Origin: Candidatus Doudnabacteria bacterium
GTDB lineage: Bacteria; Patescibacteriota; Doudnabacteria; UBA920; O2-02-FULL-48-8
Reading direction: 5' to 3'
Assembly (NCBI GenBank): GCA_016182875.1
Contig: JACPFQ010000004.1
Location: 99,203-163,202 of the forward strand
DNA length: 64,000 nt
Shown: positions 1 through 64,000 of the stretch, one piece after another
How positions within the stretch are numbered: position 1 is the first letter of the stretch
Layout: each line of letters begins with the position of its first letter
Made by a program: the position numbers and the translations under genes
Notes under the pieces: generated by a model
The model's database searches: none
What the model was told of the DNA's origin: nothing
Seen by the model: the letters and a program-made list of their open reading frames with translations, nothing else

Positions 1-260
1 GGAAGATAAGGGGAAACCAGAGTGACTTTGGACTCTATTTCTTTCAAAGCTTCCAGGATCAGCAGAAGTTCAAAAAAGGCCGTATTCTGATTGGGATACA
101 GCCGATGAAAAAGCGTGACTTCCTTGCCGGCATAAGCTTCGAGTTTGGGAATGCGGATATGCGTATTGCCGTCAGGGAAATTTCCAATTTCAATATTTGG
201 AGCAAATAAATCCGAAAAATTTGGCGAAACAAGTTTAAGCATATAACTTATGTTGAGCAT
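1..260 (-). CDS. Partial CDS (N-terminal part) resembling ribose-phosphate pyrophosphokinase / phosphoribosyltransferase; the gene continues beyond the window start
   Basis: Hand translation of the minus strand gives MLNISYMLKLVSPNFSDLFAPNIEIGNFPDGNTHIRIPK...VTLVSPYLP. The FPDG(E/N) and following segment resemble the PRPP synthetase N-domain. The start codon is ambiguous (260 or 242). Confidence 0.4.
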   Translation of the reverse strand, partial: MLNISYMLKLVSPNFSDLFAPNIEIGNFPDGNTHIRIPKLEAYAGKEVTLFHRLYPNQNTAFFELLLILEALKEIESKVTLVSPYL

Positions 261-269
261 ATCTTATCA

Positions 270-301
270 TTAACTAGAAGGTATGGAAAATCTGCTATAA
301 T
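270..301 (+). promoter_or_regulatory. Candidate sigma70-type promoter with extended -10 (TGcTATAAT) driving the structured leader and tRNA-Cys/tRNA-Leu
   Basis: tgcTATAAT at ~294-301 with a TTAACT -35-like hexamer 20 nt upstream; the expected transcript start is ~308. Confidence 0.3.
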
Positions 302-340
302 TCCTGTATACTAGTTTAGTTTCTTATCTTTGTATCTAAG

Positions 341-460
341 CGAGGCACAGCCGCAAAAAACTAGCTTTCGCAGGCCCGCCTTAGCGGGTCGAGAACCTTC
401 GAGACTTGCATCCCGATGTAACGTCGGGATGACAGCCGGTAGTTTTTGCGGCTCGTGCCG
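341..460 (+). ncRNA. Structured RNA candidate of unknown class (long closing stem, two internal hairpins) in the leader of the tRNA operon
   Basis: GGCACAGCCGCAAAAAACTA (344-363) pairs with TAGTTTTTGCGGCTCGTGCC (441-460). Internal hairpins are CCCGC-CTTA-GCGGG and CATCCCGA-TGTAACG-TCGGGATG. I see no clear match to SRP, 6S or tmRNA motifs. Confidence 0.2.
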
Positions 461-468
461 AGCGATTT

Positions 469-544
469 GGCCACGTGGTGAAGTAGCTAACACTGCGGTC
501 TGCAAAACCGCCATACGCGGGTGCAACTCCCGCCGTGGCCTCCA
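469..544 (+). tRNA. tRNA-Cys (anticodon GCA), CCA encoded
   Basis: Acceptor GGCCACG/CGTGGCC, anticodon stem GCGGT/ACCGC with loop CTGCAAA (GCA), T-arm GCGGG-TGCAACT-CCCGC, discriminator T + CCA. Confidence 0.75.
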
Positions 545-548
545 ATAA

Positions 549-634
549 GCCCAGGTGGTGGAATGGTTTACACGCAGCACTTAAAATGCTGTGAGCGAAA
601 GCTCATGTGGGTTCGAGTCCCACCCTGGGCACCA
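549..634 (+). tRNA. tRNA-Leu (anticodon UAA), class II with long variable arm, CCA encoded
   Basis: Acceptor GCCCAGG/CCTGGGC, anticodon stem CAGCA/TGCTG with loop CTTAAAA (TAA), variable arm GAGC-GAAA-GCTC, T-arm GGGTTCGAGTCCCAC, discriminator A + CCA. Confidence 0.85.
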
Positions 635-664
635 AAATCTGACTTTCGGAAATTTTCCCAACAC

Positions 665-1729
665 ATGGAAAATGAATTGTATTCACTAGAGCAAGCCCAA
701 AGAGAGGCGGAGATACTTCAGAAGAAAATTAAATCTGGGGAAGCTTCGAGTTATGCTGAAGCAGAAAGACAGCTGGAATCTACAAGGGTTGATACTGAAC
801 TCGGAAAAGACAAGAATAGAAGAGAACTGGTCGCGGAGCGCATTGAATCTAAGCTGAAAAGATTGCGTGAGTTAATGAAAAGACCAAGTGGCCAAAGATT
901 CTTACATTTTACAATTACCTACGCAGACAAAACAGATGCTTTTTCTGAAAAGTTCAGTGACGACCTAGCTAACATTGTCCAGTATGGGATTTTAAGCCAG
1001 GAAGAATTAATCAGACGCAGTATTAGAGTTCGAGAAAGCGCATCTTTTCAAAGCTCTGATGTAGTATGTACATTTCGGGATAATCAAGATAGTTATAATC
1101 CAAACGTTCATTTTACTGAAGTAGTGGGCACTTTTGTTATAGACCCCGATGCAGTGGAAGATCGTCTGGCTGCGCGGGATACAGGAGGCGGGCTTGATGA
1201 GGTCAATATCTATGGAGTTCCGAAAGAAGCTATCCTTGGAGTTATTCTTCCTGACAGCGGGATTTTCCAGAAGGCATATAAAGATTTTACCGAACATCCT
1301 GAAAGGGTCGCAGAATTTAATAAGGTTATGGATACAATAAGGCAGTTTGATGAACTACAATATTTAGATCAACCCGAGGCATTAAATGAAAAAAATCAGC
1401 AGAATCCATTGCTTCGTAATAACGCATTAAAATTATTTATGATGGGAGAGCCTGCTGATTTCGATTTCAAAATTAGGCTCTTTTTACTGATGCAGGAATC
1501 TGATCCGAGCTATAGCTCAGTTAGAAATTTTTATGAGCGTACCCGTGATTATAATCCAGGGTGGGGGTTGGGATGGAATGATATTCACTATATAGCTCTT
1601 GCTCACAAGTTTGCGGAAAATCCAAATTTTACCATCCCTGTTTTTAAGGGCAGTTCAGTTCAAACATATTCGGGTTTTGAATGGGAAGAAGGTAAATTTG
1701 AAGATAAATTGGTAAGTTACAACACTTAA
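665..1729 (+). CDS. Hypothetical protein (~354 aa), AT-richer than neighbours, immediately downstream of the tRNA pair
   Basis: Long ORF with its first ATG (MENELYS) at 665 just after tRNA-Leu; the upstream part of track ORF 521..1729 overlaps the tRNAs and is not coding. I recognise no family. Confidence 0.55.
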   Translation: MENELYSLEQAQREAEILQKKIKSGEASSYAEAERQLESTRVDTELGKDKNRRELVAERIESKLKRLRELMKRPSGQRFLHFTITYADKTDAFSEKFSDDLANIVQYGILSQEELIRRSIRVRESASFQSSDVVCTFRDNQDSYNPNVHFTEVVGTFVIDPDAVEDRLAARDTGGGLDEVNIYGVPKEAILGVILPDSGIFQKAYKDFTEHPERVAEFNKVMDTIRQFDELQYLDQPEALNEKNQQNPLLRNNALKLFMMGEPADFDFKIRLFLLMQESDPSYSSVRNFYERTRDYNPGWGLGWNDIHYIALAHKFAENPNFTIPVFKGSSVQTYSGFEWEEGKFEDKLVSYNT

Positions 1730-1801
1730 ACCGGAGTCCTAAACATTTCCACACCCCGTGATTGACCACCCAAAAAATTTTTGGTACGATTGGGACCTAT
1801 T

Positions 1802-2467
1802 ATGGATGTCCTCCAAATAATCAGGCCCAAAATAAAGCCGCTGAAAGCTTCCTACGATAAATTGTCCCAATGGCATAAATTGACTATTCTCTTAATTATC
1901 ACAAGCCTCGTCAGTTTAACTCTCCCTCACCAAACTTTGGCCCAAGAAAAGACCGGCTCGAAAAACGGTCTTGTTTTTGTGACAGGCAACCACGACGATT
2001 TCATGAAGCAGATTTCACTGGAAGCAAGGCAGAAGTTCGCGGAAGAACAGCTCAGACAGGAACTCGAGCGAAAAAACCGTTTGATTGAAAAATTAGAACA
2101 GTATCTAAATTCGCACCGATCGCCTCTGGCAGAAGTAGTACCGACTTTGATTAATCTTAAAAACTGGAAAAAAATTGTCGCTCTTTCAGCCGCGGAAAGT
2201 TCCTACTGCCGGAAGTACCCTATAGGCACAGCGAACTGCTGGGGCGTAGGCGGAGCCGAAATCTGGGATTTCGGCTCCAATCTGCACGAAGGCGTAATAT
2301 CCATGAATAAATTCCTGGAAACTCATCCAAAACGCTCAAAAGTTAAATATTCTCAGATGAGCTTTGAACAAATGAATGGGCTTTACAAGCAGCCCGCCGC
2401 CGAGCACTGGCTTATAAATAACCAGGTGGTTTACAACGACTTGGTAAACCTGGAAAGAGAATTATAA
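1802..2467 (+). CDS. Hypothetical membrane-anchored protein (N-terminal TM, coiled coil, Cys/Trp-containing C-terminal domain)
   Basis: ORF 1781..2467 (TTG) with an in-frame ATG at 1802; a hydrophobic segment LTILLIITSLVSLTL; ends at a rho-independent terminator. Confidence 0.5.
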   Translation: MDVLQIIRPKIKPLKASYDKLSQWHKLTILLIITSLVSLTLPHQTLAQEKTGSKNGLVFVTGNHDDFMKQISLEARQKFAEEQLRQELERKNRLIEKLEQYLNSHRSPLAEVVPTLINLKNWKKIVALSAAESSYCRKYPIGTANCWGVGGAEIWDFGSNLHEGVISMNKFLETHPKRSKVKYSQMSFEQMNGLYKQPAAEHWLINNQVVYNDLVNLEREL

Positions 2468-2498
2468 AAAATGCCCCGGCTCGCCGGGGCATTTTTTA
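2465..2498. terminator. Bidirectional rho-independent terminator between convergent genes
   Basis: A-run, hairpin GCCCCGGC-tcg-GCCGGGGC, then T-run (aaaaaatgccccggctcgccggggcatttttt). Confidence 0.7.
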
Positions 2499-3572
2499 AC
2501 TTTGTTTCACCGCACGAAGAGACAGCCCCAACCTGTGTTCGCCCGGTTCAATGGAAATAATCTTAAAATCTTTCATCTCATCTACCTTAACAACTTCCGA
2601 AGGGTCCCCGACTTCCTCATTTGATAACTCGACTGAATGAACCAGGCCGAAAATATTTGGTTCCACTTCCACAAAAGCCCCAAACGGCATAAGCCGGACG
2701 ATTTTGCCCTTAACAATTTGGCCGACCTGATACTTTTTTATCAAATCAAGCCAAGGATCGGCTTCGAGGCGCTTGATGGACAGTGAAACCCGATCTCTTT
2801 CTATAGAAATAATTTGAGCTTTTACCTTTTGGCCGACTTTGTAATGGTCTTTGGGGTGATCAATTCGATTCCAGGCCAGTTCGGAAATATGAACCAACCC
2901 CTCAAGGCCCTCGCCAAACTTCATAAAGATTCCGAAATCAACAATGCCCGTAACTTCACCCTCGACAATATTGCCGATCTTAAGCTTGCCGATCTTTTCC
3001 CTCAGCACGTCTTCATGGACAGCTTTCTCCGACACAATCAGCTTCTCGTCTTCCTGGGCGGCGGTGATTATTTGCACGTCAAATATCTGCCCGACATAAT
3101 CCTTAAGAATCTCCAGGATTTTATTCTTGTCGCCCTCTTCGACGCGGGGATAGTGCTCGGTGGAAAGCTGTGACACTGGCAAAAAGCCTATCACGCCGTT
3201 TACTTCAACCATCAAGCCGCCTTTATTGGCATCGAGAATCTTGGTCTTTATGACTTCCTTGCTTCTCATTCGATCCGTCAAAGTCTGCCAAACTCGTTCC
3301 TGTCCCGCCTGTCTGAAAGACAACTCAATATTGCCTTCTTTGTTTTCCGGGTCCACGACCGAGGCAAAAACTTTATCACCGGCCTTAAGTGTTGCGAGCC
3401 GCACCGATTCGTCATACAGCTCCCGACCGCGGACAACGCCCAGCCCTATGCCTTCAATGTCAATGTAGACCTCGTTTTTGCCCGCAGAGTAATCTGTTGT
3501 TTGAATCTGATTCATAAGCCTTAAGATTATAGGCTTATTGGAGGAAAAAATCAAGCCCTTTTGGCCTTTCAA
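2496..3572 (-). CDS. rpsA: 30S ribosomal protein S1 (four S1 domains)
   Basis: Repeated S1-domain pattern (GxV.G.V..I..fGaFV.l..g..GLvHiSe); 358 aa; a possible alternative start at M20 (~3515). Confidence 0.8.
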   Translation of the reverse strand: MKGQKGLIFSSNKPIILRLMNQIQTTDYSAGKNEVYIDIEGIGLGVVRGRELYDESVRLATLKAGDKVFASVVDPENKEGNIELSFRQAGQERVWQTLTDRMRSKEVIKTKILDANKGGLMVEVNGVIGFLPVSQLSTEHYPRVEEGDKNKILEILKDYVGQIFDVQIITAAQEDEKLIVSEKAVHEDVLREKIGKLKIGNIVEGEVTGIVDFGIFMKFGEGLEGLVHISELAWNRIDHPKDHYKVGQKVKAQIISIERDRVSLSIKRLEADPWLDLIKKYQVGQIVKGKIVRLMPFGAFVEVEPNIFGLVHSVELSNEEVGDPSEVVKVDEMKDFKIISIEPGEHRLGLSLRAVKQS

Positions 3573-3604
3573 ATCGGGTCAAAATTTGGTAGAATAAATA
3601 GGCA

Positions 3605-3681
3605 TTAAAACACGTAACACGTAGCATGGAACACGTAACAAACGGTTGCTTCCTGATACGTGATACATGATACGTGATACA
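3605..3681. repeat. Short tandem/dispersed ACGT-core repeats in the rpsA / MBL-hydrolase divergent promoter region
   Basis: ACACGTAACA x2 (plus the ACGTAGCA variant) and GATACGTGATACAT x2; the second tandem copy ends in the ATG of the 3681 gene. Confidence 0.5.
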
Positions 3682-4304
3682 TGACAATATCCTGGTTTGG
3701 CCTTTCAAGTTTCAAAATCGTAAGCAAAGACACGACCATTATCACTGACCCGTTTGGCGCGACTAGCGGACTTGCCCCGGTGCGGGGGGTAGCCGATATA
3801 ATTATTTGCAGCGACCCGCAAAACAATTTAAGCAATAATTTCTCCTCAATTTCGGGAAGCCCCTTCCTCATCGCCGGCCCTGGTGAATACGAACTAAAAG
3901 GGGTTTTTATAATGGGGCAGCGCGCCAGCAATGGAAGCAACAGCACCATTTACAGCCTGGAAATTGATGAGATCAGGGTTGCGTTCTTTGGACAGGTCAA
4001 ACAGGCAGTGCTCGATGACAAGCAGAAAGAAATTCTGGAAGGAGCAGATATAGTTTTGATTGGGGTGGGCAATGACGGGGTATTAAATTCCGAACAAGCA
4101 GCCAAAATCGCGACACAGCTTGAACCGTTCCTAATCATTCCCCACAGCTTCAATATCCCGGGAGTCAAACCCCATTTAGATAAAGTTGAAAAATTTATTA
4201 GAGAGATGGGCGGAGAAACCCGCAAGGAAGAAAAAATAACAATAAAGAAAAAAGACTTGGTGGGTGATGTCACGCAAGTTCTAATTCTTACACCGCAAAG
4301 ATGA
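3681..4304 (+). CDS. MBL-fold metal-dependent hydrolase (UPF0173-like)
   Basis: N-terminus MTISWFGLSSFKI... and conserved D/H positions typical of UPF0173 Zn-dependent hydrolases of the beta-lactamase fold. Confidence 0.75.
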   Translation: MTISWFGLSSFKIVSKDTTIITDPFGATSGLAPVRGVADIIICSDPQNNLSNNFSSISGSPFLIAGPGEYELKGVFIMGQRASNGSNSTIYSLEIDEIRVAFFGQVKQAVLDDKQKEILEGADIVLIGVGNDGVLNSEQAAKIATQLEPFLIIPHSFNIPGVKPHLDKVEKFIREMGGETRKEEKITIKKKDLVGDVTQVLILTPQR

Positions 4305-4861
4305 ACTCGATAGCAAACCTAATCGCGAAAATCCAGCAAAAGCCCTACAAAGTTCGGATGAGAATGCTCTGGGGGGCTACCGCGGCTGTGGCTTTGATTT
4401 TAATGGTAATTTGGTTTTTTTCCGTAAAAAAAGCCGTCACCAACATTGACAGCCAAGACCTTCTAAATATCAACCGGAACGAGATCCCGGTTCAAGAGGC
4501 GAAGTACGTAAAAGTTGAACGAATTGAAGAAAGCAACAACAGCCTAAAAATATTTTTCAGCGTCAATAATCCCGAAACCGATATCCTTAGCTTTTCAAGC
4601 AGCACGGAAGTCGAATTGACCACTAATAAACTGACTCTCAATCCGGTTCAAATTCAAGATCGACAAAACAAAATGTTCGTGCAGAAGATTTTGTCAAAAA
4701 CTGAAAACTTTGGAATCTTGGTTTTTTCTAAGGTCGACTCTGATTCGATCAAGCTAGTTTTTAAAGACCTTTATTTCGAAAGCCGCCCGGACAAGATTTT
4801 TTCCGAATCAATCAGCCTAAATGTCGATGAACTGAAAATGAAGCAAGAATTAAGAAAATAA
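4301..4861 (+). CDS. Hypothetical membrane-anchored protein
   Basis: ATGA start/stop overlap with the upstream gene; N-terminal TM segment ([18 protein letters not shown]). Confidence 0.5.
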
Positions 4862-4862
4862 C

Positions 4863-7319
4863 ATGCCGAAGGAAATTGAAAATAGCCAAGCCATAGGCCA
4901 AATCAACCAAAGGCCCATTGAGCGGGAAATGGAAGAGTCTTACCTAGACTATGCCATGAGTGTGATTGTCATGCGGGCCCTTCCCGACGTCCGAGACGGC
5001 TTAAAGCCGGTGCACAGAAGAATACTCTATGCCATGTCGGAGCTGGGGTTGCGTTCCAGCGCCAAATTTAGGAAATCGGCCGCAGTGGTGGGAGAAGTTT
5101 TGGCCAAATACCATCCGCACGGCGACGTGGCGGTTTATGACTCACTCGTCCGGCTCGCGCAGGATTTCGCGATGCGCTATCCGCTCGTCGACGGGCAGGG
5201 CAATTTTGGTTCCATGGATGGAGACGCTCCCGCCGCCATGCGCTATACCGAAGCGCGGATAACCCGGCTGGCAGAGGAAATGCTCGTTGATTTGGAAAAA
5301 GAAACGGTTGACTGGATGGACAATTACGACGCTACCCGGAAAGAACCGAAGGTTATGCCGGCCAAACTGCCCCAGCTTTTGCTAAACGGCACTCTGGGAA
5401 TCGCGGTGGGCATGGCCACCGATATTCCCCCCCATAACTTGGGCGAAATCGCGGATGCCGCCGTCAAACTCATCGACGACCCCAAGGCGACCACCGAAGA
5501 TTTATTGGAACATGTCAAAGGCCCTGACTTTCCAACCGGCGGCTTCATATATGACTGGAACGGGATCAAACAAATTTACGCCACTGGCAAGGGGCCTATT
5601 GTCATGCGCGGCCGGACAGAAATAATCGAAGAGAAGGGCCAGCATAAAATCATCATCAATGAAATTCCCTACCGCGTGAACAAAGCCACGCTTTTGGAGC
5701 AGTTTGCGGGATTAGTTAAGGAGAAAAAAGTGGAGGGCATAAAAGATTTGCGGGACGAATCGGATAAAGACGGGGTAAGAATAGTAATCGAATTGAAAAA
5801 AGAAGCCTTGCCCAACAAAATTCTAAACCAGCTTTTTAAATACTCGAGCCTCCAGGAAACATTTCACGTCAACATGCTCGCGCTCGTCGACGGCATTGAG
5901 CCGCGGGTGCTTAACTTAAAAAACATTTTGGAGTATTACATCATCCACCGCCTGGAAGTCGTGCGCAGGCGGTCAGAATTCGACTTGGCCCGGGCGCGGG
6001 ACCGCGCGCACATCCTGGAGGGTTTAAAAAAGGCTTTAGACCATATCGACGCCGTAATCACGACAATCAAGAAGTCCAACACCACCGAAGAGGCGCATGC
6101 GGCGTTGATGAGCAGATTTAAATTAAGCGACAAGCAAGCTACGGCCATCCTTTTGATGCAGCTGCGGGCCCTGGCCGGACTCGAGCGGAAAAAAATCGAT
6201 GACGAACTAAAGGAAAAAAAGCAGCAAATCGAAGAGCTGCTAAGCCTGCTTGGCTCCGAGAAAAAGATGCGGGCTGTGATTAAGAACGAACTTAGCGAGC
6301 TGAAGACAAAATACGGAAACGACCGCAAAACGACCTTGATAAAAACACCCATCGGTGAATTCAAGGTCGAGGACCTTATTCCCGAAGAACAAACCATCGT
6401 GATTATCACCAAATCCGGATACGTTAAGCGCGTCCCGCCGCAAACATATAAAACCCAAGGCCGGGGAGGCAAGGGTGTAATCGGCATGACCACGAAAGAA
6501 GAAGACGTGGTCGAGTGGCTGATTACGACCAACACTCACGACGATATTCTGTTCTTCACGAACAAGGGCCGTGTGTTCCAAACCAAAGTCTATGAACTGC
6601 CGGAAGCGTCGAGAGTAGCGCGCGGACAGGCTTTGGTCAATTTCCTGGAGCTTCCCACGGACGAAACTGTCCGCAGTGTGCTGACCATTTCCAAAAAAAC
6701 TCCTCTGAAGTTTCTGGTCTTGGCGACCAGGCAAGGCCTAATCAAAAAAACCCCGATTGAAGAATTTGCAAAAGTCCGACGGTCAGGCTTAATTGCGATC
6801 AAATTAAAAGCCGGGGACGAACTGCGATTCGTCAAATATTCCACTGGCGTTGACGAAATCATCCTTTCGACCATCAACGGCCAAGCCATTCGCTTCGACG
6901 AAAAGGACGTGCGGAGCATGGGCCGGGCGACTTCGGGCGTGCGCGGCATCAGGCTCCGAAAGGGAGACGAGCTAATCAGCCTCGACCTCATTTCCAAAAA
7001 AGATGAGCCGAAAAACCTGCAACTTTTGATAGTCACGGAAAATGGCTTGGGCAAAAAAACCGACTTGTCACTGTACAAAAAACAGCGGCGGGGAGGTTCG
7101 GGAATCAAGACTTTGAAGGTCACGCCCAAAACCGGCAAGATCGAGTCCATGCATGTCGTCAATAAAACCGAAGAGCACGACCTCGTGGTCTTGTCCAAAA
7201 ATGGACAGGCGCTTCGCACTCCAATTGCCAAAATCTCAACGTTAGGCCGCGCCACGCAAGGTGTGCGCATCATGACCTTGGAAGACAAAGATAAGGTTGC
7301 TTCAACAACGCTGATATAA
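4863..7319 (+). CDS. gyrA: DNA gyrase subunit A
   Basis: [27 protein letters not shown] and the downstream topoisomerase IIA motifs; 818 aa. Confidence 0.95.
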
Positions 7320-7326
7320 AAAGAAA

Positions 7327-7360
7327 GACCCCGGACCAAGTCCGGGGTGGCTTTATTTTT
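7327..7360 (+). terminator. Rho-independent terminator after gyrA
   Basis: CCCCGGAC-caag-TCCGGGG followed by a T-rich tract. Confidence 0.65.
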
Positions 7361-7404
7361 GCGAAAAAAATGAAGCAGTTTTAAGACTTGCTTAGGTCTG
7401 TAGC

Positions 7405-7671
7405 TCAGACGATAACCTTGTCCCAAGAGATCAGAACGGCTCGGATGAGAATCAGCATGAGGCGAGCGTCTGGAAGTTCGTCCGCGGTCACGCTGTTAGC
7501 CACTTCATCTAAATCTTCGTTTACCATCTGAATCGCGCAGTCAGTCCTGCCAGCCTCCAGTTCGTCTGCCACCTTGTCATACATTGCGGAATGGTGAGCG
7601 AACACCATGTTCTTGGCTTTTCTTCTAAAATAGGCAACGACTTGATCGTGAGCCATCAGCTCTTTTACCAT
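7405..7671 (-). CDS. Hypothetical small protein (88 aa)
   Basis: Good SD (AAGGAGGG) 3-4 nt upstream of the ATG on the minus strand; no recognisable family. Confidence 0.45.
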   Translation of the reverse strand: MVKELMAHDQVVAYFRRKAKNMVFAHHSAMYDKVADELEAGRTDCAIQMVNEDLDEVANSVTADELPDARLMLILIRAVLISWDKVIV

Positions 7672-7752
7672 AGACCCTCCTTAATTGTTGACCTGAAAGT
7701 ATATCCTAAAATTGCCCAATTGTCTATACTTTAATGACAGAAATAGCCTAGA

Positions 7753-7781
7753 TTGACTGAATTACTAGGATTTGCTAGAAT
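7753..7781 (+). promoter_or_regulatory. Candidate sigma70 promoter TTGACT-17-TAGAAT for the TrmB-family regulator gene
   Basis: TTGACT (7753-7758), a 17-nt spacer, then TAGAAT (7776-7781); the ATG is at 7794. Confidence 0.35.
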
Positions 7782-7793
7782 AATTGTCAGGAA

Positions 7794-8588
7794 ATGACTT
7801 ACAACTTTATGCATAAAATTGACCAAATCCTTAAAACTCTCGGCCTTAGCGAGAATGAAACCAAGGTCTTTTTGGGTGCTCTTAAAACTGGCCAGGCCAC
7901 TGTGAGCAGAATCGCTTATGAGGCTGGGATTGCTAGAACCTACGCTTATGAACTTGTAGAACAACTGAAAACCAAAGGGCTGCTTGCTGAAGTGGAAGAG
8001 AAGGGAAAAAAGAAATTAGAGGCTTTGGATTTTGAAGGATTAATGGCATACATTGCAAGAAAGAAACGCGAAACTGAAAAATTGGAAAAAGAACTCGAAA
8101 GAGCTACTTCAGAGTTCCATGCCTTACGCACATATATACCGCAAAAAACTAAGGTCAGATTTTTTGAAGGCGTAGCGGGAATCAAAAGCATCAATTCGGA
8201 AATACGAAAAGACTTGGAAAAACTTTCAAAACCTTACCAATTCTACGTCGTGTTCTCTGCAGACCGGATGGAAGAAGTTTTGCCGGGTTGGATCGAACAC
8301 AACGAGCACATTTATTACGAACCGCATATGAAAAAATTCGCCATTATCAGCGAAACGCCGATGCTTCCTAAATTCTTAGGTCAAGTTGAAAAGCATCAGC
8401 AGATAAATTTCAGATTCAAGATTTGGCCAAAAGAAAAAAATGAGTTTCCAACTGACACGCTTTGCTGGCAAAACAAAATTGCTATATTGGACATGAAAGG
8501 GCATCCATCTGGTATAATCATCGAGAATAAAGCAGTAGTCGAAACATTCATTATGTGGTTTAGTCAGATGTGGGATAGCCTAAAATAA
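7794..8588 (+). CDS. TrmB-family HTH transcriptional regulator
   Basis: N-terminal wHTH (LGLSENETKVFLGALKTGQATVSRIAYEAGIARTYAYELVEQLKTKGLL) characteristic of the TrmB family. Confidence 0.7.
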   Translation: MTYNFMHKIDQILKTLGLSENETKVFLGALKTGQATVSRIAYEAGIARTYAYELVEQLKTKGLLAEVEEKGKKKLEALDFEGLMAYIARKKRETEKLEKELERATSEFHALRTYIPQKTKVRFFEGVAGIKSINSEIRKDLEKLSKPYQFYVVFSADRMEEVLPGWIEHNEHIYYEPHMKKFAIISETPMLPKFLGQVEKHQQINFRFKIWPKEKNEFPTDTLCWQNKIAILDMKGHPSGIIIENKAVVETFIMWFSQMWDSLK

Positions 8589-8595
8589 TAGAATC

Positions 8596-9261
8596 ATGCT
8601 TTACATTGTCGCCACGCCAATTGGAAATCTATCGGATATAACTCTTCGGGCAATAGAAGTTCTCAAGAGTTCCGATTTTATTATTGCCGAAAATCCTGCG
8701 CATAGCGCCAAGCTTCTGCAACATTATGCGATTCCAAAAAAGAAAACCATCCAATTCGCCGAGCATAATGAAAAAAAGGTTCTTTCAACCTTAATCCCAC
8801 AACTTAAATCCTTAAACGGTGCTCTAGTCACAGATGCTGGCACCCCGGGAATCTCTGACCCTGGCTTCCGGCTGGTGCGGGCTTGCGTGGAAGCGGGAAT
8901 CAAAGTAGCACCCATACCGGGCCCATCCGCCGCAATGGCGGCACTTAGCGCTTCGGGACTGCCCACTGACCGCTTTTTATTTGTCGGATTTTTGCCCCGC
9001 AAGGAAACGGCGCTAATAAAAATGGCCTCATTGGCAAAACAAACCGAAAGCACCCTCATCGGATATGACTCCCCGTTTCGAATTGTTAAAACCGTAGAAC
9101 TCCTCGCCAAGCGCTTCCCGCAATCCAATATGGTGATTGCGAGGGAGCTGACAAAAATCCATGAAGAATTTTTGAGAGGCCGTGCAACTGACGTATTGGC
9201 AGAACTGAAAAGCAAAGCTAGTATAAAGGGCGAAATAACCTTGCTTATCTCGTTTAAATAA
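8596..9261 (+). CDS. rsmI: 16S rRNA (cytidine1402-2'-O)-methyltransferase
   Basis: LYIVATPIGNLSDITLRA...GTPGISDPG tetrapyrrole-methylase fold typical of RsmI. Confidence 0.85.
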   Translation: MLYIVATPIGNLSDITLRAIEVLKSSDFIIAENPAHSAKLLQHYAIPKKKTIQFAEHNEKKVLSTLIPQLKSLNGALVTDAGTPGISDPGFRLVRACVEAGIKVAPIPGPSAAMAALSASGLPTDRFLFVGFLPRKETALIKMASLAKQTESTLIGYDSPFRIVKTVELLAKRFPQSNMVIARELTKIHEEFLRGRATDVLAELKSKASIKGEITLLISFK

Positions 9262-10002
9262 ATGAGCGGGCACAGCAAATGGGCGCAAATCAAACGGCAA
9301 AAAGCAGTCACCGACGCCAAACGCGGCTCGCTGTTTACGAAGCTGGCCAAGAACATCACGGTGGCTGTGCGCGAAGGCGGGGGAACGGACCCTTCATTCA
9401 ACTTTAAGTTGCGCATGGCCATTGAGCAGGCGCGCGACGCCGCCATGCCCAACGAAAACATTGACCGCGCCGTCAAACGCGGCAGTGGAGAAGGAAAAGA
9501 GGCGATTGAGCAAGTGGCTTACGAAGGCTATGGGCCAGGAGGGTCGGCATTTATCGTGGAGGCGGTCACAGACAACAAAAACCGAACGACTGCCAATGTC
9601 CGAAGTATTTTTGACAAGCATGGCGGACGATTAGGCGAACAAGGATCCGTTGGTTGGATGTTCGAATCCAAAGGGCAGATCCTGATTGAAAACTCCGCCT
9701 TCGCTAAAGCTTCGGCGGACAAGCAGCCTGGCAATCTCGCACTCGAGCTGATTGACCAAGGGGTCGAGGACGTAAAAGAAACTGAAAACGGCTTGGAAGT
9801 TTATACGCTTCCCCTTGACTTGGAAAAAACCAAGAAATTCATTGAGGACAAAAAAATCAAAATCTTAAGCTCTGAGCTAATCATGCGCCCGGCGCAAAAC
9901 CTGGAAGTCGCAGAACAGGATAAGAAAAAAGTCCAGAATCTAATCAATGCCCTGCAAGACGATGATGACGTAGTAAACGTCCATAGCAACGTTAATTTGT
10001 AA
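9262..10002 (+). CDS. yebC: YebC/PmpR-family probable transcriptional regulator
   Basis: MSGHSKWAQIKRQK...GGTDPSFNFKLR signature. Confidence 0.9.
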   Translation: MSGHSKWAQIKRQKAVTDAKRGSLFTKLAKNITVAVREGGGTDPSFNFKLRMAIEQARDAAMPNENIDRAVKRGSGEGKEAIEQVAYEGYGPGGSAFIVEAVTDNKNRTTANVRSIFDKHGGRLGEQGSVGWMFESKGQILIENSAFAKASADKQPGNLALELIDQGVEDVKETENGLEVYTLPLDLEKTKKFIEDKKIKILSSELIMRPAQNLEVAEQDKKKVQNLINALQDDDDVVNVHSNVNL

Positions 10003-10086
10003 TTTTAAATTATCAATTTTAAATATAATTTTTATTATTTAAATATTTTATTTAAAATTTAAAACTATAAATTTAAAATTTTTCTC
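10003..10086. other. Almost pure A+T spacer (~84 bp) with TTTAAA/AAATTTAAAA repeats between yebC and ruvC
   Basis: Only three non-A/T bases across the tract; repeated ttaaat/aatttaaaa units. Confidence 0.5.
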
Positions 10087-10563
10087 ATGATTATTCTAGG
10101 AATTGACCCGGGCATTGGCCGCACCGGCTACGCCTTCCTGCAAAAAACAGGCGTAAAAATTACGCTGCTTGAAAGCGGCTGCATCACTACCAAGCCCGGC
10201 GGGCAGGAAGCCCACCGCCTGGCTGAAATAAAAAAAGACCTGGGGGCCTTAATCAGAAAACGGAAGCCTGATGCTCTGGCGGTTGAGTCTTTGTTTTTTG
10301 CTGCGAACACCAAAACAGCCATGAGCGTTGGGCAAGCCAAGGGAGTAATATTGCTTGCCGCGGCTGAGTCTAAACTGAAAATAGTGGAACTGACCCCCTT
10401 GCAGGTCAAAATGTCGGCCACCGGCTACGGCAAAGCTGACAAAACCCAGGTTCAGCGCATGGTGGCGAAACTTTTGAACCTAAAAAAAATTCCCAAGCCA
10501 GACGACGCCGCAGATGCGTGCGCCATAGCTTGGGCGGGGATAGGCCAGCGGACTACTGGCTGA
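10087..10563 (+). CDS. ruvC: Holliday junction resolvase RuvC
   Basis: MIILGIDPGIGRTGYAF...; RuvC fold and acidic catalytic residues. Confidence 0.9.
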   Translation: MIILGIDPGIGRTGYAFLQKTGVKITLLESGCITTKPGGQEAHRLAEIKKDLGALIRKRKPDALAVESLFFAANTKTAMSVGQAKGVILLAAAESKLKIVELTPLQVKMSATGYGKADKTQVQRMVAKLLNLKKIPKPDDAADACAIAWAGIGQRTTG

Positions 10564-10577
10564 AGTCGCGTAGTCCT

Positions 10578-10826
10578 TCAAGGTTCGCGGCGCGCATGAA
10601 CAGAAAAGTCCTGGGGCCTCTCCGCTACTTCGCGCACTGCCGCAGGAGAAGGCTCAATGCCGCCATGCGGCATCACCAGTCCAGTCCTGTCCCGTTCACT
10701 CGCTTCGTAATCGGCAAACGCCGAGTCGATTCGCCCTTTGAGGCTGAGCTTGTATGCGCCGACTAGATGGCCGGGCAGATCATCCACTGCCTGCAACACT
10801 CTCTGCTTGAGTTCCTCGTAGTTCAT
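10578..10826 (-). CDS. Hypothetical small protein (82 aa) in a GC-rich islet; second gene of a translationally coupled pair
   Basis: ATGA overlap with the upstream gene; SD GAGGAGGG 3 nt before the ATG; local G+C clearly above flanks. Confidence 0.4.
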   Translation of the reverse strand: MNYEELKQRVLQAVDDLPGHLVGAYKLSLKGRIDSAFADYEASERDRTGLVMPHGGIEPSPAAVREVAERPQDFSVHARREP

Positions 10827-11059
10827 ATACCCTCCTCACTTTTTCCTAATGAGCCGGCTGCGGGCGGAGCGGCTTCGGCGCCACACGCCTCGTCGATGAT
10901 CTGCCTGGCATCGTCGCGCTCGTTGAGCATGAACCTCATCCCGCGCAGCGTCAAACCCCCGTCCTTTCCGCGGGATCCCTTGACGAACTCCGCAATCACC
11001 TCTTCCGGGACCTTGCGCCGCTGCAGAGCCGCCGTGAACCGCCCAATGCTGGGATTCAT
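10823..11059 (-). CDS. Hypothetical small basic protein (78 aa from MNPSIG); first gene of the coupled pair
   Basis: SD AAGGAGGAA 4 nt upstream of ATG at 11059; the track ORF extends to 11134 without an RBS. Confidence 0.4.
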   Translation of the reverse strand: MNPSIGRFTAALQRRKVPEEVIAEFVKGSRGKDGGLTLRGMRFMLNERDDARQIIDEACGAEAAPPAAGSLGKSEEGI

Positions 11060-11144
11060 CGCTTCCTCCTTCGCCACTGTGCGTGCCGGCAAACGCGCCG
11101 GCAAACAAGCATATAAAGATACCATTAAGCACATAATAAAGCAA

Positions 11145-11162
11145 CCCTGACGAAAGTCAGGG
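11145..11162 (-). terminator. Hairpin (CCCTGAC-GAAA-GTCAGGG) downstream of tyrS on the minus strand
   Basis: Perfect 7-bp stem with a GNRA-type loop; on the minus strand it is followed by a T-rich tract. Confidence 0.4.
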
Positions 11163-11251
11163 GTCTGTGTTTGTAGCGTGCCGATTCATCGGCTCGAGCT
11201 GATAAATCAGCGCGCTACATGAGATGCTGAATCAAGTTCAGCGTTACGGAT

Positions 11252-12415
11252 CTATATAATCTTTATGAATTTTCTTTTGCCGACCTGAATCAGAGCGCCT
11301 GACTCAACTTTTGTTTCTTCAGAAGCCACCTCATCATTCACTCTAACACCTTTTTGATCGAGCAGCCTTTTGGCTTCACTTTTACTCGGGGCCAATTTCG
11401 TTTCGACCAAGACATCAACTATATTTTCTGACTTAACTTTAACTTCCTCGATCTCGCTCGGTTTTTCCTTATTGCTAAAAATCTTTTCCCATTCTTTGGA
11501 GGCTTGTGCCGCTGCTTGCCGGCCATGGTAAAGCGTAACAATTTCTTCGGCCAGCCGTTTCTTAATGTCGCGGGGGTTTGCTCCGGCTGCCAGCTCCTGC
11601 TCAAGCGCTTTCACCTCATCCATGGGCACGCTCGTTGCCAGCTCAAAGTACTCAAGTATCAATGAATCTTCAATCGTCATGGCCTTGCTCAGCATCTCAA
11701 ACGGCTCTTCCTCAATCGCAATAAAGTTGTTCAGGGTCTTGCCCATCTTCTGCCCGTCTGTGCCGACGAGGTATTTGGCCAGCAGGATGTCCTGAGGCTC
11801 AAGATCATGAGACCGCATCAACTCACGGCCGGTCAGCAAATTGAATTTCTGGTCCAGCCCCCCGAGCTCCACATCGGCCTTTATGGCCACCGAATCGTAC
11901 GCTTGCACCATTGGGTAAAGAAGCTCGTGCAGAGCCAATGGCCGGCCCTCTTTCAAACGATTCCTGAACGTCTCGTGGGACGTAATCCACCCGGCGGAAA
12001 GTTTTGACGCTTCTTTGATAACATCGCCAAGTCCAAATTTACCAAACCACTCGGACTGCCGGCGGATTTCCAAACGCTTGCCGTCAAGCACCTTTGATGC
12101 CTGCTGCTCATATGTAGCGAAGTTCTTCTCAATTTCGTTGCTTGTCAACTGAGGACGGGTTTCACTTTTGCCTGACGGGTCGCCGATTGATGCCGTTGTG
12201 TCCCCGATAATTAAAACAGCGGTATGCCCCAAGTCCTGAAAGCGCCGCAAAATTCGAAGCACCACGGCATGTCCTAAATGAAGCTTGGCACCGGTCGGGT
12301 CGATTCCAAGCTTTACTCGCAATTCCTTGCCGCTGTCGAGCTGCTGTTCCAAATGCTTCCGGTCAATAACTTCCGCCACACCGCGCGCAAGCAACTCTTG
12401 AATTTGTTTATTCAT
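11252..12415 (-). CDS. tyrS: Tyrosyl-tRNA synthetase
   Basis: HIGH motif (HLGH), KMSKS-like KMGKT, C-terminal S4-like domain. Confidence 0.92.
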   Translation of the reverse strand: MNKQIQELLARGVAEVIDRKHLEQQLDSGKELRVKLGIDPTGAKLHLGHAVVLRILRRFQDLGHTAVLIIGDTTASIGDPSGKSETRPQLTSNEIEKNFATYEQQASKVLDGKRLEIRRQSEWFGKFGLGDVIKEASKLSAGWITSHETFRNRLKEGRPLALHELLYPMVQAYDSVAIKADVELGGLDQKFNLLTGRELMRSHDLEPQDILLAKYLVGTDGQKMGKTLNNFIAIEEEPFEMLSKAMTIEDSLILEYFELATSVPMDEVKALEQELAAGANPRDIKKRLAEEIVTLYHGRQAAAQASKEWEKIFSNKEKPSEIEEVKVKSENIVDVLVETKLAPSKSEAKRLLDQKGVRVNDEVASEETKVESGALIQVGKRKFIKII

Positions 12416-12468
12416 ATCATCGCCATTATATCAATTTTTTGATACAATAGGAAAACGAAAAACGACAA

Positions 12469-15030
12469 ATGCAATACTTTCACTCCAACTGGAACAAGCA
12501 TTACCGGAAAAATCGGGTTGAAAAAATCCTCTGGCAAGTTTTGGGGTTGCCTGTCTTTTTCCTGAAACAAATTAGGTCAGAAAAAAAACTGCGCCGAAAA
12601 CTCTTGCGCATTGCGATCTACGCAGCCTCGCTTTTTCTTATTGCCGGCAGCCTGACTTTTGCCGCGGTTTCACTTTCGCTGCCTGATCCAAACAAAATCA
12701 ACGCCCGGATCGTGCCGGAGTCGACAAAAATCTATGCGCGCGACGGGACAACCTTGCTTTATGAAATCCACGGCGAAGCCAAACGAACTCTGGTCAATCT
12801 TTCCGACATTCCTGACTATGCCAAACAGGCGACCATTGCCATCGAGGATAAAAATTTCTATCGCAACAAAGGCGTGGACTGGAAAGGTATACTTAGGGCG
12901 GCTATCCGAAACGTAAGTTCCGGCAACCTCACGGGGCAGGGAGGGTCCACGATTACCCAGCAGTTTGTGCGAAACGCCATTTTGACCCGCGAGAAAACAT
13001 TCACGCGCAAAATCAAAGAGGCGGTGCTGGCGATCGAAATGGAGCAAAGGTTCACCAAAGACGAAATTCTCAAGCTCTACCTCAATGAAATCCCATACGG
13101 CCAAAACGCCTACGGCATTGAGGCGGCGGCACAAACCTATTTTGCCAAACACGCCAAAGATTTGACCCTGGCTGAGGCGGCCTACCTCGCCGCCTTGCCT
13201 CAGGCTCCAACCTATTATTCTCCCAATGGCGCCAACCGCGACAAGCTTGATAACCGGAAAAACCTGGTGCTTAAAGCCATGAAAGAGGAGGGTTACATTA
13301 CAGACCAGCAGTACTTGCAGGCTTCGCAAGAAAAAGTCGTCTTTGGCAAAATCAAGGACGCCATCCTCGCCCCGCACTTTGTGCTTTATGTCCAAAGCCT
13401 GCTGGCGGAAAGATATGGCGAAAAAACTTTGGAGGAAGGCGGACTTAAGGTCATCACCACGCTTGATTACAACCTGCAGCAAATCGCCGAAAAAGCTGTC
13501 AGAGAGGGAGTGCAAAAAGATGAAAAATATAATAAGGCCAGCAATGCCGCCCTGGCAGCAATTGACCCTAAAACCGGGCAGATTCTGGCAATGGTCGGGT
13601 CTCGTGATTTTTTTGACGAAGAGCATGACGGGCAGGTCAACGTCGCTCTCCGAGAACGTCAGCCAGGCTCCTCAATCAAACCTTATATTTATGCCGCGGC
13701 GTTCAAAAAAGGCATGGGTCCGGCGACCATGTTAATCGACGTCAAAACCGTTTTTGGAACGTTCGGCGACAAAGAATACGCGCCGTCAAATTACGACGGC
13801 AGCAGCCACGGAATTGTTTCGATGCGCAAGGCTCTGGCCGGATCTTTGAATATCCCGGCAGTCAAAACATTGGCTCTAACCGGAGTGCAGGATGCCATTG
13901 ATACGGCCAAAGATTTAGGGATCACTTCTGACATCAACGCTGACCGCTGCGGGCTGGCCCTGGTCTTAGGCGGATGTGAAATCAAGCTCCTTGACCATGT
14001 AGCAAGCATGGGCGTATTTGCTGCCAGCGGCATTAAGCATGAAAAAACACCGATTCTAAAAATCACAGACAGCAGGGGGCGGTTGCTTGAAGAATATCAG
14101 GAAGGCCGCGGAGAAGAGATGATTGATCCGCAAATCGCCTACCAATTAACCAACATCATGTCGGATAACGACGCCCGGGCCTTTATCTTCGGCGCCAAAT
14201 CTCCGTTGGTTCTTCCGGATAGAGTCGTGGCGGCCAAAACCGGGACAACTCAGCAGTGGAAAGACGGATGGACCGTCGGATTTACCCCGTCACTGGCGGC
14301 GGGAGTATGGCGGGGGAATAATGATTCAACTCCCATGAGGGCCGGAGCCGACGGCGTGATTGTCGCGGCCCCGATTTGGAATCAATTCATGCGGGAGGCA
14401 CTAAAGGGCACTCCACCCGAACAGTTCCTCGAACCAGAAGGAATCCAGCATATTTTGGTAGACAGCATTTCGGGCAAACTTCCCACGGAATATACGCCTT
14501 CAACCAAAACTGAAATTTTTACTAGTTTCAGCCTGCCTAAAGACTATGACGATGTGCACACCGCCGTTAAGGTCAACCGCTTAAACGGCAAGCGCACTAA
14601 TGAACTAACACCTCCCGAGCTGGTTGAGACCCGAGTTTATACCACAATCCACTCGGAATTGCCCCACAATCCCAACTGGGAAGAGCCGGTCAGGGCCTGG
14701 GCCGCAAACGCGGGTTATGGCAACCCTCCCAGCGAGTATGACGACGGTTCGGTCAACCCCAATTTGGGCTACATCCGGTTTACCAGCCCAGTCAATGACC
14801 AAACCATAATCCAGCTTCCGTTTATAGTCGAAGTCGATGTCGGCAGTCTGCCGGTAATCTTAATGGATTTGAGCTTGGAAGGGGAATACGTTGGAACAAA
14901 AACCTCGATCCCCTATGCGTTTCAAATTAACACCGCCCGAAAAGGCTGGCAGACGCTGACTGCCACAGCGCAACTTACAAACGGCGACTTGATACAAAAC
15001 AGCATTCGAATTAACGTCGTATTCGAATGA
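12469..15030 (+). CDS. Penicillin-binding protein 1A family (GT51 transglycosylase + transpeptidase)
   Basis: GT51 motifs (IAIEDKNFYRNKGVD, GGSTITQQ) and transpeptidase SxxK/SxN/KTGT motifs (SSIK, KTGTT). Confidence 0.9.
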   Translation: MQYFHSNWNKHYRKNRVEKILWQVLGLPVFFLKQIRSEKKLRRKLLRIAIYAASLFLIAGSLTFAAVSLSLPDPNKINARIVPESTKIYARDGTTLLYEIHGEAKRTLVNLSDIPDYAKQATIAIEDKNFYRNKGVDWKGILRAAIRNVSSGNLTGQGGSTITQQFVRNAILTREKTFTRKIKEAVLAIEMEQRFTKDEILKLYLNEIPYGQNAYGIEAAAQTYFAKHAKDLTLAEAAYLAALPQAPTYYSPNGANRDKLDNRKNLVLKAMKEEGYITDQQYLQASQEKVVFGKIKDAILAPHFVLYVQSLLAERYGEKTLEEGGLKVITTLDYNLQQIAEKAVREGVQKDEKYNKASNAALAAIDPKTGQILAMVGSRDFFDEEHDGQVNVALRERQPGSSIKPYIYAAAFKKGMGPATMLIDVKTVFGTFGDKEYAPSNYDGSSHGIVSMRKALAGSLNIPAVKTLALTGVQDAIDTAKDLGITSDINADRCGLALVLGGCEIKLLDHVASMGVFAASGIKHEKTPILKITDSRGRLLEEYQEGRGEEMIDPQIAYQLTNIMSDNDARAFIFGAKSPLVLPDRVVAAKTGTTQQWKDGWTVGFTPSLAAGVWRGNNDSTPMRAGADGVIVAAPIWNQFMREALKGTPPEQFLEPEGIQHILVDSISGKLPTEYTPSTKTEIFTSFSLPKDYDDVHTAVKVNRLNGKRTNELTPPELVETRVYTTIHSELPHNPNWEEPVRAWAANAGYGNPPSEYDDGSVNPNLGYIRFTSPVNDQTIIQLPFIVEVDVGSLPVILMDLSLEGEYVGTKTSIPYAFQINTARKGWQTLTATAQLTNGDLIQNSIRINVVFE

Positions 15031-16166
15031 CAATTCTCTTAGGGTTAATCTTGGCCCTAGTCCCAAGTTACCTCTTGCGTTTTACAATCTTTGGCATCCC
15101 GACCACGGTTTTGGAAATTCTGCTCGTGGTGTTTTTGCTGTTGACGGTTGCAAGATTTAGGATTAAGGATTTAGGTAAACTGAAAAATCTTGGCAAACTC
15201 AACTATGCCATTGCCCTATTTGTTCTTGCTGGAATTGCTGCTGTCATCATCTCTCCGGAACCGCTCAAAGCCTTAGGCCAGCTCAAAGCCTTCATCATTG
15301 AGCCAGTGTTATTTTTTTACGCAATTCTGTTAACAGTCAAAGATCAACAGTCAATGGTCAGGGTTCTGCGCTGGCTGTTTGCAGGAGCAATAATCATAAG
15401 CATGTTTGGGCTTATTCAGTACCTTACCAACCTTGGTCTGCCGCTGCGCTTTTGGGGATCGGGCCTTGAGCCTAAGCGCCTTACTTCCTTTTTTGAATAT
15501 CCAAACGCTCTCGCCTTGTACTTAGGCCCGCTAGTTGTTTTCTTCTTCGCTTTGTTTCTCAAAAAATTCTACTTCATAAACAGGCACTCATTATTAGCAG
15601 GACTTGTAATTATAACAGCGGCGCTGATTTTGACTTATTCCCGCGGCGCTTGGATTGCGGTAATTTTAGCTGTCCTCATATTGTTGTTCAAAACCTACTC
15701 GGCAAAAAAAGCTGTATCGCTGGCAATCGTAATTGTCTTGGCTGGCCTGCTTTTAAGCCCCATAAGAAGCCGCTTAACCTTAACCGACGCCTCATCTCTG
15801 GCTCACAGGGATTTATGGCAGATTTCCATGGATAAAATTGTTCAAAGTCCGATTTTTGGCAATGGCTTATACGGCTTCCGTGATACCTTGCAAAAAGCCC
15901 ATTTTCAGGGTGAAATCCTAAATTACCCCCATAATATAATCTTAAATTTCTGGCTGGAAACGGGGTTATTGGGACTCTTGTCATTTTTTGCCGTTATCTA
16001 TTTAAGCCTTGCTCAATACAAAAAAAGCCCGGCGGCTTTGAAGCTCGGCGCGGCCTTGGCGCTAGTGGCAATTTTACTCCATGGACTAGTCGACGTGCCT
16101 TACTTTAAAAATGATCTGGCGGTGCTGTTTTGGTTTATCTTAAGCCTATTCTTTATTGAAAATTAA
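15027..16166 (+). CDS. O-antigen ligase (Wzy_C)-family polytopic membrane protein
   Basis: Multi-TM protein with the YSRGAWIA segment typical of the O-antigen ligase domain. Confidence 0.7.
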   Translation: MTILLGLILALVPSYLLRFTIFGIPTTVLEILLVVFLLLTVARFRIKDLGKLKNLGKLNYAIALFVLAGIAAVIISPEPLKALGQLKAFIIEPVLFFYAILLTVKDQQSMVRVLRWLFAGAIIISMFGLIQYLTNLGLPLRFWGSGLEPKRLTSFFEYPNALALYLGPLVVFFFALFLKKFYFINRHSLLAGLVIITAALILTYSRGAWIAVILAVLILLFKTYSAKKAVSLAIVIVLAGLLLSPIRSRLTLTDASSLAHRDLWQISMDKIVQSPIFGNGLYGFRDTLQKAHFQGEILNYPHNIILNFWLETGLLGLLSFFAVIYLSLAQYKKSPAALKLGAALALVAILLHGLVDVPYFKNDLAVLFWFILSLFFIEN

Positions 16167-16660
16167 GAATTCTCGATAAACTCAAAAGGATCTTCGGATT
16201 TGGACAGCTTGCTGTTTTTGATAATAACTCGGCGGCTCGGGCCTTCTCCCGTACTTTCCGAAATTAAATCTGAAAACAAAGAAAGATAATTATGGACAAT
16301 CTTTCTTTCATATCCGCTCATGGGGGGTAGGCCCACGCTTCTGCCGCTTGCTCGCGCTTGATGCGCGGCCTTTCTGGCAATTTCCTTGATATAAATTTCC
16401 CTTTTTTCTTTGTAGTCGTCAACGTCCAGGGCAAACGGCAAAGCCTCAAGTCCTTTGCGCTTAAGCAGCAAGTACGTGATGTACTGCAGCGCTTCAAGAT
16501 TCGCGCCCTGCTTGCCAATTAAAAGCTGGGCGTCTGCTGTTTTGATGTTCAAGATCGTCTGATTCTCCTGGCGGCGCTCAAAAACTTCAGCAGCAAAACC
16601 CATCTTGAAAAGAAGTTCAATCAAAGTATCCTTTGCTATTTCTATGTCGCTAAGCGGCAT
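16163..16660 (-). CDS. Jag/KhpB-family RNA-binding protein (KH + R3H)
   Basis: KH-like and R3H-like C-terminal region (RKIVHNYL); conserved position downstream of yidC. Confidence 0.8.
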   Translation of the reverse strand: MPLSDIEIAKDTLIELLFKMGFAAEVFERRQENQTILNIKTADAQLLIGKQGANLEALQYITYLLLKRKGLEALPFALDVDDYKEKREIYIKEIARKAAHQARASGRSVGLPPMSGYERKIVHNYLSLFSDLISESTGEGPSRRVIIKNSKLSKSEDPFEFIENS

Positions 16661-17345
16661 GGGTTTCTTTCCTTAAAATATAATACTGCTGCGCTATTCC
16701 AAACAAGGTCGTAACTATCCAATAAAGCGTCAAGCCTGCGGGAAACTGGAGGCCTATAAAAAAAGTGAAAATAGGAAACATATAAAGAGTCTGCATGCTC
16801 ATGATTTTGCTCATCTGATCGGTGCCCGCCACCTTCGGCAGGCTCAGGCGGCTTTGGAAATACTGCAGCGCCGCGGCCAGAGCAGGCATCCAAACGTTCC
16901 TGTCCTTAAGGTTAATTAGGCCAAGAAACATCGGGTCAATATGCTCCGGCCGCGGCACAAAACTATAAATGCCCTGCAAATTGGCGCCATTGAGGCTCTG
17001 GATAAACACCTGATACAAAGCAATCAGTATCGGCAGCTGGATTAAAAGCGGCAGGCAAGAGCTTAACGGATTAACTTTATGGGTGCTGTATAACTCCATC
17101 ATAGCCTTGGCCTGCTGTTCTTTATTGTCCTTATACTTCTCCTTGATTTCATTCATCTTTGGCTGCAGGTCGGAAAGCGCTTTCTGGTGTCTAAGCGACT
17201 TGTGGAAGGAAGGCAGCAGGGCCAGCCGCACCAGAACCGTAACCAAAATAATTACGGCGCCGATGTCAGGGATGAAATTGTAAAAAAACACCAACAAATT
17301 AAGCAGCGGATAAACCAAAATCTGGTTGAAAAAATCGCTTATCAT
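16650..17345 (-). CDS. yidC: Membrane protein insertase YidC (short form)
   Basis: YidC/Oxa1 core TM helices (LPLLIQLPILIALYQVF); synteny rpmH-rnpA-yidD-yidC-jag. Confidence 0.85.
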   Translation of the reverse strand: MISDFFNQILVYPLLNLLVFFYNFIPDIGAVIILVTVLVRLALLPSFHKSLRHQKALSDLQPKMNEIKEKYKDNKEQQAKAMMELYSTHKVNPLSSCLPLLIQLPILIALYQVFIQSLNGANLQGIYSFVPRPEHIDPMFLGLINLKDRNVWMPALAAALQYFQSRLSLPKVAGTDQMSKIMSMQTLYMFPIFTFFIGLQFPAGLTLYWIVTTLFGIAQQYYILRKETHAA

Positions 17346-17602
17346 GGCAAATCAACTCCACCTAAGCTTCTGGGATTGCAGGCCATAAGCCTTTTTATTA
17401 TTTTGGGCAGACCGGTTACCCCTTCAGCCTGTAAAACCTTTTTTGCGTACATCGAACACGAAGGATAAAATTTGCAATAACCGTAAGGATAAAAAATTCT
17501 TAACAGTCCGTGGTCCGGCGAAATCGTCTTTTGGTAAATCAAAAGCAGCAAAACCAATGGTAAAGCAATTATGCGATTAGTGCTTGTTAAAATTTTTTCC
17601 AT
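17342..17602 (-). CDS. yidD: Membrane protein insertion efficiency factor YidD
   Basis: YPSCSMYAKKVLQAEG...RCNP motif typical of YidD. Confidence 0.85.
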   Translation of the reverse strand: MEKILTSTNRIIALPLVLLLLIYQKTISPDHGLLRIFYPYGYCKFYPSCSMYAKKVLQAEGVTGLPKIIKRLMACNPRSLGGVDLP

Positions 17603-17934
17603 AAATATGCTTGTTTAAAAAGATTCAACAACTCCTGCTCTAGATCCCTGTATCGTTTCCCGCCAGCTTCGTTCTTCACCGTAAGGAGGATGTCCGCTGG
17701 TTTAGTATTTGATAAATTGAGCTGGACAATCCGCTTAAGCCGCCGCTTAACCTGGTTGCGCTTGGTGACTTTGGGAAAAATTTTCTTTGAAACAATAAAA
17801 CCAAAACGCGGATTGTTTTGGTTGGGACGAGAGGTAAAACGCAATCTAAACGAATTTGAGTGAAAAGTCCTGCTGTGTCTGAATTGATTGAACTCCTGCT
17901 CGGTTTTAAGGGTCGTCAATTGGGACTTTCTCAT
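17587..17934 (-). CDS. rnpA: Ribonuclease P protein component
   Basis: Basic 115-aa protein with the RNR-like motif (KRNQVKRRLKRI); between rpmH and yidD. Confidence 0.85.
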   Translation of the reverse strand: MRKSQLTTLKTEQEFNQFRHSRTFHSNSFRLRFTSRPNQNNPRFGFIVSKKIFPKVTKRNQVKRRLKRIVQLNLSNTKPADILLTVKNEAGGKRYRDLEQELLNLFKQAYLWKKF

Positions 17935-18068
17935 TAAACTGTCAGTTTCCGCCTGCCCTTAGCGCGACGACGAGCCAAAACGTTGCGGCCGTTTCGGCTT
18001 TTCATCCTGCTGCGAAAGCCGTGAACTCTCTTTCTTCTTAATTTTTTAGGTCGATAGGTGGGCTGCAT
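17934..18068 (-). CDS. rpmH: 50S ribosomal protein L34 (not in the supplied ORF track; below its length cutoff)
   Basis: Hand translation gives [44 protein letters not shown] (44 aa); the stop TAA overlaps the rnpA ATG (TAATG). Confidence 0.85.
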
Positions 18069-18262
18069 AAGCTTTCTTACTATACCAACTTTGCCTTAGT
18101 TTGTCACGGGTATTAAACAGTAACAAAGTTTCAACCTCTATTCCACATCATATTAACAGTCATGCAAATTTTTGGCTAAAGTTAGCCAAAAATTTAGGAT
18201 TTACATGTTGATAACTTATCTGTTACAATACCGGAGTTAAAATCATTTTTGAAATCAAACTT
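18069..18262. other. Candidate oriC / dnaA promoter region (rpmH-dnaA intergenic)
   Basis: AT-rich; contains a near-DnaA-box TGTTGATAA (1 mismatch to TGTGGATAA) and TATTCCACA; conserved rpmH/dnaA divergent arrangement. Confidence 0.3.
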
Positions 18263-19597
18263 ATGACCAACCAACAGCTTTGGCAGGCAATTCTTGGCAA
18301 CTTGGAACTGACCCTCAGCAAGGCAAATTTTACGACCTGGTTTAAAAACACTTCGATCATCGAAAAAAGTGAGAATTCCATTGTAGTCGGAGTACCCAAT
18401 GGCTTCACCAAGGAGTGGCTGCAGAACAAATACCATCAGGAGATTCTGAAAGCCCTCAAAACAATTTCGCCGGAAATCAAGGAAATCAAATACCAAATAG
18501 TCAGCCCGACTTATACTCAACCGCAGATTGCGAAGGAAGTGGTCCGGCCGCAGCAAGTCAAAAGAGCTGATAATCAGAACTTGAACCCAAAATATACTTT
18601 TACCAGCTTCATTGTCGGGGCCAACAACCAATTGGCGCACGCGGCCAGCCTGGCGGTAAGCAAAAAACCGGGCCAGGTTTATAATCCGCTCTTCATCTAC
18701 GGCGGGGTGGGATTGGGAAAAACTCACCTCATGCAGGCCGTGGGCAGCGAAGTCCTCAAAAAATCCGCGAATGTCAAGGTTTTATATGTGACGTCCGAAA
18801 AATTTACCAATGAATTTGTCTCCGCAGTTTCTGCGGGAAAAACCGAGTCATTTAAATCTTTATACCGCAGCGTCGACGTTCTGCTGGTCGATGATATTCA
18901 ATTCTTGGCGGGAAGAGAAGGCACCCAGGAAGAATTTTTCCATACCTTCAATGCCCTGCATCAAAACAACAAGCAGGTCGTAATGACTTCCGACCGGCTG
19001 CCCAAAGAAATTCCTGCGATCGAAGAGCGCTTGGTTTCGCGCTTTGAATGGGGAATGATTGCCGACATTCAAGCGCCCGATTTGGAAACCCGCCTGGCGA
19101 TTCTTAAGACCAAAGCCCGGGAAAAAAATTACAACATCGAACCGGAGATTTTAACTTACATTGCGGAAACCATCCAAAGCAATATCAGGGAATTGGAAGG
19201 GGCCTTAAACCGGCTTATGGTCTACTGCCAGCTCAACAACACCCGCCCGACCATTGACCAGGTGAAGAATATCCTCGTCAACGTCATAACTCCCCCAAAA
19301 AGGCGTGGCGTCTCTGCCAAAAAAATCATTGAAGTCGTGGCTGACTTTTATAACGTTTCAATTGAGGACCTTCTCAAACAATCGAGAAAAAAAGAATACG
19401 TCAATCCGCGGCAAATCGCCATGTTCATCATCCGCCGGGAGCTAGAAACTTCCCTCCCATCGATCGGCGAGTTCTTTGGGGGCCGGGACCACACCACTGT
19501 AATCCATGCCATCGACAAAATCGATCGCCAAATCAAAGAACGCAACGGCTTAAAACAAGAGATAGATTTGATTAAGGATAGACTGTATATGCCGTGA
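18263..19597 (+). CDS. dnaA: Chromosomal replication initiator DnaA
   Basis: AAA+ Walker A (GGVGLGKTHL), DnaA signature, C-terminal DNA-binding domain. Confidence 0.95.
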   Translation: MTNQQLWQAILGNLELTLSKANFTTWFKNTSIIEKSENSIVVGVPNGFTKEWLQNKYHQEILKALKTISPEIKEIKYQIVSPTYTQPQIAKEVVRPQQVKRADNQNLNPKYTFTSFIVGANNQLAHAASLAVSKKPGQVYNPLFIYGGVGLGKTHLMQAVGSEVLKKSANVKVLYVTSEKFTNEFVSAVSAGKTESFKSLYRSVDVLLVDDIQFLAGREGTQEEFFHTFNALHQNNKQVVMTSDRLPKEIPAIEERLVSRFEWGMIADIQAPDLETRLAILKTKAREKNYNIEPEILTYIAETIQSNIRELEGALNRLMVYCQLNNTRPTIDQVKNILVNVITPPKRRGVSAKKIIEVVADFYNVSIEDLLKQSRKKEYVNPRQIAMFIIRRELETSLPSIGEFFGGRDHTTVIHAIDKIDRQIKERNGLKQEIDLIKDRLYMP

Positions 19598-19767
19598 GGG
19601 TAAACTGTTAATTAAAAATTACGGATTACGGGTTACGGATTTTTATACCGACGTTCCCCACAAGCTAAAAACAACAAGTTAAATAATCTAATTCGATAAT
19701 CCGCAATCCGTAATTAATAATTCCAACAAATACACAAACCCACAGTTTCTATTACCACTATTATTTT
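19598..19767. other. dnaA-dnaN intergenic region with inverted TTACGGAT-type repeats flanking an AT-rich core; alternative oriC candidate
   Basis: ttacggattacgggttacggatt ... aatccgcaatccgtaat (imperfect inverted repeats); TTCCCCACA and AACCCACAG as weak DnaA-box-like 9-mers. Confidence 0.3.
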
Positions 19768-20874
19768 TTGAAGACCATTATGAAAGTAGTATGCACCAAA
19801 GATAACTTAAGAAGAGGCCTGTTTGCCGTAAGCCGGGTGGTCGGGAGCGGAAACCCGTTGCAGGTTTTGAATAACATTTTGGTCAAAACCGACCAGGGGC
19901 GGGTCAAGCTATCTTCCACCAATCTTGAAATTGGAGTCAACACCTGGATTGGCGGAAAGATAGAAGAGGAGGGGGCGCTGACCGTGCCGGCCAGGCTGAT
20001 GAATGAATATATAAATAACCTGCCGGCTGACAAGGTTCTCATTACGGTTAAGGACACGGTTCTAAGCTTGGAGTCAGAGAATTATCACACGAATATCAAG
20101 GGGCTTTCGTCAGAAGATTTCCCCCTAATTCCACAGGTACTGGACGAGCCATACACCAAAGTTGACTCCGATGAGCTTAAATCAGCGCTTGCTGAAACAG
20201 TTTGGGCTGCGGCCAACAACGAGACCCAACCCGAGATTTCGGGGATATTTGTCGCTTTCGAGGATAACAAATTAAGGATTGCCGCCACTGACCGGTACCG
20301 CCTGGCAGAAAGAGTCGTGCCGCTTGCTGCTGCGGTCGCCACAAATAAAGAAGCTATAATTCCATCAAGGACAATCGGCGAGCTTTATAAAATACTTAGC
20401 CTGGGCAAGGGTGGGGTAGAAATTTACTTTTCGGAATCCCAGGTCTTGTTTAAGTTCGACGAGACCGAAATCATCTCACGCCTCATAGACGGCAACTATC
20501 CTGACTACCGCCAGATTATTCCGAAGACCTTTAAGACCGAAGCCGAGGTCGGGAAGTCAGAACTGCTTCACGCGCTCAAGGCAGCAAGCTTGTTTGCTCC
20601 TGACTCAAATAACGTCCAGGTGGAAGCGGGCAAGACCGAGCTGACAGTCGCCGCTTCGTCCGCCGCTGCCGGCGAAAACGTCACCAAGGTCGCAGCAGCA
20701 GTCAAGGGAGATAGCAACAGCGCAGTGTTCAACTTTCGATATCTCATCGATTGCCTCAACGCCTTGCCGGAAGAAAAAGTAATTCTTAAGATGATTAATG
20801 ACGCTTCGCCGGCCATGCTGCTGCCAGCCGGCCGCGATAATTATTTATACATCGTAATGCCAATTAAGCTGTAA
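19768..20874 (+). CDS. dnaN: DNA polymerase III beta sliding clamp
   Basis: MKVVCTKDNL... three-domain clamp architecture; 368 aa. Confidence 0.9.
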   Translation: MKTIMKVVCTKDNLRRGLFAVSRVVGSGNPLQVLNNILVKTDQGRVKLSSTNLEIGVNTWIGGKIEEEGALTVPARLMNEYINNLPADKVLITVKDTVLSLESENYHTNIKGLSSEDFPLIPQVLDEPYTKVDSDELKSALAETVWAAANNETQPEISGIFVAFEDNKLRIAATDRYRLAERVVPLAAAVATNKEAIIPSRTIGELYKILSLGKGGVEIYFSESQVLFKFDETEIISRLIDGNYPDYRQIIPKTFKTEAEVGKSELLHALKAASLFAPDSNNVQVEAGKTELTVAASSAAAGENVTKVAAAVKGDSNSAVFNFRYLIDCLNALPEEKVILKMINDASPAMLLPAGRDNYLYIVMPIKL

Positions 20875-22013
20875 TGAAGCTGGAAAGCATTGCTTTAGAA
20901 AATTTCCGCAACTACTCAAAAATCGAGGTCAATATAAATTCCGACCTCGTTTTGATTTTGGGGGCGAACGCCTCCGGCAAGACCAATTTTTTGGAAAGCA
21001 TTTATTTTTTGTCCCGTTTGAAGTCGTTCCGCAGCCCAGACCAGTTTCTTGTTAAAATCGGAGAGAACTATTTTAAGCTGGCGGCAAATGTCATTGCGAG
21101 GCCGGACTTGATCCGGCCGAAGCAATCTCATGGAGAGATCGCCGCGTCGTCCCGCCAAGGCGGGACTCCTCGCGATGACCAAGAAAAAGACCTAGAAGTT
21201 ATAGTCCAAGTCACCCCTATTTTAAAGCGCAGCTTTAAACTTAACGGCCAGAAAATCAAGCGCGGGCTTTGGCAAAGTTTTGCCGCGGTGCTGTTCATTC
21301 CCACTGACCTGAATTTGTTTTCTTTGGGTCCGTTATTGAGGCGAAGATACCTAGATGACACTTTATCCCAAGTCAGCAAAAATTATGCTTTTGATTTAGT
21401 TTCTTTGGACCATGTACTTGGTCAGCGCAAGGCCTTGCTGGAAAAAATAGCACTTCAGCAAGCCCAGCGTGAGGAGCTAAGCTTCTGGAACGAGCAGCTG
21501 ATTACTTTGACTTTAAGCATCGGCCAGGAGCGGAAATGTTTTTTGGATTTTTTAAACGAGCGGTTGAACTCGGTCTATTCGCAGTTGTCCGGTTTCAAAA
21601 ATAAATTCGCGGTTGAATACAAAACTGATGCTCAGGGCGACCTGCATAAACTGATCAAAGAGCATGAGGGGGCGGAGGTTAGGTCCGGCCAAAACCTCAT
21701 AGGACCGCATCGGGAAGACTTTGTCCTTAACAAAGACGGATTGTTGAATGTTTATAATTCATCCCGCGGCGAGCTCCGCTCCCAAATCTTGGCGATTAAG
21801 TTTTTACAAGCTGAGTACCTGAACAGCCACGACTTCAAGCCAATTATCTTTTTGGACGATGTTTTTTCCGAGCTCGACGAGGAGCGCCGGATTAAATTAC
21901 TGGAGAATCTTTCTGGCCACCAGATTTTTATCACGACCACCGAAGAGCACCACTTACCGGAAATAAAACAAGCGCAAAAGTTAAAAGTCGAGAATGGACA
22001 GTTCCTCCCCTGA
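20874..22013 (+). CDS. recF: DNA replication/repair protein RecF
   Basis: Walker A (LGANASGKTNFLESI) and a signature/Walker B region near the C-terminus. Confidence 0.9.
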   Translation: MKLESIALENFRNYSKIEVNINSDLVLILGANASGKTNFLESIYFLSRLKSFRSPDQFLVKIGENYFKLAANVIARPDLIRPKQSHGEIAASSRQGGTPRDDQEKDLEVIVQVTPILKRSFKLNGQKIKRGLWQSFAAVLFIPTDLNLFSLGPLLRRRYLDDTLSQVSKNYAFDLVSLDHVLGQRKALLEKIALQQAQREELSFWNEQLITLTLSIGQERKCFLDFLNERLNSVYSQLSGFKNKFAVEYKTDAQGDLHKLIKEHEGAEVRSGQNLIGPHREDFVLNKDGLLNVYNSSRGELRSQILAIKFLQAEYLNSHDFKPIIFLDDVFSELDEERRIKLLENLSGHQIFITTTEEHHLPEIKQAQKLKVENGQFLP

Positions 22014-22046
22014 TACCCCCTCTAACTCCCCCTTCCAGGGGGAGAA
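22013..22046 (+). terminator. recF terminator hairpin that is also a minimal copy of the palindromic-element terminal repeats (TAACTCCCCC-ttcca-GGGGGAGaaTTA)
   Basis: CCCCC-TTCCA-GGGGG stem-loop followed by aattatttttct; its ends match those of the elements inside uvrB and valS. Confidence 0.55.
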
Positions 22047-22141
22047 TTATTTTTCTAAAAATTAGACAAATCAAAAGAGCGAGGCCGACCCATACGGGGT
22101 CAAACCTCGCCCTCTCGTCCGGTCGAATGACCGGAACGTGT

Positions 22142-23884
22142 CTATCTGTCTTCCTCCTCCCTTTCGTTATCGAGCTCCATGTGAAGGCCTTGTGAGACCC
22201 TCAACATGAATTCGCGGCGCTCGTTCGGCTTGCCGCCGAAGAACTTAAACCTTCTCTCGACCTTCTTGGGTTCGTGGGCCACCACGTGATCCGCGGTCAT
22301 CATATTGATGACCTTCTGTTCCGCCTCAAGCCCGTCGACATGCTGAGCGAGCGCGGTTACCGCACTGCGGGCTTCACCCGTGACCCGCTCGACGGCAGCG
22401 ATGCGGTCCATCATGGACTGCCGCAGCTCGGCACCGTACTTGGTAACGACTTCCGTGGCCTGCGCCCGCGCCGCTGTAGTGACCCGCGCCTCGAGCCCGT
22501 CGAGCCCACTGTACTGGATCCTCAGGGCAGCGAGCTGCTGGCCCTGCGCCTGAACTTGCCGACGGAGCGCGGTGATGTCAGCGCTTGGCTGCGGCTGGGT
22601 GACCTGCTTCTGCACCGCCTCGATGCGCTGCTGCAGTCGGTAACCCATGGCGTTGGTCTGGTTATCCATGACTGTCACGTATTTGTCGGAGACGATTGTT
22701 CGGCCGTCCTGGCAGGTGACACCGACCTTGGTAGCTACCTTCCGAGCGTTGACCGGGTCGATGTTGACCGTGCCCACCACTTGCGTGGGTGAAGCGCTCG
22801 TCACGGTCATGCTGACACCGCGCGTGATATTCACCGCCGTCGGGTTTCCGGTGCAGAGGTTGCTGCCCGACAGGGTCAGCATCTGCGGTACCGGGTGGTC
22901 CACGACGATGGTGTCCGGTGATATCGAGGTGATCTGTCCGGCGGCCTGTGCGAACGCTGCGTTCGCGTAGCCGCCAAACAGCAGCGCCAGGATGATCACG
23001 GGAACCACAGGAGCCGGAGCCGCGGGAACGGCGGGCTGAGCCGAGACTTCCGCCGAGTTCGGTCCCTCGCCAGACCCGTAGTACGCGCTCACGACGTAGA
23101 AGTATTGGGTGCCGTTCGTGAGCCCCGCTGCGTCGGTGTAGGTCGTCGCATTGGCCGTGCCGACGATTGTGTACGGGCCGCCGGCAGTCGTGGCGCGTTT
23201 GACCGTGTAGAACACAGCGCCTGTGATTGCCGCCCAGTTGAGGACGACCTGAGCGTTCCCTGGCGTTGCCGCAAGCCCTGTGGGAGCAGCAGGTCTGTGT
23301 GCTTCCTGAGCGCGCCGACGGACTTCGGCGTCGCGGTCCTCCGGTTGTGCAGGACCGCGCCGCCGTAAGAACCAGACGGCAATGATGAGCACGAGCAGTC
23401 CCACACCAGCCCAGACGAACGGGGCCAAGTTGATGGCCGCTGGCGGACAGCCGGTGGTCAGAACGGGCGTTCCCTGCGGGGTGTCCTTGCACTGGTCGAC
23501 GTTGTCCGCGACCTTGTCGCCGTCCGAGTCAGTGGCGGCCGGCGGCGGTTCCTGCGCCTTGTCTGCCGCCTGCTGCTGTTCTTGCGAACAGCCGTTGCGG
23601 AAGATGGGCACGCCTTGCGGGGTGTTGGCGCACTGGTCGTCGCTGTTCGGGATGCCGTCGCGGTCTGCATCCGCCACCGGGGTTGCCGGTTGCGGAGTTG
23701 GCGTTGGCGCGGGAGCCGCGGGCTGGCCCTGAGTGGCCGGTGGTGCCTGCGGCGCGGGCGCGGGTTGCGGAGTCGGCGGTTGCGCAGTCGCAGCCTCGGG
23801 CTCCTGTGGCACGACCGGAATCTGCGCGAACGCGCTGGCGCTGAGCGCCAGCATTGCGAGCACGAAAACGAACATTCTTATCAT
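22142..23884 (-). CDS. High-GC secreted/membrane surface protein. Order: signal peptide, Pro-rich linker, two TSP3-like Ca-binding repeats, TM helix, FN3-like domain, second signal-peptide-like segment, Cys-containing beta domain, long coiled coil
   Basis: I prefer ATG at 23884 (MIRMFVFVLAMLALSASAFAQ) with SD AGGAGGG 3 nt upstream over the track start at 24106. Repeats DADRDGIPNSDDQC and DSDGDKVADNVDQC. FN3-like segment NAQVVLNWAAITGAVFYTVKR...GTQYFYVVSAYY. Confidence 0.55.
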   Translation of the reverse strand: MIRMFVFVLAMLALSASAFAQIPVVPQEPEAATAQPPTPQPAPAPQAPPATQGQPAAPAPTPTPQPATPVADADRDGIPNSDDQCANTPQGVPIFRNGCSQEQQQAADKAQEPPPAATDSDGDKVADNVDQCKDTPQGTPVLTTGCPPAAINLAPFVWAGVGLLVLIIAVWFLRRRGPAQPEDRDAEVRRRAQEAHRPAAPTGLAATPGNAQVVLNWAAITGAVFYTVKRATTAGGPYTIVGTANATTYTDAAGLTNGTQYFYVVSAYYGSGEGPNSAEVSAQPAVPAAPAPVVPVIILALLFGGYANAAFAQAAGQITSISPDTIVVDHPVPQMLTLSGSNLCTGNPTAVNITRGVSMTVTSASPTQVVGTVNIDPVNARKVATKVGVTCQDGRTIVSDKYVTVMDNQTNAMGYRLQQRIEAVQKQVTQPQPSADITALRRQVQAQGQQLAALRIQYSGLDGLEARVTTAARAQATEVVTKYGAELRQSMMDRIAAVERVTGEARSAVTALAQHVDGLEAEQKVINMMTADHVVAHEPKKVERRFKFFGGKPNERREFMLRVSQGLHMELDNEREEEDR

Positions 23885-24133
23885 CACACCCTCCTGTGAG
23901 ATGTGAAAGTTGGCCTCGCGGCCAGTTGAAACGAAACGCTCTGACGGCGTTTGGCCGCGAGCCAGTGCGTGAACTCTAGTAGCACTGCTTTTATGTCTGA
24001 AATTTATCCTGATGTAAATCAGGATCAGGCACAAAAGTAATCCTACTAAAATGGGGAGGAGCGAGGCAGTCTTGGTAGACCAGCCTCGCCCCACTCCTTC
24101 TTGCATCTCAGCGCTTGCGCGCTGAGTTTCCTC

Positions 24134-25960
24134 CTATCTGTTGTCTTCCTCCGGTCCGCCGTTGGGTGGCGCACCGTTCCGGGTCTCGCACGGGGTGGCC
24201 AGACCGAGCGCCTCGGCGACTGCTTGCGACGCCGTCTTGCGCTGGTTGGGCTGTCCGCGTCTGAGGAACCTGCCGCCAACGCGGTCAGGCTCGTCGTACA
24301 CGACATGCTGCATCGCAATGCAGGTGCCGGTCTCGACGTTGCCCATCCTGCCTTGCAGGTTGTTGACGTACCCGGCCTGGGTTGTCAGGGTCTTCGCGAG
24401 CTCCCCGGCGTAGCTAAGCGTCTGGTCAGCAACGCTGCGCGTCGCCTTGCCTGCCTCTTCGGCTGCGGCAATGCGCGACACCATGCGCTCCTCGAGGGTC
24501 TGGAGGTCGCTGAGGACATCCGCACGCCGCGCGAAGGGAGCCCATGATGCCTGGAGAAGCTCGCCAGCTTTCGCGTGCGTCGGCTGGGCGGAGTAGTCCA
24601 GGTAGCGCTTGTTCCCCTCTTCCCGCCCGTAGACCTGCTGGAACTTCTCCTGCAGGTAGTGTGAGAAACGCGGGTCGCGTCCGAACCGCTCGGCCGTGAT
24701 GTCGAGCACGGTCGCCGATTCCTGGCTGATGATGCGGACGACCGAGTTGCCCGACGCGATGTCGCCTGCGTCGGTGTTCACCACGAACGCCGTGGTCCCC
24801 GGCATGGCAGTCGCGTCTGCCTGGAGCTTGCTGATGATGGTGTTGCCCTTCATCACAATCTCCGTAGTGGTGGCCACACCGGTGCCGGCGTTGATGCCCG
24901 TGACCTTGCCGAGCTTGGCGTTGCGCGGGCAGGCCATGGTGATGGTCACGTCCGCGGCGTTGCCGCCCTGCACCAGGTATCCGTTCTGCACACTGACAGA
25001 ACGGACGGTGCACGTCGGAACTGCAGGGGCCGCGGGAGCGGCGGGCTGACCCTGAGCAGGCACCTGTGCGGCTGCCGGCTGCGGCGCTGCCGGCGGGGCC
25101 GGGGCAGCCGCACCGGGAGCGGCCGGCGCCGTGGTGACGGGTGGGGTCGGCTGCTGGGCGAGGGCGCTGTTGGCGCCGAGCCCGAGCAGGATGGCGATGA
25201 CGATGCTTCTCATGACAGTTCCTCCGAGTTTCCGGTTGATGTTGATGCCGAACCCGATGACGAGTCCGACGAGAATCACGAACCCGACGGCCCCGCCGAT
25301 GACGATGTACCGCAGCTTCTGATCGGTCCGCCGCGTGTCCTGGCGGGCGAGTAGCGCGTTGTTGGACGCCTTGATCGAGTACTGCCGGTCCATCCACGAG
25401 TTGTCCGCCGACGAGGCGATTGCCTTCTCGATTCGTCCGATGAGCGAGGCTTCGACGTCGTTCAGGCGGTGCTCGACGTCAGTAGGCGACGCGTTGTACG
25501 GCGCGACCTTGGCGATGTAGGTTCGGGTCGCTTCGAGAGGCGGTTGCGACGAGTCGGTGACCTTGACCGTGACCGTGTAGTCATCGCCTGGGATTTCTTC
25601 GCCACGCGATGAATACAGGTAGGCCTGACTCTTGCTCGGCAACCAGACATCGAGAATGTCTCCGTTCTTGATCTCGTCGACGATCTCCCACTTGTAGGGC
25701 TCGGTCCCGCCGCGCGCCGCCAGGTTGAACTCCTTGTAGCGGCCGGATTCGAACGCGATGGTCGTGGGTTCGACGATTGTCAACGAACCGGTTGCTGTCG
25801 CGGGCGGCTGCTGGGTCGAACCCGTCGCGGGCGGCGCCTGCTGAGTCGAAGTACCGGGCTGGCGAATCGTCGCGGTCTGCGCGCCGAGCGGCACCAGGTT
25901 CAAGAGGAACCCGAGCAGCAAAATCGCTGCGCAGATGAGGTACTGAGTCAACTTCTTCAT
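24134..25960 (-). CDS. High-GC surface protein, paralogous architecture to 22142..23884. Order: signal peptide, Thr/Pro-rich linker, Ig-like domain, TM helix, second signal peptide (with internal RBS + ATG at 25213), Pro-rich linker, Cys-containing beta domain, coiled coil
   Basis: SD AAGGGAGAG before ATG at 25960. GGTEPYKWEIV...DDYTVTVKVTD resembles bacterial putative-Ig domains. Internal GGAGGA-6nt-ATG (M250, MRSIVIAILLGLGANSALAQQ) is in frame. Confidence 0.55.
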   Translation of the reverse strand: MKKLTQYLICAAILLLGFLLNLVPLGAQTATIRQPGTSTQQAPPATGSTQQPPATATGSLTIVEPTTIAFESGRYKEFNLAARGGTEPYKWEIVDEIKNGDILDVWLPSKSQAYLYSSRGEEIPGDDYTVTVKVTDSSQPPLEATRTYIAKVAPYNASPTDVEHRLNDVEASLIGRIEKAIASSADNSWMDRQYSIKASNNALLARQDTRRTDQKLRYIVIGGAVGFVILVGLVIGFGININRKLGGTVMRSIVIAILLGLGANSALAQQPTPPVTTAPAAPGAAAPAPPAAPQPAAAQVPAQGQPAAPAAPAVPTCTVRSVSVQNGYLVQGGNAADVTITMACPRNAKLGKVTGINAGTGVATTTEIVMKGNTIISKLQADATAMPGTTAFVVNTDAGDIASGNSVVRIISQESATVLDITAERFGRDPRFSHYLQEKFQQVYGREEGNKRYLDYSAQPTHAKAGELLQASWAPFARRADVLSDLQTLEERMVSRIAAAEEAGKATRSVADQTLSYAGELAKTLTTQAGYVNNLQGRMGNVETGTCIAMQHVVYDEPDRVGGRFLRRGQPNQRKTASQAVAEALGLATPCETRNGAPPNGGPEEDNR

Positions 25961-25989
25961 GACTTGCTCTCCCTTTTGCTAACGAGCGG

Positions 25990-26226
25990 TTATGGTTCAA
26001 CGACAGTCACGTTGACTGCCATCAGTACTGCGTCGAGGTCGAACGTGGCCTGCTTGCCGCGGATTCGTCCGCGCGGCACGTGGTCGTCCCGAATCTCGAA
26101 CTTGTCTCCGACGTGGTCGGGGCCCGTGAGGACTCTCACCTTCCAGACCATCCTGCTAGGGTTGGTTGGGGAAGGATTGAAGCCCACGACATAGCCGGTA
26201 TACGCCGGTGACCCTCTGATCGTCAA
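25990..26226 (-). CDS. Small hypothetical protein (78 aa, TTG start) leading the high-GC minus-strand operon
   Basis: SD-like AGAGAGG upstream of TTG; same high G+C; 30 nt upstream of the next gene. Confidence 0.35.
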   Translation of the reverse strand: MTIRGSPAYTGYVVGFNPSPTNPSRMVWKVRVLTGPDHVGDKFEIRDDHVPRGRIRGKQATFDLDAVLMAVNVTVVEP

Positions 26227-26551
26227 AACGCACCTCTCTTTCTGAACAAATGCTGGTTGCGCCGCCGATACTTCCTAATTTTTAAGGCTTAAGAAACACG
26301 GGCGGCGCAACCAAAACTGAAACAAAATACACTATGGGATTTTAAAGAACGAACCGAATATGATAGCAAATTTTGGCACTTTTGTCAACCCCGACGCGCA
26401 AGCGGTCGGGGCTCCGACCGTAGCGTCGGAGTGCTCATGGTATTTTAGGCTAATTTTAGCCAAAAGCTGGCGCTAGGCTTGATTTTTTGCTTTAATACTA
26501 GTACAATTTAGCGTTCGTAAACCGCACTTTTAATTTTCCCAGGAGGGAGAA

Positions 26552-28138
26552 ATGATGTTTGCACAGATTTTTGTCGTCGTGGCGATTCTGGCTTCGGCCG
26601 GCGTCGCTTCCGCGCAAACGGTCTTTACTCCTTCCCTAAGAATTCCTGGGATTGGAGTAGAGCGAAAGAACATCAGCGGCGCGGTCCTGGACGATCGCAT
26701 CCGCAAGATAATTCTTTCACGGCAGTTCTGGCTCTTGCGGCAGGAATGCGCCAAGGATGCACCCAAGCGGCTGTTCGACAACTATTGGCGAATCATTGAG
26801 CCGGTGGCGGCGATTGAGCCCAGGCTTGATCCGTACATCATCGGAGCGCTGATTACTCTCGAAAGCTGCGTCGTTGAGAAAGCCGACAACGGGTTTGGTC
26901 CAGTTGGACTTTGCCAGATCGATATCGCGTCGGGCAAGGACCTCGGCATGAAGGTTCATGTTGAGCGGCGGTTCCGGTTGGTGCCGAGAAAAAATAGCCG
27001 CGGACAGATCCTCAAGGACAGGCGTGGAAGAGCGCTCGCTCGGCGCGTGTACTACTGGTATACCTATCCTGACGACGAGCGATGGGATCCAGCGAAGTGC
27101 ATCATGGGCATGCGCAATCGTCTGCTGCGCAGCTACAACGCCTACGGTTCGATGGATGCAACGCTCGCCGAGTACCACATGGGGCCAACGCGCATGAATC
27201 GTCTACTCTCGCTCTATACGGGTCAAAACGTGGTCAGGAATCCGACCAAAAAGGGCGAGGTCGCGGCCAAAGAAGTCATCGCGAAGCGGCAATTGCGCTA
27301 CGCGAAGATCTTCTTCGACAACACTCCGAGCTGGCGGCGCAGCGTCTGGCTTTACCTCAAGCGACTGCCTGACGACTCGGAAACGTACTACTTCAAAGAA
27401 GCCATGTGGGAAGGACTGCTTCGGTTTTACCATGACCCGCGGTACGGCGGCGGACCCGCGGCGTACGAACGACTGCAAGCCCGATACAGCGGGGCCTCTA
27501 GCCCAATGTGGTCGTTCTTCACGGAGGAGGAGCGTCAGCAGTATATGATCATGACCGTTGAGGCACTGGCCAAGGCGTACGATCCGCCCAGGCCTGGCGA
27601 GGGCGCGCGGCTCGTCCCGTTGCCTCAAGACCCGGCGTTCTTTGGGTTCAGGCCGAGACTTGAGGGGTCATCGCCGATTGGGGCGAAAGCGCTGAAACCG
27701 CAAGACAGACCATACTACATCGGGTCTGAAGCTTCAACGCTCGGCGCGCTCGTCTACATTTCTTACGAGCTTAGGCGGCTGACGGGGGCTGGGTTTCGGA
27801 TTTTGGAGACCAACTCGCTCGTCCGAGACAACGATTATCAGTTGCGTTTAAGAACTGATAACGTGAATGCGCGCACCAGCCTGCCCACGCACGTGATGGC
27901 CAAGGCCTTCGATCTTCCCTACAACTGGATGAGTCCGCAACTGCGGGAGAACTTGGAGTTCCTCCTGCAGGACCTGGCGTATGACGGCAAGCTGACATTC
28001 AGCCCCGAGTCAGGGAGCCAGCATACCGACCATGTCGTTCCTCATCCCGACGCGGAAGAGTTCTTCGACAAGGTCTACGCTGGAGCCGAACGTCAGCTGG
28101 CGGCGCGAAATGCCGCTCGTCGTGCAAACACCCAATAA
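26552..28138 (+). CDS. Secreted putative peptidoglycan hydrolase: signal peptide + lytic-transglycosylase (SLT)-like domain + C-terminal domain with an H-x6-D ... HxxH metal-site-like pattern (peptidase-like)
   Basis: Signal peptide MMFAQIFVVVAILASAGVASAQ. ITLESCVV...GFGPVGLCQI matches the SLT ES...GLMQ pattern. C-terminal SLPTHVMAKAFD and HTDHVVPH. SD AGGAGGGAG before the ATG. Confidence 0.5.
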   Translation: MMFAQIFVVVAILASAGVASAQTVFTPSLRIPGIGVERKNISGAVLDDRIRKIILSRQFWLLRQECAKDAPKRLFDNYWRIIEPVAAIEPRLDPYIIGALITLESCVVEKADNGFGPVGLCQIDIASGKDLGMKVHVERRFRLVPRKNSRGQILKDRRGRALARRVYYWYTYPDDERWDPAKCIMGMRNRLLRSYNAYGSMDATLAEYHMGPTRMNRLLSLYTGQNVVRNPTKKGEVAAKEVIAKRQLRYAKIFFDNTPSWRRSVWLYLKRLPDDSETYYFKEAMWEGLLRFYHDPRYGGGPAAYERLQARYSGASSPMWSFFTEEERQQYMIMTVEALAKAYDPPRPGEGARLVPLPQDPAFFGFRPRLEGSSPIGAKALKPQDRPYYIGSEASTLGALVYISYELRRLTGAGFRILETNSLVRDNDYQLRLRTDNVNARTSLPTHVMAKAFDLPYNWMSPQLRENLEFLLQDLAYDGKLTFSPESGSQHTDHVVPHPDAEEFFDKVYAGAERQLAARNAARRANTQ

Positions 28139-28162
28139 AAAAACCGCCCCGGAGGAGGCGGT
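28133..28162 (-). terminator. Rho-independent terminator for the minus-strand membrane-protein gene (hairpin CCGCC-ccggagga-GGCGG followed by a T-run on the minus strand)
   Basis: aaaaaaaaccgccccggaggaggcgg on the plus strand. Confidence 0.55.
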
Positions 28163-28215
28163 GAGTGCGGGGCCCGGGAATTGAAACGTTTAATGTTTCT
28201 GCCCGGGTCCTGTTT

Positions 28216-28791
28216 TTATTCCCTCAGCCCGGGTGCTTTGGCTTCGGGCGGGAGCTTGTCGTACAAATCAGAAATCAATTTGGAGACCGCGGTCGGGTTT
28301 GGGATGCGCGAGAACACGAACCGCTCGACTTCGCCGGCGGTTTGGATGTGGACATTGCCGTAATTTAAAAACGTCGGGAAAAAACCCTTAACCTCGGCCG
28401 TGACATCCTGCATGCGCGAGAGATAAACTTCGGAAATTTTGTGATGAATCAGGGAGTGCTGGTCAATGTCGACCACGCGCTCGTTGGTGACAATCTGGAC
28501 GTTGAGATAGTAAATCACCCAAAGCATGAGCAGGCCCAGGATCAGAAACAGCAGGTAGATGCTTTTGAGCAAAGCGTAAATTTCTTGGTAGGGAGAGACA
28601 AAGATAAAGGATGCGTAGTGGGGAAGGTATTGGTCAGCCAAAACCAGAATGGCCACGAACAGTAGCCAAAGTGCGAATCTGAGGGCAAATACAAACCAGT
28701 GCTGGCGGATGACGAGGTAAACTTCCTCGTTTTCCTGCTGGCCGGGGAACAGATTTTGCTTGAAGTGTTGTTTGAGGGTTGGCCAGTACAT
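28216..28791 (-). CDS. Hypothetical membrane protein (two TM helices plus a cytoplasmic domain)
   Basis: I prefer the start at M14 (MYWPTLKQ), where the repeated leader cassette ends exactly at the ATG; the track start is 28830. Confidence 0.5.
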   Translation of the reverse strand: MYWPTLKQHFKQNLFPGQQENEEVYLVIRQHWFVFALRFALWLLFVAILVLADQYLPHYASFIFVSPYQEIYALLKSIYLLFLILGLLMLWVIYYLNVQIVTNERVVDIDQHSLIHHKISEVYLSRMQDVTAEVKGFFPTFLNYGNVHIQTAGEVERFVFSRIPNPTAVSKLISDLYDKLPPEAKAPGLRE

Positions 28792-28796
28792 GATAG

Positions 28797-28868
28797 AATT
28801 TTGAATGATTAATTTTGAATTTTGATTCAAATTCGAATTTCAGAAATTAGAATATTCATTCGAAATTC
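28797..28868 (-). repeat. Copy 1 of a ~75-90-bp AT-rich promoter/leader cassette ending at the ATG of the downstream gene
   Basis: aattttgaatgattaattttgaattttgattcaaattcgaatttcagaaattagaatattcattcgaaatt; near-identical to copies 2 and 3. Confidence 0.6.
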
Positions 28869-28903
28869 CCGCCGGAGGCGAGGCTCGCCCAAGGCGGCAA
28901 AAC

Positions 28904-29128
28904 TCAAAATTTAATGCTGTTCAAATCGGTTTGGGCGGCGGCGAATAAGCTTGCGGCAATGATGATGTAAAGCAAAGACACGCTCGCGGAAACCAGTTTG
29001 GAGCGTCCGAAGCGGTTGAGGGCGTAGAGCGCCAGAAAGCTATAAAGCGCAAACCCGGCCATGAGGACATAGAAAACCAGCGCGATTATTGTGTGAATGA
29101 GATTTGTTGGTTCGTAGACAGTGAGCAT
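28904..29128 (-). CDS. Small hypothetical membrane protein (74 aa, 2 TM)
   Basis: The ATG coincides with the end of cassette copy 2; two hydrophobic helices. Confidence 0.5.
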   Translation of the reverse strand: MLTVYEPTNLIHTIIALVFYVLMAGFALYSFLALYALNRFGRSKLVSASVSLLYIIIAASLFAAAQTDLNSIKF

Positions 29129-29219
29129 GAATTTTGAATGATTAATTTTGAATTTTGATTCAAATTCGAATTTCAGAAATTAGAATATTCATTCGAAATT
29201 CTAAAATCGAAATTCAAAA
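29129..29219 (-). repeat. Copy 2 of the AT-rich promoter/leader cassette (between the ruvB stop and the small membrane-protein gene)
   Basis: gaattttgaatgattaattttgaattttgattcaaattcgaatttcagaaattagaatattcattcgaaattctaaaatcgaaatt... Confidence 0.6.
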
Positions 29220-30257
29220 TTATAATAAAGTCTCTCCTTTGGTTTCTTTTGCCGTAACTTTCAAATGCTCATAGGCCGCTGGCGTGGCTACGCGTCCTTT
29301 GGGTGTGCGGGCGATGAAGCCGAGCCTTAAGAGGTAAGGCTCGTAAACATCTTCCAAGGTTTCGGCTTCTTCCGAGGTCGCGGCGGCCAAGGATGTAATC
29401 CCCACCGGCCCGCCGCCGAATTTTTCGATAATGGTCAGAAGCATGCGCCGGTCGTTGGCGTCCAGTCCCAGGCTGTCGACCTCCAGCATGTCCAAAGCTT
29501 CCTGCGCCACCGAATCGATGATTCGCCCGGCGGCTTTGACCTGGGCGTAGTCGCGCACGCGCTTGAGCAGTCGATTGGCGATTCTGGGAGTTCTCCTCGC
29601 CCTGCGGGCGATTTCTTTCCGCCCGCCTTCGTTTATCTTGATTTTCAAAATATTGGCCGCCCGCTCAATGATTTTTTCGATTTCATCTTCTTCGTAATAG
29701 TCAAGCCGCAGAGTGGAGCCAAACCGGTCGCGAAGCGGAGAAGAAATAAGTCCGATCCGGGTCGTGGCGCCGATCAATGTAAATTTGGGAAGGTCAAGAC
29801 GCAGCGCTTTTGCTCCGGCGCCTTTTCCCAGGACAATATCCAAGCAGTAGTCCTCCATAGCCGGGTAAAGAATTTCTTCGACGACCTTGTTTAGGCGGTG
29901 GACCTCGTCGATGAACAAAACGTCATTGGGTTCAAGGCTGGTTAGGAGAGAGGCGAGATCCCCGGTTTTTTCTATGGCCGGGCCAGAAGTGATTTTGATG
30001 GCCACCCCGATTTCGCGGGCGATGATGTGGGCGAGCGTGGTCTTGCCCAGTCCCGGCGGCCCGTAGAGCAGAATATGCTCCAGCGTTTCCTTTCTTTTTT
30101 TTGCGGCATCAATGAAGATTTTGAGGTTGTCCTTGATTTTGGTTTGCCCGACGTACTCATTCAAGCTTTGCGGCCTCAGCGTTGCCTCAAAAAACCCTTC
30201 ATCTTTGGTTTGTTCTGGGTTGATGATGTCTATTTCTTCAGTGTTGGTGTTAATCAT
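29220..30257 (-). CDS. ruvB: Holliday junction branch-migration helicase RuvB
   Basis: AAA+ Walker [19 protein letters not shown]; RuvB C-terminal winged helix. Confidence 0.95.
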
Positions 30258-30275
30258 GGGTTAATTATAACAGCA

Positions 30276-30365
30276 TGAATTTTGAATTACTAATTTTGAA
30301 TTTTGATTCAAATTCGAATTTCAGAAATTAGAATATTCATTCGAAATTCTAAAATCGAAATTATA
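30276..30365 (-). repeat. Copy 3 of the cassette (upstream of ruvB), here followed by a 3-codon mini-ORF (ATG CTG TTA TAA) before the ruvB ATG
   Basis: gaattttgaattactaattttgaattttgattcaaattcgaatttcagaaattagaatattcattcgaaattctaaaatcgaaatt. Confidence 0.55.
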
Positions 30366-31791
30366 AATTCTCAAGAAACTTGATTCCATGATACACTCCC
30401 CAGCCGGAAGCACCCGCCGGCATATGCGGCCTGCTTTTTACGGTCCACGCCGTGCCCGCGATGTCGAAGTGAATCCAGGGAGTCTTGTCCACGAAGCTTA
30501 ACAGAAACAGGCTGGCCGTGATTGCCCCGCCCAGGCCCTTGTCGCCGGTGTTTTTGAGGTCCGCAATTTGGCTTTTAAGCTGGTCCTGGTATTCGTTCGG
30601 CAGGGGCATGAGCCACAATTTCTCTCCGGTCGCTTTCGCAGCTTTTGTCAGCTGCTGGTTATATTTTTCGCTGTTTCCGAAAGCCCCGGTCAGCTCGTCG
30701 CCCAAAGCGATGATGATGGCGCCGGTTAAGGTCGCGTAGTCGAGGATAAGCTTTGGCTGATAATGTTTCTTGGCGTAAGTAATGGCATCGGCCAAAATCA
30801 GCCGTCCTTCGGCGTCGGTGTTGATGATCTCTACGGTTTTGCCTGACATGGAGGTTAGGATATCGCCCGGCTTGGTCGCTCTTCCCGAAAGCAAATTTTC
30901 CGCGGACGGGATTAATCCCACCAGAGAAGTTTTAAGCTTGAGTTGGGCGGCAGCCTCGATTATTCCAAGGACCGTGGCGCCTCCGCACATATCGTACTTC
31001 ATTTCCTCCATTCGCTCCGCCGGCTTGATGGATATGCCGCCGCTGTCAAAAGTCAGCCCCTTGCCAATGAGCACAATCGGGTTTTGGTTCGAGGATTTTT
31101 TAGGAAGATACTCAATCACGATGAATTTAGGCGGTTCGTCCGAGCCGCGCGACACTCCAAGCAGCAGGCCCATGTTCTCTTTCTTGATATCTTTGGCGTC
31201 CAAGACTTTGAGTTTGAGCCGGTATTTGTCCGCAATCAGTTTGGCATGCTGCGCCAGATGAGCAGGCGTTGCGATGTTCGCCGGATGGTTGGCCAAATCG
31301 CGCGCTTTGTTTGCAGCCGATGCAACCATTGAGCCTCGCGCTATCGCTTTTTCCATGGCCTTGGTAATTCGGGGAACGGCCAAATAGATGTTTTCGAGAT
31401 TTATTTTTTCCTTTTCCTGTTTGTAGTAGTTAAATGAGTAGGAAGCAAAAACCGCGGCAAAGGAAATAATCTCAACGGCATCCGGGCTTTGAAGCTCCCG
31501 CAGGTCCCTAAGCAGGATTTGCAGCGAGGATGTCTTAAATTTTTTGGAAGCAGAAACAGCGGTCTGAATGGCCGTTCTTAAGCTTGCTGGGTTGAAGTTT
31601 TTATTTTCTCCCAAGCCCAAAAGCATCATTCGTCCCAGATTCTCTGAGTAAACCACGTGGGTTTCATTGGCCTTGCCTGTAAAATCTTGCAAGCCTAAAA
31701 CTTTAAACTCCTCGGCCGGCTGTTTTTTGGCAAACAAGGGAATGATTGTCAGGTCAGATTTATTGAGTTGTTTGGTCAGGCGGAGTTTCAT
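30361..31791 (-). CDS. pepA: Leucyl aminopeptidase (peptidase M17)
   Basis: NTDAEGRL signature and the conserved M17 catalytic region. Confidence 0.9.
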   Translation of the reverse strand: MKLRLTKQLNKSDLTIIPLFAKKQPAEEFKVLGLQDFTGKANETHVVYSENLGRMMLLGLGENKNFNPASLRTAIQTAVSASKKFKTSSLQILLRDLRELQSPDAVEIISFAAVFASYSFNYYKQEKEKINLENIYLAVPRITKAMEKAIARGSMVASAANKARDLANHPANIATPAHLAQHAKLIADKYRLKLKVLDAKDIKKENMGLLLGVSRGSDEPPKFIVIEYLPKKSSNQNPIVLIGKGLTFDSGGISIKPAERMEEMKYDMCGGATVLGIIEAAAQLKLKTSLVGLIPSAENLLSGRATKPGDILTSMSGKTVEIINTDAEGRLILADAITYAKKHYQPKLILDYATLTGAIIIALGDELTGAFGNSEKYNQQLTKAAKATGEKLWLMPLPNEYQDQLKSQIADLKNTGDKGLGGAITASLFLLSFVDKTPWIHFDIAGTAWTVKSRPHMPAGASGWGVYHGIKFLENL

Positions 31792-32914
31792 TTACGTTTT
31801 GATTACTGGTGGGATTGGGGATGTTGGATTCGACTGTCGAGATTTTGGGAAACAGGGCCGGCGGGAGGTAAGTGCTTCGGAAGGTTTGTTTTTTCTCCTC
31901 GCCGGGGTAGGCCACCGTCCTGGTCCAGACGGCTTTCATGGACCCGTCTTCCTTTTTATCATATTGGTAGGGGCCGTCGAAGGTGACACTGCGTTCATCT
32001 TTCGTGCCATAGAAATCAAAGTATAACTTATTGCCGTCAATTCTCGTGGCAATCAATAAGTGGCTTGCCAAATCGTTGGTGAATTTAAAGTCTGTGGCTC
32101 CCGGGTAAATAGTGGCGTCCGTGCCTTGCGGGGCATAGTAGCGGACAGCAAAAGAATGATTGCGCCGCTCGGTTATGGGGAGGCCCGCATTCATGGCCGC
32201 CCGGAAGGTCGTGGAAGAAACCTGGCATAATCCTCCCCCAAATTCCGGCACCAGGCCGATTTTTTTGATTACCAGTTCGGGCAAAAAGCCGTTTTGTTCA
32301 TCAACATCTCCCAGGAACTTATTAAAGGAAAATTCTTCACCGGGCTTAAACATAATTCCGTTGAATTTTGCAGAACCGACTTTGATGTTGTGAATCCGGT
32401 TTTTGGGTGAGCCCGAGAAGTCCGACTCGCCCTCTGCCACCAATTCGTTGATGCCTAAATCATTGGTTTCCGAAAGCCTTACGGGAGGAAAGGCAATGAG
32501 CACGGGCAGCTGCTCGTCATCAGCAGACAAATCAGTCAGGGAACGGTAAAGAGCGAAGACATCCAGGATTTGACCGTTTTGCCCCGGGTCAAATTCCAAG
32601 ACTTTTTCACCATTCCAAATAAGCTTGGCGCTTCTGGCAGATTGGTTGATTTGACTGCTTAAGCTTTCGACTTCACCCAAAGTTTGGGAATCAAGTAAAC
32701 TCGTCCTTGGGGGTTCTAAGTTAAGCAGGGTCTGTTTAACGATGCTTTCGAGATTAGGCGCTCTGACGCCCAAGTCGGCCGCTGTTCCAGCGGTTGCCGG
32801 ATTAAATTCATAGGTTTTATTTTCAAAATTAAAAGTCTTGGCCTCTATCCGTTTAGAGCAGGCTAGAGACAAAAAAATGAAGAGGAACAGGCTAATTTTT
32901 GTATAGCGTGACAT
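31760..32914 (-). CDS. VanW-family protein
   Basis: GGGLCQVSSTTFRAA VanW motif; I prefer the start at M9 (MSRYTKISLFLFIFLSLAC, lipoprotein-like) over the track start at 32938. Confidence 0.75.
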   Translation of the reverse strand: MSRYTKISLFLFIFLSLACSKRIEAKTFNFENKTYEFNPATAGTAADLGVRAPNLESIVKQTLLNLEPPRTSLLDSQTLGEVESLSSQINQSARSAKLIWNGEKVLEFDPGQNGQILDVFALYRSLTDLSADDEQLPVLIAFPPVRLSETNDLGINELVAEGESDFSGSPKNRIHNIKVGSAKFNGIMFKPGEEFSFNKFLGDVDEQNGFLPELVIKKIGLVPEFGGGLCQVSSTTFRAAMNAGLPITERRNHSFAVRYYAPQGTDATIYPGATDFKFTNDLASHLLIATRIDGNKLYFDFYGTKDERSVTFDGPYQYDKKEDGSMKAVWTRTVAYPGEEKKQTFRSTYLPPALFPKISTVESNIPNPTSNQNVNETPPDQTTQ

Positions 32915-33320
32915 TTCGGCTGCCGGGTTGGCTGGCAAAAGATATCTTAATAATCAGCTCGCAGTATTTTTTCAGGCTTGGAAATTTATCGACCCATTCG
33001 ATTATCACGAAGTCGGATTTTTGCTTGAGGGTGGGAATGATCCCCAGCGGTTCCAGGTCAGAAGATTTGTCAAGACGATAAAGGTCGATATGATGGAGCT
33101 GCCTTTTGCCTGCGCTGTGGCTATCGATTATAGTAAAAGTGGGGCTTTTTATTTTTTTGACGCCCAAGCCCCGGGCGAAGTTTTTTACAAAGGTGGTTTT
33201 GCCAGCTCCCAAAGGCCCGATTAATCCAATCACGGCACCGCTGTGTGCGTACTTTTTGGCCAGCCTCGCCGCCAACCGTTTGAATTCCGATAAGGAAAGC
33301 CTAGGCAGCTTTTGAACCAT
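32892..33320 (-). CDS. tsaE: tRNA threonylcarbamoyladenosine biosynthesis protein TsaE
   Basis: P-loop LIGPLGAGKTTFVK, 142 aa. Confidence 0.85.
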   Translation of the reverse strand: MVQKLPRLSLSEFKRLAARLAKKYAHSGAVIGLIGPLGAGKTTFVKNFARGLGVKKIKSPTFTIIDSHSAGKRQLHHIDLYRLDKSSDLEPLGIIPTLKQKSDFVIIEWVDKFPSLKKYCELIIKISFASQPGSRNVTLYKN

Positions 33321-33398
33321 AAGCTATTTTAGCTCCGACGCTCGACCCTGTCGAGGTCGGAGTCCCGCACCGAAGCGTCGGGACAGTTTGACGCGACC
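33321..33398. repeat. GC-rich nested hairpins (CTCCGAC...GTCGGAG family) in the tsaE / DHH divergent intergenic region
   Basis: CTCCGAC-GCTCGAC-cct-GTCGAG-GTCGGAG followed by GTCCCG-caccgaagcgt-CGGGAC. Confidence 0.5.
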
Positions 33399-34568
33399 TT
33401 GTTAATGGGGTATATTAAACGGATTTACATTAGTAAATTTATGCAGCAAGCCGATTTTATAAGGATTGTAGACAGGCTCAACCAAGCCAGCAATATCCTG
33501 ATTCTAACCCCCCATACCGCGTCCGCGGATGACCTCGCGGCTTCCTTGGCGCTGCGCGGATTTCTTACCAAACTTGATAAAGAAACGACGCTGGTCAGCC
33601 CCGGGGCCTTGTCTGAAAAATATAATTTTTTGCCGCAATTCGAGCAGGTTAGAACCGACTTACAAGTGTCAAAAAATTTCATTATCGACGTTTCCACCAA
33701 GCGGGTAGCCATTGACGAGCTGTCCTATAAGAAGGAAGAAGACAAACTTTCGATTTTCATCAAGCCCAAAAATGACCAGTTCACCAAAGATGATGTCAGC
33801 GTCCGCACTTCTGACTTGCCCTTTGATTTGGTGATTCTAATCGGGGTTTCTTCCCTGGACAGTTTGGGGGAGTTTTACAGCAAGAATACCGAATTATTTT
33901 TCGAAGCGCCGGTGGTCAATATCGATTACAAGTCAACCAATGAAAATTATGGGCAGTTCAACCTCGTTGATTTGTCTGCGACTTCCAATTCCGAAATAAT
34001 TTTTGATCTCATCAATAGCTACGAAAGTTCGATGCTCGACGCCGAGATCGCCACCTCGCTTCTGACCGGCATCATCGCCGAGACCAACAGCTTTCAGCAT
34101 TCGCGCACCACTCCCAGTACTTTCCTTAAGGCGTCGCAGCTGGTCAGCCTGGGGGCGAACCAGCGCGAGATTATTGGCCGCCTCTTCAAAACCAAGACTT
34201 TAAGTTTTCTCAAGCTCTGGGGCCGCGTGCTGGCCCGCCTTAAGCAAGAGCCGGCCATGTCCTTGGTGTACTCCGTCGCCAACGCTTCGGATATCCAAAA
34301 ATCCGGGGCCGCCGCCGAAGACGTCAGGCAGATTATCAAGGAGATGTCGTTTCAGTTGTCTTTTGCCAAGATTTTTTTGTTTTTGGCGGAAACTTCCAAT
34401 CATCATATTGAAGTTTTTGCCTTCTCGACCGTGCCTTTGAATTTAAGCCAGGTCTTCGCTTCATTCAAACCGGAAGTAATAGGCAGCGTCGTCAGGTTTG
34501 AGGTCAATGCGGACCTAAACCAAGCCGAAATTGAAGTCTTAAACAAGCTCAAAGAAACTGTTTTGTAG
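33399..34568 (+). CDS. DHH-family phosphoesterase (NrnA-like, DHH + DHHA1)
   Basis: DHH and DHHA1 layout; the start may be the internal M at ~33441. Confidence 0.7.
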   Translation: MLMGYIKRIYISKFMQQADFIRIVDRLNQASNILILTPHTASADDLAASLALRGFLTKLDKETTLVSPGALSEKYNFLPQFEQVRTDLQVSKNFIIDVSTKRVAIDELSYKKEEDKLSIFIKPKNDQFTKDDVSVRTSDLPFDLVILIGVSSLDSLGEFYSKNTELFFEAPVVNIDYKSTNENYGQFNLVDLSATSNSEIIFDLINSYESSMLDAEIATSLLTGIIAETNSFQHSRTTPSTFLKASQLVSLGANQREIIGRLFKTKTLSFLKLWGRVLARLKQEPAMSLVYSVANASDIQKSGAAAEDVRQIIKEMSFQLSFAKIFLFLAETSNHHIEVFAFSTVPLNLSQVFASFKPEVIGSVVRFEVNADLNQAEIEVLNKLKETVL

Positions 34569-34595
34569 ACTCCTGGCCGGTGGTATAATGCTGGT

Positions 34596-36236
34596 ATGCT
34601 TACTCCAGGGGACCGCGGCGTAAAGCTGAAACAAATTTATTCAGAGTTGGATCGAAAGTACGAAGAAGAAGAAGCGGAACGGAACGCTCAGGCTTTTGAC
34701 TTGCCTTATGTCAACCTGCACAGCTTTCCGATTGACCACAATGTCCTGTCAATTGTTCCGCGGGAAGAGGCGGAGCGGCTGTTAGTTGTGCCGTTTTACC
34801 GCGAAGGGCGCAATCTCAAACTGGCCACGCCGCATCCGATCGAAGCGCTGGGGCAGCTGCTTGTGCGGCTTAAGGAAGAAAGCTATTTCCTCGAGCTTTA
34901 TTTTATTTCACAAAGCAGTTTTCAGAACGCGCTTAAGCTTTACGAAAAAGTTATTACCGTCAAACAGCGCTCCAAGGATATCAAGCTTTCAGAGAAAGAC
35001 TTCAAGCATGACATTAAGTCCTTGACTGACCTGGGTAATAAGCTTGTCACTGCCTCAGCCACTGAGATGATTGAAGTTTTGGTCGGCAACGCTCTAGCAT
35101 TGGACGCCTCGGACGTACACGTCGAACCGGTGGCCGAGGCGGTTAAGGTCCGGTTTCGCATGGATGGCGTCCTGCAGGACGTCTGCAAACTTCCCAAAGA
35201 GCTTAGCCATCAGCTGGTCTCGCGCGTCAAAATTTTGTCTCAGCTGAAGTTGAACGTCACTGCTGTTCCCCAGGACGGCAGTTTCAGCTTGAGTTTCAAC
35301 GACCAGCCTGTCGACGTCCGCGTTTCAGTCCTTCCTTCCGCCTTTGGGGAATCGATTGTGATGCGGATACTGCGTCAGGACAAAGGACTGCTCAAATTCG
35401 AACAGTTGGGCATCAGGGGTCTGGCTTACGAGCGTTTAAGCGAGGAGTTGCAAAAACCGAATGGCATGATTCTTACCACCGGCCCCACGGGCAGCGGCAA
35501 GACCACGACCCTCTACGCTATCCTCAGCAAGCTCAATGAACCGGGGGTCAAAATCATCACTTTGGAGGACCCGGTGGAGTACAAAATCCCAGGCATTACC
35601 CAAACACCCATTGATTCGGCGGCGGGCCTCACTTTTGCCAGCGGCTTGCGCGCGATTTTAAGGCAGGACCCTGACGTCGTCATGGTTGGTGAGATGCGCG
35701 ACTTGGAAACGGCCGAAGTAGCAAGCCAGGCGGCGCTGACCGGGCATATCGTCCTTTCCACGCTTCATACCAATGATGCCGCCGGCGCCATTCCGCGCAT
35801 GCTTGACTTGGGCGTGAAGCCGTTCGTGGTCGCGCCCGCGATTAATGCCATAATCGCCCAGCGCCTGGTGCGCAAAATTTGCGACAAGTGCAAGACAGAA
35901 TATAAGCCGGATTCTCATTTAGTTCAAAGGGCGCAAATGATTCTTTCGACTATTCCCAAGACCTCAAAGGTTACAGTGCCAACCAAGCTGAAGTTTTATC
36001 ACAGCCCGGGCTGTCCCGCCTGCAAGGGCCTGGGTTATAAGGACCGGATTGGCGTGTACGAAGTTTTTGTGATTAACGAAGCGATTGAAAAACTGGTTAA
36101 CAAATCGGCTTCCAACACGGAAATCAAAAGGCAGGCAGTGGCTGATGGCATGCTGACCATGGCCCAGGACGGCATTCTTAAAGCTTTGGACGGCCTGACT
36201 GATTTGGAAGAAGTCTTCCGCGTGACCGAGGAATAA
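34596..36236 (+). CDS. pilB: GspE/PilB-family type II secretion / type IV pilus assembly ATPase
   Basis: Walker A GPTGSGKTTTLYAIL, Asp/His boxes, tetracysteine motif CDKCK...CPACKGLGY. Confidence 0.85.
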   Translation: MLTPGDRGVKLKQIYSELDRKYEEEEAERNAQAFDLPYVNLHSFPIDHNVLSIVPREEAERLLVVPFYREGRNLKLATPHPIEALGQLLVRLKEESYFLELYFISQSSFQNALKLYEKVITVKQRSKDIKLSEKDFKHDIKSLTDLGNKLVTASATEMIEVLVGNALALDASDVHVEPVAEAVKVRFRMDGVLQDVCKLPKELSHQLVSRVKILSQLKLNVTAVPQDGSFSLSFNDQPVDVRVSVLPSAFGESIVMRILRQDKGLLKFEQLGIRGLAYERLSEELQKPNGMILTTGPTGSGKTTTLYAILSKLNEPGVKIITLEDPVEYKIPGITQTPIDSAAGLTFASGLRAILRQDPDVVMVGEMRDLETAEVASQAALTGHIVLSTLHTNDAAGAIPRMLDLGVKPFVVAPAINAIIAQRLVRKICDKCKTEYKPDSHLVQRAQMILSTIPKTSKVTVPTKLKFYHSPGCPACKGLGYKDRIGVYEVFVINEAIEKLVNKSASNTEIKRQAVADGMLTMAQDGILKALDGLTDLEEVFRVTEE

Positions 36237-36247
36237 ATTTAGAAATT

Positions 36248-36917
36248 ATGACCGAAGTGCGGCGCGGCGAGCTTTTTAGCATTACGGGGACTCTGCTCTG
36301 GAGTCTGTTTCCACTAATCACGATTCTTTCATTCAATCATCTTTCCCCATTCGTCTCACTGGCTTTCGGCACGCTTTTGGCCGCAGTTTTTTTCAGCCTA
36401 GTTTTGACCCTCAGGCGAAAATGGCCGGAAGTTAGAAATTCCGAGGCGCTTAAGGACATGATTATAGGAGCCTCGATTATCGGGGTAGTTTTTTATATAC
36501 TGTTCTTTTTTGGGCTTAAGTTTACCAGTGCCGGCAATGCCAGCATCATCGCCAAAACCGAAATCTTTTTCAGCTTTCTGTTTTTTCATGTTTGTCAGGT
36601 CGGCGGTCGCGGCAGTTGGATTGTTTGTTCTAATTGCTTTGCTTGGGGAACAAATCAACGCCGGAGATTTGCGGCAGTCGTGGCTTGTGCTCTTGATTAA
36701 TGGGCTGATCATGCTTGGCTTGTCCAAGATTTTTTGGCTGGAGGCCATTCACCGCATCAGTGTGGTCAAAGCCAATGCGCTCTCAAGCATGGGGCCGCTG
36801 GCAACCTTGTTTTTTGCCTGGATAATTTTGCGCGACGCGCCGACCTCGTGGCAGCTGCTTTCGATCGTCCCCATGATTTTTGGCGTGGTTCTTTTAGGCG
36901 AAGAAAAAAATACTTAA
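36248..36917 (+). pseudogene. EamA/DMT-family transporter split by a frameshift at a T6 homopolymer (~36581-36586); track ORFs 36248..36700 and 36510..36917 are the two halves
   Basis: Both halves are polytopic EamA-like; deleting one T from ctgttttttcatg joins ...FSFLFF to MFVRSAVAAVGLFV... in frame. Confidence 0.55.
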
Positions 36918-36949
36918 CACAGGTATAGTATTATTGTTATGATTGAGCC

Positions 36950-37924
36950 ATGGAATACGTTACTCTGAACACGGGTGTGAAAATACCGCGCATTGGTTTG
37001 GGCAATTCCAACCGCGGCAATAAAATCCCGCAAGTCGGCCTGGGCACTTGGAAGGCTCAGCCGAATCAGGTCGGTGAGGCCGTACGCTTTGCCTTGGAAG
37101 AAGCCGGGTACCGTCATCTGGATTGCGCGCCGATTTACTTTAACGAAAAGGAGATTGGGGAGGTTTTAGGGCAGATTTTTCGTGAGGGAAAAATCAAGCG
37201 CGAAGAAGTTTTTATAACGAGCAAACTTTGGAACAATGCTCACGCGGCAAAGGATGTCGAGCCGGCTTTAGGAAAAACACTCGATGATCTGCAAATCGAC
37301 TATCTCGATTTGTACTTAGTGCATTGGGGCGTGGCCATAAAAGGCAACATCGGAGAAGAACACCTGGACGCGACCGGTACGCTGATCAGCGCTCCGGTTT
37401 CGATTCAAGAAACCTGGGAAGCCATGGAAGCTCTGGTTGCAAAAGGCTTGGTCAAGGCCGTTGGGGTCTCGAACTTTACCGCACCCATGTTGCTAGACTT
37501 GCTGTCATATGCTGAAATTGCGCCAGTAGTAAACCAAATCGAACTGCACCCATATAATGCGCAGACCAGATTGGTCGAATTTTGCCATAACAAAAACATA
37601 GCTGTGATTGCTTACTCGCCGCTGGGGCGGCCCAGAAGTGTGATCAACTCTGGAAGCCGTTTGCCGGTTCTGATCCAGGATCCGGTCGTGATGAACATTG
37701 CCAAAGCTCATGGCAAATCCGAGGCGCAGATTTTGCTGCGATGGGCAGTGCAGAGAAACACGATTGTCATCCCTAAAAGCATGAATCCCGAAAATATGAA
37801 GAGCAACCTCCTAATTTTCGATTTTGAACTTACCGGGCAAGAAATGCAGGCTTTAACTAATTTAGACCGTAAACTCCGCTACGTGAATCCGTATGACTGG
37901 TGGAAGATTCCTTACTTCGACTAG
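36950..37924 (+). CDS. Aldo/keto reductase family oxidoreductase
   Basis: AKR catalytic tetrad context (D..Y..K..H), LDCAPIYFNEKEIGE, IPKS motif. Confidence 0.85.
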   Translation: MEYVTLNTGVKIPRIGLGNSNRGNKIPQVGLGTWKAQPNQVGEAVRFALEEAGYRHLDCAPIYFNEKEIGEVLGQIFREGKIKREEVFITSKLWNNAHAAKDVEPALGKTLDDLQIDYLDLYLVHWGVAIKGNIGEEHLDATGTLISAPVSIQETWEAMEALVAKGLVKAVGVSNFTAPMLLDLLSYAEIAPVVNQIELHPYNAQTRLVEFCHNKNIAVIAYSPLGRPRSVINSGSRLPVLIQDPVVMNIAKAHGKSEAQILLRWAVQRNTIVIPKSMNPENMKSNLLIFDFELTGQEMQALTNLDRKLRYVNPYDWWKIPYFD

Positions 37925-37945
37925 AGTATCGATGCTAATATACGA

Positions 37946-38341
37946 ATGAATACTAATTATACAAATAAATTAATTCATCCCGAGTTATCGTACACTTTAA
38001 CTGGCATCTGCTTTACGGTACATAACAATTTAGGAAGATTTTCGAGAGAGAAACAATATGCTGATGCTGTCGAAGGATTGCTGAAACAATCAAAGATTCC
38101 ATATAAACGTGAATTTAGAGTCACGGATACCGGAAATATTATCGATTTTCTTATTGACGATAAAATAGTTCTTGAAATAAAATCCAAACGGTTAATATTA
38201 AAAACTGATTTCTATCAAACTCAGCGCTATTTGCAATCGTCTAACAAAGATTTGGCCTTACTTGTTAATTTTCAGAACCGCTATCTTAAACCAATTAGGA
38301 TAGTACGCATTGAAACCGATGCTCGCAAAAAATTTATCTGA
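37946..38341 (+). CDS. GxxExxY-family protein (PD-(D/E)xK-like)
   Basis: 131 aa, conserved GxxExxY-type core (IDFLIDDKIVLEIK); AT-rich. Confidence 0.6.
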   Translation: MNTNYTNKLIHPELSYTLTGICFTVHNNLGRFSREKQYADAVEGLLKQSKIPYKREFRVTDTGNIIDFLIDDKIVLEIKSKRLILKTDFYQTQRYLQSSNKDLALLVNFQNRYLKPIRIVRIETDARKKFI

Positions 38342-38390
38342 GCGACAGCTATTAGTATCATTAGTAAATTAGTATATTCGCATCAATACC

Positions 38391-40733
38391 ATGGAATTTA
38401 AACATAAACTACTTTTGATTGACGGTCACGCGTTATTCCACCGCGCCTTTCATGCGCTGCCGGCAATGAGCGGGCCGCAGGGGTTTCCTACCGGCGCGAT
38501 TTTTGGTTTCTTGTCCATGCTGTTTAAAGCCTTCAACGACATCAAACCAACCCATGCTTTGGTGACTTTTGACGTGCCGGGGCCGACGTTTCGGGATAAA
38601 CTGGCAGCTGATTATAAGGCGACTAGGAAAGCACCACCCGATGATTTAACCATACAACTGCCCAAGCTCAAGGAAATTTTGACCGCCTTGGATATTCCTA
38701 TTTATGAAAAAGAAGGTTATGAGGCTGATGATCTTTTGGGCATTATCGCCCACAAGACCCCAAAGGATGTTTTGAACATTATCGTCACCGGCGATTTGGA
38801 TTTGCTGCAGTTGATAAACGGCCGCACCGAAGTTTACCGGTTCAAAATCGGCTTTTCCGACATCCAGATTTTTGATGAAAATAAAATGCTGGAAGTTTAC
38901 GGCCTGCGGCCATCGCAGTGGGTGGATTACAAAGCCATCCGCGGGGATGTTTCCGACAATATTCCCGGGGTGCCGGGCATTGGTGAGAAGGGCGCTTTGG
39001 AGCTGATTAAAAAATTTGGCTCCTTGGACGGTGTTTATAAGGCTGCTGAAGCGAAGGACAAAAACATCAAGCCCGGCACTTTGAAAAAGCTGGAAGAAGG
39101 CCGAGAAAAAGCATATTTGTCCAAAAAACTTGCTCATATTGACCAAATAGGTGAGTTGAGTTTGTCCGCCAAAGGCGGATCCGCCTCCGGCGGAAACTTT
39201 GATTTTGAGAAAACAAAGATCGGCGACTATGACCAGAATAAAGTCGTCGGGCTGCTTAAGGAGCTTGAGATTAAGGCCTTGATTAATAGGCTTCCGAAGG
39301 TTTCGGAAAAGTTTGCAGCCAAGGCGGAGCCGAAGCCAAAGGTTAAGGCTCGGCCGAACGAGCTGATTAAAACTTCGGAACAAGCGCAGTTGGCAGCTTA
39401 TCTTATTAATCCCGGCTTGCGAATTTACGAAGAGCGCGATTGGGATGGCCTGGCAGAAGAGCTGAAAGCAAAAAATCTGGCAAAGATTTTTACTGAAATC
39501 GAAGTGTTGCTTAGGGAAGTGCTTGATGACATGCAAAAACGGGGAATTAAACTTGATATTGGCTATTTGGCTAAGCTGTCGAAGGAAGCTGACAAGAAAA
39601 TCACGGAGCTAACCAGAAAGATTCATAAATTGGCTGGTGAAGAGTTTAACATTTCCTCCCCGATTCAGCTTCGTGAGGTTTTGTTTGATAAACTCAAAAT
39701 TTCTTTTGAAGGCTTGCGGAAAACCGGCAAGACCAAGGCTTTGTCCACGGCGGCCGAACAGCTCGAAAAACTGCGCGGACTGCATCCGATTGTCGAGCTG
39801 ATTTTTGAATACCGTGAATTGACCAAACTTAAGTCGACTTACCTCGATGCCCTGCCGAAGTTGGTGGCAAAAGACGGGCGGCTGCATACGCAGTACAGCC
39901 AGACTGTTGCCGCCACGGGCCGGATTTCTTCGTCTGAGCCGAATCTGCAGAACATTCCCATCCGGACTGAACTTGGCAACCAAATTCGCAAGGCGTTTGT
40001 GGCTGACTCGGGCTTTGTTTTGGCTTCGTTGGACTATTCTCAGATTGAATTGCGCATTGCCGCTTCACTTTCCAATGATCCCGAAATGATAAAAATTTTC
40101 CAAAATGGCATTGACTTTCATACGGCCACAGCCAGCAAGATTTTTAATGTTAAGCCCGAGGAAGTGACTCCCAGCCAGCGGCGAGACGCCAAAACCATTA
40201 ATTTTTCCGTGCTTTACGGAGTTTCCGGTTTTGGGCTTTCGGAAAGAAGCGAAATGAGCCGGGCAGAAGCGTTGGAATTCATCAAAAAATACTTTAACGT
40301 GTTTTCCAAGCTCAAAGAATACATTGATAAAAGCATTGAGCAAGCGCATAAAGAAGGATTTGCTGTAAATCCTTTGGGTCGAATCAGATATTTTCCCGAA
40401 ATCAATTCTTCAAATTTTGCCATTAGGTCGGCGGCTGAACGCGCAGCCGTGAATATGCCGATTCAATCCCTGGCCGCGGACATTTTGAAAATGGCCATGA
40501 TAGAAATAGAGACAAGAAACAAGGAACAAGAAACAAATTGCCGAATGCTTTTGACTGTCCATGACGAACTGGTCTTTGAAATTAAACCAGATAAAGTGGA
40601 TCAGTTTGTGCCAGAAATCAAAAAAATCATGGAATCTGTTTATAAACTAAAAGTGCCGATTGTGGTTGAGGCTAAAATCGGCCCGAACTGGATGGAAATG
40701 GAGAGATACGATGCTAATAACTATGACTATTAA
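38391..40733 (+). CDS. polA: DNA polymerase I (5'-3' exonuclease + polymerase; the 3'-5' exo region appears vestigial)
   Basis: FEN-like N-domain; pol A motifs (DYSQIELR, RRDAKTINF, LLTVHDELVFE). Confidence 0.92.
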   Translation: MEFKHKLLLIDGHALFHRAFHALPAMSGPQGFPTGAIFGFLSMLFKAFNDIKPTHALVTFDVPGPTFRDKLAADYKATRKAPPDDLTIQLPKLKEILTALDIPIYEKEGYEADDLLGIIAHKTPKDVLNIIVTGDLDLLQLINGRTEVYRFKIGFSDIQIFDENKMLEVYGLRPSQWVDYKAIRGDVSDNIPGVPGIGEKGALELIKKFGSLDGVYKAAEAKDKNIKPGTLKKLEEGREKAYLSKKLAHIDQIGELSLSAKGGSASGGNFDFEKTKIGDYDQNKVVGLLKELEIKALINRLPKVSEKFAAKAEPKPKVKARPNELIKTSEQAQLAAYLINPGLRIYEERDWDGLAEELKAKNLAKIFTEIEVLLREVLDDMQKRGIKLDIGYLAKLSKEADKKITELTRKIHKLAGEEFNISSPIQLREVLFDKLKISFEGLRKTGKTKALSTAAEQLEKLRGLHPIVELIFEYRELTKLKSTYLDALPKLVAKDGRLHTQYSQTVAATGRISSSEPNLQNIPIRTELGNQIRKAFVADSGFVLASLDYSQIELRIAASLSNDPEMIKIFQNGIDFHTATASKIFNVKPEEVTPSQRRDAKTINFSVLYGVSGFGLSERSEMSRAEALEFIKKYFNVFSKLKEYIDKSIEQAHKEGFAVNPLGRIRYFPEINSSNFAIRSAAERAAVNMPIQSLAADILKMAMIEIETRNKEQETNCRMLLTVHDELVFEIKPDKVDQFVPEIKKIMESVYKLKVPIVVEAKIGPNWMEMERYDANNYDY

Positions 40734-40749
40734 CTATTAACGATAACAA

Positions 40750-41469
40750 ATGTCCGAATTTGGAAGGGGAAATCCAGAGCAAAATCGAGAAATTAATACA
40801 AGATCTATCCAGATCGATAGCCCTGAGTTTGCTGAGTTTGAATCAGGGGATATGCGGGACTTGGTTAAGCGCTGGCGGCAAAATCACGCGGTTCTTTTGC
40901 CGATAATTAGGCGCGGAGACTTTCCATTTTTTGGCTTGCACGGCACAACCAGGTCCAATTTGGATAAAATGATACAAACGCAAGAAGCAAACGTTGAGAT
41001 GGCTACTTTCTACAAAAAAAATCGCTCAGAAAGGTTTTTGTACCAACTTTACGTAGCAGGACTTTATCCAGTTCCTTATGCCATGGGCCAAGCTGCTTAC
41101 CGCGAACAGAGTCCCGGAGGGATTATAGTTTTTAATCTAAATGACAAAGAAGGCAAAAATTTCACTTTTGAGTGGGAACACCTGCGTCCAGCTAGTTTTC
41201 CTGGATTAACATACGATACTGCTAAGGAGGGGCGCTTCATAGAATCTTTGGGACGTCGGGAAGGCTTATTATACAGGACAAAGCAGGATATTAAGGAATC
41301 GTTTGCTGAAAGATTTAAGGGGTATATAGATATGAATGATTTATCAAAGTATCACCAGGAAATATCTAAAGAAGATTTGACTGGTTTAGTCAGAGTAATT
41401 ATACGCCGTCGTTTTCTAGCCCAAGAAATTATAGCGCGAGCACTAGAACTGTTAGGCAAACAATCATGA
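40750..41469 (+). CDS. Hypothetical protein (239 aa) between polA and ppa
   Basis: ORF with ATGA overlap into ppa; no recognisable family. Confidence 0.5.
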   Translation: MSEFGRGNPEQNREINTRSIQIDSPEFAEFESGDMRDLVKRWRQNHAVLLPIIRRGDFPFFGLHGTTRSNLDKMIQTQEANVEMATFYKKNRSERFLYQLYVAGLYPVPYAMGQAAYREQSPGGIIVFNLNDKEGKNFTFEWEHLRPASFPGLTYDTAKEGRFIESLGRREGLLYRTKQDIKESFAERFKGYIDMNDLSKYHQEISKEDLTGLVRVIIRRRFLAQEIIARALELLGKQS

Positions 41470-41939
41470 AACTTAAAGATACTCCCTCAGGCAGTCCCGA
41501 GCAGTTTAACGTCGTAATTGAAATTCCCAAGGGGAGCAATTATAAGTATGAATATGATGAGACTACGGGCAAGATGAAGCTGGATTTTATCTTTAACAAC
41601 CTAGTTTATCCGTTTAACTACGGCTTTATTCCCAATACCAAAGCCGAGGACGGCGATACTTTGGACTGCGGGGTAATAAGCGACAAGATATTCCCGTCAG
41701 GGACGGTGGTGACTTGCCGGCCAATCGCGGTTATGAAGCAGCTTGATCGGGGGAAACAGGACGATAAAATCATGGCGGTCCCAGTTGATGAACCGGAGCG
41801 CGAATTGACTGACCAAGAAAAACGACGTTTCACGGATTTTTACGCCGAAGTTGCCAAGCAGAAACTGAAAGTGGTTACCGTGACTGGCTATGGCGACAAA
41901 TCGGAGGCGATTGCGACAATTACAAAAGCTATGGCTTAA
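41466..41939 (+). CDS. ppa: Inorganic pyrophosphatase (family I)
   Basis: FNVVIEIPKGSNYKYEYD...DGDTLD signature. Confidence 0.9.
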   Translation: MKLKDTPSGSPEQFNVVIEIPKGSNYKYEYDETTGKMKLDFIFNNLVYPFNYGFIPNTKAEDGDTLDCGVISDKIFPSGTVVTCRPIAVMKQLDRGKQDDKIMAVPVDEPERELTDQEKRRFTDFYAEVAKQKLKVVTVTGYGDKSEAIATITKAMA

Positions 41940-41992
41940 GAGAACATAAATTGTGCGGCCGTCCAAAATATGTTCTTACAAAAAACCGCCTG

Positions 41993-42262
41993 TTAGGCAG
42001 TTTTTACTTTGGAGATCAGCTTAGACAATCGGGACTTCAGGCGGGAAGCTTTGTTCTTGTGAATGATATGCTTTTTGGCGGCCTTGTCCAAAGACGCATA
42101 AGCGGCAGTCAAAGCTTTTTTGGCGTCTTCAACCTTGCCGGAAGAAGCAAGCTTCCTGACTTGCTTGACGGCCTTCTTGATTTTTTCCAAAGCGGCCAGG
42201 TTCAGAGCGTGGCGGCGGATATTCTGTCTAGCGGCTTTGATTGCGGACTTGGTGTTAGGCAT
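41993..42262 (-). CDS. rpsT: 30S ribosomal protein S20
   Basis: MPNTKSAIKAARQNIRRH... typical S20. Confidence 0.9.
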   Translation of the reverse strand: MPNTKSAIKAARQNIRRHALNLAALEKIKKAVKQVRKLASSGKVEDAKKALTAAYASLDKAAKKHIIHKNKASRLKSRLSKLISKVKTA

Positions 42263-42406
42263 AGCTTAGAGATGATAACAGAAATTTTGAGTTTAAGCAA
42301 TACTGTCCGCATTCGCGAGCGACCGAAGGTCGCGTGGCGATCTATTCTTAACGTGTCAGATTGCTTCGTCGCTAATCGCTCCTCGCAAATGCGAAGAATG
42401 TAGCAA

Positions 42407-44539
42407 TCACTTAAACTTATGCCTCTTCATTCTTGTCTTCTCTCGAATTGCCGAAATTTGGTCGCGCAAGGCTGCGGCTTTTTCGAAATCCAAATTCCTG
42501 GCCGCCAAATCCATCTGATCGCGCAGTTCTTCCACCAGGTATGCGATTTCTTGCCTGCTCATTTTCGTTAAATCAATCCCTGATTCCTGATTCTTGATTC
42601 CTGATTCTATCTTCATGCCTGCCAGCCGAGATTCCTTAACAGCTTTCTGGATGCTCGCCGGAATGATGCCGTGCTTCTTGTTATATTGTTCCTGGATTTT
42701 GCGGCGGCGGGCGACCTCATCCATGGCCCGCTTCATCGAGCCGGTAACCTGGTCTGCGTACATGATGACGCGGCCATCGATGTGCCGGGCCGCGCGGCCC
42801 ATGGTTTGGATGAGCGAAGTGTCCGAGCGCAGGAATCCTTCCTTATCCGCGTCCAAAATCGCGACCAATGACACTTCCGGCAAGTCCAATCCTTCCCGCA
42901 GTAAATTTATCCCCACGACCACGTCATAAACTCCCAAGCGTAAGTCTCTCAAAATTTCCAGTCTCTGCAGGGTTTCAATGTCAGCATGGAGGTAATGAAC
43001 CTTGACCCCGTATTCAGCCAAATAATTGGAAAGTTCTTCAGCCATGTTTTTGGTCAGAGTCGTAACCAAAACCCGCTGGCTATTTTTTACCCGATTTTGG
43101 ATTTCCTCCATAAGGTCGTCTATTTGATTTTTGGTCGGCCGAATTTCGATTTCCGGATCCAAGAGGCCGGTGGGCCGGATTAACTGCTCGGCGACCTGCT
43201 TGGAAGCTTTTATCTCGCGCTCTTTGGCGGGCGTGGCAGAGACAAAAATCGTTTGATCGGTTTTTTTTTCGAATTCTTCGAATTTCAGCGGCCGGTTGTC
43301 TAGGGCGCTCGGCAATCTGAAGCCGTAGTCGACCAGAGTTTGTTTGCGGGCTGAATCGCCTTCATACATGCCGTTTATTTGCGGCAGGGTGATGTGGGAT
43401 TCGTCGATGAACAGCAAGAAGTCATCCGGAAAATAATCGAGCAGGGTCGAGGGCGGCTCTCCGGGCTTGCGGAAGTCCAAGTGGCGGGAATAATTTTCGA
43501 TGCCGTTAACAAACCCGGTTTCAATCATCATTTCGATGTCAAAGTTGGTGCGCTGTTCGATTCTTTGGGCTTCTAGGAGTTTGTCTTGACTTTTGAAAAA
43601 TTTAACCTGCTCAGCAAGCTCTGCCCGAATGTTTTCGATGGCGGCAAGCATTTTTTCCCTCGGGGTCACGAAATGCTTGGCTGGGAAGATGGTGAGTTGG
43701 CTTAGAGACGGATCGTTTTTAGACCGTAACTCCCCCGCTTTGCCTAATGCCTTTGCTCCCCCTCTTATCCTAAGAGGGGGTTTGTTTTCAGTCTTATCCC
43801 CCCTTGGAACAAGGGGGGATAAAGGGGGGTTAGAAGCAGAGGCTAAATCCTCCCCGGTCAGCGGATCATGTAAACTAATTTTCTCAATCTCGTCCCCATA
43901 AAAATTAATGCGATAGACTTTGTCTTCAGATGCAGGGATTATTTCTACCACGTCTCCACGTACCCTGTAAGTTCCTCTTCGAAGTTCGACGTCATTGCGC
44001 ATGAACTGCAGGTCAGTCAGCCGGCGCAAAAACTTGTCGCGCTTGATTTTGGCCCCGACTTTGATGGGGACGGAAAGCTCCAGGTAGTCGCCTGGGTTGC
44101 CCAGGCCGTAGATGCAGGAGACCGACGCGACAATCAAGACGTCTTGGCGACTAAGCAAACTTTGCGTGGCGGCGTTGCGAAGTTTGTCGATTTCTTCGTT
44201 GATTTCCGTTTCTTTCTCGATATAGGTGTCGCTTCGCGGAATGTACGCTTCCGGCTGGTAGTAATCGTAGTAGGAAACGAAATAATGCACGGCGTTGTCC
44301 GGGAAAAAATCCTGGAATTCCGAAGCCAGCTGGGCGGCCAGAGTTTTGTTATGCGAGATTACGAGGGTCGGTTTTTGGACAAGTGCTACGATGTTGGCCA
44401 TGGTGAAAGTCTTGCCGCTGCCCGTGACCCCGAGCAAAGTTTGGTAGCGGTAATTTTTTTTGAGGCCCGCAGCTAGCTTTTCGATCGCCTGCGGCTGGTC
44501 GCCCGAAGGTTTGAATGGTGACTGAAGCTGGAATTTCAT
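42407..44539 (-). CDS. uvrB: Excinuclease ABC subunit B, carrying an in-frame ~40-aa insertion encoded by a palindromic element
   Basis: UvrB helicase motifs throughout; the inserted segment [46 protein letters not shown] sits between the conserved DPLTGE and [13 protein letters not shown]. Confidence 0.93.
43727..43832. mobile_element. MITE-like palindromic element inserted in frame inside uvrB
   Basis: Terminal repeats TAACTCCCCCGCTTTG ... GGGGGGTTA; internal perfect hairpins CCCCCTCTTA-tcc-TAAGAGGGGG and ATCCCCCCTTG-gaa-CAAGGGGGGAT. Confidence 0.55.
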
Positions 44540-44740
44540 CCAGGTACTAGAAATTTGACTTAATTGTTCGACCGCTTAAGGTCTTTCTTCTAGCCGGTCG
44601 AAAATTAATATCGCGATATGTTTTTGATTGAGCGTTCTTTGCCTGAAAAACATAATCGCGGTCAAAATTTCAGTACCTGGCATCGTAAATTTCATTGTAT
44701 CAAATTAGACTGCGCTATGCATAGCAGTTATAATAAGCTT

Positions 44741-45307
44741 ATGATTGGTTCAATTCGCGGGAAAGTTCAATACAAGTCCGGCAGTTACATCATCTTGGAT
44801 GCCAATGGAGTGGGCTACAAAATTTTTGTCATCCCGCCCCTGCTCCTTAGTCTCAAGCAAAATCAGGATTTGGCCCTGGTGATTCATACTTATGTGCGGG
44901 AAGACCAGATTTCTTTGTATGGGTTCGAATCGCTTCCGGAGTTGGAATTTTTTGAACTGCTCTTGACCGTTTCCGGCATCGGCCCCAAATCCGCTTTGGG
45001 AATCATGTCGCTTGCCGGCCTGGAGATGATTAAGTCAGCCATCGTCAGCGAAGACCCTTCGGTGTTCACCAAAGTTTCGGGCATCGGCCGCAAAACCGCA
45101 GAAAGGGTGATCGTCGAGCTGAAAGAGAAACTGCGCGACGAATCGGAAAAGGTTCCAGTGGCCAAAGAGCATTCGGATGCGGTTGACGCCCTGTTGGCTT
45201 TGGGCTATACCCAGCAGGAAGCCAGAGATGCATTGAAGCAAGTGCCCAAGGAAATAACCACCCTATCGGAGAAAGTTAAAATTGCGCTGAAGAGTTTGAG
45301 TAAATAG
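44741..45307 (+). CDS. ruvA: Holliday junction branch-migration protein RuvA
   Basis: MIGSIRGKVQYKSGSYIILDANGVGYKIFV...; the track ORF begins upstream at 44618 and I prefer the ATG at 44741, which has a TATAAT just upstream. Confidence 0.85.
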   Translation: MIGSIRGKVQYKSGSYIILDANGVGYKIFVIPPLLLSLKQNQDLALVIHTYVREDQISLYGFESLPELEFFELLLTVSGIGPKSALGIMSLAGLEMIKSAIVSEDPSVFTKVSGIGRKTAERVIVELKEKLRDESEKVPVAKEHSDAVDALLALGYTQQEARDALKQVPKEITTLSEKVKIALKSLSK

Positions 45308-45410
45308 TGTTAATTCCTCCCCTAGAATAGGGGAGGTTAGGAGGGGTAGAGTACGAGCTTGAACCGTACCTCCCCTAGCCCCTCCTATTCTAGGAGGGGA
45401 ATTAAAATAT
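45308..45410. repeat. ~100-bp palindromic element (terminal inverted repeats TTAATTCCTCCCCTAGAATAGG / CCTATTCTAGGAGGGGAATTAA) filling the ruvA-femAB intergenic region
   Basis: Near-perfect 22-bp terminal inverted repeats plus internal sub-palindromes (GTACG...CGTAC). Confidence 0.5.
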
Positions 45411-46356
45411 GCTTTCAAATCTCACTCAAGAAGCCTGGGATAAAAAAGTAATCGAGCTGGGAGGCTCGATTTTGCAATCTTGGGCTTGGGGGGGATTCCA
45501 GCAAGCGTTGGGCAATAAAATCTACCGCCTTTCCGGTGAAACGTTTATAACGCTGGCAGTCGAGTTGCCGCTCAAAGCCGGCAAAAAATATCTTTATTGC
45601 CCCCGCGGGCCGTTGGGAGCTGTGGAAGAAGCCTTGGCAGATCTTAAAAATTTATCGGAGCAAGATCATGGCATTGTCTTTGCCCGCCTTGAGCCGAATA
45701 CGGCCCTGGATTTGCCTTCTGCCGCCAAAGAGGTCCAGCCCAAGCATAACTGGATGCTTAATATGGAAGGAAAAACACCGGAGCAATTGTTGATGGAGAT
45801 GAAGCCCAAAACTCGCTACAACATCAACCTGGCCCAGCGCAAAGGGGTGACTGTCCGCGAGGGGAGAAAAGAAGACTTGCTGGAAGTCTGGAAATTATTT
45901 TTGGAGACTGCTACGCGAAACAAATTCAGCCTGCATCCGCAGAATTATTACTGGCAGATGCTTGAAAGCTTGCCACCCAAGCATCTCAAAATTTTGATCG
46001 CGGAATACAAAGGCCAGATGCTTGCGGCTATGCTTGTAACTTTGTTCAGCGATGCCGCAACTTATTTGCATGGCGGCTCGGGCAATCAAATGAAAGAAGC
46101 TATGGCGCCGTATCTTCTGCACTGGGAAGCCATCAATTTGGCCAAAGATTTAGGATACAAACTTTACGACTTCGGCGGGGTCGCCCCGGCCGAAAAACAG
46201 GACCATTCTTGGGCCGGCGTTTCGCGCTTCAAAAAAAGCTTTGGGGGATTCGGAGTCGATTATCCCGGCGCTTACGATTTAGTTTTCTCCCCGGTTTGGT
46301 ATAATGTTTATAAACAAGCTCGTTTAGTTCGCAGGTTAGTAATAAGTAATAAGTAA
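45409..46356 (+). CDS. FemAB-family aminoacyltransferase (peptidoglycan interpeptide bridge formation)
   Basis: FemAB/GNAT-like fold motifs across 315 aa. Confidence 0.7.
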   Translation: MLSNLTQEAWDKKVIELGGSILQSWAWGGFQQALGNKIYRLSGETFITLAVELPLKAGKKYLYCPRGPLGAVEEALADLKNLSEQDHGIVFARLEPNTALDLPSAAKEVQPKHNWMLNMEGKTPEQLLMEMKPKTRYNINLAQRKGVTVREGRKEDLLEVWKLFLETATRNKFSLHPQNYYWQMLESLPPKHLKILIAEYKGQMLAAMLVTLFSDAATYLHGGSGNQMKEAMAPYLLHWEAINLAKDLGYKLYDFGGVAPAEKQDHSWAGVSRFKKSFGGFGVDYPGAYDLVFSPVWYNVYKQARLVRRLVISNK

Positions 46357-46413
46357 TTAGTAATAAGCATTCGTATTCTAATTACTCCTTACTAACCTCT
46401 TATTACTATTCTC

Positions 46414-46989
46414 ATGCAGTACAAAATCGCGGTTTCTGGCTCGGCAGAAAACAACTGCGCGCCAGGAGCCTTCAAAAAAGCTTATGAAGTCGGCCGGCAG
46501 GTTGCTCTGCAGGGTGCCGTGCTTTTGACTGGGGCGACCATTGGCGTGCCTGCCTGGGCCACGAGGGGAGCCAAGTCCGTCGGGGGCATTTCGATTGGGC
46601 TTTCTCCGGCAGTCTCACGCAGTGCCCACGTTAACACTTATCATCTGCCGACAGCCTACATGGACCTGATTATCTACACCGGCTTTGATTATTCCGGGCG
46701 CAACATGCTCATGACCCGCGCGGCTGATGCCGTGATAGTTGTTTGTGGAAGAATCGGCACTATCAATGAATTTACCACTGCCTTTGAGGAAAAAAGAATA
46801 ATTGGGGTTTTGACTGGCACGGGTGGAACGGAAACGGAAATCGACGATATTTTGAAAGCCGCTAAACGAGGCCGAAGAAATATTGTCTTCGAAAGCGAGC
46901 CCAAGAAGCTTGTACAAAAAGTTCTTAAGCTGGTTAGATTGCACGACCGCCACAAAAAGGAAGTCGAGCGGCACAAAGAGGTGGCCTAG
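46414..46989 (+). CDS. TIGR00725/LOG-like Rossmann-fold protein
   Basis: YKIAVSGSA...GAVLLTGATIGVP...VVCGRIGTINEF pattern typical of the LOG/SLOG family. Confidence 0.55.
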   Translation: MQYKIAVSGSAENNCAPGAFKKAYEVGRQVALQGAVLLTGATIGVPAWATRGAKSVGGISIGLSPAVSRSAHVNTYHLPTAYMDLIIYTGFDYSGRNMLMTRAADAVIVVCGRIGTINEFTTAFEEKRIIGVLTGTGGTETEIDDILKAAKRGRRNIVFESEPKKLVQKVLKLVRLHDRHKKEVERHKEVA

Positions 46990-47019
46990 CAGAAAAAGGT
47001 TATACTCAGATATAGCATA

Positions 47020-47043
47020 AATCGCCCTTCGGGCGGTTTTTTG
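47020..47043 (+). terminator. Rho-independent terminator (CGCCC-ttcg-GGGCG + T-run)
   Basis: aaatcgcccttcgggcggttttttgg. Confidence 0.7.
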
Positions 47044-47061
47044 GTATCATGACTTAGCAAT

Positions 47062-48360
47062 ATGTGGCTGAAGAATATCGCTAAGAAAATCGTTGGGAAA
47101 AAACTGGTGTCGATTTATCACTTCCATCTCGCCAGGTTGGCGGCTTTGGTTTACGGTTTCCCGTCACGGAAACTGATTGTTGTCGGCGTCACCGGGACCA
47201 ATGGCAAAAGCACCACGGCTAATTTGCTTGCCAAAATTCTGGAGGAAGCGGGCAATAAAGTGGCAGTGACCTCAACCATTAACTTCAAAATCGGGGAGAA
47301 AGACAAGCTCAATGACCAAAAAATGACCATGCCAGGAAGATTTTTTCTTCAGCGATTTTTGCGGCAGGCGGTTCAGGCCGGCTGTCAATACGCCATAATC
47401 GAAACGTCGTCCGAAGGAGTTGCCCAGCATCGGCACATCGGTATTCATTATGACGCGTTGGTATTTACCAATTTGACTCCGGAGCATTTGGAAGCGCATG
47501 GCGGATTTGAAAATTACAAAGCGGCCAAACTGACATTGTTTGAGTACTTAGAAAAACTGCCGTATAAAATGTTAAATGGCCAGCAGGTAGAAAAAGTCAT
47601 CGTTGCCAATGCCGACGATCCATATTTTCCCGAATTCGTGAATTTCAAGGTTGACCGTATAGTCAGCTTTGGCAAAAATTCCAGCGCTCAGGTACAAGGC
47701 AGTAATTTGACGATTGAACCCAAGGGGATTTCCTTTGAGGTCGACAATCTTTCGTTCCGATTGCAGCTCAAAGGCCAGTTCGATTTTTACAATGCGCTGG
47801 TTGCAATCGCCGCAGCCGAGGCATTTGGTGTGGGTTTAGACACATGCAAAAAAGCTTTGGAAAAAATTCCCAATGTTCCGGGACGCATGGAGGTTATCCA
47901 ATCCCAACCCTTTACAATTGTAGTTGATTATGCCTACGAACCAGAAGAGATGCGGCAGGTGTACGAAACGATTAGCAGATGGAAGCCAGACAGAGTGATT
48001 CAGGTTCTCGGCCCAAGCGGCGGCGGACGTGACAAGGCCCGCATTTCGATATTGGGCGAGATGGCCGGCAAATTTGCGGCAGTGGTCTTTATTACAACCG
48101 ATGACCCCTATGACGACGACCCCGCAGTAATCGGCAGGCAAATGTTCGAAGGGGCTTCGAAAAGCGGCAAGCAGGCCAACATGAATTTATTTCTGGAGTT
48201 GGACCGCAGGGAAGCGATTGCTTTGGCTCTCAAGCGGGCGCAACCGGGCGACCTGGTCCTAATCACCGGCAAGGGCTCTGACCAAAAAATGGCAGTGAAA
48301 GGCGGCTATGTCCCTTGGGATGACCGGCAGGTAGTTAGGGAACAATTAGCGAAATTATGA
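47062..48360 (+). CDS. murE: Mur ligase family protein (MurE-like)
   Basis: VVGVTGTNGKSTT P-loop and Mur ligase middle/C-terminal domains. Confidence 0.75.
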   Translation: MWLKNIAKKIVGKKLVSIYHFHLARLAALVYGFPSRKLIVVGVTGTNGKSTTANLLAKILEEAGNKVAVTSTINFKIGEKDKLNDQKMTMPGRFFLQRFLRQAVQAGCQYAIIETSSEGVAQHRHIGIHYDALVFTNLTPEHLEAHGGFENYKAAKLTLFEYLEKLPYKMLNGQQVEKVIVANADDPYFPEFVNFKVDRIVSFGKNSSAQVQGSNLTIEPKGISFEVDNLSFRLQLKGQFDFYNALVAIAAAEAFGVGLDTCKKALEKIPNVPGRMEVIQSQPFTIVVDYAYEPEEMRQVYETISRWKPDRVIQVLGPSGGGRDKARISILGEMAGKFAAVVFITTDDPYDDDPAVIGRQMFEGASKSGKQANMNLFLELDRREAIALALKRAQPGDLVLITGKGSDQKMAVKGGYVPWDDRQVVREQLAKL

Positions 48361-48743
48361 TTCTTTTTATTGATACAACTGATAATGATTTCGTGAGAAT
48401 CGGATTGGTCAGGAATAGTAAGTTTATTACCAAACAATGGCAAACCAGAAAGTTGTCAGAAACTTTGATGCTAGAAATTAAAAAATTTTTGTCTCGGCAA
48501 AAAGTTAATTTCCAGGATATAAAAAGGATTGTGGTGGTAGTCGGGCCTGGATTTTTCAGCCGGACCAGAACCGGGGTCGCTACGGCCAACGCCTTGGCTT
48601 TTGCTCTCGCCATTCCGGTCGCGGGTATCAAGCAGAACCAAATTCCAAAGGACCCTTTGAAGTTCAACCGTTTGAAATACAAAAACTCAGTCCTTCCGTA
48701 TTACGAAAAAGCTCCCAATATAACCAAGCCAAAACGCCGATGA
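48357..48743 (+). CDS. tsaB: tRNA threonylcarbamoyladenosine biosynthesis protein TsaB (short form)
   Basis: ILFIDTT...VVVGPGFFSRTRTGVATANALAFAL, the YeaZ/TsaB N-domain. Confidence 0.7.
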   Translation: MILFIDTTDNDFVRIGLVRNSKFITKQWQTRKLSETLMLEIKKFLSRQKVNFQDIKRIVVVVGPGFFSRTRTGVATANALAFALAIPVAGIKQNQIPKDPLKFNRLKYKNSVLPYYEKAPNITKPKRR

Positions 48744-49969
48744 CGTTGACTGTTTATTTGTCGGTTTTAAAAAATACCAACTTCACCAAACTTTGGGTCT
48801 CTCAAGTCTGCTCCCAGCTGACTAATTTTTTGTTAAGCTTCGCGATACTGATTAAAGCCTTCCGCTTGACCGAATCTTCAGCTTCGGTTTCGATTATTTT
48901 GGTTGCGTTCGGCCTGGCAACCTTGCTTTTCGGCGCTTTTGCCGGAGTTTATGCTGATCGCTTTGATCGAAAATGGATTTTGACCATCATCAATTTTTCG
49001 CAGGCAATAATCGTGCTGGTTTTTTTGTTTTATGAAAATAACTTTTGGGCTTTGGCTTTGCTGACTTTCGTGTATTCAGCGCTTAATCAATTTTATTTGC
49101 CAGCCGAAGCGCCCTCAATCCCCGATTTGGTTTCAAAAGACGAGCTATTGGTGGCCAACGGCTACTTTGCCTTTACCACACACGCCTCGATGCTCTTGGG
49201 TTTTGCTCTGGCCGGCCCCATGGTGGCGTTCGGCGGATTCAAAGCCCCGTTCATCGTCGGTTTCGTACTTCTGCTCATAGCGGGGACCGCGACCTTGCTT
49301 CTGCCTTCATTGAAGCCGAAAAGTTCTCATCCCGGTTTTCTGAAAAACGTTTGGCCGGACTTCCGGGACGGGCTGAGATATTTTACGGGCCACAAAGTTT
49401 TGCATTTCCCTCTGGTCGCTTTGATTTTTGCGCAAATAATAAATGGTATGCTTATCACGCTGGCCCCGGCCTTGGTCGACAAGCTGCTTGGCATCAACCT
49501 TGAAAAAGGGACGTTCTTCGCGATTGCGCCGCTGGGTTTGGGAGTAATTACCGGAGCATTAATTCTTGGCTACGAATCAAGAATACTTGACCGCCATAAC
49601 ATGATTATTACAGGTTTCATCGGCAAGGGGTTGGCCCTAGCCTCGCTTGCTGCAATTGCATTTTTCCCCAGCCGTTTGACTTTTTACGTAGTTGCCGCTT
49701 TCGTCGCCGGCATTTTTAACGCCCATATTTTTTCTCCAGCCCATTCAATCATGCAGTCCGAAGCCGTAGACTCTCACCGCGGGCGGGTTTATGCCGCCCT
49801 TTACGTTTTACTGCAAGCGGCCGCCACTCTTCCCAGTTTTATTGCAGGAATCATGGCCGACAGTTTCAGCCTGCAAGTCGTCTTCTTGGGCATGGGATTG
49901 ATGCTGCTTTTTGCCGCAGCCCTCTTGACAAAGTTTTGGGGATGGTTAAGATATAAACGTGGTATATAA
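48740..49969 (+). CDS. MFS transporter
   Basis: 12 predicted TM helices; MFS-like repeat structure. Confidence 0.8.
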   Translation: MTLTVYLSVLKNTNFTKLWVSQVCSQLTNFLLSFAILIKAFRLTESSASVSIILVAFGLATLLFGAFAGVYADRFDRKWILTIINFSQAIIVLVFLFYENNFWALALLTFVYSALNQFYLPAEAPSIPDLVSKDELLVANGYFAFTTHASMLLGFALAGPMVAFGGFKAPFIVGFVLLLIAGTATLLLPSLKPKSSHPGFLKNVWPDFRDGLRYFTGHKVLHFPLVALIFAQIINGMLITLAPALVDKLLGINLEKGTFFAIAPLGLGVITGALILGYESRILDRHNMIITGFIGKGLALASLAAIAFFPSRLTFYVVAAFVAGIFNAHIFSPAHSIMQSEAVDSHRGRVYAALYVLLQAAATLPSFIAGIMADSFSLQVVFLGMGLMLLFAAALLTKFWGWLRYKRGI

Positions 49970-50002
49970 TTTAATAAATTAACCGGAAGGACGGCGCTCT
50001 TT

Positions 50003-53000
50003 TTGTCTATGCAAAAAGAGAATGTTTTTATGTCCCCAAAAGCGAAAAGCCCCAATTTAAGCCTTGATTTTAGCAGGAAGCAGACCAAGGTCAGCAAACG
50101 GACTTCATTCACCCCTTTTCACGAAGTCATGGAGATGCCCAACCTTATCGAAGTCCAACTGGCTTCTTATCAGTGGTTTTTGCAACAAGGGCTCGCCGAG
50201 CTCTTTTCCGAAATCAACCCAATTAAAGATTTCACCGGTAAGAATTTTGAACTAGTCTTTGGCAATTATTTTTTGGATAAGCCCAAGTATGACGAAAAAA
50301 CCGCCAAGGAGCGTAACACTACTTTCGAAGCCCCTTTGTACGTTTCAGCCAAACTGATAAACAAGGCGACCGGAAAAACCAAGACTCAAGATGTTTATAT
50401 CGGCGACTTTCCCCTCATGACGCCTCGCGGGACTTTTGTGATTAATGGTGTGGAACGAGTAGTCGTTTCTCAGCTAGTGAAATCCCCAGGCGTATTTTTT
50501 ATGGCCGAAACCGCGCGCGGCCGCAACTGGTATGGAGCAAAAATTATTCCCAACCGCGGCGCTTGGCTGGAAATTGAAACCGACATCAACGGCGTCATCA
50601 GCGTAAAAATCGACCGCAAGCGAAGAATTCCGGTAACCGCCCTGTTTCGAGTTTTTGGTTTTACCTCCGACGAAGAAATTCTTTCCGCTTTTACGGAAGT
50701 CGATACCAACCCCGATCTCCGCTACATTCAAAATACGCTTGATAAAGACCCGTCCAAGAACGCCGACGAGGGCTTTAAGGAAGTTTATAAGCGCATCCGT
50801 CCGGGGGATTTGGCGACCGCCGATAATGCCCGCTCCCTGATTGAGGCCATGTTTTTTCATGCCGATCGTTATGACCTTTCGGAGGTCGGCCGGTATAAAT
50901 TAAATCAGCGCCTCAACATCAAGGACCGGCAGGACCGGATTTTGACCAAAGAAGATTTGGCGCAAATCATCAGTGAGGTCGTCCGGCTCAACAACAGCCA
51001 AGGCCCTTGGGACGACATCGACCACCTTTCCAACCGCAGGGTTCGCGCGGTCGGGGAACTGATTCAGGGCAAATTCCGCGTTGGGCTGGCCCGCATGGCG
51101 CGCATCGTCAAAGACCGCATGAGTTTGGCTGACGTCGAAACCGTCACTCCGGCCCAGCTCATCCACGTTCGCCCGATTGTCGCAGTCATCCAAGAGTTTT
51201 TTTCATCTTCCCAGCTGTCCCAGTTTATGGATCAGACCAACCCGCTGGCTGAATTGGAGCATAAGCGAAGACTTAGCGCCATGGGCCCTGGGGGACTGTC
51301 CCGCGAGCGGGCCGGTTTTGAAGTCCGGGACGTGCACCGCAGTCACTACGGCCGGCTTTGCCCCATCACCACACCAGAGGGTCCGAACATAGGCTTGGTG
51401 GCGCATTTGGCTTCCTATGCCCGCTTAAACGACTATGGATTTATCGAAACGCCTTACCGCAAAGTGGTGAAAGATGAATCAGGGCGGCGGCGGGTGACCA
51501 ACCAAATCGAATATCTTGACGCTTACGAAGAAGAGCATGTTATCATCGCTCAGGCCACCACAGCGTTCGATAAAGACGGCTACTTTTTGGAAGAGCGAGC
51601 CTCAGTCCGGGTGCACGCCGAACCTTCCATTGCCGCAACAAAGGACATTGATTACATGGAGGTTTCTCCAAAGCAGATTATTTCCGTGACCACTTCTTTA
51701 ATTCCTTTTTTGGAGCACGATGACGCAAACCGCGCGTTGATGGGTTCCAACATGCAGCGGCAGGCCGTGTCCTGCATTAAGCCTGAATCTCCGGTGGTCG
51801 GCACGGGAGTCGAGGCCAAAGCCGCTTATGATTCCGGCCAGGTCGCGATTGCGGAGACTGGCGGCGTTGTAACTTCGGTCAGCGGCGAAAAAATCGTGAT
51901 TGCGGACAATAACAACAAGAAGAAAGAATATTTGCTTCAGAAATTCATCCGGTCCAACACTTCCACGTCGATTAACCAGCATCCGATTGTCCGCAAGGGC
52001 CAGATTGTAAAGGCAGGAGAGGTTCTGGCCGACGGGGCGGCGATTGAAAACGGAGAGTTGGCTTTGGGCCAAAATTTGCTGGTCGGTTTTATGTCCTGGG
52101 AGGGCGGCAACTACGAAGATGCGATTTTGATTTCGTCCCGGGTGGTGGAAGAGGACCGCTATTCTTCCATTCACATTGAAGATTTTAAAGTTGACGTCCG
52201 CGATACCAAATTGGGGCCGGAAATTATCACCCGCGACATTCCCAACGTTGGGGAAGAAAAGCTGAAGGACCTGGACGAAAATGGAATAATCAGGATTGGC
52301 GCCCAGGTCAAAGCCGGCGACATTTTGGTCGGGAAAATCACTCCCAAAGGGGAAACCGATTTAACGGCGGAAGAAAAGTTGCTGCGAGTCATTTTCGGCG
52401 AAAAATCCCGCGACGTCAAAGACACTTCCCTAACCCTGCCTCATGGCGAATACGGCAAAGTCGTCCATATCCGGGAATTTTCGAGAGAGCAGGGGGACAA
52501 GCTTCCTTCGGGGGTCATTCGGTCAATCCAGGTTTCGATCGCGGTTTTGCGCAAAATCCAGGTTGGCGACAAGATGGCCGGCCGCCACGGCAACAAAGGA
52601 GTCATTTCGCAGGTAATTCCAGTGGAAGACATGCCGTTCGATGCCTCCGGCACGCCGGTAGACATCATTCTCAACCCCCTGGGCGTTGCAAGCCGCATGA
52701 ACATTGGGCAGATTCTTGAAACTCATTTAGGCTTGGCCGCGAAAAAGTTGGGATACAAAGTCGCTTCTCCGGCCCTGGACGGGGTGCCCGAAAATGTGAT
52801 TAAGCAAGAGCTTAAGAAAGCCGGCTTTCCTGAAGACGGAAAGTTGGTGCTGTATGACGGCAAGAGCGGCGAACCGTTTGCCGAGAAAGTTACAGTCGGG
52901 ATTATTTACATGCTGAAGCTTCACCATTTGGTGGACGACAAGATGCACGCGCGCTCCACCGGCCCTTATTCCTTGATTACCCAGCAGCCCTTGGGCGGCA

Positions 53001-53368
53001 AGGCTCAATTTGGCGGCCAGCGATTTGGAGAAATGGAAGTCTGGGCCTTGGAAGGGTACGGCGCGGCCCACACCCTCCAGGAAATGTTGACCATTAAATC
53101 CGACGATGTGGTCGGCAGGGCTAAAACCTATGAATCGATAGTTAAGGGCGAGCCGATTAAAAAGCCGAATGTCCCCGAATCGTTCCGCGTCTTGGTCAAA
53201 GAACTGCAGTCGCTGTGTTTGAATGTCGAACTGATTGGGGAAAAAGTAGCTGAAGCCGCTGAAGATAAAGCTGGAGAAATCAGGGAGCTCGTTACCAGCG
53301 ACAGGCCGGAGCCGGAGAAAATTGCGGTAGCTGAAGACAAAGGCAAGAAGAGAAAAAACAAGAGATAA
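50003..53368 (+). CDS. rpoB: DNA-directed RNA polymerase subunit beta
   Basis: Conserved beta-subunit blocks throughout; 1121 aa; the start may be at 50030 (MSPKAK). Confidence 0.95.
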
Positions 53369-53370
53369 CT

Positions 53371-57261
<3,891 letters not shown>

Positions 57262-57267
57262 GTGCTC

Positions 57268-57396
57268 GGGCTAGGTCGCAAATCAGAGCCGACGGGTCCT
57301 GCCGCGATTTACCCCACCAGTGCTCACTGTCGTTGCGCGCTGTCGGGGTCCCCAAATCGCGTCACCCGTCGGCAGCCAGTCTTTGCGACTAGCCCT
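57268..57396. repeat. GC-rich nested-palindrome element (~130 bp) between rpoC and the next gene
   Basis: GGGCTAGGTCGCAAA ... TTTGCGACTAGCCC encloses GCCGACGGGT ... ACCCGTCGGC, which encloses GCGATTT ... AAATCGC; G+C well above the flanking genes. Confidence 0.5.
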
Positions 57397-57413
57397 CGCT
57401 GAGGAAAAATAAT

Positions 57414-57851
57414 ATGAAATCCTGGATTAAGACAATAGTCATATTAGTGGCAGTTGTAGTAGGCGTTGCTGGCTACCTGCTGCTGGCCAACCGCACCCAA
57501 GACAACGGACAAACACCCTCAGAGCAGACTCAAGCCGAAGTAGTAATCGAAACGCCTCAGCGCGGCGATTTGGTCAAAAGTCCCCTTGCTGTCAAAGGCA
57601 AAGCCAAGGGCATTTGGTTTTTTGAAGCCAATCTTCCGGTAACGCTTAAGGACCAGAATGGGAAAATTCTGGCGCAAAAGGGATTTCAGGCCAAAGGTGA
57701 GTGGATGACCGAAGATTATGTTGAGTTTGAAGACACTTTGACCTTTGCCGCTCCCACGACCGAGTTCGGAGTGTTGGTTATCGAGAATGATAATCCTTCT
57801 GGGCTTAAAGAATTTGAAAAATCATTCGCCGTGCCTGTGAGGTTTAAGTGA
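57414..57851 (+). CDS. Membrane-anchored Gmad2-like Ig-domain protein
   Basis: N-terminal TM helix, then a beta-rich domain (LVKSPLAVKGKAKGIWFFEANLPVTLKDQNGKIL) resembling Gmad2 Ig-like domains. Confidence 0.5.
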   Translation: MKSWIKTIVILVAVVVGVAGYLLLANRTQDNGQTPSEQTQAEVVIETPQRGDLVKSPLAVKGKAKGIWFFEANLPVTLKDQNGKILAQKGFQAKGEWMTEDYVEFEDTLTFAAPTTEFGVLVIENDNPSGLKEFEKSFAVPVRFK

Positions 57852-57885
57852 CTGTTGACATTTAAATACAGTAGACATACAATCA

Positions 57886-58155
57886 TTGTATATGAAAACG
57901 CGGGCTTTTAATATTGCCTTGCCTCAAGAACTGGTGCAAAAGATAGATGAGGCCGCTCGAAAAGAATATCGCAATCGCAGCGAATTTATCCGCGAGGCGG
58001 TTTTGTTTCGTTTACAAGATTTGAAAAGTTGGGAAAGAATTTTTCAAGCGGGGAAACAGGCTGGAAAAAAGCTGAGGATTAAAAGCGAAGCGGATGTTGA
58101 CAAGATAGTATACGCATATCGCCATGGCCGAAAATCCAAAAAAGGTCGTAATTGA
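57886..58155 (+). CDS. Ribbon-helix-helix (CopG-like) antitoxin
   Basis: FNIALPQELVQKIDEAARKEYRNRSEFIREAV RHH pattern; overlaps the downstream PIN gene by 32 nt. Confidence 0.6.
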   Translation: MYMKTRAFNIALPQELVQKIDEAARKEYRNRSEFIREAVLFRLQDLKSWERIFQAGKQAGKKLRIKSEADVDKIVYAYRHGRKSKKGRN

Positions 58156-58552
58156 TACCAATGTTCTGGTGTCGGCGATCGTCTATGGCGGCAATCCAAG
58201 GAAGATTTTATCCCAGCTTTCAGCGAGAGAAATTTCGGCCGTAACCTCTGCCATTCTTTTGGCTGAATTGACCGATGTTTTGGCAAAGAAATTCAACTTT
58301 AACCGTGATGACATCCTGCTTATCGAAAGGCAAATCAAAAGACATTTTATTTTAGTTTATCCGCAGAAAACTGTTGATGTTTTGCCGGATAATAACCCAG
58401 ACAATCGTGTTTTAGAAGTTGCCTCCGAAGGAGATTGTGACTATATTATTACCGGAGACAAGGAACTGTTGCGGCTGAAGTTTTGGAATAGTATTGAAAT
58501 TTTAACTGCGTCAGAATTCTATGAAAAATTGTACATGGAGAAAAATAATTGA
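58124..58552 (+). CDS. vapC: PIN-domain toxin (VapC-like)
   Basis: VVIDTNVLVSAI...D...ITGD; PIN acidic residues. Confidence 0.75.
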   Translation: MAENPKKVVIDTNVLVSAIVYGGNPRKILSQLSAREISAVTSAILLAELTDVLAKKFNFNRDDILLIERQIKRHFILVYPQKTVDVLPDNNPDNRVLEVASEGDCDYIITGDKELLRLKFWNSIEILTASEFYEKLYMEKNN

Positions 58553-58714
58553 TTTCAAAGAGATTAAACAAGGCGGCGTTGATATAAGAACCTGCTTGTC
58601 TAACAAATGGTGTAATTACACCAAAAGTTAGAATAGGCCCTTATGCGCCGCATCCAGACTTTCCAGATGAAGAAAAATAAAAGAGACGCGTTAGCGGCTC
58701 TTTTTAAATTTTAT

Positions 58715-59716
58715 CTAGGCAGCCAATCCTAATTCCTCTTCCGGCGGCTGGGCAGCTTGAATGCGCGCTTCGATTCTTCGCCGAAGCATGGGGTCGACCG
58801 AAGTTAAATTCAATTCTTTGAGCAGCGGCAGAGCTTGCAGAGGTTTATTTGGGTCAGAGACCTCGGTTCTGAGCTGCTCCAAAAATTTCTCGGAAAAAAA
58901 TTGTCGCGCCAGCTCCTGGAAATCGGAGCGTGCTAGATCTTCGCCCTCCAATTTGCCACGCAACATTGCCTGCCAAACCGTCTGAGGCGAAACCCCAGTC
59001 TCTCGTGACAAATGGTCAATCATGATCTCAACCAAACTTATTTCCAAGTCATAAACTTTGTGGCGATGATCATCCGCGAACAGTGCTTTGAGCTTTTCTG
59101 TATTCGCCCGGTCTACAAAATCAGGATGGGCCTGCAGATATTCCAGCACGATTACACGCGACCGTTTCTCATTCAGTCCTTCCTCGAGTATGTCATAAGT
59201 GTCGTATTCCTCCGATACATCCTCATCGTTTGCATGATACAAGCTATAGCCGCGGCGGAGCAGATAATTTGGACTGTCACCTTCCTCGCCAAACATTCCG
59301 GTACAGTCACTTTTGGAAACGGCGTGCCCTTCTTCGTGGACCACAAACCACAGCCATAACAGTTCAGCTGGGAGTTGCCATCGTTTGGCGTGATTACGCA
59401 GTACGTCGGGATTCGCAAGTATGTGGTTGTCAGTGACCGAATAAAGTCCCTGGTGATCCAAAGTGCGGTCAACTGTAAACATCTCGGCGGGAATAAAATT
59501 CAAACTGTTTGGGTCAATATCAGTATGGATTAGGTCTCTGCCAAATCGATGCTTGAGCCATTCGAAATCAATTTTTGCCAGTACCTGCTCCATTTCCGGG
59601 TCACGCTCAGATTCGTGGATTTCTTTACGGACTTTTGACTCGCGTGCCGCTATTATCCCAGGGTCATCAGGCAAGCCTTGTAAATTGTAATATTCTCGAC
59701 TCCGTCTCATGGCCAT
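58715..59716 (-). CDS. Hypothetical protein with an HExxH zinc-metallopeptidase-like motif (VVHEEGHAV), co-oriented with and overlapping the valS stop
   Basis: HEEGH motif; 10-nt overlap with valS suggests co-transcription. Confidence 0.5.
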   Translation of the reverse strand: MAMRRSREYYNLQGLPDDPGIIAARESKVRKEIHESERDPEMEQVLAKIDFEWLKHRFGRDLIHTDIDPNSLNFIPAEMFTVDRTLDHQGLYSVTDNHILANPDVLRNHAKRWQLPAELLWLWFVVHEEGHAVSKSDCTGMFGEEGDSPNYLLRRGYSLYHANDEDVSEEYDTYDILEEGLNEKRSRVIVLEYLQAHPDFVDRANTEKLKALFADDHRHKVYDLEISLVEIMIDHLSRETGVSPQTVWQAMLRGKLEGEDLARSDFQELARQFFSEKFLEQLRTEVSDPNKPLQALPLLKELNLTSVDPMLRRRIEARIQAAQPPEEELGLAA

Positions 59717-61896
59717 TTTTGTATCATCAGTAAATCTTCATGCGTCAACTGCCAGACGGTTTCGGTCACGAAGGGCATGAACGGATGTAGAAGTTTTAAT
59801 TGGGTTTCCAGCGCAGTTTTAAGCATAAGTTGGGCTGACGCTCTGGTTTTTTCGTCAGCCAGTTTGGACTTGGATTCTTCGATGATTTTGTCGGCAAAGG
59901 TATGCCAGAAGTAATGGTAGAGGTCTTCGGCCGCATGGGCAAAGTCGAATTTTTCGAGCTGTTTCGTGATGCTTTTAACGAGAGAATCAAGCTCTTCGAG
60001 AATTTTTTTATCCGCAGGCAATAACGCCCCCGCTTTGGGTTGGGCTTTTTTACCCAGCCCCCGGCGGCTGGTGAGGGAGGAAGTTTCTCTTAATTTAAGA
60101 GGGGGTTGGGGGGAGTTATAATCCTCGGTGTTTTGCAGCACAAACCTTGCCGCATTCCAAATTTTGTTGGCAAAATTGCGATAACCCTTGACTTTCATTT
60201 CATCATACTTACTGTCATTGCCAGGGCCCACGCCGACAACGAGAGCCATACGCAATGCATCTGCTCCATATTTTTGGATGACTTCTACGGGGTCAATGCC
60301 GGTACCCTGCGATTTGCTGAATTTTTTGCCTTCAATGTTGCGAACCATGCCGTGCAAATAAACGACTTGAAAAGGAACTTCTCCCAGAAGAAACGTGCTC
60401 ATTAGAATCATTCTAGCCACCCAGAAGAACAGGATTTCATACCCCGGCGCCATGACGGAGGTGGGGTGGAAGGTTTTCAAATCTTGTATTTCTTTGGGCC
60501 ATCCCAAAGTAGAGAAAGTCCAAAGCGCAGATGAAAACCAGGTGTCGAGCGTATCTTCGTCTTGCGTCCAGCCATCTTCTTTTGGAGGTTCGATATCGCA
60601 ATAGATTGTAGTACCTTTATACCAAACTGGAATTCGATGACCGTACCAAAGCTGGCGGCTGATGTTCCAGTCGCGCAGATTGTCTATCCAGTTAAAATAA
60701 ACTTTTTCAAAGCGTTCGGGCAGGATCTTAACCCCACCGCTTCTTACGGCATTGTGCATTAACTGCTTCAGGCTTGTCTTTTTGCCATTTCTTTCGAATT
60801 CTTTGTTGACATCCACGAACCATTGCAGCTTGGGCAGAGGTTCGATAACCCCGCTGCTTCTCTCGGCTGTCGCGATGTTCATATCTATGTCTTCGGTTTT
60901 TTCCAGCAGGCCATTTTCTTTCAGCCAGCTGACTATTATCTCGCGCGCTTCTTTGGTTTTTTTCCCGGCCACCAGCGCGCCTGCCGCTTCAATCATGCGG
61001 GCATATTCATTGATGACCTGAACAGGCTTAAGATTTTGCCTAAGTGCTATTTCATAGTCGGTAATGCTGTGGGCTGGAGTCACGCCCACAGCGCCTGTGC
61101 CGAATTCCGGGTCGACTGTATCGTCAGCCACGATTTTTATGTTCAATTTGGTTCCGGCGAATTCGACTTCATATTCTTTGCCGATGAATTTTTTGTACCG
61201 TTTGTCCTTTGGGTTGACAGCCACGGCCACGTCGCCGACCTTGGTTTCGGGTCTGGTGGTGGCAATGGCAATCGGGAAATCTTTGGAATATTTGAAGGTA
61301 TAAAGTTGGCCTTTTTCGGTTTTATGCACGACCTCGTCGTCGGAAACGGATGTTTGGCCTTTCGGGTCCCAGTTGATAACGCGGGTGCCGCGGTAGATAA
61401 GCCCTTCATCGTACATTTTTTTAAACGCCGTGCGCACCGCCAGATTGCGCGGCTCGTCAAAAGTGAACGCCTCGCGCGACCAATCCGCCGAAGCGCCTAT
61501 GGTCCTGAGCTGCTTTTGGATAGTGCCCCGACTTGCGTCCACGAACTCCTCGACTTTTTTGACAAAAGCTTCGCGACCGATATCATGCCGATTTTTACCT
61601 TCTTCTTTGATCAGAATTTTTTCTACTTTGGTATTGGTCGCAATTGCGGCATGGTCCGTTCCCGGGAGCCAAAGGGTCTTATCTCCCTTCATCCGATGAT
61701 AGCGTGTCAAAATATCCTGGATCGAGGTCTCAAATGCATGACCGATATGAAGCGTGCCCGTGGCATTGGGGGGAGGCATCATAATCGTGAACGGCTCGCC
61801 TTCGAGATTGTCCGGGTTGAAATATCCCGATGATTCCCACAGTTTGTACACATTTGGCTCGCCGGCTTGATTATAGTGCTTAGGGATGTTTTGCAT
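59707..61896 (-). CDS. valS: Valyl-tRNA synthetase (short form lacking a C-terminal coiled coil), carrying an in-frame palindromic-element insertion
   Basis: HIGH (TGTLHIGHA), KMSKS-like (KKFSKSQG), ValRS editing-domain blocks; the inserted segment is SPQPPLKLRETSSLTSRRGLGKKAQPKAG. Confidence 0.88.
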   Translation of the reverse strand: MQNIPKHYNQAGEPNVYKLWESSGYFNPDNLEGEPFTIMMPPPNATGTLHIGHAFETSIQDILTRYHRMKGDKTLWLPGTDHAAIATNTKVEKILIKEEGKNRHDIGREAFVKKVEEFVDASRGTIQKQLRTIGASADWSREAFTFDEPRNLAVRTAFKKMYDEGLIYRGTRVINWDPKGQTSVSDDEVVHKTEKGQLYTFKYSKDFPIAIATTRPETKVGDVAVAVNPKDKRYKKFIGKEYEVEFAGTKLNIKIVADDTVDPEFGTGAVGVTPAHSITDYEIALRQNLKPVQVINEYARMIEAAGALVAGKKTKEAREIIVSWLKENGLLEKTEDIDMNIATAERSSGVIEPLPKLQWFVDVNKEFERNGKKTSLKQLMHNAVRSGGVKILPERFEKVYFNWIDNLRDWNISRQLWYGHRIPVWYKGTTIYCDIEPPKEDGWTQDEDTLDTWFSSALWTFSTLGWPKEIQDLKTFHPTSVMAPGYEILFFWVARMILMSTFLLGEVPFQVVYLHGMVRNIEGKKFSKSQGTGIDPVEVIQKYGADALRMALVVGVGPGNDSKYDEMKVKGYRNFANKIWNAARFVLQNTEDYNSPQPPLKLRETSSLTSRRGLGKKAQPKAGALLPADKKILEELDSLVKSITKQLEKFDFAHAAEDLYHYFWHTFADKIIEESKSKLADEKTRASAQLMLKTALETQLKLLHPFMPFVTETVWQLTHEDLLMIQKWP
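60022..60118. mobile_element. Second copy of the MITE-like palindromic element, in frame inside valS
   Basis: TAACGCCCCCGCTTTG ... GGGGGGAGTTA termini; internal CCCCCTCTTAAATTAAGAG palindrome; same family as the uvrB copy. Confidence 0.5.
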
Positions 61897-61931
61897 AGTA
61901 AATTAGTAACAAGAAACAAGAAATAAGATTG

Positions 61932-62285
61932 CTAATTCTTTTTATTTTGTATCAGCTTTGAGAGCATTTTTTGAACTTCAGTCAATAAACTTATCGCTTT
62001 TGTGTAGTCGATTTTGGGATACCTGTCGCGGCAAATGATTAATTGTGTTTCTAACTCGCAACTGGAAGCATAAGCGATTTCTAAAAAGCGAATAAATTCC
62101 ATTTTTCTATTTCGAGACCAGCCCTCAGCGATGTTCGAGGGAATTGAAATAGCACAGCGAAGCATTTGAGCTAAAAGAATAAACTGCTCTTGTTTAGGCA
62201 GTAAGTCCCCAATATCATAAATTAACTTTACCAGCTCAATCGATTTTCGCCAAACAATCAAATCTTTATACCCTGCGTAAGCCAT
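61932..62285 (-). CDS. Four-helix-bundle protein (23S rRNA intervening-sequence protein family)
   Basis: KDLIVWRKSIELVKLIY...IPSNIAEGWSR, typical of TIGR02436. Confidence 0.75.
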   Translation of the reverse strand: MAYAGYKDLIVWRKSIELVKLIYDIGDLLPKQEQFILLAQMLRCAISIPSNIAEGWSRNRKMEFIRFLEIAYASSCELETQLIICRDRYPKIDYTKAISLLTEVQKMLSKLIQNKKN

Positions 62286-62329
62286 AGTTTGTTCTAATTA
62301 CTTGTCTCTATTTTCTAATTACTAATAGC

Positions 62330-63760
62330 TCACCACAGGACCGGCTGCAATGCCGTAGTTTTGCTATCGTAGTATTTATAATTATTACCGCCTTCTTGTT
62401 TGGCCTGGTACAAAGCGTCATCGGCGTTGTTGAGCAGCACGTTGGCCGTGGCCCCGTCTTTGGGAAAGGTGCTGATGCCAATGGAAAAGGTCAGATACAA
62501 TTCAAATTTATTGGACAGCTTGAACGGGTCTTGGAAAGTTGCTTGAATGCGCTCAATGACCTGGTCAACTTGTTTGAAGGATACCAGGCTCGTCAACAAA
62601 ACCACGAATTCGTCCCCGCCAAAGCGCGAAACCGTGTCGCTGCGCTTGATATTTTTTTTGAGCCTTTGCGCGACCTGTTTGAGCAGCTGGTCACCCATCA
62701 AATGCCCCAAAGCGTCATTTATCAATTTGAAGCGGTCAAGGTCCATGAATAAAACAGCAAATTTTTTATGTTCTTTCTGGCCGCTCCTGATGGAAGCGTT
62801 TAATTTCTTGGTAAAAAGAGGCCGGTTGGGAAGTCCTGTGAGGCTGTCATGGAACGCCGCATGCCTGATTTTCTTCTCGCCTTTTTTTATTTCCCTCAAA
62901 TCACGGAAGATGGCCAAAAGATGCGGACTTTGTCCGGGCAGGTTGACGTACTGCAGCGACATTTCAGCGGGGATTTTCCGGTTGGCCGGCGAAGTTAAGG
63001 TGACTTCAAAAATCGAAGAAGGTATTTTTTGGCTGACAATGCGGTTAAGCCGTTTTTGGAAAATTTTTTGAAACGAAGAGTGAATGATTTTGTTGATTTG
63101 AGCATTTGTCAGTTGGGATTTTTTGAGACCTGTCTGGTCCAGCAAGCTTTTATTCAAATAAGATACTCGCCGGGAAATAGGGTCAAAAATCAACAGGGGT
63201 TCGGGCGTGTTATCAAGCGTATGTTTAATATCACGCAGATTGTGGTGCAGTCGGCTTAGAGCTATAGCCTGAGCTGTGGCGTTGCCCAGGGCTGCGCTGA
63301 GACTTTTTTCTTCTTGAGTAAAGTTGTGATTTTTTTTAAAACAAAGAATAATGTTGCCGTAGGTATGCGTTCTATAGGAAATTGGAAGAATCACGTAGCT
63401 CTTAACATAAGGCTGAATCGGACTTCCGGGCCTTCTCAGACGTGCTGCAAAAAAAGGAGCCTTGGTCCGAAGGACTTTGTAGTTTAATCCTTCTTTATTA
63501 GGGGAGGGCGGCTGGTAGGGCAGCCCTTTCGTTTTATAGGCCAATTTAAATTTACTCCCAGTGTTTGATTTAAACCAAGCAAACCCAAAGTCCGCATTTA
63601 GGATTCTAAGTCCTGTATTGGTAAATTTTTTAATTATTCTCGCTTCGTCTTTAATGCCTAAAGATTCAAGAGTAGTCAGATTTATAAGCGCAATTTTGTC
63701 TAAAATGGATGGCTTTGAAATTTTCATATTATGTAAGAAAACTGCAGGCAGGAAGAACAA
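62330..63760 (-). CDS. Diguanylate cyclase (GGDEF) with N-terminal sensory (GAF/PAS-like) domains
   Basis: RFGGDEFVVLL GGDEF motif, DSLTGLPNR; the start codon is uncertain (TTG at the track start, or ATG at M12). Confidence 0.85.
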   Translation of the reverse strand: MFFLPAVFLHNMKISKPSILDKIALINLTTLESLGIKDEARIIKKFTNTGLRILNADFGFAWFKSNTGSKFKLAYKTKGLPYQPPSPNKEGLNYKVLRTKAPFFAARLRRPGSPIQPYVKSYVILPISYRTHTYGNIILCFKKNHNFTQEEKSLSAALGNATAQAIALSRLHHNLRDIKHTLDNTPEPLLIFDPISRRVSYLNKSLLDQTGLKKSQLTNAQINKIIHSSFQKIFQKRLNRIVSQKIPSSIFEVTLTSPANRKIPAEMSLQYVNLPGQSPHLLAIFRDLREIKKGEKKIRHAAFHDSLTGLPNRPLFTKKLNASIRSGQKEHKKFAVLFMDLDRFKLINDALGHLMGDQLLKQVAQRLKKNIKRSDTVSRFGGDEFVVLLTSLVSFKQVDQVIERIQATFQDPFKLSNKFELYLTFSIGISTFPKDGATANVLLNNADDALYQAKQEGGNNYKYYDSKTTALQPVLW

Positions 63761-63774
63761 GGCTTCCCGCCTGG

Positions 63775-64000
63775 TTAAACGGCACTGAAGGTCCAGGCTG
63801 CGATGGTCTTGTAACCATCGTAGTAGGAGTGTGTCGCCCGGTTGTGCGCTTTGATTTTGCGTCCAGCGCCCCGGGAGAGATTGACCACGACCTGGCGGAC
63901 CGTCACTGGCTGGCTGTGAACTCGGCTGGCGCTTGGGTTGTCGTCCGCAAACGCCTGGATGACGATGACCTCACACTGCTTGTTTGGATCGGCTTCTGCC
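63775..64000 (-). CDS. C-terminal fragment of a GC-rich gene running off the window (…VIVIQAFADDNPSASRVHSQPVTVRQVVVNLSRGAGRKIKAHNRATHSYYDGYKTIAAWTFSAV*)
   Basis: Hand translation of the minus strand; G+C clearly higher than the adjacent GGDEF gene; the stop is at ~63775. Confidence 0.35.
   Translation of the reverse strand, partial: AEADPNKQCEVIVIQAFADDNPSASRVHSQPVTVRQVVVNLSRGAGRKIKAHNRATHSYYDGYKTIAAWTFSAV

What the first reader, a model, noticed from the sequence alone, without database searches (positions are those of the whole stretch)
341..634. Unclassified ~120-nt structured RNA co-transcribed with tRNA-Cys and tRNA-Leu
An extended -10 promoter (TGCTATAAT) is followed by a highly structured segment with a ~18-bp closing stem and two internal hairpins. 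tRNA-Cys(GCA) and tRNA-Leu(UAA) follow with 4-nt spacing. It is too short for RNase P RNA or tmRNA, and the bacterial SRP RNA consensus is not evident to me. It could be a processed leader, a novel small RNA, or a divergent SRP RNA of a reduced genome.
Basis: seen in the sequence. Interest (0 to 1): 0.5.

Follow-up and report, generated by a model that had tools for sequence, protein, structure and literature searches.

The report
Orphan palindromic insert in tRNA leader
The 126-base folded segment in front of tRNA-Cys and tRNA-Leu is real, but it matches no known RNA family and is missing from the closest relatives, so it is most likely one of several palindromic DNA inserts in this Doudnabacteria genome, transcribed passively and cut off the tRNAs.

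Summary
TGCTATAAT sits at 293-301. Bases 340-465 fold into a closing helix of 21 Watson-Crick pairs plus two internal hairpins (-64.9 kcal/mol, z -5.9). tRNA-Cys follows after 3-5 bases and tRNA-Leu(UAA) after 4 more.

The sRNA/SRP interpretation is not supported. No Rfam family matches, even at E<=10. The window is a Candidatus Doudnabacteria (CPR) contig. The closest relative (GyrA 91% identical) has the same promoter and early leader running straight into tRNA-Cys, without the element. A second relative (88%) has an unrelated, weakly folded ~75-nt leader. Two more distant Doudnabacteria place TATAAT 10-20 nt before the tRNA. Nothing similar turned up in about 1 Mb of CPR loci or in the metagenome, viral, phage or plasmid searches.

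A model built from the element alone found one probable paralogue in the window (57262-57402, minus strand, after rpoC). It shares the helix base (tandem G·A, bulged C), shows four compensatory pair changes and has an unrelated interior. The window also holds other one-off palindromes, one of them in frame inside uvrB.

Best reading: a lineage-specific palindromic insertion (MITE/REPIN-like, membership unproven), co-transcribed and removed by RNase P. Interest is low to moderate.

The parts
281..330 (+). Promoter and early leader of the tRNA operon (GTATGGAAAATCTGCTATAATTCCTGTATACTAGTTTAGTTTCTTAT), including the extended -10 TGCTATAAT at 293-301
   Evidence: Sequence read. Homologous stretches lie upstream of tRNA-Cys in L127 (GTGTGGAAAATCTGTTATAATTGAAGTATACTAACTTAGTTTCTAT) and L131.
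340..465 (+). Element E1: a 126-nt imperfect palindrome / three-way-junction fold inserted in the leader
   Evidence: MFE -64.9 kcal/mol, z -5.9. No Rfam match. Absent at the orthologous site in L127, L131, L012 and L070.
340..365 (+). P1 5' arm (GCGAGGCACAGCCGCAAAAAACTAGC); its base, GCGAGG, is shared with E2
373..390 (+). P2 hairpin, 7 bp, loop CUUA, one G-U pair
406..435 (+). P3 hairpin, 10+3 bp, loop UAA, bulged A432, two G-U pairs
438..463 (+). P1 3' arm (GGTAGTTTTTGCGGCTCGTGCCGAGC) with bulged C454; its base, CCGAGC, is shared with E2
469..544 (+). tRNA-Cys(GCA), T-loop UGCAACU, CCA encoded
549..634 (+). tRNA-Leu(UAA), CCA encoded
57262..57402 (-). Element E2, the probable paralogue of E1. 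It has the same helix base (AGCGAGG...CCGAGC, tandem G.A, bulged C on the 3' arm), four compensatory pair changes and an unrelated interior (one long hairpin). It exactly fills the gap between rpoC and the Gmad2-domain gene.
   Evidence: The model built from E1 alone scores it 19.7 bits, the best non-self hit in 1.04 Mb. Fold -78 kcal/mol, z -5.3. Flanking genes identified.

Best explanation
E1 is a recent, lineage-specific insertion of an imperfect palindromic DNA element into the transcribed leader of the tRNA-Cys/tRNA-Leu(UAA) operon. It lies 38 nt downstream of the operon's conserved extended -10 promoter and ends 3-5 nt before tRNA-Cys. It is therefore transcribed as part of the tRNA precursor and folds into a very stable three-way junction. 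It is detached when RNase P cuts at the 5' end of tRNA-Cys, and its ~21-bp closing helix is also long enough to be an RNase III substrate. It has no conserved function of its own. It belongs to a set of one-off palindromic inserts in this Doudnabacteria genome. One of them, E2 after rpoC, shares E1's helix base and probably the same origin or mobilising machinery. Shown: the structure, the lack of any Rfam match, absence in relatives, the conserved promoter, and the similarity to E2. Inferred: co-transcription, RNase P and RNase III processing, mobility and lack of function.
For: The structure is real and extreme. No Rfam family matches at the gathering threshold or at E<=10. In L127 (GyrA 91%) the homologous promoter and leader run directly into tRNA-Cys with no element. 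L131 (88%) has the same promoter followed by an unrelated ~75-nt leader with z -1.9, and its similarity to E1 is not significant. L012, which has an identical tRNA-Cys, and L070 place TATAAT 10-20 nt before the tRNA. blastn, nhmmer and the covariance model find nothing similar in about 1 Mb of CPR loci. Metagenome, viral, phage and plasmid searches also find nothing. The fold is nearly as good on the opposite strand (-61.0, z -4.9), as expected for a DNA palindrome. E2 shares the termini and shows compensatory changes. The window holds further one-off palindromes, including E3, which coincides with a ~44-47-aa in-frame insertion in UvrB, plus E4 and I1. The surrounding locus is rearranged relative to relatives: the tRNA cassette is inverted, there is an extra 354-aa orphan gene, and the tRNA-Cys is of a different type.
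Against: Only one probable relative (E2) was seen, and the arm similarity is not outstanding by sequence alignment alone. No target-site duplication flanks either copy, and the AGCGA repeat around E1 is part of the conserved termini. No transposase was identified. The rest of the genome could not be scanned, so copy number is unknown. All three imperfect stem positions in P2 and P3 are G-U on the tRNA strand, and the fold is 4 kcal/mol better on that strand, a weak hint of selection at the RNA level. Pairing is kept through four double changes between E1 and E2, which means something selects for the hairpin, in RNA or in single-stranded DNA.
Confidence: 0.6

Rival explanations
1. E1 and E2 are members of a small, lineage-restricted family of structured RNAs. 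Their conserved closing helix (GCGAGG/CCGAGC with tandem G.A, a bulged C and a covarying stem) would be a protein-binding platform, with a variable interior, in the manner of Y RNAs. E1 would be matured from the tRNA precursor by RNase P.
For: Conserved helix base, non-canonical tandem G.A and bulged C, and four compensatory pair changes with no broken pair in the first 18 positions. Both elements fold 4-6 kcal/mol better in the GCGAGG orientation. A terminator-like hairpin lies 15 nt after E2 on the minus strand.
Against: The element is absent from the closest relatives at the E1 site. The interiors of E1 and E2 are unrelated. In this orientation E2 is antisense to both flanking genes, and the scan found no promoter for it. 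The terminator-like match is within chance expectation (1.3 expected). There are only two members, and their similarity is weak by sequence alone. Inverted termini recognised as folded single-stranded DNA would covary in the same way.
Confidence: 0.15
2. E1 is a cis-acting part of the tRNA operon. It could be a processing stem (an RNase III entry site that separates the leader), a 5' stabiliser, or an attenuator that tunes tRNA-Cys/tRNA-Leu output.
For: It lies inside the transcription unit, 3-5 nt from the RNase P site. The ~21-bp helix is of RNase III size. A hairpin-plus-T-run match (423-440 followed by AGTTTTTGCG) was flagged. Correia elements in Neisseria are cleaved or bound by RNase III and alter expression of neighbouring genes (PMC2649163, PMC10969869).
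Against: Relatives run the same promoter and operon without the element. The T-run is sequestered in P1 and lies 11 nt from P3, so it is not a canonical terminator. No alternative fold competes within 3 kcal/mol of the MFE. Any such effect would be a side-effect of the insertion rather than a conserved mechanism.
Confidence: 0.15
3. E1 is a highly divergent version of a universal small RNA (SRP/4.5S, 6S, Y RNA or a tRNA-like RNA) of a reduced genome.
For: Its size (~125 nt) and long terminal helix. It occupies the place held by glyW in the E. coli glyW-cysT-leuZ operon (from memory, not tested here).
Against: No match in 340-468 to any of the 4227 Rfam models at E<=10 with permissive filters. 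There is no GGAA/AGCA SRP domain-IV motif and no T-loop. The topology is a three-way junction rather than an extended hairpin. The element is absent in relatives, which would need the same universal RNA.
Confidence: 0.02

Closest known systems
Correia / NEMIS elements of Neisseria, and similar co-transcribed MITE-like repeats (ERIC, RUP, BOX)
   Same: About 100-150 bp, non-coding, with terminal inverted repeats of ~20-26 bp. They are inserted in intergenic or leader positions, co-transcribed with neighbouring genes, and fold into long RNA hairpins that RNase III can cleave (PMC2649163, PMC10969869).
   Different: Those families are present in tens to hundreds of near-identical copies and have target-site duplications (TA for Correia). 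Here only two related copies were seen, their interiors are unrelated, and there is no duplication.
REPINs (inverted REP doublets mobilised by RAYT transposases)
   Same: Two copies of a conserved ~25-nt sequence in inverted orientation around a spacer, forming a long hairpin in single-stranded DNA or RNA, with hairpin pairing maintained (PMC3116915, PMC3337134). REPINs are not known to make target duplications.
   Different: REPINs occur in large populations with a conserved short spacer and a single RAYT gene nearby. Copy number and RAYT could not be tested here. The spacers are long (about 75-100 nt), structured and unrelated.
Rickettsia palindromic elements (RPEs)
   Same: Palindromic inserts of ~100-150 bp in a reduced genome that land in intergenic regions and in frame inside protein-coding genes (PMC10969869). 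The window's E3 is an in-frame palindrome inside uvrB.
   Different: RPEs form recognisable multi-copy sequence families. The elements here are each unique within the sequence available.
Integron attC sites
   Same: Only the outer ends are conserved, the stems covary, extrahelical bases are kept, and the centre varies in length and sequence. This is the pattern expected when a folded single strand, rather than a sequence, is recognised.
   Different: The R''/R' consensus (RYYYAAC...GTTRRRY) is absent. There is no cassette array and no integrase nearby.

Membership tests
Bacterial SRP (4.5S) RNA and every other Rfam 15 family | Score against the family covariance model | tested here: not met
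   cmscan at the gathering threshold and at E<=10 with permissive filters on 250-700 found only the two tRNAs and chance fragments inside them, and nothing in 340-468.
Conserved small RNA gene (any) | Present at the orthologous locus or elsewhere in related genomes, with covariation | tested here: not met
   Absent in L127, L131, L012 and L070. There is no hit in about 1 Mb of CPR loci.
MITE | Terminal inverted repeats and no coding capacity | tested here: met
   The arms 340-365 and 438-463 are inverted repeats with 22 of 27 positions identical. There is no ORF other than a spurious one that runs into the tRNA.
MITE | Target-site duplication flanking the repeats | tested here: not met
   The flanks are TCTA|AGCGAGG...CCGAGCGA|TTT for E1 and CCTC|AGCGAGG...CCGAGC|ACTT for E2, with no shared direct repeat. 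The AGCGA repeat is internal to the conserved ends.
MITE | Multiple similar copies in the genome | tested here: inconclusive
   One probable relative (E2) in 64 kb.
MITE / REPIN | A cognate transposase (DDE or RAYT) in the genome | not tested
   Only some of the window's ORFs were scanned, and none of those is a transposase.
REPIN | Inverted doublet of a conserved short repeat forming a hairpin, with pairing maintained | tested here: met
   E1 and E2 share 15 of 20 bases at the stem base, and four positions differ on both arms in a complementary way.
Integron attC | R'' RYYYAAC and R' GTTRRRY core sites | tested here: not met
   Read directly from the sequence. The candidate positions read AAAAAAC and GTTTTTG.
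RNase III-processed hairpin (works like Correia RNA) | About 20 bp or more of near-continuous double-stranded RNA in the transcript | tested here: met
   P1 has 21 Watson-Crick pairs with two single-base bulges. Whether it is actually cleaved cannot be tested with these tools.

The most novel reading that the evidence does not exclude
E1 and E2, and perhaps the similarly shaped one-off palindromes E3, E4 and I1, could represent a CPR-specific class of mobile hairpin elements that are recognised by their folded shape rather than by sequence. The signs are a conserved helix base with tandem G.A and a bulged C, covarying stems and free interiors. Such elements would be analogous to attC sites or REPINs, and able to land in tRNA leaders, in operon spacers and in frame inside essential genes such as uvrB.
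Probability: 0.15. Interest if true: 0.6.

Novelty: new variant of a known kind. Interest (0 to 1): 0.3.

Why it matters
For annotation, a very stable, promoter-driven, tRNA-linked fold in a CPR genome should not be called a new sRNA or a missing SRP RNA without checking relatives. Here the closest genome lacks it.

For CPR biology, the window shows that a small, streamlined Doudnabacteria genome carries several unrelated ~100-150-bp palindromic inserts. One sits in a tRNA operon leader and one in frame within uvrB. Small palindromic repeats have been little studied in this group. If the shared helix base of E1 and E2 marks a structure-recognised mobile element, that would be a new entry among bacterial miniature mobile DNAs.

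Tried and rejected
- **Synteny through the downstream 354-aa orphan protein.** It has only one homologue (71%), on a contig without the tRNAs.
- **Synteny through prs N-terminal homologues (L002-L004).** Neither the tRNAs nor the element lie upstream.
- **Genome scan anchored on the tRNA-Cys T-arm.** It returned 120 loci, mostly Saccharibacteria and other CPR. It was useful as a negative set but contained only three Doudnabacteria.
- **Metagenome scan anchored on the Cys-Leu junction.** No hits.
- **Metagenome scan with a pattern matching both arms.** It gave two records of the same coding sequence, which are chance matches.
- **Viral scans.** All four patterns gave nothing: central linker, arm pair, degenerate arm, and shared termini.
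- **Phage and plasmid blastn.** No match.
- **The AGCGA direct repeat around E1 as a target-site duplication.** Rejected, because E2 shows it is part of the conserved termini.
- **Homology between the L131 leader and E1 (shared GTCGGGAT hairpin arm).** Not significant: 94 of 500 shuffles scored as well.
- **A 31-nt match at the very end of contig L131.** It overlaps the ruvC stop codon, has E 0.1, and a 14-mer identity of that kind is expected by chance.
- **The third covariance-model hit (43737-43845, 19.5 bits).** It has the same topology but no shared termini. It is a different palindrome, and it shows that about 19 bits can come from structure alone in this genome.
- **Strand test by G-U counts.** Too few G-U pairs to decide.
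- **Logan contigs of the same strain.** They start inside tRNA-Leu and so do not cover E1.

Full report
**What is there.** The window comes from a Candidatus Doudnabacteria (CPR/Patescibacteria) metagenome-assembled contig. The protein downstream of the tRNAs is 100% identical to NCBI HYV13_02160 on a 327-kb contig, and GyrA agrees.

The local layout is as follows. prs runs leftwards from 242. TGCTATAAT is at 293-301. The structured segment spans 340-465. tRNA-Cys(GCA) is at 469-544 and tRNA-Leu(UAA) at 549-634. An orphan 354-aa ORF follows at 665-1729.

The segment folds into three helices:
- P1: 340-365 with 438-463, comprising 21 Watson-Crick pairs, a tandem G·A/A·G, and bulged A360 and C454.
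- P2: 373-390.
- P3: 406-435.

The MFE is -64.9 kcal/mol against -42.1 ± 3.8 for shuffles (z -5.9). Among 111 regions upstream of tRNA-Cys genes in other, mostly CPR, genomes it is the most stable and the only one closed by an end-to-end helix.

**It is not a known RNA.** Rfam 15 finds only the two tRNAs at the gathering threshold. A permissive scan of 250-700 at E<=10 puts nothing in 340-468. SRP, 6S, tmRNA, RNase P, riboswitch and ribozyme models are therefore all negative.

**It is not conserved.** A genome scan anchored on the tRNA-Cys T-arm gave 120 loci. None contains sequence similar to the element by blastn, nhmmer or covariance model. Doudnabacteria L012, whose tRNA-Cys is identical to the window's, and L070 both carry the Cys-Leu(UAA) pair with TATAAT only 10-20 nt upstream.

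GyrA homologues led to closer relatives:
- **L127 (GyrA 91%).** The stretch GTGTGGAAAATCTGTTATAATTGAAGTATACTAACTTAGTTTCTAT is clearly homologous to window 281-330. It is followed immediately by tRNA-Cys.
- **L131 (GyrA 88%).** The same promoter is followed by an unrelated ~75-nt leader with a weak fold (z -1.9). Its similarity to the element is not significant.

So the promoter is real and conserved, and bases ~332-468 are an insertion specific to this lineage. The locus is also rearranged in other ways. In L127 and L131 the tRNA cassette points towards prs, the 354-aa gene is absent, and tRNA-Cys has a canonical T-loop.

Metagenome, viral, phage and plasmid searches found nothing beyond two chance matches in a coding sequence.

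**A probable paralogue.** A covariance model built from the element alone gave 19.7 bits at 57262-57399 on the minus strand. That is its best non-self hit in 1.04 Mb. The next best hits were 19.5 bits at 43737-43845 in the same window (discussed below) and, in all other loci, 16.1 and 12.7 bits.

This element, E2, exactly fills the gap between the rpoC stop codon and the ribosome-binding site of the next gene. It folds into one long hairpin (-78 kcal/mol, z -5.3).

E1 and E2 share these features:
- the 5' end CU(A/C)AGCGAGG-nnn-AG-n-CGCAAA..ACU(A/G)GCU;
- the 3' end UUUGCG-n-C...CCGAGC;
- the tandem G·A;
- a bulged C on the 3' arm.

Four stem positions differ on both arms in a complementary way (C-G>G-C, A-U>C-G, C-G>U-A, C-G>U-A), and no pair is broken in the first 18 positions. 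The interiors are unrelated.

Two caveats apply. Gapped alignment of the arms alone is not outstanding against background. The 19.5-bit hit at 43737-43845 shares only the topology, which shows that structure alone can earn such a score in this genome. I therefore treat the E1-E2 relation as probable, not proven. By my own estimate, 15 of 20 identities placed exactly at the stem base has a chance probability of about 5e-4 after allowing for roughly 140 possible placements.

**A palindrome-rich genome.** A sliding MFE survey and inspection found further one-off palindromes:
- **E3 (43728-43832):** a closing stem plus two hairpins inside uvrB. It coincides with a ~44-47-aa in-frame insertion (residues 232-278) that all solved UvrB structures lack.
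- **E4 (44540-44686):** a 19-bp closing stem plus two hairpins, directly upstream of uvrB.
- **I1 (45310-45405):** a 96-nt palindrome that fills an intergenic gap.

None has a second copy in the window or in the loci held. E1 is thus one of several such inserts, not a special feature of the tRNA operon.

**How it most likely works.** The closing helix ends 5 nt before tRNA-Cys and leaves no room for a promoter. The tRNAs must therefore be transcribed through the element from the conserved promoter (inferred). RNase P cleavage at G469 would release a leader of roughly 160 nt containing the fold. P1 is long enough for RNase III, as shown for Correia elements in Neisseria (PMC2649163, PMC10969869).

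The fold is almost as good on the other strand (-61.0) and G-U pairs are few. The palindrome may therefore be a DNA-level feature. The compensatory changes between E1 and E2 show that pairing matters to something, either an RNA or a folded single DNA strand recognised by a mobilising enzyme, as for REPINs (PMC3116915) or attC sites.

Both copies have the GCGAGG strand on the leading-strand template. This assumes the origin lies near dnaA/dnaN at ~18-20 kb. With two copies this is not significant.

**Verdict.** The structure is real. The SRP reading is rejected, and the 'novel conserved sRNA' reading fails the conservation test. The 'processed leader' reading is right by position. The best explanation is a lineage-specific palindromic insertion that resembles MITEs or REPINs in behaviour, although membership of either family is unproven. 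There is no target duplication, and copy number and transposase are unknown.

Noticed in passing
window 43706-43846 (uvrB, minus strand 42407-44539): A palindromic element (closing stem plus two G5/C5-rich hairpins, 43728-43832) lies in frame inside uvrB. It coincides with a ~44-47-aa insertion (residues 232-278) that is absent from all solved UvrB structures. This resembles the in-frame Rickettsia palindromic elements.
   Followed up: partly
window 44540-44686: Another one-off ~150-nt element with a 19-bp closing stem and two internal hairpins, the same topology as the finding. It lies directly upstream of the uvrB start codon and has no sequence similarity to E1.
   Followed up: partly
window 45310-45405: A 96-nt imperfect palindrome (TTAATTCCTCCCCTAGAATAGGGGAGG...) that exactly fills the gap between a stop codon and the next start codon.
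   Followed up: partly
window 469-544; loci L005-L124: The tRNA-Cys has the T-loop UGCAACU (G at position 55). The two closest relatives (L127, L131) instead carry tRNA-Cys genes with canonical T-loops at the same locus.
   Followed up: no
window 243-1729 compared with L127 4627-4915 and L131 1-271: The promoter-tRNA-Cys-tRNA-Leu cassette is inverted relative to prs compared with both relatives. The 354-aa orphan gene (665-1729) is present only in the window. Its single homologue (71%) sits in an unrelated context (L001).
   Followed up: partly
window 22000-26000: A block of 64% G+C in a genome of about 47% G+C. It encodes two large minus-strand proteins (one with a weak fn3 match, one with no Pfam match) and may be foreign DNA.
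   Followed up: no
window 17000-22000: This is an origin-proximal region. dnaN (19768-20874) and recF (20874-22013) lie here, and the cumulative GC skew has its minimum at ~18-22 kb. Inverted TTACGGAT-type repeats lie at 19610-19722, just upstream of dnaN.
   Followed up: no
L131 3436-7224: The GyrA of this relative carries an intein with a LAGLIDADG endonuclease domain (1262 aa against 818 aa).
   Followed up: no
L080 5280-5421 and 6683-6914: In this Doudnabacteria genome tRNA-Cys and tRNA-Leu are separated by a ~140-nt spacer. A group I intron (72 bits) lies next to a tRNA gene 1.2 kb downstream.
   Followed up: no
window 3488/3489 compared with L128 2926-3009: Logan contigs of the same strain (identical GyrA) carry 84 extra bases in the 5' part of the S1 protein gene. 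This is a strain polymorphism or an assembly difference, and the extra segment is not palindromic.
   Followed up: partly
window 10563-11250: About 600 extra bases lie between ruvC and tyrS relative to L127. They include an unannotated 127-aa ORF and a cluster of three strong hairpins at 11145-11250.
   Followed up: no

Follow-up and report, generated by a model that had tools for sequence, protein, structure and literature searches.

How does a block of about 6 kb with 58-66% GC come to lie next to recF in a Candidatus Doudnabacteria genome whose backbone has only ~47-49%? The block occupies 22.1-28.2 kb of the window, i.e., the whole 64-kb stretch of DNA that was analyzed, and was preliminarily described as an island of surface-protein and cell-wall-hydrolase genes, plausibly of horizontal origin. 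The balance of the evidence tips, by a little, towards a different history: the block appears to be a single instance of a cassette found repeatedly in Doudnabacteria and related Patescibacteria, combining a hydrolase with fast-evolving partners, and that has resided in these genomes for a long time with a persistent upward offset in GC and Shine-Dalgarno (SD) usage.

Composition and translation signals

GC in the successive 1-kb windows from 22 to 28 kb is 0.61, 0.66, 0.64, 0.64, 0.53 and 0.59, and all 1-kb windows outside the block, in the rest of the 64 kb, fall between 0.40 and 0.55. The compositional steps lie at ~22.05-22.1 kb and ~28.17-28.3 kb, with an intergenic dip to 0.46 inside the block (26.2-26.55 kb). 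Taken individually, the island genes have a GC of 0.58-0.65 and a GC3 of 0.70-0.83 (backbone GC3 ~0.57). The tetranucleotide L1 distance between island and backbone is 0.511, compared with 0.131 ± 0.023 for 6-kb backbone windows (z = 16.5). Windowed GC, GC3 and tetranucleotide usage thus all set the block apart, and the preliminary description is upheld in its high-GC island of ~6 kb, the foreign-looking composition, the surface-protein and secreted murein hydrolase genes, and the gene layout. The contrast is carried mainly by two-fold codons (GC3 0.67-0.88 in the island vs 0.45 ± 0.07 in the backbone) and by amino acid composition; at four-fold sites the contrast is much weaker (0.70-0.81 vs 0.66 ± 0.09).

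The claim that every island gene has a strong SD, rarer on the backbone, also holds: an SD is present in 4/4 island genes vs 4/41 backbone genes (Fisher p = 5e-4). Anti-SD duplexes have energies of -8.6 to -10.8 kcal/mol in the island and of -1.1 kcal/mol on average in the backbone, and the island sites remain stronger when the best alternative start is permitted for backbone genes (Mann-Whitney p = 8e-4). The island genes probably depend on these sites, as GC-rich 5' regions would be unfit for the SD-independent initiation used by AT-rich backbone leaders.

Genes and regulatory signals of the block

The block contains a minus-strand operon encoding orphan, fast-evolving secreted or membrane-anchored proteins, and a divergent hydrolase gene; both units would be transcribed from one AT-rich promoter region.

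The hydrolase gene (26552..28138, plus strand, AGGAGGG upstream) encodes a secreted bifunctional murein hydrolase of 528 aa, recognized by Pfam matches, in which a signal peptide precedes a lytic transglycosylase domain of family 1 (SLT) and a DUF5715-like domain lies at the C-terminus. Of its earlier designation as "SLT+peptidase-like", the first half stands, with a Pfam match above the cut-off (24.7 vs 21.3 bits), whereas the "peptidase" corresponds to a DUF5715 match below it (20.9 vs 26.8 bits). Among 36 members of the family, 35 match SLT and 16 match DUF5715; Glu104 (E104) and His447 (H447) are invariant, and Asp454 (D454) and His494 (H494) are conserved in at least 90%. Matches in the PDB are weak (EmtA and T7 gp16, spanning the ES motif), and both AlphaFold models are too poor for use, with a mean pLDDT of 37 and 43. 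Judged by sequence, the SLT domain would cleave glycan strands via the catalytic Glu104, and the DUF5715-like domain is a putative LAS/M15-like zinc peptidase, whose His...Asp...His set would serve cleavage of the peptide stems. This Sec-exported two-domain enzyme would be the conserved core of the cassette.

The first gene of the minus-strand operon, p78 (25990..26226, minus strand), is a 78-aa ORF with GAGAGGTG upstream; a homologue in L010, at the same position, is 46-48% identical. A by-eye resemblance of p78 to a cold-shock domain is not supported (hhalign probability 2.5%). A1B1 (24134..25960, minus strand; GC 0.65, GC3 0.83) has a translation of 608 aa that matches no Pfam family. Its module A, with an Ig-like ectodomain between a signal peptide and a C-terminal TM segment, is fused in frame to module B, the boundary lying at residue 250. 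In module B, a signal peptide leads into a Pro/Ala stalk, followed by an Ig-like domain, a coiled coil and a basic tail. L008 has A and B as separate genes, across which A1B1 is 38% identical, and P0005 matches the B part of A1B1 at 52% identity.

A2B2 (22142..23884, minus strand; GC 0.65, GC3 0.77) belongs to a 654-aa ORF whose most plausible start, the ATG at 23884 with AGGAGG upstream, yields a 580-aa translation. The N-terminal part comprises, in order, a signal peptide, a Pro-rich stalk, two TSP3-like repeats, a TM segment and an FN3-like domain; the C-terminal part, a second signal-peptide-like TM segment, an IPT/Ig-like domain assigned by eye only, a coiled coil of ~150 aa and a basic motif (FFGGKPN). 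Hydrophobic segments span residues 1-26, 148-175 and 283-312. The FN3 and TSP3-like domains named in the preliminary description are found, but both fall short of the Pfam cut-off of 25 (fn3, E = 1.2e-4, 22.7 bits; TSP_3, E = 2.4e-3, 17.9 bits). The topology of A2 would leave the FN3-like domain on the cytoplasmic side, an odd location. Both large proteins of the window are A-B fusions; in general, module A is predicted to be a membrane-anchored Ig, FN3 or TSP3 ectodomain, and the internal signal peptide may let signal peptidase split B from A.

A1B1 and A2B2, earlier called paralogous, have a common architecture and C-terminal motif. Pairwise BLASTP finds no significant similarity between them (E = 1.2), but a leave-one-out profile retrieves B2 at E = 2.4e-5; therefore, paralogy is weakly supported. 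Such profiles recover four of six B-type proteins, a group defined mainly by position and architecture.

On the left, recF (20874..22013, plus strand; Pfam SMC_N E = 9e-18) is a backbone gene with a GC of 0.46 and no SD. It is followed by an intrinsic-terminator-like hairpin from the terminator scan (22026..22044, plus strand; an 8-bp stem with six GC pairs, then a T-run), where the backbone has its left edge. The island's own left edge is a second terminator-like hairpin, 3' of the A2B2 stop codon (22070..22116, minus strand), read from the sequence, with TTTT next on the minus strand; it is missing from the scan list because its loop exceeds 8 nt. On the right, the island ends in two GC-rich hairpins with A/T runs on either side (28143..28212), interpreted as convergent terminators of the hydrolase gene (plus) and the bPH gene (minus); the scan matches at 28162-28143, and the other hairpin was read from the sequence. 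The bPH gene (28216..28791, minus strand), a backbone gene, encodes a bPH_2-domain membrane protein (Pfam bPH_2 E = 3.9e-4).

Between the divergent units, a sigma-70-like promoter is predicted for the minus-strand operon (26360..26388, minus strand; TTGACA-17-TGnTATCAT) by an 11/12 consensus match only, and another for the hydrolase gene (26479..26507, plus strand; TTGATT-17-TACAAT) by a 9/12 match. This second promoter falls in the AT-rich intergenic dip (0.46 GC). In what would be the leader of the p78 operon, a strong hairpin (26254..26313, minus strand; inverted repeat I1 with 25-nt arms) has an RNA folding energy of -43.8 kcal/mol (z = -3.8 vs shuffles).

The cassette in other genomes

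The block was also said to replace gyrB. This is not supported: with the bPH gene as the anchor in an empty-site test, relatives that lack the cassette have purD (L030) or, in L033, 5 kb of polysaccharide genes in the slot, and gyrB is absent between recF and bPH in all relatives checked. The recF-bPH interval is a variable slot. Two genomes, L008 and L010, carry the cassette in this same slot, next to recF genes 54-66% identical to that of the window and bPH_2 proteins 86% (L008) and 71-72% (L010) identical; in L005 and L011, it lies in an RNase J|SBP slot. These four cassettes have 56-69% GC in a backbone of 42-52%. The island is present and GC-rich in two related genomes at the same position, and other relatives fill the slot otherwise. 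Elsewhere, the hydrolase adjoins GroEL in L034-L037, L039 and L040, whose taxonomy derives from synteny and named cluster mates, not markers, and a LysM-M23 gene in L038, a Minisyncoccia genome.

Hydrolase GC exceeds flank GC in 12/12 Patescibacteria genomes, which are not phylogenetically independent, with a mean offset of +0.095 GC and +0.16 GC3 (Wilcoxon p = 2.4e-4). Across the same 12 non-independent genomes, hydrolase and flank values are correlated (Spearman rho = 0.85 for GC and 0.91 for GC3). On the logit scale, GC3 is shifted by 0.69 ± 0.24 in the hydrolase and by 1.48 ± 0.34 in the B partners, whose GC offset is 0.152-0.170 (five genomes). In GroEL next to the hydrolase and in a secreted LTD protein, GC3 is like that of the backbone or lower; neither expression nor secretion explains the offset. 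Cassette genes are SD-led in nearly all Patescibacteria genomes compared, and the combination of strong SD sites, high GC and GC-ending two-fold codons is a cassette-wide and lineage-wide trait, not a scar of recent transfer.

The consistency of the GC excess in all 12 genomes therefore argues for an old resident with a compositional offset rather than a fresh foreign insertion. The cassettes are also deeply diverged: at conserved four-fold sites, third-base identity between their hydrolases is 0.27-0.34 vs 0.30-0.32 expected at saturation, and the flanking ruvB and bPH genes are unsaturated (0.47-0.55 vs 0.29-0.37 expected). Cassette GC would follow that of the host genome, displaced upward by a roughly constant amount; candidate causes are weak selection on codons or mRNA, and GC-biased gene conversion tied to exchange of divergent cassette alleles. 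An old exchange with high-GC Acidobacteriota may lie at the origin of the hydrolase family.

Function of the cassette

Wall breaching plus adhesion is the likely function. The partner proteins would form adhesive surface fibrils, and the hydrolase would open peptidoglycan locally, either that of a partner cell or that of the bacterium itself at the points of fibril insertion. A purely domestic role is possible but doubtful: the hydrolase would be an autolysin for the cell's own growth and division, and the coiled-coil partner its tether or activator, rather than a host-directed weapon or adhesin. Secreted coiled-coil regulators of murein hydrolases are well known, and the hydrolase is apparently widely kept and syntenic in small genomes, e.g., in the six GroEL-adjacent loci. 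Its Vicinamibacterales counterpart is an ordinary chromosomal gene of native composition. Genes for a class A PBP, FemAB and a Mur ligase are present in the window as well; therefore, the organism makes peptidoglycan. However, the partner genes evolve faster than any flank, bear adhesin-type domains, and are unconserved, being completely different between the recF, RNase J and GroEL loci; FtsEX-like genes are not adjacent, and the atypical codon usage is unusual for housekeeping genes.

Transfer, mobility and assembly

Rather improbable is a single ancient import from an Acidobacteriota-like donor of ~68% GC into early Patescibacteria, the copies of which would still be ameliorating. In such an event, the hydrolase would have been transferred with or without its partners. 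The hydrolase family is common to both groups, and regressions (hydGC = 0.56 x flankGC + 0.30; hydGC3 = 0.58 x flankGC3 + 0.38) consistently solve to a donor of ~0.68 GC and ~0.90 GC3 at ~56-58% amelioration. Yet for deep cassette pairs, an F81 model of this history predicts a third-base identity of 0.43-0.44 at conserved four-fold sites, whereas the observed value of 0.30 (n = 295) equals saturation (0.31; z -4.6 to -5.0). The cassettes have diverged more than their flanking genes, and the partner genes are even GC-richer than the hydrolase and lack relatives near the Acidobacteriota hydrolases.

Recent acquisition from an organism of high GC, possibly the episymbiont's host, with composition not yet ameliorated, was the origin first suggested for the block and is quite unlikely. 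Besides GC, GC3, tetranucleotide and SD usage atypical of the recipient, it could draw on the sole named hydrolase holders outside Patescibacteria, which are Acidobacteriota (Vicinamibacterales, Bryobacteraceae): full-length homologues occur in 13 Vicinamibacteria/Vicinamibacterales genomes of 61-66% GC. In RSCU, the island correlates at 0.91 with Vicinamibacterales hydrolase genes, at 0.81 with a CPR genome of high GC and at 0.51 with the backbone of its own window. Its tetranucleotide correlation, 0.915 with Vicinamibacterales loci vs 0.18 with the backbone, is largely a GC effect, gauged with one other high-GC control. By contrast, the best identity of the hydrolase outside Patescibacteria, Acidobacteriota proteins included (27-39%), is below that among Doudnabacteria copies (37-61%); relatives of A or B are absent within 10 kb of the Acidobacteriota hydrolases, and none of p78 lies near them. 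The recF slot is already occupied in L008 and L010, with flanks 54-91% identical, by homologous GC-rich, SD-led cassettes; hydrolase GC tracks host GC, with an offset in 12/12 genomes; and mobility genes, att repeats and a tRNA are lacking.

It is very improbable that the block is the remnant of a prophage, integrative element or transposon with a composition of its own. Cassettes do occupy at least four different loci across genomes, an rve integrase adjoins the one in L036, and PHROG matches include "endolysin" for the hydrolase (E = 7e-5) and "major tail protein" for the FN3 region of A2 (E = 1e-5), but these matches reflect generic SLT and FN3 domains. Neither the block nor its immediate flanks (recF and the bPH gene) contain integrase, replication, capsid or transposase genes, no direct or inverted (att) repeats flank the block, and it has no relatives on 2.9 million viral contigs.

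An assembly chimera, in which a Doudnabacteria contig was joined to a piece of a high-GC genome, is hardly credible: although the compositional steps at both edges are abrupt and a related contig, L027, switches abruptly to unrelated high-GC DNA within the hydrolase gene, four separate runs (L001-L004) gave Logan assemblies colinear with the window, of which L001 and L002 cross both junctions at ≥99.97% identity (3 mismatches/12.3 kb and 3/10.4 kb) and L003 and L004 reach the right-hand junction only, L008 and L010, obtained in other studies, have the same gene order, and terminators and promoters are coherently placed at the edges.

Relation to known systems

If the coiled-coil partner in the cassette served an autolysin of the cell itself, it would resemble EnvC, PcsB or CwlO in its logic. 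In monoderms, two-domain hydrolases that combine SLT with a peptidase serve envelope-spanning machines (PMC12102498), and compromise of the host envelope has been proposed for patescibacterial lytic transglycosylases (PMC11665869).

Gene order and integrity of the cassette

The window is assigned to a Candidatus Doudnabacteria MAG. Its dnaA, dnaN and recF genes, all on the plus strand, form the left flank of the island, and recF ends in a terminator at 22026-22044. Between this terminator and A2B2 lies a terminator-like hairpin of the minus-strand operon, which comprises A2B2 (22142-23884, minus strand; 580 aa counted from the ATG led by a Shine-Dalgarno (SD) site), A1B1 (24134-25960, minus strand; 608 aa) and p78 (25990-26226, minus strand). 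An AT-rich 325-bp region with a leader hairpin and two divergent sigma-70-like promoters separates p78 from the hydrolase gene (26552-28138, plus strand), which is followed by convergent terminators and a bPH-domain gene on the minus strand; beyond bPH lie a conserved 74-aa ORF, ruvB, an M17 peptidase gene and VanW. The ORF (28904-29128, between bPH and ruvB) is 56-77% identical in Doudnabacteria relatives and is assigned to no family. An inverted repeat with 25-nt arms at 26254-26313, in what is presumably the 5' leader of the p78 operon, makes a very stable hairpin, and the 138-nt leader folds at -43.8 kcal/mol (z = -3.8). This hairpin matches no Rfam family, and an Rfam scan of 21.8-28.4 kb, covering for example a riboswitch 5' of the hydrolase, returned a chance miRNA match only.

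The island is very unlikely to be an assembly chimera. The exact hydrolase protein is present on contigs assembled independently from four sequencing runs; two of these run through the left and right junctions with just three differences from the window, and the other two reach the right-hand junction only. The island of the preliminary description withstands the suspicion of mis-assembly. The cassette gene order is also found in contigs of unrelated projects. All four independent (Logan) contigs stop at 28825-28833, within the 5' end of bPH and ~650 bp beyond the island, which suggests a branch in the assembly graph caused by strain variation or a repeat. Inside the island, the window and these contigs differ only at 22919 and 22922, 3 bp apart in the Ig-like region of B2 (the B module of A2B2), and both differences are synonymous because the protein is 100% identical. 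Another contig, L027, is 100% identical to the L010/L026 cassette-bearing genome over 2831 bp and then switches, within the hydrolase gene, to unrelated DNA of 57-64% GC (L027:2832-5599; compare L026:11741 onward). There, as judged by eye, the N-terminus of a 2-oxoacid:ferredoxin oxidoreductase gamma-like protein is fused in frame to the C-terminal half of the hydrolase, and a PilZ-like 384-aa protein is also encoded; the switch reflects either chimeric assembly or genuine rearrangement at the cassette.

The hydrolase and its neighbors

Judged by its domains and residues, the hydrolase is exported and is an SLT enzyme whose catalytic residue is intact. It carries a signal peptide and an SLT domain (PF01464) that scores 24.7 bits, above the Pfam cut-off of 21.3, and is matched in 35 of 36 relatives (best E = 5.6e-19). 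Glu104 (within TLESC) does not vary across 36 sequences, in which Ser105 is conserved at 90% or more, and the pair lines up with the ES motif of EmtA. The match to DUF5715 (PF18979) falls under its cut-off (20.9 bits vs 26.8), and this family is matched in 16 of the 36 relatives (best E = 1e-9). In the C-terminal domain, the same 36 sequences all share His447, and conservation of Asp454 and His494 is 90% or higher. From this triad we infer, rather than assign, a LAS/M15-like metal site, since DUF5715 is uncharacterised and the AlphaFold model, built from a 3-sequence alignment, is of low confidence (mean pLDDT 43.5; <50 in the C-terminal domain). A PDB sequence search returned nothing matching the DUF5715-like domain, and a literature search found no paper mentioning DUF5715. 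The secreted SLT and peptidase-like hydrolase first described is thus supported by profile and residues in its SLT half, and its peptidase half, tied to a sub-threshold match, is putative.

The hydrolase is transcribed divergently from, and co-located with, exported, rapidly diverging, adhesin-like proteins. A1B1 and A2B2 are each a fusion of two modules: A consists of a signal peptide, an ectodomain and a transmembrane anchor, and B of a signal peptide, a Pro/Ala stalk, an Ig-like domain, a ~150-aa coiled coil and a basic tail. In L008, a locus from a relative, A and B are encoded separately, with 36 bp between the two genes (L008:9053-11098). The window has two in-frame fusions of them (24134-25960 and 22142-23884), identical across independent assemblies, in which the B signal peptide becomes internal; its orientation would fit re-export of B and cleavage. 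No A, B or p78 segment has a match above threshold in Pfam, NCBIfam or PHROGs. The FN3 and TSP3-like domains previously read in the large proteins are sub-threshold matches; likewise, the claimed paralogy of the 580-aa and 608-aa proteins shrinks to a weak relation between their B modules (BLASTP E = 1.2; leave-one-out profile E = 2.4e-5). The AlphaFold model of module B, again from a 3-sequence alignment, has a mean pLDDT of 37. A word-indexed homologue search with a 6-sequence B alignment recovered, besides itself, a single Doudnabacteria protein; Pro/Ala linkers had probably flooded the list of candidates. For p78, a cold-shock-domain identity (CspA/CspB) was rejected (hhalign probability 2.5%; no Pfam, NCBIfam or PHROG match), and a PDB sequence search gave chance matches only. 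The A, B and p78 proteins are orphans.

Composition and translation initiation signals

The island departs sharply from its surroundings. Successive 1-kb windows across 22-28 kb have a GC content of 0.61, 0.66, 0.64, 0.64, 0.53 and 0.59, against 0.40-0.55 in all the remaining 1-kb windows of the 64 kb; at 200-bp resolution, GC steps at ~22.05-22.1 kb and 28.17-28.3 kb, and it falls back to 0.46 in the intergenic region at 26.2-26.55 kb. The four genes have a GC of 0.58-0.65 (vs ~0.47-0.49) and a GC3 of 0.70-0.83 (vs ~0.57 in the backbone), and the tetranucleotide distance between island and backbone corresponds to z = 16.5 relative to backbone 6-kb windows. An SD site precedes 4/4 island genes and 4/41 backbone genes (Fisher p = 5e-4). 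Pairing energies with the anti-SD are -8.6 to -10.8 kcal/mol in the island and average -1.1 in the backbone, a difference that persists when each backbone gene is granted its best alternative start (p = 8e-4). Both the atypical composition and the SD site on every island gene, rarer on the backbone, were correctly recognized in the preliminary description. The sole backbone gene with a perfect AGGAGG (45409-46356) encodes a FemAB family protein and has backbone-like composition; the FemAB family functions in the synthesis of peptidoglycan interpeptide bridges.

Third positions in the backbone are GC-rich at four-fold sites (0.67) and AT-leaning at two-fold sites (0.45), whereas island two-fold codons have a GC3 of 0.67-0.88; the G+A+R+P fraction of encoded residues is 0.32-0.37 in the island vs 0.24 in the backbone. 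Since backbone four-fold sites are GC-rich already, the contrast lies mostly in two-fold codons and amino-acid make-up. The codon split can be seen in window backbone genes such as those at 4863-7319 and 50003-57261, and is repeated in the flanks of L010 and L011, two cassette loci of other Doudnabacteria (0.76-0.82 at four-fold vs 0.43-0.48 at two-fold sites).

The cassette and its slot in other genomes

A word-indexed search of 5.8 billion proteins returned two to three relatives per island protein. In L008, the order recF, B, A, hydrolase, bPH, ..., ruvB, M17 places the cassette in a slot identical to that in the window, and its GC is 58-67% vs 42-50% in the backbone; in L010 (Doudnabacteria RIFCSPHIGHO2_01_FULL_46_24), the order is recF, B, p78, hydrolase, bPH. 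In L005 and L011 (Doudnabacteria 12_FULL_48_16), B and the hydrolase lie between RNase J and a solute-binding protein gene, with an A gene also present in L005, and the cassettes have 56-69% GC vs 44-52% in the backbone. Of the cassette genes checked, the L008 A gene, at its called start, is the only one that lacks an SD. A second GC-rich gene (L010:15158-16099; 0.61 vs a backbone of ~0.51) lies ~3.6 kb past the L010 cassette, and more GC-elevated genes may be present in these genomes.

The bPH protein served as the anchor in the test for empty sites. More distant relatives, L030 and L033, have no empty recF|bPH junction and carry other genes there: a split purD in L030, and in L033 5 kb of polysaccharide genes of backbone composition together with a gene that by eye is DUF721-like. 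The contents of the slot therefore vary, and only one sub-lineage has the cassette there. None of the relatives located through the bPH anchor has gyrB in the slot, and the proposal that the island had replaced gyrB is not supported. The L030 purD (L030:10653-12067) is split into 245-aa and 201-aa ORFs that both contain the segment MGAFAPHPAMA, which indicates that the gene is frameshifted or a pseudogene, or that this variable slot is misassembled.

The hydrolase family extends well beyond the slot. An exhaustive profile search yielded 651 cluster representatives, 81 of them below 1e-30; the named members belong to Doudnabacteria, 'Patescibacteria group', Minisyncoccia and Acidobacteriota (Bryobacteraceae), and a scan of species-representative genomes found the hydrolase in 2 Doudnabacteria and 13 Vicinamibacteria/Vicinamibacterales. 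In six more Patescibacteria loci (L034-L037, L039, L040) it stands beside GroEL/GroES, and in a Minisyncoccia locus (L038) it adjoins a LysM-M23 gene; the partners at all these loci are unrelated small SD-led proteins. At the L036 GroEL locus, five tandem SD-led genes (L036:2958-7715; ~157-201 aa) directly upstream of the hydrolase have a GC3 of 0.63-0.70 vs ~0.34 in the backbone and an rve-family integrase alongside; they are a different GC-rich partner set. The Vicinamibacterales hydrolase gene has native composition (61-66% GC) and no B-like neighbor at the loci found. Six-frame neighborhood clustering of these loci revealed partial synteny only, and was too noisy in high-GC DNA for conserved partners. 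A neighbor-joining tree of ~60 family members has a star-like deep structure with same-synteny loci scattered, and was therefore not used for the direction of transfer.

Proposed function

We propose that attachment is the task of the A/B proteins, whose diversification would be driven by selection, and that the hydrolase would open peptidoglycan, in the wall of a partner or of the cell itself, at the sites of A/B fibrils. Patescibacterial lytic transglycosylases may compromise host envelopes (PMC11665869), and in monoderms surface machines are served by two-domain SLT hydrolases (PMC12102498). The chief competing reading of the function, in which the hydrolase is a housekeeping autolysin and the coiled-coil protein its regulator, is less likely but a serious alternative. 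With attachment and wall opening as the preferred reading, a conserved cassette that joins a wall-cutting enzyme to hypervariable surface proteins offers a concrete candidate mechanism by which these cells attach to a partner and open it, and the role in host interaction suggested at the outset stays plausible even as the fresh host-to-symbiont transfer suggested with it falls away.

The confinement of named family members to Patescibacteria and Acidobacteriota gives a testable hint at the host. It is conceivable, if a long shot, that the SLT-DUF5715 family points to a physical partnership of Doudnabacteria-like episymbionts with high-GC Acidobacteriota (e.g., Vicinamibacterales), that Acidobacteriota-like coding is kept by exchange with, or tuning to, the partner's gene pool, and that the cassette is a host-range determinant for attachment and wall breaching. 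Relative synonymous codon usage (RSCU) correlates at r = 0.96 among Doudnabacteria cassettes, and for the island at 0.91-0.95 with Vicinamibacterales hydrolase genes vs 0.81-0.86 with a high-GC Patescibacteria genome; island codon usage is thus nearer to the former, a comparison that, with a single high-GC control, is suggestive only. Literature searches found no paper linking Doudnabacteria with Vicinamibacteria, and a paper on horizontal gene transfer in Patescibacteria does not mention these genes. To our knowledge, Doudnabacteria have no cultured member and no known host; such a partnership, if true, would be the first sequence-based host prediction for them.

Origin of the GC and SD offset

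The GC and SD offset persists across the lineage, tracks the host and is reproducible. The hydrolase gene is richer in GC than its flanks in 12/12 Patescibacteria genomes, by a mean of +0.095 in GC and +0.16 in GC3 (Wilcoxon p = 2.4e-4), and follows flank composition in these 12 (Spearman rho 0.85 for GC, 0.91 for GC3). Expressed in logits, GC3 is displaced by 0.69 +/- 0.24 in the hydrolase and by 1.48 +/- 0.34 in B-type partners (B-like genes), whose GC offset is 0.152-0.170 in five genomes. The offset disappears in L037 alone, a syntenic relative with 60% GC genome-wide. L037 and L034 share gene order and have GroEL proteins 86% identical, yet they are 16-20 GC points apart (0.60 vs 0.44 overall; GroEL GC3 0.89 vs 0.38), a very large shift in composition for close relatives. 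Codon optimization for high expression and a general property of secreted proteins were both rejected as causes of the high GC3: the adjoining, highly expressed GroEL and a secreted LTD protein have a GC3 that is backbone-like or lower, so neither expression level nor secretion explains the shift.

A single old import from a donor of ~68% GC would fit the regression of hydrolase on flank GC, but it predicts a third-base identity of 0.43-0.44 where 0.30 is observed (z ~ -5), and we consider it improbable. At conserved four-fold sites, third-base identity is saturated among cassette hydrolases while the flanking ruvB and bPH retain signal; the cassette alleles thus seem to predate the divergence of the hosts or to have been exchanged. 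Recent import, inviting for a block so atypical of its genome and raised, as plausible horizontal acquisition, in the preliminary description, fares worse still and can hardly be credited: hydrolase GC tracks flank GC; there is no close donor, the best Acidobacteriota identity being 27-39%, with no A/B relatives near the hydrolase genes of that phylum; L008 and L010/L026 have the cassette in this recF|bPH slot too; and signatures of mobility are absent, with no integrase or transposase genes in the island, no att-like or terminal, direct or inverted repeats at its borders and, on reading the sequence, no tRNA at the junctions. A prophage or phage remnant was rejected, as the PHROG matches are generic SLT and FN3 ones and IMG/VR viral contigs hold no relative.

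Our preferred explanation is that a weak GC-favoring force, be it selection or biased gene conversion as cassettes are exchanged, may keep the offset in place, and that the SD sites would compensate for GC-rich, structured 5' ends in an otherwise SD-independent organism. For island detection, the rule that atypical GC means recent transfer fails here: the anomaly is common to deeply diverged copies and moves with the host genome. Some force holds a handful of genes in a small genome at 10-17 GC points over the rest, and they also initiate translation differently; identifying this force could inform codon and initiation constraints in SD-poor bacteria generally.

Comparison with known systems

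TraG of pIP501, PrgK of pCF10 and TcpG, two-domain hydrolases of monoderms, are likewise exported, combine an N-terminal SLT with a second wall-cleaving domain and are thought to open peptidoglycan locally for a surface structure, as we liken the island hydrolase to do; a VirB1-like class of hydrolases has been discussed for Patescibacteria (PMC12102498). Their second domain, however, is CHAP or M23, whereas that of the island enzyme is DUF5715-like (His/Asp/His), and its partners are orphan adhesin-like proteins, unlike those of hydrolases linked to type IV secretion systems (T4SS). Its neighbors are recF, bPH, RuvB, M17 peptidase and VanW; no VirB4, VirD4 or VirB6 was found among the window genes checked, and the window's sole secretion ATPase, of the PilB type of type IV pili, is encoded 6.4 kb away in conserved backbone. 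Membership in the VirB1 class of T4SS hydrolases was rejected on the differing second domain and the lack of a T4SS context. With the family-1 lytic transglycosylases Slt70/EmtA (PF01464) and T7 gp16, the ES motif and surrounding helices align, but the similarity is weak (E ~0.04 against PDB sequences), and the island hydrolase, at 528 aa, has a ~200-aa insertion-rich middle and an extra C-terminal domain.

The O-antigen rfb cluster of E. coli and Salmonella, between galF and gnd, is hypervariable and atypical in composition, with low GC, and encodes sugar pathways. The cassette resembles it in having a fixed slot, very divergent alleles seemingly older than the host split, off-genome composition and surface-facing contents, but is GC-rich, encodes proteins and a hydrolase, and occupies several slots across lineages. 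GC-biased gene conversion (gBGC) or codon selection raises GC3 in particular bacterial genes, and the roughly constant GC3 logit shift (0.7 to 1.5) is as expected of a weak, constant GC-favoring force; compared with gBGC cases, the shift measured here from composition is larger than is known for recombining vs non-recombining genes and comes with a gain of SD sites. Set against these systems, what is unusual here is a lineage-wide, host-tracking GC/SD offset together with the distribution of the enzyme across Patescibacteria and Acidobacteriota.

Follow-up and report, generated by a model that had tools for sequence, protein, structure and literature searches.

A putative two-part envelope protein with an internal signal-peptide-like segment from a hypervariable locus of Candidatus Doudnabacteria

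The PA1041 family of peptidoglycan-binding anchor lipoproteins (NF053612) carries two repeats of the form D-x-D-x-D-G-x-x-D-x-x-D-x-C...T-P-x-G...G-C beside its membrane attachment, an arrangement shared by the protein considered here (protein A), whereas protein A has neither a lipobox nor an OmpA_C domain and its repeats lie N-terminal to a TM helix. FN3 domains comparable to that of protein A are found as linkers in GH44-type glycoside hydrolases and in the solved structure 3mpc; unlike these, the FN3 of protein A has no catalytic or carbohydrate-binding partner domain. IPT/TIG domains (plexin, Met, the Ral-binding domain of Sec5, Bacteroides SGBP-B) share just 15-25% identity with the Ig-like domain of protein A, which, unlike them, precedes a helical module without a known counterpart. 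At the level of the locus, O-antigen and capsule clusters occupy fixed sites, have atypical GC content and carry a conserved JUMPstart leader. The island that encodes protein A likewise joins atypical composition, conserved flanks and divergent coding content to a conserved promoter and leader, but it encodes proteins, its GC content lies above that of the genome and it is not known to have an antiterminator. For internal signal peptides, the cytochrome b-c1 precursor FbcH of Bradyrhizobium is one comparison. Another is the polytopic TraG of the F plasmid, where, as predicted for protein A, an internal signal-peptide-like segment within one ORF sends the C-terminal domain to the far side of the membrane (PMC7555446); TraG* was long presumed to be freed at an internal signal peptidase I site, but the C-terminal domain appears to require a membrane anchor (PMC7555446). 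The two proteins have no sequence similarity and, unlike TraG, the protein A family has internal translation starts and a naturally split version.

The CPR accounts for much of the diversity of bacteria, and its members are mostly believed to live on other cells, yet hardly any of their surface proteins are understood. Protein A belongs to an uncultured, ultra-small groundwater member of this group, Candidatus Doudnabacteria, and is encoded in what we call the window, the whole stretch of 64,000 nucleotides that was analysed; the flanking proteins are the same, residue for residue, as entries from Candidatus Doudnabacteria MAGs. Its gene and parts are as follows.

22142..23884 (-): protein A, bipartite envelope protein, 580 aa; intact ORF with GGAGG 5 nt before the ATG
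23825..23884 (-): N-terminal signal peptide, residues 1-20, ending ...SASAFA|Q; from hydropathy, the AxA|Q site predicted by the -3/-1 rule
23672..23824 (-): Pro/Thr/Ala/Gln-rich linker, residues 21-71; from sequence
23588..23671 (-): TSP3-type Ca-binding repeat 1, residues 72-99, Cys pair C85/C99; motif, Pfam and NCBIfam
23447..23530 (-): TSP3-type Ca-binding repeat 2, residues 119-146, Cys pair C132/C146; motif, Pfam and NCBIfam
23360..23428 (-): stop-transfer anchor TM1, about 21 hydrophobic residues (153-175); hydropathy 2.42 and a modelled helix
23297..23359 (-): Arg-rich juxtamembrane segment, residues 176-196, predicted to be cytoplasmic from sequence and the positive-inside rule
23030..23296 (-): FN3 domain, residues 197-285, strain-specific and inserted into the loop from TM1 to the internal signal peptide; 3mpc match, absent in L008
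22946..23029 (-): internal signal-peptide-like segment, residues 286-313, VVPVIILALLFGGYANAAFA|Q; hydropathy, present in every family member
22667..22942 (-): IPT/TIG-type Ig-like domain, residues 315-406, with C344 and C391
22274..22660 (-): helical region, in part heptad-like, residues 409-537; low-confidence helices and heptad test
22214..22288 (-): family signature HVVAHEPKKVERRFKFFGGKPNERR, residues 533-557, common to protein B, P0133, P0134 and P0137
22145..22171 (-): acidic C-terminal tail ...DNEREEEDR, from sequence

The longest reading of the ORF starts at 24106 and gives 654 aa; the start at 23884 is preferred because GGAGG stands 5 nt upstream and a canonical signal peptide opens there. 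Three independent Logan assemblies contain an identical protein A, each joined to recF in the same way. The first-pass annotation, made from the letters of the DNA, had proposed for this gene TSP3-like repeats, a TM helix followed by an Arg-rich segment, an FN3-like domain, a second signal-like hydrophobic segment and a two-Cys Ig-like domain, and all of these were recovered. The two repeats it quoted, DADRDGIPNSDDQCANTPQG at residues 72-91 and DSDGDKVADNVDQCKDTPQG at 119-138, fit the pattern DxDxDGxxDxxDxC over residues 72-85 and 119-132 with one mismatch each (N80 for D in repeat 1, K124 for G in repeat 2), and the second Cys of each repeat (C99, C146) completes the bacterial extended form ...C-x-x-T-P-x-G-x-P-(V/I)-x-x-x-G-C. 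Profile support is sub-threshold and mutually consistent: Pfam TSP_3 (PF02412) matches two stretches of the N-terminal part (E 8e-5, 22.7 bits) and scores 18.3 bits against the full-length protein, under its gathering cut-off of 25 bits, and the NCBIfam PA1041-anchor model matches in two stretches of its repeat region (E 5.9e-9), NF053612 reaching 36 bits, from the repeat region only, against a cut-off of 250. The repeats are retained in the L008 orthologue. No OmpA match was found in Pfam, and the signal peptide (AFA|Q) belongs to the SPase I class and has no lipobox; Pfam, NCBIfam and the sequence likewise gave no SLH domain, LPXTG motif or hydrophobic C-terminal sorting signal, the C-terminus being hydrophilic and acidic. 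Hydropathy places TM1 at about residues 153-175, and RRRGPAQPEDRDAEVRRRAQEAHR follows it.

The FN3 domain matches Pfam FN3 (PF00041) over profile positions 2-83 of 84 (E 1e-4, 22.9 bits, cut-off 25) and the solved Fn3-like protein of C. thermocellum (PDB 3mpc, E 3e-13). This segment is matched at 50-66% identity, over about 85-95 residues, by more than 100 FN3 proteins of bacteria, the nearest being the FN3 linkers in bacterial glycoside hydrolases of GH44 type, and the domain is most like FN3 domains from Acidobacteria and Planctomycetes. These matches dominated the homologue search with full-length protein A, and the PDB sequence and profile searches returned FN3 matches only. The L008 orthologue of protein A is without FN3, which places the domain outside any conserved layout. 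With a stop-transfer helix before it and an internal signal peptide after it, the domain is predicted by the positive-inside rule to be cytoplasmic, and the comparison with L008 identifies it as a recent insertion into this predicted cytoplasmic loop, a clear case of recent domain capture. A folded FN3 domain on the cytoplasmic side is unusual, and counts against the explanation of protein A that we favour below.

In the C-terminal half, the Ig-like domain has the beta-sandwich fold of the IPT/TIG type. Pfam TIG (PF01833) gave no match in protein A, and its sole match in the family is the relative P0136 (E 0.015-0.04). After it, about residues 409-579 are predicted to be helical, the model showing several helices with breaks at a low-confidence pLDDT of about 35-60; a separate single-sequence AlphaFold2 model of the whole of protein A was poor (mean pLDDT 48) and was used for helix positions only. 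In a crude heptad test, the one stretch to score above the 95th percentile of shuffles is that of about residues 432-533. The earlier claim of some 200 aa of heptad sequence thus stands as to a helical region with about 100 aa of heptad-like sequence and was overstated in length, the helix extending over about 170 aa in all. The half also carries the motif HVVxxEPxKVxxxFxxxGGxPNxRR and ends in the acidic tail which the same annotation had found in both paralogues of the window (EEEDR and EEDNR), and which recurs in P0134 (EKEEDQ) and P0137 (KKEDKK). It had also failed to match the protein to a known bacterial family, and our searches agree: no family in Pfam, NCBIfam, PHROG or PADLOC spans the conserved C-terminal module. 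Weak matches of the helical module, of protein B and of the small ORF s78 to NPV_P10, RVT_N, GltJ, Cas3, SpoIIIAH and others were dismissed as noise from coiled coils or low complexity.

Judged from sequence, this C-terminal half (Ig domain, helices and motif) defines a small and undescribed orphan family that appears restricted to the CPR. An exhaustive profile search of 1.84 billion (1.84e9) cluster representatives found, besides A and B, only P0133, P0134, P0136 and P0137, with no homologue outside the CPR; two further members were found only in the loci retrieved, and all relatives come from CPR MAGs. P0135 was a spurious repeat-protein match and was removed from the family. A GTDB genome scan returned two loci only, one in a Doudnabacteria MAG and one in a MAG labelled Saccharibacteria. 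Metagenomes had been suggested as a place to look for this domain order, and neither the C-terminal module nor s78 had relatives in two scans of JGI metagenome contigs or in IMG/VR. The phage tail fibre and S-layer families that had been named as alternatives likewise found no support: no family relatives came from phages or plasmids, the PHROG match covers the FN3 part only, and IMG/VR, BFVD and a tblastn search of 50,697 phage records returned Ig-domain matches or nothing. Literature searches on internal signal peptides, fbcH and Doudnabacteria turned up no account of the family. The paralogy of A and B is invisible to BLASTP and is significant by shuffling (z = 7.5 for the C-terminal halves, z = 9.4 for the tail); Pfam, NCBIfam, PHROGs and PADLOC had nothing for protein B.

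24134..25960 (-): protein B, 608 aa, remote paralogue of A with the same two-part plan
25211..25225 (-): internal GGAGG-7 nt-ATG of protein B, where its internal signal peptide begins; same in P0134 and P0137

All members follow one plan, namely a signal peptide, a variable ectodomain, a TM anchor, a basic loop, an internal signal peptide and the conserved module. The internal segments have a hydrophobic core of 8-14 residues and a Gly/Pro turn followed by AxA|Q, which ends seven of the eight (the exception is L010, with LTA|K), and they match the signal peptides found at the N-termini of these proteins and of the SLT protein encoded nearby, TM1 having 21-22 residues. That of protein A, which ends ANAAFA|Q by hydropathy at about residues 286-313, has the short core and the small residues at -3 and -1 of a signal peptide; it is built like a cleavable signal peptide and would probably be cleaved. 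In L007 the protein occurs in a split version, a 303-aa anchor gene followed after a 36-nt gap by a 365-aa gene that opens with a signal peptide, so that the internal segment is there a true N-terminus; since L007 carries the halves as adjacent genes, they are equivalent to two separate genes. A Shine-Dalgarno sequence and start codon stand at the internal signal peptide of B, P0134 and P0137, in three different amino-acid contexts, and L007 has the same arrangement after a stop codon. Among 3,938 codons there are five such combinations, four of them exactly at module boundaries. In the B-type paralogues, a Shine-Dalgarno sequence and a start codon belonging to the downstream half are thus preserved within the fused ORF.

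With slightly better than even confidence, we take protein A to be a Sec-dependent, two-part envelope protein of Candidatus Doudnabacteria, encoded in a hypervariable surface locus. Its N-terminal signal peptide would be cleaved, leaving outside the membrane, anchored through TM1, a Pro/Thr-rich arm and two Ca-binding TSP3 repeats stabilised by disulfides, and the Arg-rich segment and FN3 would remain on the cytoplasmic side. The second hydrophobic segment would then restart export of the C-terminal module with its IPT/TIG Ig domain, helices, EPxKV...GGxPNxRR motif and acidic tail, which signal peptidase I would probably free at the outer face. Conjecturally, the freed module might oligomerise via its helices and stay with the anchored half or the wall.

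An unlikely though credible alternative is that protein A is an uncleaved polytopic protein in which the second segment is a plain TM helix, so that one polypeptide, tethered by a TM hairpin, has the TSP3 repeats and the Ig-helical module outside and FN3 in the cytoplasm. The gene of protein A has no Shine-Dalgarno sequence or start codon at this segment, the positively charged n-region that most relatives have there is absent, and seven of the eight members remain fused; after the TraG case, besides, an AxA site is no proof of cleavage, and that case suggests that a C-terminal domain can need its anchor (PMC7555446). Against this, internal cores of just 8-14 residues with Gly/Pro and AxA|Q differ from a TM1 of 21-22, the L007 module is an ordinary secreted preprotein, and B-type genes retain a Shine-Dalgarno sequence and start codon at the segment. 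On the preferred reading of a Sec-dependent two-part protein, the most likely role, in a bacterium living as an episymbiont, is that of an adhesin or other surface structure subject to diversifying selection, adhesion being argued only from the domain types, the variability and the CPR lifestyle; the earlier label of a surface protein is plausible. The locus offers a family of envelope proteins specific to one lineage whose export mechanism is open to test, given the internal signal peptide, the naturally split version and the nested start codons. Should a role at the surface or in attachment prove true, the family would be a way into host recognition in a phylum without cultures; otherwise protein A is a lineage-restricted orphan protein of modest interest.

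Proteins A and B, s78 and a divergent SLT gene form an island whose position between recF and ruvB is fixed, the synteny ruvB - PH gene - island - recF - dnaN being kept. Its remaining features are the following.

22073..22134 (-): probable terminator, two hairpins then a T-run after the stop codon of A; read from sequence, outside the list of a strict scan
23885..24133 (-): structured B-A intergenic region with terminator-like hairpins and a long stem before the ribosome-binding site of A
25990..26226 (-): s78, orphan ORF of 78 aa, first gene of the operon; homologues in L008, L010 and L006
26254..26313 (-): leader hairpin in the 5' UTR; folding z = -3.85
26360..26388 (-): promoter TTGACA-17-TATCAT, 11/12 matches, extended -10, conserved spacer
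26552..28138 (+): secreted SLT lytic transglycosylase, divergent, with a C-terminal DUF5715-like region; Pfam and composition

The SLT gene lies beside the family in the window, in L007 and in L008, with Pfam SLT above the cut-off in the window and in the L007 and L008 homologues and a DUF5715 match that is sub-threshold and recurrent. Coiled-coil proteins such as EnvC and PcsB regulate hydrolases, and by analogy the C-terminal module might scaffold or regulate wall remodelling by the SLT/DUF5715 hydrolase. The gene shares the island, its composition and a divergent promoter region with the family in those three loci, but it is absent from L009/L004, where the family member stands without it, and was seen in neither L006 nor L010, whose members have other neighbours; nor does the module have any sequence or fold likeness to EnvC, PcsB or LytM proteins. 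We regard this role as improbable.

The composition of the island is distinct. Its GC3 is 0.70-0.83 against 0.55 +/- 0.07 (maximum 0.65) in 41 other ORFs, its K/R ratio is 0.44-0.64 against 1.65 elsewhere, GC content jumps abruptly at its borders, and the same contrast occurs in L004, L006, L007 and L008. That the island was brought in from a high-GC donor by a mobile element, a prophage or a conjugative system, as cargo unrelated to the biology of Doudnabacteria, would suit this strongly foreign composition, the closeness of the FN3 domain to those of Acidobacteria and Planctomycetes, and the frequency of SLT enzymes in phages and type IV secretion systems (the PHROG endolysin match in the window is weak). 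Yet no integrase, tRNA target or flanking direct repeats were found at the island, no relatives came from phages, plasmids or IMG/VR, and the 1.84e9 representatives included no homologue outside the CPR. Between loci, flanking proteins are 66-91% identical and island proteins 25-46%; this divergence at one chromosomal site shared by divergent genomes, with GC3 high in every locus, speaks for an island long resident in the lineage or exchanged within it as a cassette and not for one recent import, so that the mobile-cargo explanation seems quite improbable.

Scarcely credible is the remaining proposal of a eukaryote-like adhesion protein or an assembly chimera of a high-GC organism with a CPR contig, for although TSP3, FN3 and Ig domains are classic metazoan adhesion modules and the GC jump at the island borders is abrupt, every module best matches a bacterial version (TSP3 of the OmpA/PA1041-anchor type, FN3 nearest to bacterial glycoside hydrolase linkers, IPT/TIG a fold that surface glycan-binding proteins of bacteria also commonly have), the host belongs to the CPR, and the junctions with recF and the PH-domain gene are repeated in independent assemblies and related genomes, so that the eukaryote-like layout read into this gene by the first-pass annotation is set aside.

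The locus behaves as a hypervariable, compositionally distinct surface-protein cassette in which coding sequence diverges fast and the promoter and leaders are almost invariant; a compact protein cassette with frozen regulatory DNA of this kind is analogous to polysaccharide antigen loci. More tentatively, and with real doubt, the recF-ruvB island could be a CPR-specific surface cassette that yields two exported products per frame by means of an internal signal peptide and, in the B-type genes, a nested translation start, is kept hypervariable and GC-rich by cassette exchange or biased gene conversion, and under its frozen promoter and leaders supplies a variable attachment apparatus for host-cell recognition by Doudnabacteria, with the co-conserved s78 and the leader RNAs as a dedicated regulatory circuit. 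No family in Pfam, NCBIfam, PHROGs or PADLOC and no PDB entry matches s78; its homologues head the operon in L008 and L010, and in L006 it is fused in frame. No Rfam family matched the leaders or the B-A intergenic region. The latter is 80% identical to that of L008, folds with z = -7.7 and has one compensatory pair in its terminator-like stem, and the leader hairpin is kept in L009 and, with a compensatory pair, in L007.

Protein A is a mosaic bacterial envelope protein that combines familiar modules and one orphan module in an unusual tandem-export architecture. Its uninterrupted 580-codon ORF (window 22142-23884, minus strand) has an ATG preceded at 5 nt by GGAGG, and its stop codon is followed by two hairpins and then a T-run. 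A protein identical to A (P0001) is present in three independent Logan assemblies. One Logan contig (L001, 10.4 kb) carries the complete neighbourhood from the PH-domain gene through dnaA, and another locus (L003) keeps the junction of A with a convergent gene occupying recF's position. The genes neighbouring A are labelled hypothetical proteins in the Candidatus Doudnabacteria MAG annotation. The following modules were located in A (↓, cleavage position):

Residues 1-20: signal peptide, cleavage end AFA↓Q
Residues 21-71: Pro/Thr/Ala/Gln-rich linker
Residues 72-99 and 119-146: TSP3 repeats, each with the acidic motif carrying one substitution
Residues 153-175: 21-residue TM helix, followed by RRRGPAQPEDRDAEVRRRAQEAHR
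Residues 197-285: FN3 domain (Pfam E 1e-4; PDB 3mpc E 3e-13)
Residues 286-313: second hydrophobic segment, VVPVIILALLFGGYANAAFA↓Q

In both TSP3 repeats the sequence runs on to a further cysteine, following the bacterial pattern C-x-x-T-P-x-G-...-G-C. The Pfam TSP_3 score, 22.7 bits over two stretches, is slightly under the threshold of 25 bits, and the NCBIfam PA1041 anchor model matches through its repeat region (E 5.9e-9). The FN3 segment alone is matched at 50-66% identity by more than 100 bacterial FN3 proteins, mostly GH44-type hydrolases of Acidobacteria, Planctomycetes and Verrucomicrobia. The domain identities are established, and all modules described in the first-pass annotation stood; the exception is the length it gave the heptad region, about 200 residues, as the heptad signal (a crude score) is significant only at ~432-533. 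The rest of A is predicted, with low confidence, to be helical.

BLASTP saw no similarity between A and its upstream neighbour B (608 aa; window 24134-25960, minus strand). Their C-terminal halves align colinearly (z = 7.5 against shuffles) and have in common the tail motif HVVxxEPxxVxxRFxxxGxPNxR (z = 9.4 against shuffles). B is laid out like A: its signal peptide and ectodomain lead to a TM helix and a short basic loop, then to a second signal-like segment and a Pro/Ala linker, after which come an Ig-like domain, helices, the motif and an EEDNR tail. The Pro/Ala-linker DNA of the two genes is up to 87% identical in stretches of 30 nt (families D3 and D5; window 22946-23042, 23700-23729 and 25023-25052), a likeness that may reflect convergence of low-complexity sequence or traces left by recombination of the paralogues.

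The defining feature of the family is this two-part plan, in which every member runs from signal peptide 1 through a variable ectodomain, a TM anchor, a positively charged loop (12 to ~120 residues) and an internal signal-peptide-like segment to the conserved module. The ectodomain consists of TSP3 repeats in the A-type members (A and a gene of locus L008), of an Ig-like domain bearing the motif GGxxPY in the B-type members (B, P0134 and P0137), and of charged helices in P0136 and the L010 member. The internal segments comprise a hydrophobic stretch of 8-14 residues, compared with 21-22 in the TM anchors, then a Gly/Pro turn and AxA↓Q. They end in ALA↓QQ, ASA↓QT, SFA↓QP, ANA↓QT, VHA↓QV or AFA↓QA, with the exception of L010 (LTA↓K), and resemble the signal peptides at the N-termini of these proteins and of the secreted lytic transglycosylase encoded nearby (SLT protein).

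The split and fused forms of these genes are equivalent. At L007 each half has a gene of its own: the first, of 303 aa, stops shortly past the TM anchor, and 36 nt downstream a 365-aa gene (P0133), with AGGAG-6 nt-ATG, opens with the signal peptide MKKLMLIVVVLGILVGFGTVYA↓QQ. The fused B-type genes carry AGGAG/GGAGG 7-8 nt 5' of an in-frame ATG/GTG precisely where the L007 genes split, encoded via three peptide contexts (KLGGTV, EKRRTN and REGDDP), and are therefore run-on fusions with a retained internal initiation site. Only five such Shine-Dalgarno (SD)-plus-start combinations occur in seven family genes (3,938 codons). Three lie at the B-type half/half boundary and one where a fused s78 domain (s78 heads the operon s78-B-A) meets signal peptide 1 in P0136; the fifth, at B codon 494 (GTG), is away from module boundaries and looks like chance. 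The combination is absent at the internal segment of A, of its L008 orthologue and of the L010 member, and at the second boundary of P0136; in A the full-length chain would offer its C-terminal module no export route other than the internal segment.

The best-supported reading is that A is a Sec-exported two-part envelope protein, in which TM1 would hold the Ca-binding TSP3 half at the membrane, and the Ig-helical half would be exported via the internal signal peptide and probably freed by signal peptidase I. The main rival is an uncleaved hairpin, because F-plasmid TraG suggests that an internal SPase I site may go unused (PMC7555446). Under the two-part reading, the predicted topology and cleavage may be accompanied by oligomerisation and by a role in adhesion or surface structure, and A would belong to a hypervariable cassette of surface proteins in a CPR lineage with an episymbiotic lifestyle. 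The architecture of A and the behaviour of its locus are unexpected and open to testing, in a very small family of putative function.

The FN3 domain of A is an insertion. The partial L008 orthologue can be aligned with A from signal peptide 1 across the two TSP3 repeats (4/4 cysteines), TM1 and the basic loop to the internal signal segment (VVPVIxLALL) and on to the Ig domain (2/2 cysteines), and has a Lys-rich loop of ~35 residues in place of FN3. Since this orthologue is without FN3 and the loop bearing it in A would be cytoplasmic by the positive-inside rule, we consider FN3 a recent capture in an unusual location, outside any conserved adhesive array.

The family is rare, very small and restricted to CPR. 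A HMMER profile of the C-terminal modules of A and B, run against all 1.84 billion cluster representatives, found only four true relatives besides A and B (P0133, P0134, P0136 and P0137); one further match was dismissed as a spurious repeat protein. A scan with one genome per GTDB species gave two family loci, in a Doudnabacteria groundwater MAG encoding P0134 (L009) and a MAG labelled Saccharibacteria (L010). No relatives occurred among JGI metagenome contigs, IMG/VR, a set of 50,697 phage records or one of 72,556 plasmids. For the helical module, B and s78, Pfam, NCBIfam, PHROG, PADLOC and PDB offered no covering entry. At L010 (6083-10909) the family member (567 aa) closes an operon of s78, a 489-aa polytopic protein and a 369-aa single-pass protein, the latter two with no Pfam matches; its loop is ~120 residues of low complexity, Glu/Arg-, Pro/Gln- and Gly/Ala-rich.

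Among 45 long ORFs of the window that were examined, A, B, s78 and the SLT protein rank highest in GC3, at 0.70-0.83; the other 41 average 0.55 (sd 0.07) and do not exceed 0.65. The four also favour Arg over Lys and are rich in Gly, Ala and Pro. This contrast between island and flank recurs in L004, L006, L007 and L008. The site is constant, between recF-dnaN and the PH-domain gene beside ruvB, and the content varies: the window has SLT, s78, B and A, and L008 has SLT, s78, a B-type and an A-type gene; L007 has SLT with the split B-type pair, and L009/L004 have just one B-type gene. Flanking proteins are much better conserved between these genomes (RuvB 90-91%, PH-domain protein 81-86%, DnaN 78-85%, RecF 66% identity) than island proteins (SLT 36-46%, B 28-38%, A 25-38%). 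At such divergence synonymous sites would be saturated, and the high GC3 is therefore probably being kept up and unlikely to be the dwindling trace of a single transfer; exchange of cassettes with a GC-rich pool, biased gene conversion or selection may account for its upkeep.

A could also act together with the SLT protein, the peptidoglycan hydrolase encoded next to the operon, but gene co-occurrence gives this role inconsistent support. The island bears no mark of a mobile element (integrase, tRNA target or repeats at its flanks), and a prophage, plasmid, chimeric or eukaryote-derived origin of A is contradicted; of the earlier view, the observation is confirmed and the interpretation, a surface protein with a eukaryote-like adhesion layout, upheld in part. 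The SLT protein (window 26552-28138, plus strand), encoded divergently from the operon, is secreted, 528 aa long, and shares the high GC and fast divergence of the island. Its SLT domain scores over the Pfam cut-off, as do those of the L007 and L008 homologues, the C-terminal region gives recurrent sub-threshold DUF5715 matches, and H-x6-D and H-x-x-H motifs are reminiscent of LAS/VanY-type peptidases. Between the PH-domain gene and ruvB, a perfect, AT-rich 73-nt direct repeat with promoter-like hexamers (window 28796-28868 and 29129-29201) flanks a short ORF on the minus strand that codes for a membrane protein of 74 aa, homologous to L007 5857-6081.

Three non-coding elements accompany the operon:

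Window 26360-26388, minus strand: promoter TTGACAAAAGTGCCAAAATTTGCTATCAT, TTGACA-17-TATCAT, 11/12 consensus, extended -10
Window 26254-26313, minus strand: long GC-rich leader hairpin 5' of s78, folding z = -3.85
Window 23885-24133, minus strand (L008 3666-3918): B-A intergenic region of ~250 nt, 80% identity, folding z = -7.7 against shuffles

The promoter, which occurs once in the 64-kb window, is nearly identical, spacer included, in L008 (1418-1430), L007 (8958-8970) and L006 (about 1440-1470) and recognisable in L009 and L010; it is near-invariant although the proteins it drives share only 28-55% identity. Its spacer GCCAAAATTTGC is a near-palindrome and may be an operator. The leader hairpin, perhaps an mRNA stabiliser or regulatory element, is also present in L007, where one G-C pair has become A-U (a compensatory change) and the upper stem differs, and in L009, where its loop carries an insert of ~120 nt. 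The identity of the B-A intergenic region contrasts with only 25-38% for the proteins on either side (window against L008). Within this region lie a hairpin with a GCAA tetraloop, a terminator-like hairpin with one compensatory pair and, immediately 5' of the A RBS, an invariant ~12-bp stem around a small hairpin. Rfam gave no matches for the leader hairpin or this region. The orphan s78 (78-95 aa; window 25990-26226, minus strand; L008 1583-1837; L010 6083-6370; L006 1545-1800) is without a signal peptide or any family or PDB match. It heads the operon in four loci, and in L006 it is joined in frame to a membrane protein, with an SD and ATG kept at the junction.

Follow-up and report, generated by a model that had tools for sequence, protein, structure and literature searches.

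A candidate nested start in a surface-protein gene of Candidatus Doudnabacteria that probably yields an anchored two-part protein and its free second half

Introduction

Can a single bacterial gene make a two-part protein that is anchored in the membrane and also, from a start site nested in the same reading frame, a free version of its second half? The question is raised by a 608-codon open reading frame (ORF) in a 64,000-nucleotide stretch of DNA from an uncultivated Candidatus Doudnabacteria bacterium of groundwater type; this whole stretch is called the window below. In the middle of the ORF, directly after a transmembrane (TM) helix, a Shine-Dalgarno (SD) sequence and an in-frame ATG precede a segment that resembles a second signal peptide. 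The original prediction gave two readings of this arrangement, namely (a) an anchored full-length protein accompanied by an independently initiated, secreted C-terminal module, and (b) a recent fusion of two genes. Bacterial genes with in-frame internal starts are being recognised more and more, and very little is known of the cell-surface biology and host attachment of CPR bacteria. The comparison of the gene with its relatives suggests that two products probably come from it, the two-part protein in the membrane and its second half secreted in free form.

Results

Two modules and three hydrophobic segments in one gene

The ORF and its parts are as follows (a slash marks a cleavage site of signal-peptide type).

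24134..25960, minus strand: two-module ORF (modules A and B; A-B), 608 codons, at NCBI hypothetical protein HYV13_02285, Candidatus Doudnabacteria
25880..25960, minus strand: N-terminal signal peptide of module A, aa 1-27, ending VPLGA/QT, assigned from hydropathy (aa 7-25) and conservation
25310..25879, minus strand: ectodomain A, aa 28-217, with a Pro/Thr/Gln-rich linker, a beta-rich Ig-like region and a helical stalk
25238..25309, minus strand: TM helix 1 (TM1), aa 218-241, 24 residues, YIVIGGAVGFVILVGLVIGFGINI, assigned from hydropathy
25214..25237, minus strand: short basic loop NRKLGGTV, whose DNA holds the internal SD GGAGGA
25157..25213, minus strand: M250 start and signal-peptide-like MRSIVIAILLGLGANSALA/QQ, aa 250-268, aligning with the N-terminal signal peptide of the relative P0002
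25019..25156, minus strand: Pro/Ala-rich linker of module B, aa 269-314
24728..25018, minus strand: Ig-like beta-sandwich of module B, aa 315-411, with C317 and C343
24587..24724, minus strand: conserved helical region with the family signature (alignment A6; pLDDT 83-95)
24134..24577, minus strand: long helix/coiled coil (aa 462-556) and C-terminal tail with a GxFGGxP-type motif, to the stop codon

Translation of the minus strand gave the 608-aa ORF with the extent originally predicted and with no stop codon between modules A and B. The claimed GGAGGA-6 nt-ATG was also present, with GGAGGA at 25225..25220 and the ATG of M250 at 25213..25211 of the minus strand, in the context CGG AAA CTC GGA GGA ACT GTC ATG AGA AGC. 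As had been described, this ATG opens the signal-peptide-like segment right after the TM helix, and the Pro/Ala-rich linker, the beta domain with its two cysteines and the long helix of module B follow downstream. Three independent Logan assemblies and the NCBI MAG all carry the gene with the same DNA sequence and the same flanks. The 608-codon ORF is a single, real gene and belongs to a small family of predicted surface proteins with two ectodomains that has not been described before.

Topology was assigned from hydropathy, segment length and the positive-inside rule. The 608-aa protein has three hydrophobic segments (aa 7-25, aa 218-241 and aa 250-268), and the third is laid out as MRS-IVIAILLGLGA-NSALA/QQ, that is, a basic n-region with the positive R251, an h-region and an A-x-A c-region. 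In the full-length protein, two further positive residues, R243 and K244, stand just ahead of this segment in the loop NRKLGG. The hydrophobic core comprises 11 residues, compared with about 7-15 for signal peptides and 24 for TM1, and is of signal-peptide length, not of TM length. The c-region carries small neutral residues at positions -3 and -1, and an A/Q-type site is also found at N-terminal signal peptides (LGA/QT, AAA/QQ) and in all family members. The segment homologous to M250-A268 is truly N-terminal in the ortholog P0002; in the window gene it would be N-terminal only if translation starts at M250.

In ectodomain A, beta strands were seen at aa 66-154 in a low-confidence single-sequence model; the single-sequence AF2 model of the whole protein had a pLDDT of 46 and was left out of the fold search. 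The Ig-like domain of module B was modelled by AF2 from an 11-sequence alignment with a pLDDT of 70-83. Foldseek matched module B to nothing but Ig-like domains, which belong to adhesins, S-layer proteins and filamin, and its fold similarity to the S-layer protein SbsC and to adhesin domains was weak. The A-B protein had no match in Pfam or in PHROGs, and its only match in NCBIfam was a weak low-complexity one (19 bits versus a cut-off of 450).

A small family with a common plan

A module B profile was searched against 1.84 billion (1.84e9) representative proteins and returned 11 proteins, which form a new family. Those members that carry a taxonomic label are from genomes of Candidatus Doudnabacteria (CPR). 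With the full protein or module A as the query, only the window protein itself, P0002 and P0123 were found, pattern-based module B locus scans of GTDB genomes, JGI metagenomes and IMG/VR returned nothing, and no phage relatives of the A-B family were found. A 293-aa protein of locus L005 was kept out of the family for its weak similarity to module B (hhalign E 0.007, probability 5%).

It had been considered that homologs might always be single-module, and this is not so. Ten of the eleven proteins carry both modules in a single ORF of 463-638 aa, with module B in the C-terminal half. Module B consists of the Ig-like domain, the conserved helical motif with the signature (A)DPxxRHYLQxxFQxVYGxEEGNxxYxxYxxxP(S/T)H, the coiled coil and a basic tail; ectodomain A is variable, and L001, P0124 and P0128 keep the signal peptide that precedes it. 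The exception is P0002, a stand-alone module B of 365 aa that is 52% identical to the window protein (E 1e-60) and whose N-terminal signal peptide aligns with window residues 253 onward. The gene upstream of it (L001 gene A) is homologous to module A (E 4e-15).

The plan was compared in 12 sequences, namely the 10 single ORFs, the in-frame reading of L001 through its stop codon and the truncated second gene of L010. All 12 showed the signal peptide, an ectodomain, TM1 of 18-24 aa, a loop of 6-114 aa and a hydrophobic segment 2 of 14-20 aa. The loop between TM1 and segment 2 was net positive in 11 of them, and segment 2 ended small-x-small in every one (ASA/Q, ANA/Q, SFA/Q, VYA/Q and similar). 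The layout of a polyprotein with an internal signal, in which a TM helix, a short loop and a small-x-small hydrophobic segment lead into the next ectodomain, was thus found throughout (12/12).

A paralog lies next to the A-B gene.

22142..23884, minus strand: paralogous two-module ORF, 580 aa, without internal start
23366..23419, minus strand: paralog TM1
23039..23287, minus strand: paralog FN3, aa 200-282, inserted in the RRRG loop
22949..23008, minus strand: paralog internal hydrophobic segment VVPVIILALLFGGYANAAFA/QA

The paralog was predicted to follow the same two-module logic without an internal ATG, and this was confirmed; the SD is absent as well. Its order is signal peptide, two TSP3 repeats, TM1, the RRRG loop with the inserted FN3, the hydrophobic segment, an Ig-like domain, a coiled coil and an FGGKPN tail. 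The FN3 scored 22.7 bits against PF00041 in Pfam, which is under the cut-off of 25, and was 60-66% identical to FN3 modules of proteins carrying PF00041; a search with the paralog protein gave FN3 matches only. A hairpin topology of the two membrane segments, applied to the paralog, would place the FN3 in the cytoplasm, which is odd.

The internal SD and start codon are conserved in the clade

The motif GGAGG-N4-9-ATG was observed 9 times in the window, with 10 occurrences expected. The bare motif is not statistically unusual in number, and therefore the significance of M250 has to come from comparative evidence, not from a motif count. Of the nine sites, M250 alone lies inside a long ORF and still has over 75 open codons ahead of it; the five other sites with more than 75 open codons all lie at or near ORF starts. 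The putative SD stands 6 nt upstream of the ATG, within the range of 5-10 nt for such sites. The DNA at the junction of the two modules reads as follows in the window gene and its clade orthologs.

Window: CTC GGA GGA ACT GTC ATG
L009: AAA AGG AGA ACG AAC GTG
L010: GAA GGA GAT GAC CCG ATG
L001, non-coding: GAAGGAGATAGAG ATG

In all four clade orthologs (window, L009, L010 and L001), which share 27-37% amino acid identity, an SD core stands 6-8 nt before an ATG or GTG. The codons that contain it differ, encoding GG in the window gene, RR in L009 and EG in L010, and the site is non-coding in L001. The suspicion that GGAGGA is a Gly-Gly pair kept for protein reasons is not borne out; Gly-Gly is not conserved in the orthologs. 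In the window gene, GGA accounts for 9 of the 52 Gly codons, and no other GG dipeptide is written GGA-GGA. The SD and the start thus appear to be conserved beyond the need of the protein sequence, in a small sample of related members; the three fused orthologs and the split one share ancestry, so that they are not independent observations. Away from module boundaries, in-frame SD-plus-start combinations occurred as a background of about 8 in about 6000 codons, and the three fused orthologs have one each, exactly at the junction.

The local mRNA structure was also weak at these sites. When all regions of a gene were ranked from the weakest structure upward by minimum free energy (MFE), the -30..+30 region at the internal start came 11/585, 12/581 and 39/579 in the three fused genes. 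In the window gene (rank 11/585), the local MFE was -10.0 versus a gene mean of -19.1; the dip in L010 was weaker (rank 39/579). The internal starts of the fused genes also lie in stretches that are among the richest in A within each gene, with an A content of 0.30-0.38 and a GC content lowered to 0.45-0.58. Four members without an internal start showed no MFE dip (ranks 274/557 to 515/615). Moreover, the loops of members without the start used CGN for 50 of 56 Arg codons, and the Arg codons at the L009 junction were AGR in 4/4 cases versus 6/36 elsewhere (p = 0.002). Judging from this codon usage, a basic loop alone would not create an SD.

An internal start is absent from five distant members (P0125, P0127, P0129, P0131 and the second gene of L010) as well as from the paralog, so module B does not need one, and the SD and start could be dispensable. 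The ATGA at M250 was also considered as an ancestral overlapping +1-frame stop and was rejected; it is trivial with Arg or Lys as the second codon, and this applies to L001 too. Reading (a) of the original prediction is supported indirectly, in that the conserved SD and start, the structure minimum, the likeness to SDs at real gene starts of the island and the stand-alone module B are consistent with it.

The gene lies in a GC-rich island

The surroundings of the two surface-protein genes comprise the following features.

22026..22044, plus strand: terminator-like hairpin between recF and the end of the surface-protein operon
25990..26226, minus strand: orf78, a small conserved ORF at the head of the operon
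26254..26313, minus strand: inverted repeat (hairpin) in the operon 5' leader, 25-nt arms, 80% complementary
26360..26388, minus strand: promoter-like site TTGACA-17-TATCAT with a TG extension, 11/12 matches, upstream of orf78 and the two surface-protein ORFs
26552..28138, plus strand: divergent secreted protein, 528 aa, with an SLT lytic-transglycosylase domain and a DUF5715-like C-terminal region

A nearly identical promoter-like sequence precedes the orthologous operon of L010, where an inverted repeat was seen by eye at the same relative position as in the window. orf78 showed 48% identity to L005 7601-7798 (E 1e-14); L010 has it too, and in P0125 it is joined in frame with the module that follows. 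Relatives of the 528-aa SLT protein occur in the island of L001, L005 and L010, not in that of L009. Locus scans with this SLT-like neighbour returned L005 (also returned as L006) and L007, which matched the query as L005 did, and no relatives in viral contigs; L008 from the same scan is a chimeric contig and was excluded.

The GC content of the island is 62-68% versus about 46% in the flanks, and a GC-rich island between recF and the bPH-domain gene/ruvB was also found in L001, L005 and L009, which are Doudnabacteria-type loci. The island is fast-diverging, and its genes use SD sequences, unlike core genes. An SD of the M250 type was present at 11 of 14 island gene starts in five loci, so the one at M250 is of the same type as those of real island genes, and core genes had an SD in 0/36 cases in the window and in 1/25 in the relatives. 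An Rfam search over the window found two tRNAs only. On a search of PHROGs, a phage or defence origin was rejected, the only matches there being weak and both explained by FN3 and SLT. A link to diversity-generating retroelements (DGR) was likewise rejected, both for the RT and Avd about 5 kb from the island in L005 and for the Avd-like gene that adjoins P0125 without an RT and without a template/variable repeat.

Discussion

The explanation that we favour, and hold as a whole to be reasonably probable, is a hairpin protein with a conserved nested start at M250 that yields module B alone. In the full-length protein, M250-A268 would most likely be the return span of a TM hairpin, with both ectodomains outside the cell, and the same residues would serve as the signal peptide of the nested product. 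Since the segment ends in A-L-A/Q, cutting by signal peptidase I would be likely, and a cut at A268 would release B from the anchored A. In the clade, the DNA of the loop may also be an initiation region, made up of the SD, 6-8 nt, an ATG or GTG and an A-rich, poorly structured stretch, and because this region is conserved, ribosomes may also start at M250. Such a start would give module B by itself, made like any secretory precursor and equipped with a signal peptide of its own. Mature B would be identical whether it came from cleavage or from internal initiation, and the latter would raise the amount of B above that of A. The split relative L001 would have gained a single in-frame stop in the loop and would depend wholly on the internal start. 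A role of these proteins at the surface or as adhesins is putative.

The strongest competitor, which we regard as somewhat unlikely, is that the gene has a single product, the full-length hairpin protein with or without a cut at A268, and that the SD and M250 are tolerated relics or side effects of encoding a purine-rich basic loop, where any initiation would be of no consequence. It would agree with the paralog, P0125, P0127, P0129, P0131 and the second gene of L010, all of which work without an internal start, with the core genes of the organism, which do not use SD sequences, and with the lack of enrichment of the bare motif in the window. However, the SD core is kept in four orthologs of such low identity in different codon contexts, always with a start codon 6-8 nt downstream, and the local minimum of mRNA structure occurs only in those members that have the start. 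In the remaining members, the basic loops are encoded with CGN codons and lack an SD, and the split L001 must use the same site to make B.

Reading (b) is not supported by the relatives and appears quite improbable. It holds that the stop codon of module A and a spacer were lost recently, the SD, ATG and signal peptide being relics of the start of gene B; it can point to L001, where A and B are separate genes and B is led by an SD, and to the intact SD and ATG in the window. The search for split and fused homologs showed instead that the fused form is the rule (10/11), with the same hairpin junction even in distant members found only by the profile, that the orthologs in L009 and L010 are also fused, and that only L001 is split. 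In L001 the A and B genes are in the same frame, apart by one TAA and 12 sense codons. That single TAA is what a nonsense mutation would leave behind in a fused ORF, and fission through one nonsense codon, rather than fusion, was most likely the direction of change; such a fission would be viable because the internal initiation region and the signal peptide were already in place. In the alignment of the junction DNA of the window and L001, the loop was too diverged to show an exact fusion event. It is hardly credible that the ORF is an artefact, that is, two genes whose intervening stop was lost by a sequencing, assembly or binning error, or a chimeric GC-rich island. The sharp difference in GC between the island and its flanks and the chimeric nature of the related metagenome contig L008 would fit an artefact, but the gene and its flanks are identical in the NCBI MAG and in three independent assemblies from different runs, and the island is at the same place in three other Doudnabacteria-type loci (L001, L005 and L009).

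Beyond the hairpin protein with its nested start, the locus might be a bacterial 'polyprotein with a dial', carried on a cassette of foreign origin, an extension that we consider unlikely. Signal peptidase I would then deliver an anchored subunit A and a released subunit B at 1:1, and the conserved internal start would supply a tunable excess of B, for example as building material for a fibre or lattice of coiled coils that stands on an A-B base on the outside of an episymbiotic CPR cell. The cassette would consist of the promoter, orf78, the A-B genes and the muralytic enzyme; it would be fast-evolving, GC-rich, SD-using and foreign, and kept at one chromosomal site by dnaA-dnaN-recF in a genome whose own genes lack SD sequences.

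As proposed here, the nested start in the A-B gene would be an uncommon form of a known trick and not the trace of a recent gene fusion. Viral envelope polyproteins contain internal signal sequences that are cut by host signal peptidase (flavivirus C-prM-E, bunyavirus Gn-Gc). The A-B proteins resemble them in the succession of ectodomain, TM helix, short cytosolic loop, hydrophobic small-x-small segment and next ectodomain, a layout that lets one ORF deliver two extracytoplasmic proteins. They differ from them in being encoded on a bacterial chromosome, in their dependence on bacterial Sec and signal peptidase I with a presumed cleavage, and in the presence of the internal start, which to our knowledge viral envelope polyproteins of the C-prM-E/Gn-Gc type do not use. 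The SlpA precursor of Clostridioides difficile is split into two subunits by a dedicated cysteine protease. As with SlpA, one ORF would give two cell-surface polypeptides that may stay associated; however, the A-B protein has no sequence relationship to SlpA, for which neither a cut at an internal signal peptide nor an internal start is known. The occurrence of the modules as one ORF (window, L009 and L010) and as two genes (L001) also recalls Rosetta-stone pairs.

We know of no described bacterial case in which a segment serves as signal peptide and as TM span at an internal start. In-frame internal initiation is known in bacteria to give N-terminal proteoforms, as for IF2 alpha/beta, ClpB, CheA-L/S and SpaO/SsaQ, and internal starts have been mapped by retapamulin Ribo-seq (PMC13515050; bioRxiv 10.1101/520783). 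Like the IF2/ClpB/CheA class, the A-B gene has an SD and start inside a longer ORF, in frame and with a shared stop codon, and its two products would be expected to differ in localisation or stoichiometry. Unlike in that class, the predicted short form opens with a Sec-type signal peptide that is a membrane span of the long form, and therefore the A-B products would differ in anchoring, not just by a missing domain. In two-polypeptide phage endolysins, a single gene with an in-frame internal start and a shared stop sets the subunit stoichiometry, and the pairing of a full-length product with a C-terminal module from an internal SD and start is the same as that proposed here (PMC9430671). These endolysins are cytoplasmic lysis enzymes of phages and, unlike A-B, are not known to have a signal peptide at the internal start or a membrane hairpin.

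If the favoured explanation is true, it would offer a simple way to obtain anchored and free versions of a surface module from one gene, and a single nonsense mutation could break such a gene into two working ones, the start signals being already present. It would also be a warning for annotation, as nested genes may hide in long ORFs of GC-rich islands. For the CPR bacteria, the A-B proteins would constitute a new, fast-evolving family of surface proteins.

Anatomy of the window gene and its putative internal start

The window gene, ORF 24134..25960 (-), encodes a protein of 608 aa that is the same, residue for residue, as hypothetical protein HYV13_02285 from a Candidatus Doudnabacteria MAG. 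The original prediction had described in this ORF a Shine-Dalgarno (SD) sequence and an ATG (M250) following a TM helix and opening a signal-peptide-like segment, and all of these elements were found.

Features of the window gene (the hydrophobic segments were located by hydropathy, the SD and ATG in the sequence)
25225..25220 (-), internal SD GGAGGA, within ...CGG AAA CTC GGA GGA ACT GTC ATG AGA AGC...
25213..25211 (-), internal start ATG, M250
aa 7-25, hydrophobic segment 1, signal peptide, LGA↓QT
aa 218-241, hydrophobic segment 2, TM helix of 24 residues
aa 250-268, hydrophobic segment 3

The segment aa 250-268 reads MRS / IVIAILLGLGA / NSALA↓QQ, with a basic n-region, a core of 11 residues and an A-x-A site. 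Since the DNA of the gene is identical across three assemblies made independently from different runs, the missing stop between module A (the ectodomain and TM helix) and module B is not an assembly error. GGAGG-N4-9-ATG was not enriched in the window (9 observed, 10 expected), so the significance of the motif must rest on context and comparison.

A family of two-module ORFs

The module B profile was searched against 1.84 billion representative proteins, and 11 proteins were recovered: both window ORFs, P0002 and eight remoter members (P0124-P0131) of 463-638 aa, all eight of which carry module B in the C-terminal half. DNA was retrieved for all eight distant members. The architecture set comprised 12 sequences, including the truncated second gene of locus L010 and the in-frame reading of locus L001 through its stop codon. 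All 12 open with an N-terminal signal peptide and a variable ectodomain, continue with a TM helix (TM1) of 18-24 residues and a loop of 6-114 residues, which is of net positive charge in 11, and then have another hydrophobic segment (14-20 residues) with small-x-small at its end. Module B then runs through an Ig-like domain, the signature (A)DPxxRHYLQxxFQxVYGxEEGNxxY..P(S/T)H, a long helix and a GxFGGxP tail; it is complete in 11 of the 12, and the truncated L010 gene stops shortly past the Ig-like domain.

In the AF2 model of module B, built from the 11-sequence alignment (mean pLDDT 69.7), residues 1-97 (aa 315-411 of the window protein) form an Ig-like sandwich and residues 99-144 (aa 413-458) a confidently modelled helical region that leads into a long helix. 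Foldseek against the PDB matched the model to Ig-like domains alone, namely those of adhesins (InvE), S-layer protein SbsC, filamin and IPT domains. From this model, a surface or adhesive role of module B can be guessed. The window protein falls into no Pfam, NCBIfam or PHROG family, and the gene belongs to a new, narrow protein family.

Among 5.8 billion proteins searched, the sole close homolog of the window protein is P0002, a stand-alone protein of 365 aa with the N-terminus MKKLMLIVVVLGILVGFGTVYA↓QQ, which can be aligned with the window protein from residue 253 on (52% identity, E 1e-60). P0002 lies on contig L001, which shows synteny with the window: a GC-rich island between ruvB/bPH and recF contains P0002 itself, an SLT-like gene and a gene of 303 aa that is a homolog of module A over the stretch from signal peptide to TM helix (E 4e-15). 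P0002 and the 303-aa gene lie in one frame, with only TAA and 12 sense codons between them: ...PRNRQ-(stop)-PSSQREEKKEIEMKKLML... This arrangement is best read as a fission through one nonsense codon. The original prediction had also allowed for a recent fusion of two genes. The separate genes of L001 are what such an origin would draw on; however, that split amounts to one stop codon, and because all twelve sequences share the two-module plan, with a single ORF and the same junction as the rule throughout the family, a recent fusion was rejected.

Conservation of the putative internal start

Four orthologs carry the A-type ectodomain: the window gene, L009 (P0132/P0124), L010 (P0128) and L001. 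L009 belongs to a second Doudnabacteria MAG, syntenic with the window, and L010 has the same operon layout and promoter. The orthologs are just 27-37% identical to the window protein, and the flanking RuvB is 82-91% identical wherever that flank could be compared (L001, L005, L009). An SD core lies 6-8 nt upstream of a start codon, immediately before the hydrophobic segment, in all four.

Junction sequences of the four orthologs
Window gene: CTC GGA GGA ACT GTC ATG, encoding L-G-G-T-V-M
L009: AAA AGG AGA ACG AAC GTG, encoding K-R-R-T-N-V
L010: GAA GGA GAT GAC CCG ATG, encoding E-G-D-D-P-M
L001: GAAGGAGATAGAG ATG, non-coding

It had been considered that GGAGGA might be a mere Gly-Gly codon pair. 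Against this, the RNA signal is retained in the orthologs while residues and codon register shift; GGA is also the minority Gly codon of the window gene (9/52), and none of its other GG dipeptides is written GGA-GGA. When the SD was defined as a 5-mer, about 8 in-frame sites combining SD and start were counted outside the module boundaries in 6000 codons, and one stands at the junction in each fused ortholog; two others mark where P0132 truly starts and, in P0125, the boundary between module A and the part resembling orf78, the small ORF that leads the operon. Since the paralog and five distant members lack an internal start, the predicted start is a trait of one clade, not of the whole family.

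The minimum free energy (MFE) was computed for -30..+30 around the internal start and ranked among windows of the same gene, weakest structure first. It was -10.0 against a gene mean of -19.1 in the window gene (rank 11/585), -7.6 against -19.1 in L009 (rank 12/581), and -9.7 against -16.4 in L010 (rank 39/579). Over these windows, which are among the least structured of their genes, GC drops to 0.45-0.58 and A climbs to 0.30-0.38; no structure dip was seen in four members that lack an internal start. The Arg codons at the L009 junction are AGR in 4/4 cases, compared with 6/36 elsewhere (p = 0.002), and those in the loops of start-less members are CGN in 50 of 56. A basic loop alone does not generate an SD.

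The paralog and a possible signal-peptide duplication

The neighbouring paralog of 580 aa, 22142..23884 (-), has the same part order without an internal start, as had been predicted, and its loop holds an additional domain:
23039-23287 (-), aa 200-282, probable FN3 domain between TM1 and the internal hydrophobic segment
It matches FN3 modules in secreted enzymes (including GH44) from Acidobacteria, Planctomycetota and Verrucomicrobia at 60-66% identity. As the L010 ortholog of the paralog has a Lys-rich 30-residue loop in its place, the FN3 is probably a horizontally acquired insertion. A hairpin topology would put it in the cytoplasm.

In P0125, an orf78-like part is joined in frame to the next module, with SD and ATG at the boundary. 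The DNA of the signal peptide that follows this part, at the start of the A-like module (L013 1849-1889), is 73% identical over 41 nt to that of the later internal hydrophobic segment (2617-2657), and a duplication may thus link both signal peptides in these genes.

The island and its translation starts

The window gene lies in an island of ~6 kb (~22.1-28.1 kb; GC 62-68%, flanks ~46%) between dnaA-dnaN-recF and a bPH-domain gene with ruvB. Canonical SDs precede 11 of 14 island gene starts across five loci (window, L001, L005, L009, L010), compared with 0/36 core gene starts in the window and 1/25 in relatives; island and host genome thus appear to differ in translation start mode. The internal SD of the window gene matches the island type. 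A TATAAT-like box stands 7-12 nt upstream of the ATG in many core genes and suggests leaderless mRNAs.

Further features were observed in and around the island:
Island coordinates: window 22100-28140; L001 7000-11100; L005 6500-9500; L009 8001-9815; L016 5000-10000
26254-26388 (-), strong promoter-like TTGACA-17-TATCAT, then a hairpin (25-nt arms) in the leader
25990-26226 (-), orf78, conserved upstream of surface genes in L005 (48% identity) and L010
24107-24126 (-), stem-loop CTCAGCGC gcaa GCGCTGAG just past the 608-aa ORF stop
26552-28138 (+), divergent secreted protein of 528 aa

The island occupies the same recF-adjacent site in four Doudnabacteria-type loci, its GC3 is 0.70-0.89 (about 0.34-0.65 in core genes), and its proteins share only 27-52% identity from genome to genome, against 82-91% for RuvB of the same genomes. 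Neither integrase nor tRNA nor flanking repeats accompany it. The leader, without a match in Rfam, may be regulatory; L010 has an almost identical promoter, likewise followed by an inverted repeat. No family matched orf78. The stem-loop (perfect 8-bp GC-rich stem, GCAA loop, no T-run following) sits within a 250-nt AT-richer spacer preceding the paralog. The 528-aa protein carries an SLT lytic-transglycosylase domain (24.7 bits, above cut-off) and a DUF5715-like C-terminus with conserved His/Asp residues (THxxAKAFD...HVVxHP), which by eye could be a metallopeptidase-type site; it may therefore be a bifunctional cell-wall hydrolase. Relatives occur in L001, L005 and L010, not in L009. The metagenome contig L008 was excluded as an assembly chimera: around 2778, an unrelated gene runs into the 3' portion of an SLT-like gene that L005 carries in identical form. 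What looks like a diversity-generating retroelement occupies L005 13158-15888. It consists of an Avd-like protein of four helices, a reverse transcriptase (RVT_1, E 3e-24) and, next to them, a GC-rich ORF of 313 aa; this set lies ~5 kb from the island, and no link between them was seen.

Proposed mechanism and relation to known systems

Judging from the anatomy of the protein, the most likely course is that the N-terminal signal peptide would insert, ectodomain A would be exported, and TM1 would halt transfer. The short basic loop would remain inside the cell by the positive-inside rule, and the M250-A268 segment would re-start export, now of module B. A signal peptidase I cut at the A-L-A↓Q end is plausible, since this end resembles the N-terminal signal peptide sites of the same proteins. 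Ribosomes starting at M250 would make the same module B as an ordinary secretory precursor, and the outcome would be anchored A and B in equal amounts, with additional B. Of the two readings originally proposed, the recent fusion falls to the single-ORF family, and the nested secreted product, supported by comparative and RNA-level evidence, is rather probable.

Viral polyproteins have internal signal sequences, and the membrane layout of the window gene resembles theirs. Bacterial N-terminal proteoforms arising through in-frame internal initiation include IF2 and ClpB; the window gene would share this device with them. CheA and SpaO/SsaQ are among the examples reviewed in PMC13515050, and such internal starts have been mapped genome-wide (bioRxiv 10.1101/520783). 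Two-polypeptide phage endolysins have an in-frame internal start (PMC9430671), a genetic arrangement like that predicted for the window gene. What sets the window gene apart from known internal-start systems is that the signal peptide of the nested product would double as a membrane span of the long product; also distinct is the natural relative, L001, in which one stop codon made the nested gene separate. The window gene would be a new variant of a known mechanism, in-frame internal initiation.
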